In this document: positions 1 to 64,000 of the stretch, in pieces
Position numbering within the stretch: the first letter of the stretch is position 1
Layout: each line of letters starts with the position of its first letter
NCBI GenBank assembly: GCA_964252035.1
Contig: OZ176202.1
Reading direction: 5' to 3' (one strand)
Length of the DNA: 64,000 nucleotides
Source of the DNA: Podarcis erhardii
Taxonomy: Eukaryota
Position numbers and translations under genes: made by a program
The notes under the pieces: generated by a model
What the model was told of the DNA's origin: nothing
Seen by the model: only the letters and a program-made list of their open reading frames with translations
Database searches by the model: none

Positions 1-1335
1 GAAGCATTTATTGATTTACTTACAATATTTCTATACTGCCCATCAACAAAAAATTCTCTGGGCAGTTTACATATAGAAGTTAAGCTATGAAATGTAAAAA
101 TAGAAGAAAGGCATAAAATATTAATCAGTTAAAACAGCATCAGAAAACAACAATAGTGCACAGAACTTAAAAATACACTAAATCTAAATGACATTTGAAA
201 ATAAAAAAGTATTCATTTGGCACCAAAAAGACCACAACCTTTTTGGAGATAACAGTCTACAACTGGGGCCTCACCACTAAAAAGACCCTTTACCCAGTGG
301 CCACCCACCTCACCTCATTGGGTGGGAGCACCTACAGACAGACCTCTGAAGATGATCTTGGGGTCCAGGTACATCTACACGGGAGGAGACTATCTTCAGT
401 CAATACCAACACTGGGCCCAGAAATTGACTAGGAGTCAGTGCAGTTAACAAAGCATTGGTGTTCTTTTTGTCCTATTTTAAACCAGCTGGATTTTTTGGA
501 CTGTTTTCTAAGGCAACTCCATATATATCTCATTGTGGTATTCCTATTGCTTGCCTTTCAGAACTGCACTGTAAACAGGCCATCTGGAAAGGTTCAGCTA
601 AATAACACTGAGAATACAGTGGTGAACATAATTTTTTAATTTAGCAGCAACACTCCCACAGAATAATCTCAATATAATGATCCGGTCTCAGCACAAGTCT
701 TCATTTCTCTGCATTTAAGCTGTCTCCCATCTTGTTTAATTGCCCTCACCATAACCATAACCATAATAATATCCCGCTTCTTCCCCAGAAACAGGTATCA
801 GTATAGCTATATACCAAAATGCTGCCCAGGTTCTGCTAAGGAGAAGGACACCTGGGCACTATGATGTCAACTGCCAAGTCATCTCCATATTCTACAGAGC
901 AACTAAGGCTTCAACAGCAGGGCCAAACATACCAGAAGTCCTACAGAGCCCCCATTAGGCTTCAGGGGTGACCCATTTCAATAGGTCTCCATCCATTCAC
1001 AGGGGGGAAATCTAAACCTCAAGAGGAAGTAACCATGACAAGGGATTCATGTTAAATTCCCCACTTTCAGATCTCCAACCTCCTGCCTTTTTGAAAGAAA
1101 GAAAAACCCAGTCAGGAGTGTGTCCTCTTACAGAAACATTTTCAATTCATGAAACATTTTTTTATTATTACCAGACTTTAACAATTAAGTATGTATCACA
1201 TCTGATCTGGCGATTTCCCCCAATAATTTCTTCTCCATAAGGAACTTGTTGTTTCACTAAGAAGTTACTTATCTTTTGGAGAGTAACTAGTATTTCAGCT
1301 CAGCAAGAAGCAGAGAAAATTATGTAATACTGCAC

Positions 1336-1441
1336 CTGTGTATTTCAGGACTCTTTTGCCGGGTGCTATGTTCTTCAGTAGACTTCTGATAAGCAGTGAA
1401 CCTCTCACTTAGGGTCATTCCAGCTGACTTGAAATATTGTT
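1336..1441 (-). CDS. BCLAF1: BCLAF1 coding exon 5 ([36 protein letters not shown])
   Basis: Acceptor ccaacag, donor gtgcag; 106 nt; phase 1 in, phase 2 out. Confidence 0.95.
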
Positions 1442-4400
1442 CTGTTGGTTGCAGAGGACAAATACTGTCTAATTTTACTACACACACACACATATATATA
1501 ATACCAAACAAGGATGTAAAAGAAGCAAATGAATTCTTAAAATATACAAGACACAAAAATAACATTTGTCCCCACATCTTTCTTAAAGTACAGCAACAGG
1601 TAACCATTGTATTTTACAATTTTCTCTACACATACACTCTGCCCAGTACGACTACGAATTCAAAAAACGTAACTTTTTAATGCCGGAGACAGTTCTTTTT
1701 GCCAAACATTTTTGCTTTGTGCCCAGAAGAGCAGAATACATTGCTGTATTTGTAGAGGAAAATATTACAAATTTAAAGAGAGCTTCTTTGGTTATTTAAT
1801 TAATTGATAGATATAGAGCTAAGTGTTCTTCATTAATGTTGTAACCCTACACACGTTTATATTAGAGTAAGCCCTCTTAAATTCACTTGGACTCATTTCT
1901 AAGTAAACATATATAAGATAAAGATATGGGAGGTTTTTTCCTTAAAAGGAACACAACTTCTTCTTTTCAGACCAGAATGAAGACCTTAACAGCTGAATAT
2001 ATTTAAACATCTGGCATCTTGGCAAACTTGGTAGCATATTTAAAAGTTTCCTTTTTTTAACCCAAGACCATTAAATTAGTAACACACATTACATTTTGAA
2101 AGACCAGTTCAACAGATGTTTGAATGTAAATGTAAAAGAGAAACACGTGTATAATTATAACGGACTGTTAAATGCTACAAATAAAGCAAGCTATCCGCTT
2201 AACAGGTCAATGTACATCTGTATCAACTTACCGCCCAACATCCAGCACATCTCTCATAACCAATCATTAAAACTTGATATGGCCACTACAAGGGTAGTGC
2301 CTCAATCATAATTCCATCAAACACAGGAATTTGAGCTAGCAACTCAGTTTTTGTGCCATTTTTGCCAGGAAGATAGAAGGTTCAACTTTGCCTGTTTGTG
2401 CATCTGTTATCTTTCAACAGCTATTTTACTTTTGTAATATGGATTTTGCCATTTCAAAACACATTCCAGGACCTAGTTGCAATGAAAAAGAAAATATCAC
2501 TGGGCATTTTCAGCTCTAGGAAAGTGAAGAGCTGTTTAGTCTAGCTGCATTGCACCAATAATGTAAAATTACTACTATGTTTTTACCAAAACTCGATCCA
2601 CAGGTTTTGTTTTGTTTTTTCAAGTGTGTAAAAAGATTGAAATACCTTCGGAAACAAATTATGATTTAGACACAGCACTAATTTGGTCACAGATCTGGTC
2701 AAATTGTGTATTTTATATATTCACTGGAACCATTCAAATTAAATGATCTCTTTAGCTAGCATAATGTCAGGGATTTCATAATTTGGTAAAACATTTTCTG
2801 GGTAGGGAAGCTTATTAAGATTTGTTTTGCAGTTCTCAAATTGGAATGAATTGAAAATGTTTAGAAGATCAGCTCACAACTACAGTCGATGTACAAATAT
2901 AACACAAGACATACAGAAATGCAACTTTCTATCTAGGCCAAGATAAATACTTCATTCTAAGGGTGACATCCAATGATGTACACCCACTTGCATAAAGAAA
3001 ATTTGCTTATGCAATATGACTACTGGTTTCTCTTCTCCACCCTCCAGCTCCTTGCAGCTCCAAAATCTGCTCAAGGGTCCCCCAACTCACCAGGGCAGAT
3101 TTGGGGGCATGCAAGGGAGAGAAGGATAAGATGGCTTGTTACGAGAACAAATGCTGGCTCTTGCTATGTTGGATCTCATCCTATAGTAGGCAAAAAAATC
3201 AATTGTCTGCTCCTCCCTTGATGAACAATTAGCAACATCTAAGTTAGTACAGTGAGAGAACTAAAAGGATAAGAGAATGAATTTTCAGTAACTTTATTAT
3301 AATATTGTGCCCCATGTTGCATAACTGTTAGAGATCTGGTCAATCAGTCCATATACTATGTTATTTTCAATATTTTCACCAGCAAATTCACATCTTTGAA
3401 ATTCTTCATGATTTATTACTATTATAACAAAACTAGCTGTTCCTCAAGAAAAAGCAACATAAAGCAGGAAATTTAGGGTGGTATTTAACTACATTCTTGA
3501 AATAGCAAAATGAAACCCCCTCTTCTCCCCCATCATCCCCAAATCTGCTCTGGAGGGCTGGGGGAACTCCAGAACAGATTTCATGGGTGCACAGGGGAAG
3601 AACATACCATTGCACAAGGAAATCCTTACATCAACAGAATGTTCACATTAGTGCTACACTGAACACAACCCAAAATCTGTCCTTAATCAAGATGTCCTGC
3701 AGTTGGTATTTGCTGAGCTTGAGTGATGGTGCCTTCCAATGAATACATTTGGCAGACCCACTATTCAAACTAAAGTATATGCATGTGGAAATGTTAGGAA
3801 AACAGCTATACATATCAGTAACATTAGATAAGAGAATTAACTGTAGCTAAGCAATAAAGCACATATTTTGCAAGCTCAAGGTTCCATATTGAATCCCAGG
3901 CCTCTCAAGTTAAAAAGAGGAGTAGGTAACATGAAAGACCTCTGATTGTTACACAAAACCATACTGGGCTAAGTAGACAAAAAGTCTGACCAAAATTAAG
4001 GTAGCTACCTATGCTCTCTTCCCAAATGCCTACTTCACCAGGGGGGAAACCCTAATGGCTAACATCTCTAGACTTATATGTAAACACATTCAGCTAGTGT
4101 TTTGCAAACACAGCCACATGCCTCTGGCTGAAACTGAAAATCTTCCCCTTCTAATCCCAGCTTGATTCAAATATATGACTGAGCAATGTCATATGTGGAT
4201 GCTTTTGTTTTGTTTTGTTGGATTCAGAGGTAGGTCTTGGGACTTGCCTACGCCAAGTAGCAGCTTTCTAGCTAGCAAGTAAGAGTTATCACCGTTTTGA
4301 GGAGAAACTTAGAAATCTATTAGTAACCAGGGTGTCTTTAAATATATATTTCTAGAAGAATATCATTTGAATCAGTCAGGCAATCCCAATCAGCTTTAAA

Positions 4401-7400
4401 TATAACTAATTTAAATGCAACTCATTTAATTACAAAATAAGAAAAGTGCTAACACACTAAAATCTAACTAAGATTGGCTTCAGTGCACTGTTCCTTGTAC
4501 ATGTAACAGCTAGGCTACAGCCTGGCCTCCAACTTGCCATTCCATCTTTCACTTTACAGGTGGTCCAGTGCACTGAGGCTGGGGTTATAATGTCTGTCTG
4601 TGCCCCCTGTACTTCCAAGTGACATAAGATTGCTCTTACCCATAGTGTTTAGTAGATCTGCTCCTATGCACAGAAAGGGTAACATCCAAGACTACAGTTC
4701 CAATTGTGTAATATATTTCTTTGTACAATCAAACTTCCCCTTCCTCTCTTCCCACTTTTAGCTCCCATGCCCCTCAAATCTGCTTGATAGTTCAGAGACC
4801 TTTCAGAGAAGATCTGCAGAGGGCAACAGGGTGGAGAAGAGAAATAGGAAGTCCCATTGAGCAAGTGGAAGTCCACTCACATGACAATGGAGGTCACTCA
4901 GAGAGTTCATGGGACTATGGAGGGGGCACACTGGGAGATTTTATATGACATTATTCATATTCATCTCAAAATAGAGTATGCAACTATGGAGAGGAGCATG
5001 CATTCCATTTGCCCACTGGGGCTATGCAATGCTGTGTGTCTCTGGATTCCCAAACAACTAATGATTTTGAAGTTCAGCCCTGTACAACTAAGGACAACTA
5101 ACTTCACACTCCCATGCCAATCTCTGCCCTTTGGGTACCATCCAAGGCCTACCCAGCTATAAATGGACTGCCTAAGCTCCTTAACACTGGAGCAGGAGAC
5201 CCAACTTCTGGCTGTAAGTTGAAAAACAAACACTTACACCTATGCAAGGCTATTTAGTCAGCAATGCACTTAGTTCCACTACATATAGACATGAGGATGA
5301 CTTAATTTGTCACTACAGAATTCCTACTGGAGTGTGACAGTAAGGATCAAGGAGACTTAACTAAAAAGACGTTATGCTGCATTTCTCTGTTATATTGACA
5401 TGTAGTGCAAACCAAAATTATTCAAGACCAGATGAAATCTCAGCAAGTTGTAACTGTATCAGATACACATGCACACAATTAGATGCAAGAGACTGGCCTA
5501 TGCCAGAGGCACAAAACTCAAATCACCCCAAGGGCCACTTTCTTATTAGGAAACCACTATATTTCCCACAATGTTATGCTTTTATGCCAGCACTTTATTT
5601 AGTCATCTCTAACTAGGTTGCTCCGTACATCATAGCACACACTCATCTTTCCACCCGAACCTTTCTCAGTTAACCCTCTTTTTAATATTTCCTCCCCACC
5701 TACAGGGGTCTCTGCAGCTCAATTTCTGTTTCCCCCATCTTTTCACTGTGTATCTCTTAACACTATCTGCTCTCTCACCTCTATTATCCCCATCTTTTCC
5801 AATCTCTCTGTCCTACACATCTCTTTAATCTCAATCTCATTTCCTCCTCCTTTTCATGTGAATCCAGGGAAAAGAGGAATAATTTAAGTAACATCTGCCA
5901 AAGCTTCTCTAAAACTATGCAACACTCATCAAAATCTACATATCCATTTCCTAGAATGCTGAATGTTAGGATATATAACCATAAGAGGAAAGCATGAAGT
6001 CTACATGAACATAAAAGTGCTGAATTTCCCAATGGATTGACTTCACCATCACTTTCCTAATGCCATATGATGCTCACTTTGTATGGCAAATTCAAAGCAT
6101 ACCTTTGACATGATGAACTAAGGACACAATGTGCTGAATAAATGACTCTGATGTGCTTTTGCTGGCTTGTGGTAGCTTAATGTGGTCAAAGATGGATCGG
6201 AATTCTTGCTCCTTCTTGACTGAATGGACAAGTGTACTAGCAAGCAGCCTGTCTTTAGTCAAGGAAGCAGGTCTAAAGTACATAACACAAAAAGAAGAAC
6301 AAAAATTTATGAAAAGCAATTCCTTCATGGATAAGTGAAAACGGTTACAAATTCAGATAATTACCTGTTTGAATCATCAAGTGGTACAGGTGCCATTTTA
6401 AGTTTAACTTCAGGTCGATGAGAATCACTGGCTATCATTTTGATCCTAAGTGGGCTCTCCTCCCTGAAAGTAGATTTCTCTCTTGCATCCAAATTCTTGT
6501 GCAGGGGAGGACTATAATCAAAGAGTTCTTTGAGCTTCTCAGACTTTACCTGCTCAGGTGACTGGGTTTCTTTCTTCATCATTCTCTCAGATACTTTCTC
6601 AACTTCCTTGTGCGTATCTTTTAGTGCACTAGGCCTCTCCACTACATAGCTAGTTGTGTCTTTAAGCTTGTAACTTTTATCTTCTCTAAATCCTTCACTG
6701 TCTCTGTTTGCCTTCAGAGAGATTTTAGATTTATACTTTGAGCCTTCCTCCTCAGCATTCCGGTGAGATGCAGCAAAGCCCTTACCCTGATCTGCCAAAA
6801 CAGACTTTCTGAACTGTCTATAATCTTCAGTCTCCTCTGTGTCCTCCCCTTCAGAGTCATTAAATTTTTGTTTTCCAGATTCTTTATCCATATAATATTC
6901 CAAAGCTTCTTGGTCCTCCCACTCTCTCTCTCCCTCTGTCCTCCCTTTTTCTAGCCCTCTCTCCTTCTGAGCATCTTTCTCCCTAGCATTACTCCTCTCA
7001 AGCAGGTATACTCTAGACTCTTCATCTGTGTACCTGTGGATGGCAAAGAAGAGAAGAATAACTCCCAACTGCTTTCATTTCAGTCTGTAGCATTTATCCT
7101 TATGGCATCCCAACTCCACAAAATGAGTACCAAAGAAAACAAATTTAATTATACAATTATAATGTTTTTTATATATTGACTGATGAGATTCTTCAGTGGC
7201 TCTTCAGATTTTTTAGCTATTTCTTGCACAAGTTCCTGTACTTCTGTGCCTATTTTATTTTGTAAGAAAACTGCTCTCTTTTACAAATCATTATTTTTCT
7301 TAAATACATTTCAGCATCCCATTTAATTCCAGAAGTTCAGAGCATATAACACTGTCAAAAAACAGCTTATAAAAATGTCTTCTTACACTGCTTACATAGT

Positions 7401-9816
7401 AGAACACACTTACAATCTAGATACAATAAATTGCAAGGCATTTGCCAAAGCAGTTACTGAAGCAATACAATGTGGTTTTTAGTCTCTATCCTATATATTA
7501 AAAGTACATCTAGCCCCCTAGTCTATTTCATTTGTAATCTTCTACGATATTTGTATGCCATTTATTATATATTACTAAGCTAATAGAATAATTTTTCCTT
7601 TATAAAAAATAATATATTTCAGAAAATATATTCAGTAAATTGAGAAGTGAACAGAATTGTACTATCTATCCTGAGAAACAGGATATCAGAGAAACAGATT
7701 TCCAACTGGTTGAATATTTCATTTTTAAAAGACACAACATTGCATAAATGGTTACAGCTATGTTCAGTTCTACAGATACATTATAAACAAAGGTGAGAAC
7801 CTTGTCAGCTAGAAAGTTGCCAATGTCCAGTTTAAATTTTAACAATTTCTCTGCTGAAGATAGATACAATCTTGCACTTTTGAAAAATCTAGGCCACCAC
7901 AATGGTATTTCCTTTACCAAGACAAAAGGATCTTTCAGCACTACTGCTTAACACTGCTAGAGCAACTCTTATTAAAGCTGTAAAAAATATGGGAAAATCA
8001 CTCTCATAACAGGACTCTGTTAATACACATTAATCGGCAGTATATTTCTTTAATTGCTTCCAATGAAGACACTGTAACATACTAATGAAAACGTATATTT
8101 ACAGCTCTGACTGAGAAACAATGAAAAGTTCATGTATACATTCCTAAGTCAGAACCTTAGTATAACCAGCATAAAATTAGAGAAAATTCAGGTACTTTTC
8201 ATTGCACAATATACATGTATAAAGAAGTATGCTTACTGTACTATTTATGTTATCTTTATTTTTGTAGTTATAGTTCCTACCTTTTCAGAAATTTTGCACC
8301 CTTTGTACTTTCTTGATCCCCAGCTTCAGGATAAAAAGAACGTATCCGAGATTCCTCACGTGGAGCATTCTGTGATGCAACTGCTTTAGCAGGACTTCTC
8401 CTTGAAGGAATGTGATGCAGCGGGCTATTCTGGGAAGGGCTATAGCGACTAGAGCCATTTCCAAGGGAGCCAGACCCAGACCTCTCAGGGCTATGCTGAA
8501 TGGAATGCGAGTGCTGAGGTGTGTTTTTTGCTGAGTGGACTGTGCTGAGTAAGTGGGCATCAGAGCATGAGGAACTCTGACTAGGTGGGGAAGCAATAGA
8601 AGGACTATGGGGAGACCTTGGACTGTTATCATATGCTGAAAGGCCAGGCCAAATATCACCTGAAGCTGCTGCAGATTTACTGAAATCATCTAGTGCCTCA
8701 GAAGGATCATGTTCAAATGCGCCCTTTTCCTCCTCTTGTGATTTATTTTTTAATGGACTGTCTTGTAAAGCAGCTCCCTCCGTTTTCTTTGCTTGCTTTT
8801 CTGATGACCCACGTCTTTTAGAAGATACGGGAGACTTGCTATATGGAGATGAAGACCGAGATGAAGAGGATCTTGGAGACCTAGAAGATCTGTAGGATCG
8901 GCGAGATCTGCTCCGAGATCTCTGGGAAGAGACTGACCTTCTCTTTGGACTTCTAGAACGTGAGCGACCTCGTCTAGGGCTTCGAGAGTGTCTTCTATTC
9001 CAAACAGGTCTGTAACCTCCACGGTGGTATCTACCTCCACCTCCTGGGTAATATCCTCTACCTCTTCCTCTATAGCCATAGGGGCGTCTCATTCCTCTAT
9101 TATTTCTGTAATCTCTGCGGTAATCTCTATTATAAACACGATCTCTACTGCGAGATCGTGAGTACGTCCTAGACCGAGACCTAGAACTAAGATAAATAGA
9201 AATGTTAGTGCCCATAGTTTATGACTCTTCTAAAATAAGAGTTACCCATATTATGTACAGTGGCATGGCCCAGAGACACCCCTGCCCCAAGTAGCTCCAT
9301 TAAGGTCAGGAGGCACTCTGAACAGCAGCCTTTTGAGGGTCAAAGTGCTGTGTCGATGGAATAAAATACAGAAGCCCTCCCTCAAAGAAATGTGCAGATA
9401 GCTATTCTTTCTGTTTATATGAGCTGGAGGGGGCTGGGGAGAGTCAGGGTAAAAAATCAGAGCAACTAATTCCCTTTGTTTCTCTTGTTTATAAGCATTT
9501 CTTTCTTGACATTTCATCTGCTATAAGCATTAAGTCCTGTACATCCTCTGCAACTACTCCACACCCAACGGTAGTCTACAAGCTTCAGTAGCCAAAGCAA
9601 AAAATGTCATTCTTAGCATGCATTTTAAATTTCTGCTAATAATAAAGTCTGTCTTTCAAATGTTTTAAAGAAATTAAACCACTGAGAATGTTAATAAATG
9701 GAAGAAATGTACCTGTATCTCTTTTTTCTAGAGTGTGATCTGGATCTTGACCTTGAACTGGACTGTGATCTGGATTTTGATCTTGAAGAATGTGATCTAG
9801 TGTTAGAGCGACCCAT
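1336..9816 (-). CDS. BCLAF1: BCLAF1 (Bcl-2-associated transcription factor 1), 5' partial spliced CDS: join of 9816-9713, 9186-8281, 7033-6365, 6272-6103, 1441-1336; continues beyond the left edge
   Basis: The five exons join in frame at GT-AG boundaries (104+906+669+170+106 nt). Translation [44 protein letters not shown]...[13 protein letters not shown]...[15 protein letters not shown]...[19 protein letters not shown]...SPEIHR is recognisably BCLAF1 (RS-rich N-terminus, THRAP3/BCLAF1 family). Confidence 0.97.
6103..6272 (-). CDS. BCLAF1: BCLAF1 coding exon 4 ([56 protein letters not shown])
   Basis: Acceptor tactttag, donor gtatgc; 170 nt. Confidence 0.96.
6365..7033 (-). CDS. BCLAF1: BCLAF1 coding exon 3 (YTDEESRV...PLDDSNR)
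   Basis: Acceptor tccacag, donor gtaatt; 669 nt; lies within ORF 6361..7068. Confidence 0.96.
8281..9186 (-). CDS. BCLAF1: BCLAF1 coding exon 2 (RS-rich, [10 protein letters not shown]...KFLKR)
   Basis: Acceptor tatcttag, donor gtagga; 906 nt; lies within ORF 8277..9215. Confidence 0.97.
9713..9816 (-). CDS. BCLAF1: BCLAF1 first coding exon ([34 protein letters not shown]); exon probably begins at 9837
   Basis: ATG at 9816-9814 (context gggaaaATGG); donor gtacat after 104 coding nt; candidate acceptor tttggtag at 9839-9838. Confidence 0.95.
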
Positions 9817-10221
9817 TTTCCCCCCAGTAGCTTACACCTACCAAATAGAAAATAGTAAATTGAAACACATTACCTTAGTTTCAGGATGATCAATTCATAT
9901 ATGGATAGTGGTAAATTATATTTTAAAAAAAATCAAGAAGAAGCCATCCCACCCTTCAAAAAAAACTTTTCAAATTATCACTAATATCCTCAAACATTAT
10001 GTTCCACATTATGGCAAAGATCAGTGGAAAACACTATAGGTAACAGGGAACAAAAATGTCAAATATTCTTTCAATATTCACACTGAATACATTTAATGCT
10101 TATGCATTTTTGTGTGTGTGCTGTTCCTTTCTTGATTAAAAAGACCTTTCATTTATCCTTGTCTATATTGAACTAAAAATAGTCACTAACTACTCTACTG
10201 TTCTTTACCCCAAAGATCTAC

Positions 10222-10407
10222 CTTTGATCCATAACTCAGAAAGTCACTCAAAACACCTATTCTTTTTGGGAGCAGTTACAAAGTACCAATCTCTATAGCC
10301 ACAGCAGGTGCTGTGATTCTCCAGAGGTTTGAATTCACCCCCAGAGATGCACTCTATTGTCTCTTGAGACAGATGGATGCCAGCAAACTCCATCCCCCCA
10401 AATGAAA
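10222..10407 (-). other. BCLAF1: Possible BCLAF1 5'UTR exon 2 (boundaries uncertain)
   Basis: Non-repetitive block between candidate acceptor atatttatag (10409-10408) and candidate donors caaag|gtagat (10221) or atag|gtgttt (10256). Mammalian BCLAF1 has a second non-coding exon at this relative position. Inference only. Confidence 0.35.
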
Positions 10408-12569
10408 CTATAAATATATGGTTTAATAAAACAACAACAACAACAAATTATTTATACCCTGCACATCTGGCTGGGTTTCCTCAGCCACTCTGGGCGGCTT
10501 CCATTTTAATGGTCTTAAAAATATTTAAACTAGCTAAGTATTTAGCTTACCTTGCAATCCTGCTAGACAAGAAATGGATTTAAAATTCTTGGTATGCACT
10601 CAAATGTTTAATTCCTGTTTTTAAAAAACAAAACAAAAGCAGATGTTATTTGACTGCATAGTTAATACAGGTTTTAAAAAATGCTTGAAGTATTTAAACA
10701 GAGAAGATCTGAAGCACAGTCTGATGTGGTGGGTTATGTTGTTTCAAACTCAGAGTAGCATTTACTCAGTGCAACACTGTCTCACAGCCTGCTGAGTTTA
10801 AGTTGATTGTTCAGAAATACAGTACATGTTCAAATTGACTTAATTTATTGGCCTTTCCAAAAATTGCTCAGTAAGAATATATAAGCATTGTATCACAACG
10901 TTCTTGTATCTTACAGTAACCTATCCTAGTGCCACCACCTATTGTGGTGCCACAAATTAATAAAGAGGTTTGGGTTTGGGGCATAAAAGCCAGAGCTTAG
11001 TCAGAGCCCCTTACCTGCTTGGGAGCAACAGGAAACCTAAATCTAAGGCCCTGTCCTGATGTGAAGGTGCCAATGCTCTTTGCCTCTGAATGCAGTGCCT
11101 AATCCACCTAAAGTGCTGAACAATGGTATAAGGGACACACACAGAAAATATTTTCTGTATGTAAGAGCTCTCAATGAATCACAAAAAATATATGCTCAAC
11201 ATATACGGTTGCTTATACCTCAATACCTGCCTCTTTTCTGAATATGAATGTAATTTTCAGTATTCCAGCATAGTTAAAGAATTTATTTTATTTAGTGCAT
11301 TTATTTCTTCATTTCATCATAGAGCTCAAAGTGGCATATATGGAATTATCAGGTGGTCTCCCACCCAGGTGCTAACTAGTTACCAGACCTGTTTAACTTA
11401 AGCTTCAATGTGTGTCCTCAGACCAAGCAATGTAAGCCCAGACATTTAGCAAAATAAAAATGAACTTTTTTATTTTAAAAAGCCAGATTAAAATTAATCA
11501 CACATTTTTAATGTTATCTGGTAACAACCAACTCAAATGAACACATCTCACAATTCTTCCAGAACTGCAAGTCTATGACAAATCCATAATGGGAGAAAAA
11601 TACTGCACATACTAATCTGCACCACTTACTAGCCACTTTTAAAGTGATTTATACTTCTAACACTTTTAACAGGAAAGTACAATGGACTCTTCAAAAAAAG
11701 TTCTGACTAGTAAGTAACAGTGCTGTTACTTATTAACCCTACAGCAATAACTCTAAGATGCTCAGCCTAATATGAAATGGAGAAAATCTTAATGTAGCCT
11801 AACTTGCTATGAGAAATATAAATTTATGTCATTTATATACCACCCTTCTGCTGGCCTAAGAGTTCTGTAGAACTGCGATGGTTCTGTCAGGAGCTGATGA
11901 AATCTGCTCCCTGATCTAAACTTCTTCCTTCTGTCTTCCCTCAAGGTATAGTTCTTAAGAAGGTACTCAATAATTTTTCAGCTTGATGTTTTATTTTTTA
12001 TTGTCTTTGCAAATCTCATTAAAGAAAACATTAAAAAACAAAAGCTATGAGCCACCCTCCAGCACACACTCCCAAGATACATAAATGAGAGCTAGTTTGG
12101 TACAGCAGTTAGAGTGGTTAAAATAATAAGCATGACACACCCATTCATTAAGGAGCGTTCCTGGTGCATTTGCATGATTTACTGATCCAGCTTGTTTTTT
12201 CTGATAAGCCTCTGCTGATGTTGGAAAATTCTACCACCACTATCAAGTGTGACTTGACCATTCAATTACTTCTGATGCAGACAGAGTAGGCTGCCTGTTC
12301 CATCTCAGTGTGAGTCACTGAGCTAGGCTTACCAGCTTTCAGAACAGGAGAGCAAGTAATCCTGACATTTACACTCTGAAAGTAAAACCTTCTCAGGTAT
12401 GTGACCTGTTCCTTGCCATCATAATTTGGAAAGTGTTGCAGCCTAATAGTGAAATCTTTTCTTTCCTGTGTGAAAGTACAGGTACAAGCCCTAATACAAT
12501 TTGCTAATACAATCTCCCATAATGCTATTTGAAAGTCTTAATACTTAAAGAAGGAAGTATACCATATCA

Positions 12570-12822
12570 AGGAACCATAGCTCAATGGTAGAGCAACTGC
12601 TGACTGGTATGCCCCAGACTTAGTTGGTCTTAGACTTAGTTGGACTTAGTTGGTCTTAAAGACTTAGTTGGTCTTTAAGGTGCTACTGGAAGGAATTTGT
12701 TTTGTTTTGGTATGCCCCAGATACAGCAAGGAAAGACTGGAACCACAGAGCGCAGCTGCCTGTCAGTGAAGACACTACTGAGCTAGATAGACGAATGAGC
12801 TGACTTGGTGTAAGGCAGCTTC
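12570..12822 (+). mobile_element. tRNA-derived SINE with L2-like tail, interrupted by a Penelope-like fragment
   Basis: Head atagctcaatggtagagca; tail ctgagctagatagacgaatgagctgacttggtgtaaggcagcttcc. Related decayed copies near 3880-4010, 38720-38905, 48270-48460 and 55610-55775(-). Confidence 0.65.
12618..12707 (+). mobile_element. Short retro-insertion (Penelope-like terminus) with 13-bp TSD TGGTATGCCCCAG
   Basis: TSD at 12605-12617 and 12708-12720. The body cttagttggtctttaaggtgctactggaaggaattt matches the copy at 26980-27016. Family name from memory. Confidence 0.6.
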
Positions 12823-13199
12823 CCAAGTGCCAAATAATAATTATACCAAGTTCACTGTGGAGAAAGTCATAATTAACAACTCTTTTCTTGCTTTGACTTG
12901 GGTAAGCTCAATCACATGAAATGAATTGAAAGGGCTTGGAACACACTGTAAATTTTACCTCCAGATGCTGCTCTCAGAGGACATTTGCATGAGCCTGGAG
13001 CAATATCCACACACTGCTGCAGTTGAAAGATACTGCAATTACTGTGATAAGTCATTTTTTGTATCTGTTGGGAATGAAATTCTTAAGGATACACCCCCTT
13101 TCTTCAAGATAAGGCCTCCCTGGAAACACTCTTGAGCATCACTTGGAAGCAAGTTTAATCGTGCGGACTTGCCCAGAGTCCTGGCACTGTGTGAAGAAG

Positions 13200-14520
13200 G
13201 CACGATCCACTGATTACTCTGCACACCTTTTCGCCTTTCTCAACAAAAGGTCTGGTGCTCAACTAGGAGCCGCAGCCAGTTACGAGCAGCTGTCTGGCAG
13301 GGCACGTGCATGCCGACATGCGTGTTCGAGGCATCCATTTAGGGCCCTCGGCGCGGCTAGTATGCCGGGAGGCTGCCAAGGACTCTCCTTCCCCCTAGCT
13401 ACACCTCGTCGCCCTTCAACTGACTGGTCGGGGTGGCGAAAGATGGAGGCAAGTTAAAACGTTATCAGGCGCCGCTCGTCGCGCGGAAAAGACTAAACAG
13501 AAAGCGACGCCCCCCTCGAGGGGCGAGGCGGGCCGCTGCCTTTGGCCCCGCCCAGCCGGCCTCGTTCCGGCCTACCTGCTTCCTCCCCCCCCCCCCGCCC
13601 CATGGGGGAAAGAGGCGGGAGGGAACGGAGAGAGATGACGGGCCCTGGTCCAAACAAGGGAGGCTGCGCGCAGTGTGGGTGTGAGGGAGATGGGAGCCGC
13701 CTCTAGCCCCCCTCCCCCTCCGTTCCTCCCGCCCTTATGAGGCAGACCAAGCCCCTCCCCCGCCTTCAGTTAGAAAAAGGGAGGGGGGTTGCGAAGGGAA
13801 GAACTCGAGGGATTTTTTTTCAAAAAATAACGGCGACTGGAAGCGGGGGGGGGGAGGGAGAGTTGCCGAGCGCGCTAACAAGGCTTCTCGCGCCGGAGGG
13901 CCAAAAGCTGGCGGGGCGGGGGGGGGGGGAGCGGCACCCATGGCGTCCGAGGAAGAACCCGAGCAGGCAGAAGACCTCTCTGGCTCCAGCCCTCCTCGGG
14001 CCGTTCGAAGTCCTGCGTTGGCTATGGCTCACCCTTCTCTGAGCGACAGCTCCGTTCGGCTCTCTACCGCTCGGCGGCCATTTCCAGTCACGGCGAAGGA
14101 AAAGAAATGGGGGGCGGCGGGGGAGAGAGACAGAGAGGAAGGAAGAACCATAGAGAGAGAAAACCACTTTCTGCGACGTTAGAATAGCACGATGGCATCA
14201 CTTCCGCTCGGAGAAAGGGCGGAGAGGAAATATGACCTCTTTACCTTGGCGTCCCCGGCTACCCGTATGAAAGATGGCGGTTAAGAAGCGGCCGAGGCGG
14301 CGTGAGTGACGCTAGCTCCCCTGGCAGGAAGTCTTCGGCGTCACGTGATCTTTCCTTGCGTTGGAAGGACGCAGGGAGAGGGAAAAGCCTATGCTGCTGA
14401 GGCGCATGCGCCTGTCGCGCTTTTTTTTTCCTTGTTAGTTATCGTCTGCGCAACAAATCACGGGTAAAAAAAAGGGTTGATTGCTCGAGTCTTCAGAGTT
14501 TTGCTATAGCTGCGGGATTA
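13200..14520. promoter_or_regulatory. CpG island / housekeeping promoter of BCLAF1, possibly bidirectional
   Basis: Abrupt GC- and CpG-rich zone in an AT-rich background. Motifs: ETS ACTTCCG (14200-14206), YY1 AAGATGGCGG (14271-14280, +), E-box GTCACGTGAT (14340-14349), NRF1 GCGCATGCGC (14402-14411). Confidence 0.85.
14033..14200 (-). other. BCLAF1: BCLAF1 non-coding exon 1 (TSS approximate)
   Basis: Consensus donor AGAAGG|gtgagc at 14032 inside the CpG island; YY1-type AAATGGCCGCC on the minus strand (14083-14073). Confidence 0.65.
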
Positions 14521-14852
14521 CGCCACAGTTTTGGGGAAAACATAAGGGCAGATAATTTCGGGTTCTCATTTTGTTGCTCATTTAGGAAAATGTTCGTGCA
14601 TAGGGTTAGCATGGAAATTGTGTAACTGCCTTAAAACCAGCCATTGAGCTGCGTTCCTTGGTCCAAATCCAGGATACTGTACAGCCTCCTACTTTGCACC
14701 TCTCTTTTTAGCTTATTGTGCCCTTTCTTGGGAAAAGTATAGAACGGCATTTTTCAGTCTTTTGAGTCCGCTGCTGCAAAAAGAATGAATAGTTCTGTGG
14801 CATCTTAAAACAAATTCATGCCACAATTAATTTGTTACCCTGTAAGGTGCCA

Positions 14853-15084
14853 ACCTAGCAGTTCGAAAGCACGTCAAAGTGCAAGTAGATAAATAGGTGC
14901 CACTCTGGTGGGAAGGTAAACAGCGTTTCCGTGCGCTGCTCTGGTTCTCCAGAAGCGGCTTAGTCATGCTGGCCACATGACCCGGAAGCTGGATGCCGGC
15001 TCCCTCAGCCAATAAAGCGAGATGAGCACCGCAACCCGAGAGTCGGCCACGACTGGACCTAATGGTCAGGGATCCCTTTACCTT
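14853..15084 (+). mobile_element. Sauria SINE, 5'-truncated, with 10-bp TSD TAAGGTGCCA
   Basis: Diagnostic gtgcaagtagataaataggt...catgctggccacatgacc...cctttaccttt tail; TSD at 14843-14852 and 15085-15094. Confidence 0.85.
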
Positions 15085-15855
15085 TAAGGTGCCACAAGAC
15101 TCTTCTTATTGTTTTAGAACAGCGTTGTAGCATCAGAACATCCATTTAATGTAGGTTGGACTGAGAGACAGCAACTTGTTCATTGCCATCCAGTGAGCTT
15201 CTGTACCTTTGGGGCTAACACTGAGCACATTTCCCAGCCATCATCAGTTCCATCCCCATCAATCCCAACCATCATTACTTAGCATTTCAATTTCATAGAA
15301 CCCATGTTTTAAAACTGGCTAACTGACCCTATCCATTTCCTGGGGAAATGATCCACTGTCATTAAAACCTAGACTTCTCCATCCATCAAAATGAAAGATG
15401 CTCCCAACCTCTCAATTCCTTCCCCACTCAAGGTTATGGTGTTTGCCTAGCTGGCATAGTTTTGCCATATATGAGCACTTAAGTCCACAAAGTGACTTGG
15501 GACTTGAGAGTATCCCTGTTTCAACATGAGACACCTTATTAACAGCACAATCTGACCTGGGCATGTACAAACTGTCCAAATCCCTCATTTCACATTGTCA
15601 TTTGGGCTTCACAGAGAGCCAAAGCACACCTCTTGTAAATACCTTATAAGCAACAATTTACGAAAGAAATAAAGCAGCTTCTGTCATCTATCGCTTGTAC
15701 ATTGTGGGTCTTTACAAAATTGAATAGGTAGGGAAAGAAGCCGTATTGTATACTTTGTGACTCTAAGGACAGAACATATCAATAGGTGGCACTCTTCACT
15801 CATGCTGCTATTGTTATATATCACTTAGTAATAGTATAAGTATAAGCAATTTAGG

Positions 15856-15943
15856 TATAGTATAGTATAGTATAGTATAGTATAGTATAGTATAGTATAG
15901 TATAGTATAGTATAGTATAGTATAGTATAGTATAGTATAGTAT
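15856..15943. repeat. (TATAG)n pentanucleotide microsatellite
   Basis: Directly visible, about 17 units. Confidence 0.98.
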
Positions 15944-16104
15944 GTGTTTTTTCTGGGGGGACGCATGGGTCCCCTAAACATTTTTTGAACCTTTGTGCTT
16001 TTGTCCATTTACTGTATTTATTTTTCCCATTTTGAACTATAAAATGGTGATTTTCTTGAGTCAAAATGATAGTATTTCTAAACATTGTTTTAGAAAAAAG
16101 CACT
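15944..16104. mobile_element. Short MITE ending in AAAAAAGCACTG; same family as 24990-25140
   Basis: Both copies start with ttttctgggggg, share cccctaaacatttt and end in aaaaaagcactg. Confidence 0.6.
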
Positions 16105-16899
16105 GAGTATAGTATTATTATTATTATTTACTAATACTAATAGTATAAGTTATAAAACAAATGCATAGAATAAAAATGGAAGTAGAGGGAATATACAGCT
16201 GGGATTAGGAATGGGAGACTGACAGCTGGGGCAGGATAGTTGACACTAGGCAGAACCAGGGCTCACAATGTCCCCACTCTTTGTACTGGTTCCATTCCTG
16301 TGATCCAGCAGATTAACAAGCAATAATTTATTAGGTCAAGTTATTCAGGGCACAGCTATACCCGTATGTATACTTAGAAGTACCGGTAAGTCCCACTGTG
16401 ATCCAGCGGACTTACTCCTGAATGTATCAGATGACCATCTTCATTGGCTTATATTTTGCATGTCAAGGTAGTGCTGACCTTAAAGGAATAAAATAAAGTT
16501 GGCTATTCTGCTACCACTGTGTTTTCCAGAAAAGTGCTTCAGATCATACATTTCCAGGGGAGAAATAAGTGAAAGCAAGTAAAATAAAGTGATAAATAGA
16601 GGCAATCTTTCAGATACTTTGGTCCCAAACAATGAACAGCTTTAAAGGTCATCAGCTCTTTGCATTGGGCTCTGAATTTGAGAGGGTGGATATGATTAAG
16701 TGAGAGAATGAGAGGAGGGGGTGGAGATGGAGGGTGCTTTTTATCATTGTTCTATTTCCTGCAAATGTTACCAGCCCTAATTTAAGCTTTTGATGTGTAT
16801 ACAGCCCTGAGCATCTCATTGTCTAAATGCTTGGCAGACTGCCTTTCCCAACCCAAGTTTTCGACGAAGCGCATCCCTGCTTGCTATGCTGGCGATAGG

Positions 16900-17040
16900 T
16901 GTTGCCCATATGCAGAGCAGGACCTTCTCTGCGACAGCACCACAATTGTGGAAATACCTCCCATTGTTGAAATGACTGCCCCCTTCAGTATTGTCAATTT
17001 GTTGCCATTTGAAGGGCATTTATGCATTCAAGCCTTTGGA
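16900..17040 (+). mobile_element. L2 LINE 3' fragment (degenerate)
   Basis: gcaggaccttctc...tgtggaaatacctccc...gaagggcatttatgcattcaagcctttg resembles the L2 ORF2 C-terminus and the reverse complement of 27990-28240. Confidence 0.5.
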
Positions 17041-17068
17041 ATAAATTGAATATTTGCACCATGTGGTA

Positions 17069-17431
17069 CCGTATTTTTCGCCCTATATGATGCACTTTTC
17101 CCCCTGCAAAAATGAAGGGGAAATGTGTGTGCGTCCTATGGGGCAAATGCAGGCTTTCACTGAAGCCTGGAGAGCGAGAGGGGTCGGTGCACACGACCTC
17201 TCTCGCTCTCCAGGCTTCGCGCAGCTGTCTGCAAGGCGCAGGAGCCCGGCGCTGGGCTCCCACGGCTTGCAGAGAGTTGCCTGTTCTGGGGGCTGGGGTC
17301 GGGGAAAGCTTGGGCTTCCCCCGCCCCAGCCCCACGCCGGGGGGGGGGGATAATTTTTTTCCCTTTGTTTCCCCCCAAAAAACCTAGGTGTGCCTTATGG
17401 GACGGCGCATCCTATAGGGCGAAAAATGCGG
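17069..17431. mobile_element. Tc1/mariner-superfamily MITE, TA TSD
   Basis: TIR CCGTATTTTTCGCCCTATA ... TATAGGGCGAAAAATGCGG flanked by TA on both sides. Confidence 0.85.
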
Positions 17432-17472
17432 TATTTATATTTATTTTATGTAGGATTTCATGTACTGATTGT

Positions 17473-17620
17473 GATAGCTCAGTTGGTAGAGCATGAGACT
17501 CTTAATCTCAGGGCTGTGAGTTTGAGTCCAATGTTGGGCAAAAGGTTCCTGCATTGCAGGGGGTTGGGCTAGATGATCCTTGTAGTTCCTTCCAACTCTA
17601 CAATTCTAATATTCTATGAT
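17473..17620 (+). mobile_element. tRNA-Lys(CTT)-derived SINE with CR1-like 3' tail
   Basis: Head tagctcagttggtagagcatgagactcttaatctcagg; tail gcagggggttgggctagatgatcc...ttccaactctacaattct. Second copy at 57146-57277(-). Confidence 0.8.
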
Positions 17621-17716
17621 TGGAGGCAGTGGCCAGGAAGTGAGGATGAAATTTGGCTTACTAGAAGTCAGGACAGACTAAGATAAGAAAAGAGGTGGTA
17701 AAGAAACAGCTAAGCT

Positions 17717-18120
17717 CCTTTAAATGAATTCAAATCTCCAGGGCCTGATGAGCTGCATCCAAGGCTACTAAAGGAGCTTGTGGGTGTAATCTCAAAGCCT
17801 CTGTCTATAATCTTTGAGAATTCTTGGAGAACAGGTTAGGTTTAGGTCCCTGCAGACTGGAGGCGGGCAAATGTTTCCTCCCCCCCCCCCCGGTAACTAC
17901 AAACTGGTCAACTTGATGTAGGTAGTAGGAAAATGATGCTGTGATTACTTAAGACCCATTGTTTCCCCATCATCCTGGAAAAAAGTAGCAAGTGTGGTGC
18001 TGCAGGGTTTTGCCCCTAGGAGTTGGCTCCTGTGGTGTCCTTATAAGCAACTTGGATGAAGGAATTGAGGGGATGCTCATCAAATTTGCAGATGACATCA
18101 GAGTGGGAGGGATAGCAAAC
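17717..18120 (+). mobile_element. CR1 LINE reverse-transcriptase relic with large internal deletions
   Basis: Translates in pieces to LNEFKSPGPDELHPRLLKEL...VPADWRRANV...LDEGIEGMLIKFADD (CR1-type RT motifs). Confidence 0.85.
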
Positions 18121-18787
18121 TAAATATTAATGATTGTGGTTGCATTTGTGTATTCTTCTGCGTTTGCCTACGTGAACTATCCAAAGCCATTATGGCCGGC
18201 CGGCCAACCAGACAGTACTATTGTTTCTGTCTGGTAGAAACTGGAATTTCTTGTTAGTTTATTATTATTTTTTGTCTTTTCTGATTGGCAGCTCAGTTGT
18301 AGAGGTGGAGCCCAGCAGGTGTGCTGCCCTCACCCATGATGTCACTCCACAATATGCAAGCATTCTTTTGTTTGTTATCCCAGAGGCTGGTGCTGCTAGC
18401 CTTCCAAAACAGTTGACCTTATTCTTGGCATACAAAACATGATTTCTCTGCTACAGAACAGAGGTGGATTCTGAATGTACTGTTTTCGTTTGACCGCCTA
18501 ATTTTTCTCCTTCCTAAGATAGAGGAAAGGTGATCACCACCGGCTGCAGCCTAAAGTTTTAAAAGTATTTCTTATGCTTCGCAAGAGAGAACAGCGGTTA
18601 GATTTTGCTCAGCCATGCTGCTTGGACACAGAAAGCAGCAGTAGCTTTCCCTCCCAACTTGTCTAGATAATTATTTTTTGAGTTATCTAGATCGCAATCT
18701 GCCAGCACAAGGGAACACAGGAGCAACAGTGGCAGTACAAACTCTCAGTCTGCATTTCTGATTTTCTGTTGGATCCAAAAGTTAATC

Positions 18788-19013
18788 ATGGGTCAGCTGT
18801 GTACAAAGTGTGTCCAGTTGCTTTGTGACTTGGCTCTCTCAGTAAAAACACTGTCTTCGGGTCTGGTGCAGGATATTCAGGAGTGCTTGGGTCAGATCCA
18901 TGAGTGCCCCTGTCTGAAACGGAAAAACTTCAAAACAAAGCAGCTATACAAGCCTGCCCTTCAGACCCAGGAAGAGGAGATTGCTCAGGAGTTTCTGCAG
19001 CACATTGAAAGAG
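18788..19013 (+). CDS. Vac8-like exon 1 (MGQLCTKCVQLLCDL...EEEIAQEFLQHIER)
   Basis: Kozak atcATGG; donor G|gtgaga; 226 nt; phase 1. First-exon assignment rests on phase match, Kozak context and similarity to the Vac8 H1 helix. Confidence 0.8.
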
Positions 19014-22000
19014 GTGAGAAGTTTCTGTTATGAAGGTGGGGCAGCCAAAGTTGGAGAGATGTTTACTTGAGCTCGGTTGCTTTGTTTAAGATCATGCAGT
19101 TCAGTGATCGTATAAAGTGAATGACACAGAGCTGTTTATGCTTCTGCTCTTCTAAGCAATAAAGGGAGAATGGGGGAACCAGTATTTCACCAGCACCAAA
19201 TATTCAGACAAAGCAGTGGATCCCAGTTCCAGGCCGATTGATTAAATTACTCTCATTCAGCATTTGAAATCCCAGTTCTACAAAAGGCATCATAGCAAGG
19301 GGTAGACCTGTTAGCCTCTTGCATAAAAGCAACAAGAAATATTGTGGCATCTTAAAAGACTAACAAACACATACCGTACTTTTGCTACAAGCACGAGCAC
19401 TTTCCTAAGTCAACATTGAAATACTCTCTGTAAAAACCTATTAGGTATTAGAGGATTGGCGTTGAATTTATTATTTGAAAACAGAAAGACATCTTCTTCC
19501 AACTCTTAAGTGCTCCCATCTTTTGTTTTCATCCTTGATAATCAAGGAAATAGCATGGCTAAGCTGGTTTGCTAAATACAGTAACAGAAATCTAAGTTTG
19601 GAATGTCCCAACTACTCTCACAAACTGGCATATATAACAACTTTTTTCTCACATGAGGTTTGGACTGCAAAAATTCAGCTCCATCTAGTATGCTAATTTT
19701 AAAGGAGAGAATATTTCTACATGGAAGTTTGTCTCTGTCGTGTTTTATCTGTTGCTTTAAATTCTGTGCATTTGGACTCTTCAGGTATTTAACTTCTTCT
19801 GACACAATTCAGACTCTGTTATTATCACATCTTTCTTAAGGTTTTGAAATGTCACCACTTGGCAAGGTTTCCCTAGAGGCTCTGAGGACCTTGGCGTTTT
19901 CAGAGAACCCCAGCTTGCAAAAGTCTGCTGCTCTCTATTACTTGAACATAAATCATCAAAACTGTAAGATCCATTCCATACTCTCTTTTTTAAAAAAATG
20001 TAGAAACCTGGAGAAGCAAAACAATTTCTCCCAAACGTAGCTGAGTTGTGCCCAAGGCAGTCTTACTGGTTCCCTAGCATGTGTGAATTGGGTCTAGCCC
20101 CTTCTAATGCAAGTTCTGTGGATATTTACTTGGAGCCCAGATAATGTGGCACAACTTTTGCAGTTACTAGTCTCCCATTTTATTATTTTATAGAGGTGGG
20201 CTGGCTTTTTACTCATATGAGAGGTTGGCAGAAGAGGGGCTAGTAAAAATAAGTAATACAGGTTTAGTTTTCACGTGAGTTTGCACAGACAGCTGAAAGG
20301 AGGGCTAGAAGGTATTTTGAAAGGCAAAGTAGGTCATCTAGGTGTTGCTCCAAAAGCATCAAGTGTTTGAAGATGTAAGGGACAAGTGTTCCAGAAGAGC
20401 TTTTTGCAATCAGCATTTCATCTCATCCTTGCAGTGAACATCCAGCTGCCTCGAGAGCATCTGGAAATATACTATGCTTTGTTGAAGTCTAATGACTTGG
20501 AGGTTCAGCAGATTTCATCATCGTCCCTTGTGAATTTCTTACTGGAAGGAAGTGGTGAGTAAATGCCCAAGATACCATATCCTGAAGTCTCCATCAGCAT
20601 CAGCTATGATCTTAGGAACTACCACTGTTCAGTTGCCCTGGTATTTTATTTGAAGGGCAGGATATAAATTCCTATACTAAAAAGTGATAATCAGTAGGAT
20701 GGATGTTTGCCCTGATAAAATGTGGGGTTTTTTTTGGGGGGGGGGAGCATTCATTCAGAGGATGGGTTTTGCTTACTTCTCGTACCAAAGGGGTGAGAAA
20801 TCATTTATTCCGGTGTAAGATGCACCAGTGATATTGTGCGCTGATTGCAATCCTTTTCTCTCTCCAGTATATAGCTGAATTAAAGGCACTGTAAACATAA
20901 CATTTACTCCTGCTTTTACTGACAAACAGTAACCAAGGATCATGTCGTCCAAATGGATCTAATTGAGCCAATTCTGGAACTGCTTGAGTCTGAAGATGCC
21001 ACAGTCCAGTGTAATTCCTGTGCATGCATAATGACACTAGCTGTCACAGGTGAGGAGCGTGTCCAAAGCATAGCGCAATAATCAGGTCCAGGGACAATGT
21101 CACACCCACACCTTGTGATTGAGAGGTAATGATGTGCCTTATCGTTATAGAAATTCTGAATCAAGAAGAGCTGAATTCTGCGAGCAGAGTGGATTATTCA
21201 CATTGGTATGCTATAACTAGACGTGGTCAGTGTAGTGGGGCTGAGCTTGTGGAGGCACACTTCTGACACCAGTTTGACTGCAGCTTACCTGGATGGCTCT
21301 GGGTGGTGACACGCTTGGTGCTTCACAGACACACAAGTGGAGCCAATGCAGTCCTCCAGGATTGCCTAAGAACTGCCTAGTCACTGGCCCCATACTGTGC
21401 AATAAATATAAAGTTGGCCTTGGAGTCCTGGGTTCAGATATTAATAAATGATGAAGTGTACTTTCTAAAGTCAGGTTTTGCTTCAAGGTGACCCATAGCA
21501 ATAAGCTTCTTCACAAAAACCTGATGGTAAACTCTTAACATTATTCATTCTGCCACTAGGCACCCAGGACCCCCAACTCATATGCTGCAACTGTTTTCGT
21601 GCTGTCCACTCTCTGTTCTTTAAAGTGTGCCTGGAGGAACATGGATACTTCTTCCTCCAAAGAAACCTCATTGATTTCTATTTTGCCCTGTTGTTTTGCC
21701 AGATGTCAGCCATGAAGCCATCGCAGCAGGAGGAGGAGTGGTACCCTTACTGGCCCTTTCTAAATCCTATGATCCAAGAGTCCAACAAAATGCAGCTGGA
21801 GCAATTTTTAACCTCACGCAATCAGGTATTAGGCTGCAGGAGATTTATTTCAATGGGCCAAGTGCATTGACACAGAAATTTGTGGCAAGGGAAACTTATC
21901 GTCAAAGCTATTGTTTTCTTTAAAATGAAATGTTTTACTTCAAGTACAATGCTAAATCATGTCTACTCAGCGGGAAAGCCAATTGATTCCAATTGGGCTT

Positions 22001-24948
22001 ATTCCCAGAAAATGCTATTTTTAGCTCTTATCTATGCAGTGATGATAAGGAGAATGTTCATTTGGTCAAAATAGCTCATTAGCAATACCACTCTTCCCTT
22101 GCAGAATGGATTCATCAAATTTTGTTTCGACAAGGTGCTCTTCCAGTCCTCACCATTTTGTTACAGTCTCCCGATTCGGAAGTACAGGTAAACTTGACAT
22201 TAAAACAGAAGTTTTTGAGCATTCAAAGCTGTGGAAATAGTCAGCTGCTCAACTGAACCTACAGATGCAGGAAAAGATAGACGAGACAGTAGTCTTTTAA
22301 CATTTTAACTTCCAGAAATTAGTAATTCAATGGTGTTGCACATACTTTTGCTTGGAGGGGGGTACTACATATGTTTGTGCACCTTGGAAATGAACTGCTA
22401 AGCTTTTTAGTGAAATGAAAAAACAGGTCATTGCAGCTTGAAGAAAGGTGCTCATTTCATAGTTCAGATTTGTTGTAGGGTTAAAGAAAATAGCCAGGGG
22501 GTATTCCAGTTCCTCAGTTCTGTTCTCAACTTTTGTTTGGAAATAGCTATTAATAGGCACTAACCTGTTTGAGATTCAAGAACTGAACAAATACTTCTTT
22601 CTCATCTTCAAATAGGCTAGTGCAAGAGAAATGCAAACATGTAAAATACATGACTGGAGTGTAGATTTTTATTCTGTTCTTACTATGACTCCTGAGAATT
22701 GTAAACAGCCTCATGATGAGTATTTTATGAATGCAAAGAATGCCATTTGCCTAGCAGAATCTATGCAGTATGCCTAGCAGAAGGGGACAAAATAGTGTGT
22801 GAGTGATTTGTTAAGAAAAGGGATCTGGTCATCTCACCGATGCAGTATTGTCCCCCTTTTTTGACTCTTAGACACCCAGACTCTCTACACAGTGTGGACT
22901 GTAGCGATCACAGTTGTGTCTCATTGGACAAATATTCTTTTTTTCCTGGGACATTCCCAAAACTCCTGGAGGTGTACTACAGTGCCAATCCAGAAAATGC
23001 AGGGAGATGCTGTATGCAAATACTCTCTCAATTTTATCACCCTAGGAACGCCATCATCAGTCATGGTCCCTTTCATTTGCTGTGAGGTCTTGACCACAGT
23101 TTAAGAACCCTTGGCCACAAGCTTTCCTTTCTCAAAATCACAACACTTCTCTTTCTTACAGTATTATAGCTGTGCAGCTCTGAGCAACATGGCCACAAAC
23201 TCGCAGCACCATAAAGCCATGCTCCAAACCGGTGATAGGTTTCTTCTGCAGATGCTCCTTTTCCTTCTGTCTTCATCTGTGGACAAGGTAAAGCTGTGGA
23301 TTATGCAGGTTTGTTTTACTAACAGCCCCCCTGGTTTATTCAGAAATATTATTTTGATACCAGTGGGGTGTATTTCCAAGTAAGGTATGCTTAGGACTGC
23401 AGGGTAAATATCTTGTGTATAGGGAAATGACTGAAAAGATGCTTTCTTCAGCATGGGGGCGCAAGAATACACAAAGGCTGGAGTTAGCTAGATGTGGCAT
23501 CTTCCATGAATTTCTAAGAGATCAAACTCAGAATCTCCTACAGTCAGAGGGGATTCCATGTTTAAATAATGGTGAGATCTCTTGGTTCAATATTTTCATT
23601 CTCACAGTGATGGCCTGGGAATATAGGGATGGGCTTTTTCCTAATCTCTGCCTGGAGAAGATTGTGAGGTAGTGTGGAGAGTAAAATTTCACAATTACAG
23701 ATCTTCCCAAACAAATGCAAAATTAACTGGATTGTTCACTAAGGCTGCATACACACCATGCATTTAAAGCACGTGACTTCCCTCGGAGTATTCTGAGCAC
23801 TGTAGTTTACCCCTCACAGAGCTTCCATTTGTAGCACTGTTAAACTACAGCTCCATTATTCTTTTCTTTTTGGGGGGATTGTCATGTGTTTTAAATGTTT
23901 TAAATATATGGTGTGTATGCACCTTAAATCAAGAGCAATTTGTTCTTCTGAAAGGCTACACATCCTTGTACTTTTAGGCACCCATAAGTGGCGCTTTTTT
24001 GAGTATCTCTCAGATATCTATGGGGCACTCTCACAGTTGGCTTTAAAGGCTTAGTTTTGCCTCATGTCGCCACAGAGGACATGCTTACATTTTAACTTTA
24101 CCCATCATTGACCCATAATCCTGTCAGAACATTTTGGAGGTTTAGCAAGTATTGCACGAAGCTATTGTGGACCAGTCAGCTTTGCGGCCTTTTCACAGCC
24201 AAAAGTTCTTTCTCTGTTGGGTTCTGATTTCTTTGTTTTCTGCAACTAGGTTTCCAACCAGGCTTGTGTCTGTCTCAGGAATTTAGCCGCGAGTGGTAAG
24301 TACTACAGTCCTAGCTTGCTAATAAACGAAAAATTGCAGTCACTTAAAACATACAAAAATAGAACCCCCTCCTTCCTGTGTTTTGTACAGTCTAGCCTCT
24401 GGAAGGAATGTCCTCAAGTCACTCTTTGTTCTTTTAAGTAAGATGAATACCATGTTTTGGTTTCAGGCACGTGGATGGTGTGACTTTTTTTTTTTTGAAA
24501 GTTAATGAACCCTTCAGTTACCAGAGGCTGTGAGAGTGACAGTACTGTTGTTCTAAAATATACCAACAATCACGGATTCAGTTTTTCAGAGAAGGTGACT
24601 GCAAACCAATCCAGCATTCAGACTGATGTAAAGATTAGTAAAACTTGATTGACCAATACCTTACAATGCTCAAGGCACATTTCTGCCACAGATGTTTGGG
24701 GCGGGAGAAAGATCATGTGGAAGTTTTACACCATCTAGAGAAGGAGAAAAGAGACTGAAGGAGGAGTTGGTGAAAAATATCCCTGGCCACTGACATTTTT
24801 GCTCATGTGCTTGTAATGAAAGATGTCTCTCTGTGTTTTAAATCGACAAGCAAGATCATTAATATGGATTATAACTACAAATCCATACACTTCCTTTTAC
24901 CATTCTTAAACTGTCAATTCTGTGAGGATAAAGTAGACAAGAATAAGG

Positions 24949-24992
<44 letters not shown>

Positions 24993-25144
24993 CTTTTTCT
25001 GGGGGGCCGCAGGGGTATGCATACCCCTAAACATTTTGTGAATCTAAGTTTGGCCTCATTGAGGGGCAGTATTTCAATAGTATTCCTATGAATAGGAAAA
25101 TGAGAGTACCCCTATACATTCCCCCCCGAAAAAAGCACTGTTTT

Positions 25145-25182
<38 letters not shown>

Positions 25183-28100
25183 ATCACTTGCGCCTAGCAG
25201 CTGATTTTGCACAACCACAATCCCAACCAAAGTTACAGAAACACAACTCTTTGTACCCTTTCTATCAATTTCAGTCCCCTGATTCTGAAGAGAATTCTTT
25301 CCAGCAGTGCCTTTCTACAAACACCAGTCCAACCCTCTTGTGCAGTTTGGTCTTCATCTTCATTTGACTTTTCATTAAAATCAGAACCTAAAGTTTAACT
25401 TCTATACTGTCATAACATAACATTGCCTGATCTGTGAAGTCCAGCTGACTTGATTGAGTCAGTCTAGAGGAGGCCCCTTTCTCTCACAAATCCTTTTTCT
25501 CCAAAGCAGCTTCTATTGATCTGCACACATGACCTTGAGCAACCTTCTCATTTTCCAAACAGAGAGTGGTCAGACCAGCATCCTTGCTTTGGGGATCCCG
25601 TCCCACCTGCTCCCTCTCCTGGCATCTAACAGGAAAGACACTCAGCACAATTCCATCATTCTTCTCCGGATTTTATCCCAGCACCCAGACAACCAGGTAC
25701 ACATTTCTGTTTTATATTACCCTTTGCCTTGTAAGCTTTAGTCAAATGTGCATGGCCGTAATGCTCCGAGGCAGCTCAACCTTGAAAGATGACAGTGGAC
25801 GAAAGTTTCATCAAAGGTAACACATTTAAAATGACAGTTTGACGCGGCCAGGTGATCAGTAGACAATAATTCAAAATTCATTCTGAAAAGGCTTCAGCAT
25901 GCATTTGAAAGTGTGGGATGATGTGCATATCCAGAAATAAGGTTGGAAAGGGAGCGCTGGGAACAAATTCTGATTATAATCATATTGGGTTCTAATTTGT
26001 CTTCTTGAGATTCACATTCTGTAGCAAATATCCATTTGTGGTTGTGATGGATGGCATAGCTGCTTTGGCATTGGAGAAAATGTTCTGTGACAGAGGAAAC
26101 CTGAACAATTAATCCTCAGTAGAGATGTTTATATTGTCTTCTATTGGGTCAGCTTTTCATCTTGGTTTGCCCAGACTACTGGTTTCAATGCCCTCCAGCC
26201 TGGGGTTGTTTTTTTTAAAGACCTTTTCAAGGATTCCCATTCTGCTCTGACCTGAATTCCAAGTGAAGTAGAAAAGGAGCTCTCCATGGGAACCCCAGCA
26301 GGAAAACAAACTGTGGGACAAAGCTAACATTTCCAACCAAGATGAACTAATGTTTCAGTGGTTACCAACACTACACTGTGTTCCTAGGGAAGAAGAAATC
26401 GTTTGTTCTTTGGTGACTTTGGGTTTGGTTGACTTCATAGCACCTTCATTCCTTAACAAACAGAAAAGCCCCACATCTTTGTAATATAAACTTGCCATCT
26501 GCATTCGGATGTGGGAGTGATATATGAGTCTCTATATGGTGGGACACAGGCATCAATAAAATGAATGGAGGTTGTAACATGGGAGGTTTGTGGTGGAACA
26601 GGAAAGTCAAATCCTGCATGTACCATTGGATGCGCACACACATTTCAAGATCATCTGATGTGGTTTGGAGGTAGTGCAGGCTTGATTTCTCTGCATTGCT
26701 GCCGTGAGTTGGGACTGAAACACTAAGAGACAACAATTTGTGGAGTTTTTCATAATTCTCCATCCCAGCTTTGTAGCTCCTAAATTGCCATACACTTGTT
26801 GCAGTTCATCCTAAATGTAAAGAGTTTTAAAAACTTAAAGCATATCTCTTTGATTCCTTAGTAATTCATTCACTCTACTCTTTTTGGTGCCTGCTTAAAA
26901 AAGAAAAGCATGTTTGTTTCAAAAGTTCCAGTGTATCTGAAGAAGTGTGCATGCACACGAAAGCTCATACCTAGAACTAACTTAGTTGGTCTTTAAGGTG
27001 CTACTGGAAGGAATTTTTTGTTTTGTTTCAAAAGGTTTGTCTGGACATGCAGAATATTGGCATGTGTTTTCTGGTTTTAGTTTATTGCTGATTTTTAATT
27101 TTTTTAAAAAATGTTGTAAATACTTGTTTTAATTGGGGATGGTTTTTTTACTGATTATTGTTTTTATTCTTTTTTTACCTGCTTTGAGGTTTTATTAACA
27201 ATTAAGTGATATATATATCTATATATCTCAATCACCCATCTCTAGTCCCATTCACAGTGGTATGGTAGAACCATGTCTCTTCTGCTGCCTTCATTTCAGC
27301 TACTCACTGGCTACCTTTCCCTTTGCAGGATGCACTGATGTGTGATGAAGTGCTGCAGGCGGTAGGGAAGCTGCTGCTCACCTGGAAAATGGACCCAGTG
27401 ATTGTAGGTCACGCTGCCTGCTTTATTAAAAATCTCAGCCTTTCCAGAAGCATACAGGTGAGTGCCAAGTCTCCCTTTCAGGATTACACATTGTTCTGAA
27501 GGCTTCACTTCACTAAGTGAGATTAAAATAAGGTTACCAGATTTTTTTCAATGAATCTGGGGACACTTTTCAACTTCAATGGATTTTGTATGGGGACTGA
27601 TTTGTAAATCTGGGGACTGTCCCCGGGAAACAGGGACATCTGCTAACCTTATAATTAAAATGAAACATCGTCTTTGCTTCATTCAAGGGAGTAAATGACC
27701 ATGTGTTTCAAAAAGTACACAAGAAAAATCTTACCAACAAATAAAAAGCAAGTTGTGACTTTTACGCCTTCACTGTAGGCTTTTTGGAAATTTGGCTTTG
27801 TTGGTATACATGCTTTTTCAACTAGGTTGTTCCTGTTCCTCCTCCTTCTCCTTCATTAAATTTGTATACTGTTCTCCATTTGAAGACCATACGGCAGTTC
27901 ACAACATAAAAATACAAAATGAGAACACAAAATACATAATAAAACAAAAGCAAAAACCAACCAATAACACCCCTTCCCACAAACACATTTAAAAGGCCAT
28001 AGAATGCTCAACCAACCAAAGACCTGGCTATAGAGAAACATTTTTGCCTGGCACCTAAGGCTATATAATGAAGGCACCAGATGAGCCTCCCTGGGGAGAG

Positions 28101-31100
28101 CATTCCACAAACAGGGAGCAACTGCAGAAAAGGCCCATTTTCATGTTGCCATCCTCCAGACCTCTCATGGAGGAGGCACACAAAGAAGGGCCTTAGATGA
28201 TAATTGCTCAAGAAAGTGGAAACCCACTGTGTATGGATAAATGTTTGCAGGAAATATGCCATATATTCTTGGCTCCTCATACCATCTCCCAGATTGCCTT
28301 GTTATCACACACTTGATGGCTTCTTGTGAAATGAAGGCTATTGTAACACATATCATTGCAGACTTACTCTGTATTCATTAATTTCAAGCACATCCGTGTA
28401 ATTTGAACTCTCCTGGTGGGACAGTCTCAGGGCGTCATGATGCATAACTAGGGCATTTAAGAGAACATGTATTTGCATAGATTAAATCCCCACAGATGCC
28501 TTTGTTGCACACATTTCTGGGCTTAACAGCTGAATAGGCACAGCCCTGAAGGCCCAAGGCAAACTATGAGCTTGGCATCTATTATTGCGGCGGGGGGGGG
28601 GGGGACACACCATAATTTTCAGAATGAATGTAACAACATCATCTACTTTTGTTATTTGCAGAGAGTCATAGAAAGTCCATGCATTGAAGGACTTTTTCAA
28701 GCTGTCCAGAGTGTAGACTTTCTAGAAGAGGAATCTCTTCACTGTGTGATGTCTTCTCTTGTTGACCTGATGAAACATGGTAAGGGGGCATCCAGAGTGC
28801 TGAGTGGATGGGCTGATAGCACACACATTTTGTACTCATTGATTTCCGTTGCTGCTGCCAACTTTACAGCACAGTGTTATGCATGTCTGCTCAGAAGGAA
28901 GTGCTGTAGCCTTTACCTACGCAAAAGTCAGTGTGCATAGGGTTGCAGCAGCCTTACAATTTTGGGGCACAGAGGGAACCAAAGGGCAGTCATAAAAATC
29001 AACGGATTCCCACAGTCAGTTCTACGTTATCCCACTGGTTGCATAGCTAACAGAGCTGCTAATAGGAGTGAAACACAGCAGACAAGTGATTTTAATCCCA
29101 ACTCAAAGTGTTGTATCGGTAACATAGTGTTGACATTGCTAGTAATTTCTCTAGTGCTTCTAGACCAGCAGAGGCAAACATGGTACCCTCTAGGTGTTTA
29201 CTAGCTGAATGTATGGAAAGGGAGGTAGCAGGGCAGCAGAGCATCACATTTCCCATTGGTGAAACCCTCCCTAAGGAATCTTCCCACTTATATCTGCTTC
29301 TGAACATTTTGACACCCCCCTTTCTATGTATGTATTTCAGTCTTCTGAAATCCATTTTACTGGCCTCTGAAGCTCTGCTAGTCTCTTTTCAGCCTTGGCC
29401 CTAGGGCTGTTCATTTGTCTCCTTTTATTTCAACTCTGCTGATTTAGTCTTTTACTCTGCTCTTCTACCACCAGAGGGAGCCACAGTGCGCATGCTGGAA
29501 TTGGCGGATGACTCAGTGGTATGCAGTCTGGCGACACTGGCTGGCCAAGTGGAACAAGCAGAGCTTTCGTTCCACGCTGCCCTTGTGATCAAACACCTCC
29601 TACAGCACAGTACGTATCAATGTAAAAGATCTGATGTTTGCATTTCCAGCATGCCTGATATCACTCAAGTGACAACAACAGAAGTCCCATGGGCCCAAAC
29701 AGGTTGAATAGCAGGGGAGAACACTGTACCAGTCAGCTTTGACAAAACTTTTATTTATTTTCTAATCCTGCTAATTCTAGGATAGTTTTCAGAGAGTTAC
29801 CTGGGCTACAATAGGACTCCCTAAGATTTTTTTTTCTTTCTGGACTAAGTGGCAGCTGCATCTATCAGTTGTCCCACACCAGCAGACTCCTTTGGGTATA
29901 AAGAATACATGTTGAGTTCATGGCAGGAGCTTCTGTCTTGCTTGTGTAAATCCTTTTCTCAGTATTACATTTCCCTATTGAAGATAGCAACACTGCACAA
30001 AGCCGCTAAAATATTTGTGCATCACTGTGCGTCATATGAAGTGACGCTTGATTTGAATAACCAATGATAACATAAACATAATGTTTCTGTTGAATGCACC
30101 ATATAACATTTTAAAATAACAGATGTTATAAGTGTTAGATTCAGAATAATCACAGTGAGTGTATATTATTATTATTACAGCGGCCAAAATCAGCAAGAAA
30201 TCTTATTATTCTGAGTTACAAACTTCAACTTTATGAACCAAACCTGAAGTTTAAGGCTGAAGTTTAATACCATACCAAACCTGAAGTTTAAGGCTGAAGT
30301 TTAATACCAAACCTGAAGTTTAATATCATACTGGCATTCATGATTGGTATATATGAATTCTGAATATTATTAATTAGCATTATAAAATCTTTATTTATTA
30401 AGGTCTCAAGGCAAATCACATAGTAAACAAATATAAAAAACACAATAAAAATGATCGCACTAAACATCGGCCCAAGCATACATTTCCCACCATAAAATTA
30501 TCATAAGCATTCCCAAACTATGAATACCAATTTATAATTTGTCATTCACCCAACAACTTAGTAACAAGAAAACCAAATAGTGCATCAGCGATGTAATGGG
30601 GTATCAACATTTTACAGTGCATGTTTACTCAGAAGAAATCCCACTTTGTTCAGTGACTTACTCCCAGGTTAAGTGTGTAAAATGTTGCCTCGTGCATTCA
30701 GTTTTGTAATTATTCCTGTCTCCAAATTAATTGCACAGAAGAGGTGGTGTCTTTGTTGAAATCTCATATGAGCAAGGTACAGCAATACCTCATCAAGTAT
30801 CTTATTCACCAAGAGAATCGCTTTCAGCATCTGGGCATATCCACTCTCTGCATATTACAGAAAGGTATGGACTGCTGTATCACTCGCCACATAGCATCCC
30901 ATGGGGTTCCTATGCTATGGCATAACAGCTAAGCTCATTAGTACTTACCAGAAGCACCGCAGCTATAATGCGCAGCTGAGTCCTGCCTGTTTCTGGTTAT
31001 GAAAACCAAAGTCCTCCTTTAAAAAAGGTTTGGTGGAAAGTTAATTGACTCTCATTTCACTGAGAATGCAATCAGAACTTTATACAGGCTCATTTGCCGT

Positions 31101-31844
31101 ATTCATTACAAGGCTTCCTACTGGAAGTGAATCTGTTCTCATAATCGCATATATGAATCCTGGAAACAGCTATTTACGGTTCTCATAAAAAAGTGGGGAG
31201 TAGTCTTCTTTTTTGGCATTTTTAAAAAATCACAGTGGAAAAGTAGTTATGCATGCACCTTCCAGCACCAAACAAACCTGACTTACTTTTTTAAAAAATG
31301 TATCGGTTAACATGGAATGCAAAATAACTTCCATGCATAAATGTTTGATAAATGGCTTAGATTATCATCACACTCTGTGTCTGAAAGTGGGGAAATACCC
31401 CTAGCAAAGAAAGCAGGAAGCAAGATTCTCAGGAGACATTGTTGAACAAGTAAATGATCAAAGGATGTATCTAACTTACTCTTGGAAAGTATTAAAACAA
31501 CAAGGAATATATTAGGTGTGAGTAATAGATAACTCCTGTTCTCAAAGTTGGTCAATTTGGCTTTGATATGAATGTCAGATTTTTGTAGATCCAAGCTGAA
31601 TGCAAGACAGGAGAACGAAACCTCTCTCCAATGTTTTGTATAGTTGTGGACCAGGGCAAGATGTACACATATGATGAGTTGTGCAGGTCTAGAAGTTGAG
31701 TTGTTGCTTCCCTATTTTTTAGATGCAGAGTTTTCATCAGCATTCAACCAGAGCCAACTGAAGAAGCACCTTGACCAAGTCCGTCAACAAACTGCAGAAA
31801 CACAGGAGCTTCTCAGTATTGCTGTCAGACATATGGACACCTGA
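18788..31844 (+). CDS. Vac8-like armadillo-repeat protein, complete 14-exon CDS, 1731 nt / 576 aa
   Basis: Exons 18788-19013, 19841-19963, 20435-20554, 20930-21049, 21703-21825, 22105-22187, 23162-23287, 24250-24295, 25563-25696, 27329-27457, 28662-28779, 29475-29609, 30739-30864, 31723-31844. All introns are GT-AG, phases are consistent, there is no internal stop, and it ends in TGA. ARM consensus segments (LLxLLxSxDxxVQxNAxGAIxNL) align by eye with yeast Vac8. Confidence 0.9.
19841..19963 (+). CDS. Vac8-like exon 2 (GFEMSPLGKVSLEALRTLAFSENPSLQKSAALYYLNINHQN)
   Basis: Acceptor ctttcttaag, donor gtaaga; 123 nt; resembles Vac8 [21 protein letters not shown]. Confidence 0.9.
20435..20554 (+). 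CDS. Vac8-like exon 3 (LNIQLPREHLEIYYALLKSNDLEVQQISSSSLVNFLLEGS)
   Basis: Acceptor catccttgcag, donor gtgagt; 120 nt. Not in the ORF track. Confidence 0.88.
20930..21049 (+). CDS. Vac8-like exon 4 (VTKDHVVQMDLIEPILELLESEDATVQCNSCACIMTLAVT)
   Basis: Acceptor aaacag, donor gtgagg; 120 nt; resembles Vac8 [35 protein letters not shown]. Confidence 0.9.
21703..21825 (+). CDS. Vac8-like exon 5 (DVSHEAIAAGGGVVPLLALSKSYDPRVQQNAAGAIFNLTQS)
   Basis: Acceptor gttttgccag, donor gtatta; 123 nt; canonical ARM repeat. Confidence 0.93.
22105..22187 (+). CDS. Vac8-like exon 6 (EWIHQILFRQGALPVLTILLQSPDSEVQ)
   Basis: Acceptor ttcccttgcag, donor gtaaac; 83 nt; phase 1 to 0. Confidence 0.92.
23162..23287 (+). 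CDS. Vac8-like exon 7 (YYSCAALSNMATNSQHHKAMLQTGDRFLLQMLLFLLSSSVDK)
   Basis: Acceptor ctttcttacag, donor gtaaag; 126 nt; resembles Vac8 VQYYCTTALSNIAVD. Confidence 0.93.
24250..24295 (+). CDS. Vac8-like exon 8 (VSNQACVCLRNLAAS)
   Basis: Acceptor gcaactag, donor gtaagt; 46 nt; resembles Vac8 VKCQATLALRNLAS. Confidence 0.9.
24950..24990. repeat. (CA)n microsatellite
   Basis: Directly visible. Confidence 0.97.
24990..25140. mobile_element. Short MITE ending in AAAAAAGCACTG
   Basis: cagctttttctgggggg...gaaaaaagcactg; sister copy at 15944-16104. Confidence 0.6.
25144..25181. repeat. (TG)n(AG)n compound microsatellite
   Basis: Directly visible. Confidence 0.95.
25563..25696 (+). CDS. Vac8-like exon 9 (ESGQTSILALGIPSHLLPLLASNRKDTQHNSIILLRILSQHPDNQ)
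   Basis: Acceptor ttccaaacag, donor gtacac; 134 nt. Confidence 0.88.
26926..27021 (+). mobile_element. Penelope-like terminal fragment with 13-bp TSD TTTGTTTCAAAAG
   Basis: ctgaagaagtgtgcatgcacacgaaagctcatacc...cttagttggtctttaaggtgctactggaagg; duplication at 26913-26925 and 27022-27034. Confidence 0.65.
27329..27457 (+). CDS. Vac8-like exon 10 (DALMCDEVLQAVGKLLLTWKMDPVIVGHAACFIKNLSLSRSIQ)
   Basis: Acceptor ccctttgcag, donor gtgagt; 129 nt. Not in the ORF track. Confidence 0.88.
27529..27651. mobile_element. hAT-like MITE
   Basis: TIR TAAGGTTACCAGAT ... ATCTGCTAACCTTA. Confidence 0.65.
27870..28240 (-). mobile_element. L2 LINE 3' end
   Basis: Minus-strand translation WNALPREAHLVPSLYSLRCQAKMFLYSQVF is typical of the L2 ORF2 C-terminus, followed by a T-rich tail. 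Confidence 0.75.
28662..28779 (+). CDS. Vac8-like exon 11 (RVIESPCIEGLFQAVQSVDFLEEESLHCVMSSLVDLMKH)
   Basis: Acceptor ttatttgcag, donor gtaagg; 118 nt; phase 0 to 1. Confidence 0.82.
29475..29609 (+). CDS. Vac8-like exon 12 (EGATVRMLELADDSVVCSLATLAGQVEQAELSFHAALVIKHLLQH)
   Basis: Acceptor ctaccaccag, donor gtacgt; 135 nt. Confidence 0.85.
30237..30324. repeat. Local tandem duplication (unit accaaacctgaagtttaaggctgaagtttaat, about 2.6 copies)
   Basis: Units start at 30237, 30274 and 30306; the core ctgaagtttaa occurs five times. Confidence 0.9.
30739..30864 (+). CDS. Vac8-like exon 13 (KEVVSLLKSHMSKVQQYLIKYLIHQENRFQHLGISTLCILQK)
   Basis: Acceptor ttgcacag, donor gtatgg; 126 nt; resembles Vac8 FLIRFLKSDYATFEHIALWTILQL. 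Confidence 0.88.
31723..31844 (+). CDS. Vac8-like exon 14 with stop (DAEFSSAFNQSQLKKHLDQVRQQTAETQELLSIAVRHMDT*)
   Basis: Acceptor ctattttttag; 122 nt to TGA; phase consistent. Confidence 0.8.
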
Positions 31845-32509
31845 AGAATTGTTCCACCCTATGCGTTTTGCTCTAGGTGGTGTCGCTCTGGGTGGCTAGC
31901 TTGTTGCCTCTGTATAGGGAGCTGACTCATAATGTGGGTGTCTCAGTTTCACGCTATGGCTGTGGGCAAATCCACAGCAAGCACATGCACAATAGGACTT
32001 TTAACTTCCATATGGGTGGAAATTAGGGACCAGTTTACACAGTAATGTATTACTGCTCCATTATTCAGCGCTTGATGACTCACAGTAGGATGTGTGGGCG
32101 ATTCTGCAGATTCTACTAAAAAGCACTGTGCTTGAAGTTTTATAAAAGGTCTGTTAGTGCTATTTGATCCATGATGGCTGATTCATACAATGCATCTCAT
32201 TATTTGATACATGGATGTGCATGCATAGGCCAGGCCTGAGGATACTTTCACTATCCTTAGATGTACAGACTGTAGCATTGCATTGTCCTTGTTGAGGCAT
32301 TCATGAACTGTGAGACCCTATACTGGTAGACTAATCAATCTTGCTCTAGGTTCAGCTCTGGCAACATGCAATCCATTTCACGAGGCAAATATCTTCATGC
32401 TGCCTAGGCATTTCTGATGGCCTGAAACTCATCTGCAAGTTGATGGCAGTCTCCCATTTCAGAATACCTGAACCCTAATTTCACCCCTTCCAGATAACCA
32501 GTTGTAAAT

Positions 32510-32515
32510 AATAAA
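32510..32515 (+). terminator. Candidate polyadenylation signal (AATAAA) of the Vac8-like gene
   Basis: First AATAAA noticed about 670 nt after the stop, followed by T-rich sequence. Not verified. Confidence 0.35.
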
Positions 32516-32838
32516 ATCTTAGCTTTTCAAGTGAAATTTTATAATCTTTTATTAAAATCTACATTTTGAGAAAGAAATGTGTGTGAAAAGTATGTATCAT
32601 GCTAGCTGGTACTATTATATAATGCTCCCAAGTCAGCCTGTGTTTATACATGAATGACCAATCAGTACTTTCATTGCCTAAGGATATGTTGTGGGGGAAC
32701 ACTTTACAGCTTTTGAGACCTCAGTTTTCAGCATGAGGATTTTAGCACATTATCCAAAGCATGAATTTGTTGGCACATTTCAGAAAACTGATTAGCTTTC
32801 TCCAGGATTTAATTAAAATAGTATTCCTTCAGCTTAAA

Positions 32839-32869
<31 letters not shown>

Positions 32870-33675
32870 AACCTGGATGATTTTAACCCAAGAGCAACAA
32901 ATTCTAGAAAAGCAATAGATACCCCATGTCATCCAAATTCACTGCATCCCTATACACACACACACCCACACCAAAAATACCTGGCAGGAAACATCTAGAC
33001 AATCCTGGATCACTAGTTTTTATAACTGCCTCACTAGCAAATGAGTAGGACTTCACCGGCATTCACTTTGATATGTCCTAAAGTGAGAAACACAAGTATC
33101 ATCCATTTATTTCTGTTTGCAATTCTCTTTCTGCTGTCTATCAAAACTCTTTCCCTAATTCAAACACTTCAGAAAGTTGTTATGCAGGGTCCCTGACACT
33201 GATCCCTCATTTAATACACATCATTTTGGAATAGACCATACCTATGGATGTCAGAACAAATTTGCAATAATTTGGAAAAACGTTTGAGCAGTAAATTTGA
33301 AACCATGTTGTAATATTTTCCTCTAAAAAGTTCCCATGAGTTCTACTTTTAATAGAAAATGGATGTTAAGTTGAATTATGGCAAGGGCATTTATGATACC
33401 ATGTTATGAATGACGGCACTCTTGATTAAGGGCAGGTAGATTTTACATTGCCCAAATAACAAATCATACAGAGACCACTATTGTGCTTTAGGAGGAGTCA
33501 TGTCAAAAGAAATAAACTCTTTCCCTCAGTTCCTATCTTCTTATAATATTCATTGCGGTAACATTTGAGAATAATTGGGTTGGATCCTCCTAGGGAAGAA
33601 GTCCTTCTTATTGGAGGAAAAGAACCCTTGGATTTAAGTCAATGTCATCTTGGATTAACTGCTTTTGAATGTGCT

Positions 33676-33965
33676 TAGGAACACAATAAGAGGCTTGCTG
33701 GATCACAGCAAAGGCCCATCTTGTCCTGCATCCTGTTCTCAAATTGACTAACCATTTGCAGAACCTTAGAACAACCATATAAGCAGGACTTCAGTACAAC
33801 AACACTCCCCTGACTTGTGATTCCCAGCAACTGGTATTCAGAGGCATACATATGCTGAAGGTAGGATTCAGCCACACCAATGGCTAGTAGCCATTTTTAG
33901 CCTTGTCCCCCATTCATTTGTCTAACCCTCTTTTAAAACCTTCAAAGCTGGTGGCCATTGTGACA
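33676..33965 (-). mobile_element. CR1-type LINE 3' end (degenerate)
   Basis: Reverse complement matches the copies at 38925-39180 and 56855-57145 (ggccactgtgagaacaggatgc...caggctctt). Confidence 0.7.
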
Positions 33966-34379
33966 TCGCTCGACTACTGTTGCTTTTATGTTATTTCATG
34001 TGACTAGTAGCTCAACTATATGGCTACAATTCAACACATGAGCACACTGATTTTCTCTATGTATTTAAAAAGTGCAAATGCCCCGATACATCCGTAGCTT
34101 CTTAACTTGCACGTACAAAGGCTTCCACAGCCAACACAGAGCTCTCCTGCCTATAAGGGCTTCCCCTGTTATCTATCAGAGAGGAGAGATGTGTTCAGAA
34201 ACGGAAAGCACATTGAAATCCTGCCCTTCTATTGACATGAATGGGAAAGCCTGTCTGTTCAGGAGTTCCACTGTGCACACAGGAGTCAGGATGACACTGG
34301 TGGCTATTTTCTCTCAGCCTTCTGCTGAAAAATAAAAAGGGTTTAAAAACTAAGTACTGCCCTCTATACAGGAAACAGG

Positions 34380-36384
34380 AACACAGCAGTTTTGTATTAA
34401 CCTAAAGTGCATCATCTGAAACCCATCTCCAACTCGAACACAAAAGAGCTAAGATGAAATTTCCTCTATTCAGCTCCCCAAATAGACACATTATATTTGT
34501 TCAACAGCAACCAGTGCACCAACAAGTAAATATTAAAAATGCACATGTTTTATATGAAGTTTACTTGATACGTATATCCTATATAGAAGCAAAAACTACA
34601 TATTTGGGGCATTTAAAAAAATAATAATAGCTATGTACAGGGAGCACAGAGAACAACATAAAAATATTTTGTTTTTGCCATACCACAATTACTAAAAAGT
34701 CCAGACTGGCTTTTGTTCCTCTCCTCCAATTCACTCTAGCCCACAAAGCAGCATCGTCTCACATAATTCCCAACACAGTTGGCATAATTTTCTTTGACAC
34801 AGCATGTACCCAATCAATTACATGAATTCAAGTGTGTTGCAAATTACTTCTCTTTATGACAGGGGGAAATGTCAGGAGCAGCACATAGAATCACAGGAAG
34901 AAGAAGAAGAGTTTGGATTTGATATCCCGCCTTTCACTCCCTTTAAGGAGTCTCAAAGCGGCTAACATTCTCCTTTCCCTTCCTCCCCCACAACAAACAC
35001 TCTGTGAGGTGAGTGGGGCTGAGAGACTTCAGAGAAGTGTGACTGGCCCAAGGTCACCCAGCAGCTGCATGTGGAGGAGCGGAGACGCAAACCCGGTTCC
35101 CCAGATTACGAGACTACCGCTCTTAACCACTACACCATACTGGCTCTCCACAGGATATGAGAGCTTCCTGTTGAACATACAACTTTCACCTGAGTAGCCT
35201 GCAGCACTTGTACGCTGAAACAATCCTAACCAGGGTTGCTCAGTCTAAGTCAATCAGGCTACAGGCAGCCCAAGTCCTGCTGTCCCTGCCAGAACCTTAA
35301 CAGAAAGGACTGGAGCCTTCCAAATTATTTTCTATTGCAGTACTTGTTGACCACACACAGAGATCTGCATTTCCAAAACACCATGAGAAAAAGATCTGGT
35401 CCGGGTGTGTAGAAGTCTCTTGCATCAATCACATCATCAGCTAGAGAGAGCTCTCCACTCCCCCCATTACTATCCAAGTATGGGGCTGAATGACCCACAT
35501 CATGCCAGAAGATTTTGCTTTTATCCCCTGAATTCCCTTACAGAAGGGAAACTAGGAAAAATCAAGTTTACAATGTAGTTTTTAAGCACATTTTCTATGA
35601 TTTATTTTGTACAGAACAAAATTAATAAATACATTATCTAGGATAACAACAGGTTTTCCATTTCATCCATGAAAAAATAATGCTTTCAATTTTTCACATT
35701 TTAAAACCTGCTATGTTATTTTATTTTTTAGAAGAAAATGCAAGAAGACAGTAGTGATGCCTAAATATACAGAATGTCCATGTAGGAGTTACATTTACAA
35801 GAACCTGATACAGAAGCCTCTATGTTGCCCCCATAATTAAGAGTTCTCTGCAATAATATTTAAACCAAAAGGCTTAAATAAAAAAACACCCCAGTAGCCC
35901 TACTTGTAGAGCAGTGAGGCATTTACTTTTCAAGTATTCAATCCGTAAAATGTAAAAGATATTTTGCTGATTTTAAATACCTTTTAAAACCAAATACCCA
36001 TCTTCAAAAACAACAGAAAACAAGTCCATTACCCCAATCAGCCCGTTATTGTTAGAATCCAGTGAAGCTTTTGTCTTCAAGAATGCAGAAAATATCTGTT
36101 ATGCTAACCAAAGGAACTTGCTGGATATAAGCAATTTATGCACATGAAACATGATTTTTCCTAGTGGTGAGATCTATTTGATAGAAAGGTAATCCAAGTC
36201 TATTCCCAATAAATTCTTCTGCTGGTTTTACTATGGCCTTAAAAAACCCCCCAAAAAAAACAGTGTCCAAGAAATCTTTAGAAAACTCGAGAGTGCAAAA
36301 ACTACCACACTCCTTCATAGCATGGAAGGAACTCCACTGGCTGCAGAGACTTTTATGCCACCTTTGGTAATTTGTAAGCAGAGA
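34380..36384 (-). other. MAP7: MAP7 3'UTR (distal end uncertain)
   Basis: AT-rich sequence after the TGA. Several minus-strand AATAAA hexamers (plus-strand tttatt near 35601 and 35721). Contains a SINE at 34897-35148. Confidence 0.45.
34897..35148 (-). mobile_element. Squam3-like tRNA SINE with (CTT)n tail
   Basis: Minus strand begins gagagccagtatggtgtagtggttaagagcggtag...gtgaccttgggccagtcac; ends in a simple-repeat tail. Confidence 0.75.
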
Positions 36385-63912
<27,528 letters not shown>

Positions 63913-64000
63913 TCACTTACAATGCTGTTTGCCTGGCAACATTCCCAGTTTGAACACCTTAACAGCACTCTAGTATTAAGGTCATTTCCCATTTTAGTTG

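Follow-up and report, generated by a model that had tools for sequence, protein, structure and literature searches.

We analysed a 64,000-nucleotide stretch of Podarcis erhardii contig OZ176202.1 (the window), which carries an intact gene of 14 coding exons under purifying selection. The exons lie on the + strand at 18788–31844 (Table 1), are bounded by GT-AG at 13 of 13 introns, and splice into a single open reading frame of 1731 nt including the stop codon, with no internal stop and a product of 576 aa. The first exon model came from a splice-site dynamic programme run over 14 open segments and was then refined by alignment to 580-aa orthologs. A 558-aa model built on splice scores only, with a 44-nt exon 12 and an exon 13 that starts at 30702, was ruled out by this alignment, which fixes both exon 12 and the start of exon 13. 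The 14-exon GT-AG gene with a 576-aa frame, as proposed in the first-pass annotation of this DNA, is confirmed by the splice model together with the ortholog alignment.

The gene had also been placed between BCLAF1 and MAP7, a position borne out by Pfam matches on both flanks; the order of the three genes is the same in Podarcis muralis. Upstream of the coding exons, a CpG island encloses a candidate first exon. Because a 1-nt indel that separates the window from P. muralis shifts the frame of its short ATG-initiated ORF, this exon is unlikely to be coding.

Table 1. Positions of the gene, its neighbours and associated features in the window.
Feature	Position	Strand	Length	Content and support
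BCLAF1-family exons	6361..9215	-		Pfam PF15440, E ~1e-29
CpG island	~13000..14500
Candidate upstream first exon, probably non-coding	14274..14301	+		Homology with the start annotated for the P. muralis gene range
Coding exon 1	18788..19013	+	226 nt	ATG at 18788; N-terminal lipidation-type module, helix 6–38, disordered linker with LYKPAL, H1 helix
Coding exon 2	19841..19963	+	123 nt	ARM1; intron position common to sea urchin, scallop and amphioxus
Coding exon 3	20435..20554	+	120 nt	ARM2; ortholog alignment, intron match
Coding exon 4	20930..21049	+	120 nt	ARM3; Pfam Arm, E 4.6e-6
Coding exon 5	21703..21825	+	123 nt	ARM4 (RVQQNAAGAIFNLT); Pfam Arm, E 3.2e-6
Coding exon 6	22105..22187	+	83 nt	3' intron is the sole vertebrate-specific intron
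Coding exon 7	23162..23287	+	126 nt	ARM5-6 (YYSCAALSNMA)
Coding exon 8	24250..24295	+	46 nt	Contains QACVCLRNLA; R317, equivalent of Vac8 R276
Coding exon 9	25563..25696	+	134 nt	R358, equivalent of Vac8 R317; next residue Ile instead of Asn
Coding exon 10	27329..27457	+	129 nt	K401, equivalent of Vac8 R359
Coding exon 11	28662..28779	+	118 nt	Ortholog alignment, intron match
Coding exon 12	29475..29609	+	135 nt	Homology preferred over the 44-nt alternative
Coding exon 13	30739..30864	+	126 nt	C-terminal ARM (YLIKYLIHQENRFQHLG)
Coding exon 14	31723..31844	+	122 nt	Includes TGA stop; C-terminal helix
MAP7 exon	45494..45913	-		Pfam PF05672, E 1e-6

The protein matches fungal Vac8 in sequence and fold

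Which family does the product belong to? A Pfam scan of the 576-aa protein gave ARM/HEAT matches only, with no IBB and no ARMC3 C-terminal domain. When single exons were searched against the PDB, the top natural match of exon 5 was Vac8 residues 153–188 and exon 7 matched Vac8 chains only, at 217–251; these exon-level matches are collinear. Exon 13 alone gave no match and exon 1 alone only saposin B at a non-significant E of 0.56. The coelacanth ortholog (P0086) matched Vac8 at 202 bits (E 1.4e-58) in a single stretch, residues 59–530 against 13–481, as compared with 68 bits (E 7e-18) for beta-catenin and 62 bits (E 5e-16) for importin-alpha. HMMER searches against the PDB Vac8 chains reproduced all the Vac8 alignments that had earlier been quoted by eye.

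Vac8 is a lipid-anchored armadillo-repeat adaptor of yeast. An AF2 model of the lizard protein (pLDDT 89.9) was compared with known structures by Foldseek. The top PDB matches were the Vac8 entries 7YCJ, 6KBM and 5XJG (E 8e-19; TM 0.81–0.84 normalised by target), and each of the top 16 Swiss-Prot matches was fungal Vac8. Identity was 26–31% to Vac8 versus 13–18% to ODAD2, ARMC3 and beta-catenin; beta-catenin/plakoglobin and importin-alpha (13–20% identity, E ~1e-12) came well behind. Superposition of an AlphaFold model on Vac8 structures had been suggested as a check, and Vac8 is the top fold match at a TM of 0.84.

The likeness to fungal Vac8 (S. cerevisiae Vac8p; PDB 5XJG, 6KBM, 6KBN, 7YCJ) covers length (~560–580 aa), the ~12 ARM repeats, a Gly2/Cys lipidation-type N-terminus, a LYEPLL-like motif, the H1 helix and collinearity from end to end. 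The lizard protein differs in its identity of only 26–31%, in ~40 extra N-terminal residues, helical and flanked on either side by a Cys group, and in the presence of a conserved C-terminal helix.

A lipidation-type N-terminus and a partly replaced groove

The 576-aa product is made of a module with Gly2 and many Cys, an LYxPxL linker, an H1 helix (predicted at residues 59–74) and ~12 ARM repeats. Its N-terminus, MGQLCTKC, fits the myristoylation pattern, a C-x-C follows further on, and seven Cys lie upstream of LYKPAL. With the Vac8 family the lizard protein shares its Cys cluster, its LYxPxL (LYEPLL-like) motif and its H1 helix. Judged by these motifs, the protein would be N-myristoylated and/or S-acylated, which would place it on the cytosolic face of an endomembrane. 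Unlike the lizard protein, invertebrate Vac8-like proteins are mostly without Gly2. Gly2 is also missing in 30 of 112 vertebrate orthologs and, thus, myristoylation is not a family-wide feature.

By analogy with Vac8, the ARM superhelix may be where partner proteins dock through extended peptides. In the yeast protein, the Vac17 backbone is read by H196, N234, N277, R317 and N318 (PMC10161063). We compared these five residues and the R276/R317/R359 triad with their equivalents in the lizard, which has R317/R358/K401 at the triad positions, keeps Asn at the N234 and N277 positions (N274 and N318), and carries Q236 and I359 at the H196 and N318 positions. Across 112 vertebrate orthologs, several features of the groove emerged: (i) Asn is retained at the N234 and N277 positions in 108–109; (ii) the R317 position holds Arg in 13, each of them a squamate among the taxa sampled, and W, C or S in the others; and (iii) the N318 equivalent is Asn in none, the H196 equivalent is His in one and the R359 equivalent is Arg in three. 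In contrast, H196, R317, N318 and R359 show no variation among 69 fungi and hardly any among 48 invertebrates. Of the five side chains reading the Vac17 backbone, three (H196, R317, N318) are therefore replaced, together with R359, in nearly all vertebrate orthologs; relative to fungal Vac8, the lizard has lost H196, N318 and R359, and most vertebrates R317 as well. The Arg/Asn groove is intact in invertebrate Vac8-like proteins, whereas that of the lizard is partly rebuilt. This comparison, a new observation here, suggests that part of the peptide-binding groove was rebuilt on the vertebrate stem.

Does the protein nevertheless perform the full yeast-type job, residing on lysosomes with the same groove chemistry and tethering the nucleus, the autophagy-initiation machinery or a motor adaptor? 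We consider this unlikely. The fold, the H1 helix and the acylation-type N-terminus are kept, the lizard has R317/R358/K401 at the triad, and the two Asn persist in most vertebrates, but the equivalents of R317, N318, H196 and R359 are mostly lost from the 112 vertebrates despite being invariant in fungi, which makes conservation of the yeast ligands or binding mode unlikely. Moreover, Nvj1 and Vac17 are fungal proteins, and neither of these Vac8 partners is known from other organisms. Given such a rebuilding on the vertebrate stem, the vertebrate protein probably has partners other than yeast Nvj1, Atg13 and Vac17 or binds in a different mode. A yeast-like role at the lysosome or in nucleus contact would, by analogy, be plausible.

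The vertebrate gene descends from the Vac8 ancestor

In an ML tree, a check that had been proposed with the Vac8 assignment, the vertebrate family is nested in a Vac8 clade supported at 100/100 (Metazoa 99/97, vertebrates 100/100); ARM-BTB, ARM-SAM, U-box, F-box and algal ARM proteins served as outgroups, with ARMC3, beta-catenin and importin-alpha absent from the tree. The vertebrate branching order within the family is that of the species tree. A long stem of 1.25 substitutions/site leads to the vertebrate clade, which is sister to all invertebrates including sponges, not to amphioxus. An AU test marginally rejected a placement of vertebrates outside fungi and invertebrates (p = 0.032, for a group named after the tree was seen).

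Gene structure provides a second line of comparison. In the Vac8 genes of sea urchin, scallop and amphioxus, 12 of the 13 lizard introns occur at the same alignment column (within one) and in the same phase. Exons 6 and 7 sum to the 209-nt exon of the invertebrate genes, and a 46-nt exon, such as exon 8, is kept in four of four animal lineages compared. One metazoan clade unites the lizard gene with the 'vacuolar protein 8-like' genes of scallop, sea urchin, amphioxus and sponges, and these invertebrate genes share with it, beyond the introns, the Cys cluster upstream of LYEPLL. Their proteins are 41–44% identical to fungal Vac8, whereas the lizard protein is ~30% identical to both groups. The lizard gene, fungal Vac8 and the genes named 'vacuolar protein 8-like' in sponges, lophotrochozoans, echinoderms, hemichordates and amphioxus derive from the same ancestral gene.

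The long stem, the position as sister to all invertebrates, sponges among them, and the marginal AU result would also fit an old Vac8 paralog that arose by duplication before the animal-fungal split or early in animals. However, no second, slower-evolving Vac8 copy was seen in vertebrates: the best 120 matches of the scallop ortholog included no vertebrate protein, though fungal Vac8 was present. The intron positions and phases and the N-terminal motifs shared with invertebrate genes, and the agreement of the vertebrate clade with the species tree, likewise argue against a paralog, which we regard as improbable. Sequence ranking, fold ranking, the ML tree, the N-terminal motifs and 12 of 13 introns all agree with the Vac8-family ortholog claimed at first pass. 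Very probably, then, the locus is the Vac8 ortholog of lacertids, a gene of ancient origin that fungi and animals have in common.

The gene is constrained in squamates

The 576-aa model is 97.2% identical to P. muralis LOC114594173 (P0253) over 576/576 residues; this is the same gene, with identical exon structure and 16 amino-acid differences. When the 14 exons were projected on the P. muralis and Zootoca vivipara loci, the resulting CDS translated exactly to the annotated P0253 and P0260, with a last exon that differs by two codons in length in Zootoca. In Rhineura and Hemicordylus all 14 exons match those of the model in length, except for one codon in Hemicordylus exon 2. Stops and frameshifts are absent from all five squamates and every splice site is canonical.

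Among these five species, dN/dS was 0.24–0.38 (NG86; bootstrap intervals 0.19–0.39), and the regional value for codons 1–80, the N-terminal module, was 0.11. Thus, the gene is under purifying selection, and the ratio near 1 named earlier as part of a refutation is not observed. The Biopython ML estimator gave a higher omega (0.53–0.85) on very low-divergence lacertid pairs; our estimate rests on NG86 with the more distant squamates and on bootstraps. A dN/dS of ~0.3 exceeds that of typical housekeeping genes, and expression of the chicken gene in pituitary is low (0.56–0.82, in the units of the published table), as might be expected of a gene that is decaying, or an annotation artefact, in the lizard lineage. 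Yet the intact frames, canonical splice sites and near-identical exon lengths of five squamates, the bootstrap upper bound of 0.39 and the low omega of the N-terminal module make such a state highly improbable.

Distribution of the family and relation to ARMC3

The automated names 'vacuolar protein 8(-like)' are found in sharks, ray-finned fishes, coelacanth, amphibians, reptiles and birds, and the RefSeq and UniProt predictions include chicken LOC421690 and a Xenopus 'vacuolar protein 8'; that such an annotation might already exist had been foreseen. Retention in non-mammalian vertebrates, as claimed earlier, holds in the homolog search, in which the family is present across non-mammalian jawed vertebrates; the best 120 matches, with 158 weaker ones beyond them, included no mammal. 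The literature searched contained no functional work on the 'vacuolar protein 8(-like)' predictions and no localisation, acylation or partner data for animal members.

ARMC3 has been presented as the homolog or ortholog of Vac8 in mammals (PMC8664900, PMC12859697, bioRxiv 10.64898/2026.10.05.756849), and a published analysis reports an ARMC3 clade separate from Vac8p (PMC3141441). When a representative library was searched with exon 5, the result was flooded by multi-repeat ARM proteins, with few orthologs among the 150 matches listed. A Pfam scan of 30 of these matches for an ARMC3 outgroup found none, but ARM-kinase, ARM-BTB, ARM-SAM, U-box and F-box proteins instead, so that ARMC3 was compared through Foldseek only. 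Mouse ARMC3 ranks 22nd in the Swiss-Prot list (E 2.8e-12), and its 17% identity to the lizard protein is no better than that of beta-catenin. An ARM superhelix of similar length occupies its N-terminus (TM 0.67 normalised by query), but ARMC3, at about 870–880 aa, has an extra C-terminal non-ARM part, whereas the lizard protein is ARM/HEAT only. Its description at first pass as a longer, different protein is upheld by this 17% against the 26–31% for Vac8, and the lizard protein is much closer to Vac8 than ARMC3 is.

It is true that repeat-level similarity is common to all ARM proteins and that unrelated ones flooded the exon 5 search, but membership of a known metazoan ARM family (ARMC3, ODAD2/ARMC4, beta-catenin, importin-alpha) with a merely generic resemblance to Vac8 is practically excluded by the full-length score of 202 bits for Vac8 against at most 68 for others, the Foldseek identities, the lack of any extra Pfam domain and the 100/100 split in a tree without ARMC3 sequences.

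A possible Vac8-type adaptor in animals

What would a Vac8 descendant do in a vertebrate? We tentatively put forward a composite reading, one we would not yet favour over its negation: that non-mammalian vertebrates and many invertebrates have a direct descendant of Vac8 which mammals are without, that ARMC3 is a distant ARM relative, and that the vertebrate protein is an organelle adaptor with a lipid anchor and with a ligand groove rebuilt when vertebrates arose. If this is true, an uncharacterised lysosome or endomembrane tethering system may be accessible in Xenopus or chicken.

In the autophagy and contact-site field, Vac8 is taken as fungal and its animal counterpart as missing or as ARMC3; a closer relative with a conserved gene structure exists, which calls for caution in reading ARMC3 phenotypes as 'Vac8 function'. 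The Vac8-like gene occurs from sponges up to reptiles and birds, and databases already list it with a name assigned automatically. Seen from the window alone, the outcome is an ordinary one, a gene that can be predicted correctly and is annotated already; the automated annotation was known, and what is new is the long vertebrate stem and the partly rebuilt groove. Xenopus, chicken and sea urchin would be tractable models for a Vac8-type lipid-anchored adaptor at animal lysosomes. Full-length mRNA contigs without introns were found for a frog and a skate ortholog.

An intact and constrained gene between BCLAF1 and MAP7

On the + strand of the lizard gene region, splice-site dynamic programming linked 14 open segments into an uninterrupted ORF. 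A 558-aa first model, which differed at exon 12 and at the exon 13 acceptor, was ruled out by alignment to two 580-aa orthologs (P0086 from coelacanth, and P0076), and the same alignment fixed the longer form of exon 12. The resulting CDS of 1731 nt with stop encodes 576 aa with GT-AG borders at 13/13 introns, reproducing the 14-exon ORF of the first-pass annotation. When the exon coordinates were projected by blastn onto Podarcis muralis (L001) and Zootoca vivipara (L002), the CDSs translated exactly to the proteins of these species, P0253 and P0260; the window protein is 97.2% identical to P0253 over 576/576 residues and 93% identical to the Zootoca protein, which places the window in a lacertid near Podarcis. 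Exact-match splice reconstruction recovered the same 14 exon lengths in Rhineura and Hemicordylus, save one codon in Hemicordylus exon 2. The neighbours proposed from the sequence alone were borne out by PF15440 and PF05672 matches, and the order BCLAF1(-) / Vac8-like gene(+) / MAP7(-) is the one annotated in Podarcis.

The gene is intact and constrained. The first-pass annotation had named a dN/dS near 1 across squamates as counting against its reading; among five squamates, pairwise NG86 dN/dS was 0.24–0.38 (bootstrap 95% intervals 0.19–0.39) at dS up to 0.54. Codons 1–80, covering the lipidation-type module, the linker and the H1 helix, were the most constrained (omega 0.11 versus 0.28 in the ARM region). 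Full-length intronless mRNA contigs are found in public run assemblies for one frog and one skate ortholog, and chicken LOC421690, a 'vacuolar protein 8-like' gene, is listed at low level in a pituitary RNA-seq table (PMC5148799).

Several minor features accompany the gene. A CpG island separates it from BCLAF1 and may be a promoter shared with that gene. A short exon opening with ATG is homologous to the sequence at which the Podarcis gene range is annotated to begin. Its frame differs between the window and Podarcis by a 1-nt indel, so it probably serves as a first exon without coding sequence. The microsatellites of intron 8 appear as THTHTH and CVCVCV in ORF translations.

Features of the window around the Vac8-like gene
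Feature	Position	Strand	Detail
BCLAF1-family exons	6361-9215	-	PF15440, E about 1e-29
CpG island	13000-14500		GC 0.52-0.68; CpG observed/expected 0.66-1.1
Short exon, probably non-coding	14274-14301		followed by GTGAGT
Vac8-like gene	18788-31844	+	14 exons
Exon 1, residues 2-34	18791-18889	+	non-significant saposin B similarity
Intron 8 microsatellites	about 24940-25180		two, (CA)n/(TG)n
Exon 12	29475-29609	+	longer form
Exon 13 acceptor	30739	+
N run, MAP7 region	41841-41981		141 bases
MAP7 exon	45494-45913	-	PF05672
N run, MAP7 region	46838-46999		162 bases

The lizard protein descends from Vac8

In PDB searches, the best natural match of exon 5 was Vac8 (residues 153–188), and exon 7 matched Vac8 only (residues 217–251), collinear with the exon 5 match. 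At full length, the coelacanth ortholog matched Vac8 in a single stretch (59–530 against 13–481, E 1.4e-58), followed by beta-catenin (E 7e-18) and importin-alpha (E 5e-16). For the Podarcis protein, AlphaFold2 modelling on an 86-sequence alignment (mean pLDDT 89.9) predicts a helix (6–38), a disordered linker (43–58), the H1 helix (59–74), about 12 ARM repeats (84–545) and a C-terminal helix. Foldseek ranked four Vac8 crystal entries first in the PDB (E 8e-19, TM 0.81–0.84 by target, 28–30% identity), with beta-catenin behind at about 1e-12. Against Swiss-Prot models, the first 16 matches were all fungal Vac8 (E 1.6e-20 to 5.7e-19, 26–31% identity), followed by ODAD2, ARABIDILLO, plakoglobin, ARMC3 and beta-catenin. 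Recent studies present ARMC3 as the Vac8 homolog or ortholog of mammals (PMC8664900, PMC12859697, bioRxiv 10.64898/2026.10.05.756849), but it ranked 22nd, behind every one of these fungal matches (E 2.8e-12, 17% identity to the lizard protein). An older catenin study reports that Vac8p, ARMC3 and ARMC4 each form a monophyletic clade of their own (PMC3141441).

Consistent with these rankings and with the orthology proposed in the first-pass annotation, the vertebrate family fell within the Vac8 clade in a maximum-likelihood tree of Vac8-like and other ARM proteins (55 rows, LG+C20+F+G4). This clade was set apart from other ARM proteins with 100/100 support and contained fungi (100/98), Metazoa (99/97), invertebrates (93/86) and vertebrates (100/100), the vertebrate branching order being that of the species tree. 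At 1.25 substitutions per site, the stem leading to vertebrates is very long. Could vertebrates instead lie outside fungi and invertebrates? Constraining the tree in this way cost 8.9 log-likelihood units (p-AU 0.032), a marginal rejection of a grouping that was named after the tree was seen.

Direct descent of the lizard gene from the animal Vac8 gene is strongly supported, because two tree-independent lines of evidence agree with the tree: (i) upstream of ARM1, all groups have in common a Cys cluster, the H1 helix and an LYEPLL-like motif, which reads LYKPAL in the lizard; and (ii) 12/13 lizard introns match those of sea urchin, scallop and amphioxus in phase and in alignment column (within one). 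Lizard exons measure 226, 123, 120, 120, 123, 83, 126, 46, 134, 129, 118, 135, 126 and 122 nt, and those of sea urchin 151, 123, 120, 123, 123, 209, 46, 134, 126, 115, 135, 126 and 125 nt. Intron 6 alone is vertebrate-specific, dividing the 209-nt exon into 83 + 126. In the Branchiostoma floridae gene model (L005), a further exon of 105 nt sits between the conserved exons of 126 and 209 nt; it may have been inserted in this lineage or be an artefact of annotation.

Distribution among animals

Retention in non-mammalian vertebrates, as first proposed, was confirmed from sharks to birds and squamates. The matches listed for the coelacanth query included full-length orthologs, 50–60% identical to it, from sharks, rays, chimaera and sturgeon and, among tetrapods, from frogs, a salamander, caecilians, turtles, crocodilians, birds, tuatara and many squamates. 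No mammal was among its best 120 matches (158 further matches lie outside these), and the gene is likely absent from mammals. A teleost, the killifish Fundulus heteroclitus, has a 'vacuolar protein 8' (P0123) that has diverged much further than the copies of sharks, sturgeon or coelacanth (36% identity to the lizard protein, terminal branch 1.08), without the usual form of the LYxPxL motif.

Another query, the 'vacuolar protein 8-like' protein of scallop, shares 32% identity with the lizard protein. Its best 120 matches comprised orthologs from molluscs, a brachiopod, an annelid, a nemertean, hemichordates, echinoderms, amphioxus and sponges, then fungal Vac8 at 41–44% identity; no vertebrate protein was among these 120, nor was any protein of cnidarians, arthropods, nematodes, flatworms or tunicates. 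As weak negative evidence, the absence of the latter five groups suggests several independent losses in animals.

The gene is not new in itself, since automated annotation already names it: as had been anticipated, vertebrate orthologs are called 'vacuolar protein 8(-like)' or else 'uncharacterized protein LOC...'. Literature using the phrase 'vacuolar protein 8-like' yielded no discussion of it. Its direct Vac8 descent, conserved gene structure, rebuilt groove and apparent absence from mammals seem to be undescribed so far. The identity and distribution proposed in the first-pass annotation are supported, and the putative yeast-like function stands apart from them.

The peptide-binding groove is altered in vertebrates

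Yeast Vac8 reads the extended Vac17 peptide backbone through its R317, N318, N277, N234 and H196 side chains, and Nvj1 and Atg13 run along the same inner groove (PMC10161063). We counted groove residues in an alignment of 69 fungal, 48 invertebrate and 112 vertebrate proteins. On this alignment, the Asn ladder persists in its N-terminal half, and the ARM7–9 part of the groove appears to have been rebuilt on the vertebrate stem.

Proteins retaining yeast Vac8 groove residues
Vac8 residue	Fungi	Invertebrates	Vertebrates	Vertebrate replacements
H196	69/69	45/48	1/112	Q 64, R 45
N234	69/69	48/48	109/112
R276	69/69	48/48	87/112	N 19
N277	69/69	48/48	108/112
R317	69/69	47/48	13/112	W 60, C 22, S 13
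N318	69/69	48/48	0/112	I 57, T 30
R359	69/69	46/48	3/112	K 65, Q 28

The window has R317, R358 and K401 at the three Vac8 Arg positions (R276, R317 and R359, respectively). In a 19-species sample, Arg at the position of window residue 358 was restricted to squamates; Trp stands there in other sauropsids and a caecilian, and Cys or Ser in fishes and the remaining amphibians. The Asn partner of R358 is Ile in the window, and R358 appears to be a reversion to Arg, specific to squamates, that lacks this partner.

N-terminus and possible mode of action

The window N-terminus, MGQLCTKC, fits a myristoylation pattern. Gly2 is present in 82/112 vertebrates, the window included, whereas it occurs in 2/48 invertebrates. 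S-acylation is the more general candidate anchor, since Cys residues precede the LYxPxL motif throughout. The lizard protein has Vac8-type architecture as well as Vac8 descent; by analogy with the family, a lipid anchor at its N-terminus would hold it on the cytosolic side of an endomembrane, and its ARM groove would dock extended peptides of partner proteins. The groove changes suggest that the partners or the binding mode are probably unlike those of yeast.

The exon 1 helix is modelled by AlphaFold2 as a single long helix between two Cys groups. The weak similarity of exon 1 to saposin B (E 0.56) is probably due to chance, resting on a C-x-x-C start and the helix that follows.

What the first reader, a model, noticed from the sequence alone, without database searches (positions are those of the whole stretch)
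24277..27430. The Vac8 cationic triad (ligand-binding groove) appears conserved as R317/R358/K401
Known: in Vac8 crystal structures, Arg276, Arg317 and Arg359 form a cationic triad that binds Nvj1 and Atg13. Seen: the aligned positions are R317 (codon 24277-24279, VCLRNL), R358 (25667-25669, ILLRIL) and K401 (27428-27430, CFIKNL), spaced 41 and 43 aa apart versus 41 and 42 in yeast. The groove Asn of helix 3 is kept in several repeats (VNF, FNL, SNM, RNL, KNL). Inference: the peptide-binding groove is functional, so a vertebrate partner (ATG13-like or an unknown nuclear-envelope protein) should exist.
Basis: partly seen in the sequence, partly recalled or inferred. Interest (0 to 1): 0.75.

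Follow-up and report, generated by a model that had tools for sequence, protein, structure and literature searches.

The report
Vac8-like armadillo gene; basic triad only partly conserved
The three basic residues are real and sit where yeast Vac8 has its ligand-binding arginines, inside an intact, selected Vac8-like gene, but related species have tryptophan at the middle position, so the "triad" is not a conserved unit.

Summary
The three codons are exactly as described: AGG 24277-79 (VCLRNL), CGG 25667-69 (ILLRIL) and AAA 27428-30 (CFIKNL), 41 and 43 residues apart. They lie in exons 8, 9 and 10 of an intact 14-exon gene on the + strand (18788-31844). All introns are GT-AG and the product is 576 aa.

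Exons 2, 5 and 7 each find yeast Vac8 as the only or best natural solved structure, in collinear order. Alignment puts R317 opposite Vac8 R276 and R358 opposite Vac8 R317. K401 matches R359 only by repeat order.

The gene is under purifying selection (dN/dS 0.19-0.31). Helix 3 of repeats 5-8 is its best-kept part, so a working groove is plausible.

The triad itself is not conserved across relatives:
- Position 358 is Trp in all 13 sequences of a second clade.
- The Asn beside it (Vac8 N318) is Ile everywhere.
- R317 is kept in 5 of 5 species, and 401 is K or R in 5 of 5.

The Vac8-binding part of Atg13 is yeast-only, so an ATG13-like partner has no support. The spliced protein could not be submitted to the tools, so no structure model or full-length search was made. 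No full-length relative turned up in the protein library.

The parts
18788..31844 (+). Whole coding region of the Vac8-like armadillo-repeat gene: 14 exons, 576 aa
   Evidence: Exon chain with GT-AG at all 13 introns, one open frame, stop at 31842-31844. Exons 6-14 are confirmed by orthologous exons in L003 and L006.
18788..19013 (+). Exon 1 (aa 1-76). Starts MGQLCTKC, a candidate N-myristoyl-Gly plus palmitoyl-Cys motif like Vac8 MGSCCSC.
   Evidence: ATG with A at -3 and G at +4, strong donor. No orthologue or PDB support, so this is the least certain exon.
19841..19963 (+). Exon 2 (repeat 1)
   Evidence: The only PDB hits are Vac8, E 6e-4, aligned to Vac8 49-75.
20435..20554 (+). Exon 3 (repeat 2, ladder N150)
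   Evidence: Splice sites and phase only.
20930..21049 (+). Exon 4 (repeat 3, ladder position is T192)
   Evidence: Pfam Arm PF00514, E 4.6e-6.
21703..21825 (+). Exon 5 (repeat 4, ladder N233)
   Evidence: Pfam Arm, E 3.2e-6. Vac8 is the best natural PDB hit, E 2e-13, aligned to Vac8 162-197.
22105..22187 (+). Exon 6 (first part of repeat 5)
   Evidence: Pfam Arm, E 4.9e-4. Orthologous exons in L003 and L006.
23162..23287 (+). Exon 7. Starts Y266 Y267, matching Vac8 Y226 Y227; ladder N274.
   Evidence: The only PDB hits are Vac8, E 2.5e-4, aligned to Vac8 226-260. 72% identical to L003 and L006.
24250..24295 (+). Exon 8 (helix 3 of repeat 6), VSNQACVCLRNLAAS
   Evidence: 13/15 identical in L003, L006 and L008, and 12/15 in L009.
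24277..24279 (+). R317 (AGG), matching Vac8 R276; followed by N318 (24280-24282), matching Vac8 N277
   Evidence: Arg in all 5 species, with codons AGG, AGA and CGG.
25563..25696 (+). Exon 9 (repeat 7)
   Evidence: The orthologue profile aligns to Vac8 284-325.
25667..25669 (+). R358 (CGG), matching Vac8 R317; followed by I359 (25670-25672) where Vac8 has N318
   Evidence: TGG (Trp) in every sequence of the other clade.
27329..27457 (+). Exon 10 (repeat 8)
   Evidence: Orthologous exons in L001, L002, L003 and L006.
27428..27430 (+). K401 (AAA), matching Vac8 R359 by repeat order; followed by N402 (27431-27433)
   Evidence: K in four sequences and R in L002.
28662..28779 (+). Exon 11
   Evidence: Orthologous exons in L002, L003 and L006.
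29475..29609 (+). Exon 12
   Evidence: tblastx and tblastn to L002, L003 and L006.
30739..30864 (+). Exon 13
31723..31844 (+). Exon 14, with a stop codon at the same place in L003 and L006

Best explanation
The window carries an intact, expressed-type gene for a 576-aa protein of about twelve armadillo repeats. It is collinear with fungal Vac8 (578 aa) and lies between a BCLAF1-family gene and a MAP7-family gene. R317, R358 and K401 occupy the helix-3 position just before the ladder asparagine in repeats 6, 7 and 8, the positions of Vac8 R276, R317 and R359. By homology these face the concave groove that binds extended peptides (shown for Vac8, inferred here). The family keeps this groove under selection. 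Helix 3 of repeats 5-8, the YY pair, four of five central ladder Asn, R317 and a K or R at 401 are all conserved. The centre of the groove has changed chemistry: Ile replaces Vac8 N318 in all members, and position 358 is Arg in this species but Trp in a whole second clade. The most likely working model is a membrane-anchored adaptor (the N-terminal MG..C..C motif is inferred only). It would bind an extended peptide of an unknown partner through an Asn ladder flanked by two basic residues, with a specificity different from yeast Vac8. The full cationic triad is a feature of this lineage, not of the gene family.
For: - Codons and numbering.
- Intact 14-exon open frame and conserved stop.
- Vac8 is the only or best natural solved structure for exons 2, 5 and 7, in collinear order.
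- The exon 9 profile aligns without gaps to Vac8 284-325.
- The R276 fragment is best placed at R317.
- dN/dS is 0.19-0.31 between clades and 0.30 within the second clade over 327 codons.
- Helix 3 of repeats 5-8 is 81% identical against 59% for the rest, p 0.005.
- R317 is kept across three different codons, and 401 is K or R.
- Trp at 358 in 13 of 13 sequences, Ile at 359 in all.
- Roles of Vac8 R317, N318, N277, N234 and H196 in ligand binding.
Against: - No structure model could be made, so groove exposure is inferred from homology only.
- Exons 9 and 10 have no significant similarity to Vac8 on their own (E 0.32).
- Exons 1-5 have no orthologue support because the contigs end upstream of exon 6.
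- Only two clades were sampled, and their species are unknown.
- No expression evidence.
- Helix 3 also packs the hydrophobic core, so its conservation is not proof of ligand binding.
- Membership of the Vac8 clade rather than the ARMC3 clade was not tested by a tree.
Confidence: 0.6

Rival explanations
1. One reading: the Vac8 cationic triad is conserved as a unit. The groove would then work as in yeast and bind an ATG13-like or nuclear-envelope (Nvj1-like) partner.
For: All three positions are basic in the window, at the right helix-3 register. R317 and 401 are conserved as basic residues.
Against: Position 358 is Trp in 13 of 13 sequences of another clade that is itself under purifying selection. 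The N318 equivalent is Ile in all sequences. The Vac8-binding tail of Atg13 is yeast-specific. The role of R276 and R359 could not be checked in the held literature.
Confidence: 0.12
2. The basic residues are generic armadillo helix-3 features, the common L-R-N-L motif of many armadillo proteins. They would be kept for fold or solubility, and the protein would use another surface or have no peptide ligand in the groove.
For: Helix 3 conservation can reflect core packing. The Vac8 repeat-8 fragment matches other repeats of the window protein better than exon 10, which shows how generic these helices are. The middle residue is freely Arg or Trp. That L-R-N-L is frequent in catenin-type proteins is from my own knowledge.
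Against: The pattern of the -1 residue along the repeats (L, V, M, F, S, R, R, K) resembles that of Vac8 where tool-derived fragments show it: G, T, L, S, R, R, R for repeats 2-8. Basic residues appear only in repeats 6-8 in both proteins, and position 317 is held as Arg through synonymous changes.
Confidence: 0.18
3. The gene is not a Vac8 orthologue but a member of another armadillo family, for example an ARMC3-like paralogue. ARMC3 is called the mammalian homologue of Vac8 in the literature. Residue-by-residue transfer from Vac8 would then be unsafe.
For: ARMC3 is named as the Vac8 homologue, and ARMC3, ARMC4 and Vac8 are separate clades. No ARMC3 sequence was available here for comparison, and no tree was built.
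Against: Four exons map collinearly to Vac8, with ODAD2/ARMC4, importin alpha, plakophilin and beta-catenin far weaker. The length is 576 aa against 578. The N-terminal MG..C..C is as in Vac8. ARMC3 is about 870 aa and lies at another locus (own knowledge).
Confidence: 0.1

Closest known systems
Vac8 (vacuolar protein 8) of Saccharomyces cerevisiae; structures 5XJG, 6KBM, 6KBN, 7YCJ
   Same: Length is 576 aa against 578, about twelve armadillo repeats in the same order. The YY pair at the start of helix 3 of repeat 5 is kept. Ladder Asn are present at the equivalents of N193, N234, N277 and N360. Basic residues occur only at the -1 position of repeats 6-8. The N terminus starts MG followed by cysteines. 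Identity to Vac8 is about 50% in exons 2 and 5, 36% in exon 7, and 10 of 23 around R276.
   Different: The N318 equivalent is Ile. The R359 equivalent is Lys. The R317 equivalent is Trp in a related clade. H196 is Gln. Repeat 3 lacks its Asn. The N-terminal region is about 40 residues longer, and the Vac8 H1 helix was not detected. The known partners Nvj1, Vac17 and the Atg13 tail are fungal.
ARMC3, described as the mammalian homologue of Vac8
   Same: An armadillo-repeat protein of animals that is related to Vac8.
   Different: It forms a separate clade in published trees. It is a longer protein at a different locus and has no MG-Cys N terminus (own knowledge, not tested here).
Importin alpha and beta-catenin peptide-binding grooves
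   Same: Helix-3 Asn ladder that binds the backbone of extended peptides. The Trp at 358 in the second clade recalls the Trp-Asn arrays of importin alpha (own knowledge).
   Different: Much weaker sequence similarity (E 0.3-0.9 for exon 5).

Membership tests
Vac8 family | Armadillo repeat array collinear with Vac8 over its length | tested here: met
   Exon 2 maps to Vac8 49-75, exon 5 to 162-197, exon 7 to 226-260 and the exon 9 profile to 284-325. The C-terminal third was not mapped.
Vac8 family | Vac8 is the closest natural protein among solved structures | tested here: met
   It is the only hit for exons 2 and 7. For exon 5 it is the best natural hit at E 2e-13, against 0.017 or worse for plakophilin, ODAD2, importin alpha and beta-catenin.
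Vac8 family | N-terminal Gly2 for myristoylation followed by palmitoylated cysteines | tested here: inconclusive
   The sequence MGQLCTKC is present. However, exon 1 has no orthologue support, and acylation cannot be tested in silico here.
Vac8 family | Three arginines (R276, R317, R359) on helix 3 of repeats 6-8 | tested here: inconclusive
   The window has R, R, K. The second clade has R, W, K or R. The feature is met in the window but not in the gene family.
Vac8 family | Helix-3 Asn ladder (N234, N277, N318 contact Vac17) | tested here: not met
   N274 and N318 are kept, but the equivalent of Vac8 N318 is I359 in the window and in all orthologues.
Vac8 family | Groups with Vac8 rather than ARMC3 or ARMC4 in a phylogeny | not tested
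   No full-length sequences were obtainable by reference.
Vac8 family | Residues face the concave groove in three dimensions | not testable with these tools
The spliced 576-aa product has no reference, so the step was left out.
Armadillo repeat (Pfam PF00514) | Match to the Arm profile above the gathering score | tested here: met
   Exons 4 and 5 score 26.9 and 27.4 bits against a cut-off of 20.6. Exon 6 scores 20.5.

The most novel reading that the evidence does not exclude
This would be a true Vac8 orthologue retained in some non-mammalian vertebrates at the BCLAF1-MAP7 locus. It would be acylated at its N terminus, missing from current protein collections, and distinct from ARMC3. Vertebrates outside mammals would then keep a Vac8-type organelle-tethering adaptor whose partners are unknown.
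Probability: 0.25. Interest if true: 0.6.

Novelty: new member of a known kind. Interest (0 to 1): 0.4.

Why it matters
Vac8 is the model for how one armadillo groove serves several organelle-contact and autophagy partners. In animals only ARMC3 has been discussed as its relative. A second vertebrate gene much closer to Vac8 in architecture would give a testable entry point into Vac8-type tethering outside fungi. The natural Arg/Trp difference at the central groove position is a ready-made specificity experiment. The specific claim of a conserved cationic triad, and the predicted ATG13-like partner, should not be carried forward as stated.

Tried and rejected
- **Single-exon PDB searches.** Exons 9 and 10 gave no hits at E<=10. 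A five-species profile of exon 10 also missed Vac8. Exon 1 gave only a non-significant saposin B resemblance.
- **All-library protein search with exon 10.** It returned three hits, none full length.
- **Word search with window exon 9.** Nothing was found. Exon 10 gave one protein. The exon 9 ORF of L003 gave 13 proteins, all from one clade.
- **Metagenome scan with an exon 7 alignment.** It returned only the contig already in hand and a sibling.
- **Species of the contigs.** SRA and ENA accessions were not found in papers. Pfam was blank on a 358-aa ORF in L003.
- **Literature.** The 2017 Vac8-Nvj1 paper that defines the triad is not held, and no held paper contains both 'Vac8' and 'cationic triad'. 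The triad's published role is therefore from my own knowledge, apart from R317.
- **Pseudogene idea.** Rejected: the open frame and splice sites are intact in two clades, and dN/dS is 0.2-0.3.
- **Steps not run.** The spliced 576-aa protein has no reference, so I did not type it into any tool. There was therefore no structure prediction, fold search, full-length homologue search or tree.
- **Operator limits.** The N runs at 41841-41981 and 46838-46999 were left as they are. None of the fetched contigs was taken for human: no Alu-like signature was found in any of L001-L009. L010 is a stretch of the same contig as L003; L011, a separate 1,159-bp contig from a sibling sample, was not screened and not analysed.
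Full report
**Observation.** AGG 24277-24279 lies in A-C-V-C-L-R-N-L, CGG 25667-25669 in I-L-L-R-I-L, and AAA 27428-27430 in C-F-I-K-N-L. I built a gene model on the + strand from open stretches and splice signals and completed its 3' end by comparison with related contigs.

The model has 14 exons spanning 18788-31844. Every intron is GT-AG, and there is one open frame of 576 codons ending at 31842-31844. Exons 2-5 are 120-123 nt each, all in phase 1, so each holds one armadillo repeat.

**Surroundings.** On the minus strand upstream lie exons of a BCLAF1/THRAP3-family gene (Pfam PF15440, E down to 1.5e-29). On the minus strand downstream lie exons of a MAP7-family gene (PF05672, E 4.7e-13). 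The gene is therefore a separate unit between two well-known vertebrate genes.

**What the gene is.** Pfam sees Arm repeats in exons 4, 5 and 6. Against all solved structures:
- Exon 2 finds only Vac8 (E 6e-4, Vac8 residues 49-75).
- Exon 7 finds only Vac8 (E 2.5e-4, residues 226-260, starting at the Y226 Y227 pair).
- Exon 5 finds Vac8 as the best natural protein (E 2e-13, residues 162-197). Plakophilin, ODAD2/ARMC4, importin alpha and beta-catenin are at E 0.017 to 0.9.

PDB chain numbers plus 9 give Vac8 residue numbers. I checked this against Y226/Y227, N234 and H196 as named in the structure papers. The matches are in the same order along both proteins, and the lengths are 576 and 578 aa. 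The first exon begins M-G-Q-L-C-T-K-C, which resembles the acylated N terminus of Vac8. That exon has no support from orthologues or from the PDB.

**Do the three residues align with the Vac8 triad?** The Vac8 fragments printed by the tool show Arg at residues 276, 317 and 359, each followed by Asn.
- *R317.* The fragment 256-278 has its best ungapped placement at residue 297 of the window protein. That puts R276 on R317, with 10 of 23 residues identical, and 1 of 2000 shuffles reaches the score.
- *R358.* A profile of exon 9 from five species aligns without gaps to Vac8 284-325 and puts the R358 column on Vac8 R317. The E-value is only 0.32, but it is the best armadillo hit and the collinear place.
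- *K401.* Exon 10 has no detectable specific similarity to Vac8, and the collinear placement is only the fifth best. K401 to R359 therefore rests on it being the next repeat and on the shared [RK]-N-L register.

The residue just before the ladder position runs L, V, M, F, S, R, R, K along repeats 1-8. Basic residues occur only in repeats 6-8, as in the Vac8 fragments.

**Published role of the Vac8 residues.** R317 hydrogen-bonds His669 of Atg13 (PMC7469494). R317, N318, N277, N234 and H196 hold backbone carbonyls of Vac17 (PMC10161063). The paper that names the cationic triad is not held, and no held paper contains both 'Vac8' and that phrase. The roles of R276 and R359 are therefore from my own knowledge.

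**Relatives.** The spliced protein has no reference, so I did not type it into any tool and searched with single exons instead. The all-library search with exon 10 found three proteins, none full length. Two were exon-plus-intron ORFs from assembled reads. Word searches and contig look-ups gave these genomic contigs:

| Contig(s) | Exons covered | Note |
|---|---|---|
| L001 | exon 10 | closest to the window |
| L002 | exons 10-12 | |
| L003, L004, L005 | exons 6-14 (L005: exon 10 only) | L003 and L004 have identical coding sequence and L005 matches L003 exactly; taken as one species |
| L006, L007 | exons 6-14 (L007: 6-9) | |
| L008, L009 | exons 8-9 | |

There are also 13 distinct exon-9 ORFs (P0005-P0017). 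No Alu-like signature was found in any of L001-L009, and I took none of the fetched contigs for human. The species are unknown. By synonymous distance the window and L001 form one group. All the others form a second group (dS above 1 to the window, 0.14-0.39 among themselves).

**Conservation of the sites**:

| Position | Window | Orthologues |
|---|---|---|
| 317 | Arg (AGG) | Arg in all five species; codons AGG, AGA, CGG |
| 318 | Asn | Asn in all |
| 358 | Arg (CGG) | TGG (Trp) in every sequence of the second group: 13 of 13 ORFs, and all four of its species read at DNA level |
| 359 | Ile | Ile in all (Vac8 has N318 here) |
| 401 | Lys | Lys in four sequences, Arg in one |
| 402 | Asn | Asn in all |

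The three Arg codons at 317 mean the residue is held through synonymous change. CGG to TGG is the usual CpG transition, and yeast has Arg at this position, so Trp is probably the derived state. It is nevertheless fixed across a clade in which the gene is still under selection.

**Is the gene functional?** Exons 6-11 have canonical splice sites in L003, and the stop codon is at the same place in L003 and L006. dN/dS is 0.19-0.25 between the window and L003 or L006 over 327 codons, and 0.30 between L003 and L006. Amino-acid identity between the groups is only 59%, so the protein evolves fast but under constraint. Within repeats 5-8, the 13 residues around each ladder position are 81% identical against 59% for the rest (Fisher p 0.005 for L003, 0.024 for L006).

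**Interpretation.** The gene is best read as a Vac8-like adaptor whose central groove is conserved. Two basic residues (317, 401) and most ladder Asn are kept, but the centre is altered: Ile at 359 everywhere, and Arg or Trp at 358. The inference that the yeast triad is conserved and points to an ATG13-like partner is not. The Vac8-binding part of Atg13 (567-695) lies in a tail (522-738) present only in yeast Atg13.

**Comparison with what is known.** The literature calls ARMC3 the mammalian homologue of Vac8. Published trees put Vac8, ARMC3 and ARMC4 in separate clades. I found no paper describing a vertebrate Vac8-type gene. By architecture the window gene is closer to Vac8 than ARMC3 is, but no tree could be built here. 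The blank in the protein library rests on a single 43-aa query and does not prove the gene is unannotated.

**Limits.**
- No structure prediction, fold search, full-length search or phylogeny was run, for the reason given above.
- Exons 1-5 lack orthologue support.
- Only two clades of unknown species were sampled.
- There is no expression evidence.
- The N runs were left untouched.

Noticed in passing
window 1323-9218 (-) and 43831-46826 (-): The flanking genes are a BCLAF1/THRAP3-family gene and a MAP7-family gene, both on the minus strand. The Vac8-like gene sits between them on the plus strand.
   Followed up: partly
window 27329-27457 (query); whole protein library: A search of 1.84 billion representative proteins with exon 10 found no full-length protein, only two exon-plus-intron ORFs and one unrelated repeat protein. 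The gene may be unannotated in public protein sets.
   Followed up: partly
window 35557-36368; L003 17652-18448: An 836-bp non-coding block is 77% identical between the two clades. It is longer and better kept than any exon of the gene. It may be the MAP7 3' UTR or a regulatory element.
   Followed up: no
window 26212-26374 (intron 9, inside the finding's span); L003 5893-6052; L006 5582-5742: A single-copy intronic element is about 70% identical across clades, with no shared open frame.
   Followed up: partly
window 17475-17532 (+): Rfam tRNA match of 33.5 bits in a G+C-rich stretch about 1.3 kb upstream of exon 1. It is probably a tRNA-derived SINE rather than a gene.
   Followed up: no
window 18788-18890 (+): The first 34 residues (G-x-x-C-x-x-C...) give a weak, non-significant resemblance to saposin B (E 0.56). 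The same stretch carries the candidate myristoyl/palmitoyl motif.
   Followed up: partly
window 19841-21825 (+): Exons 2-5 are 120-123 nt and all in phase 1-1, so each armadillo repeat is one exon. Repeats 5 and 6 are split differently (exons 6-8).
   Followed up: no
window 13300-14400: A CpG island (G+C 0.63, CpG observed/expected 0.84) lies between the BCLAF1-family exons and the Vac8-like gene, probably the BCLAF1 promoter. A weaker G+C-rich patch lies at 17050-17450.
   Followed up: no
window about 24860-25200 (intron 8): TG/CA dinucleotide microsatellites, seen as runs of VCVCVC in the translations.
   Followed up: no
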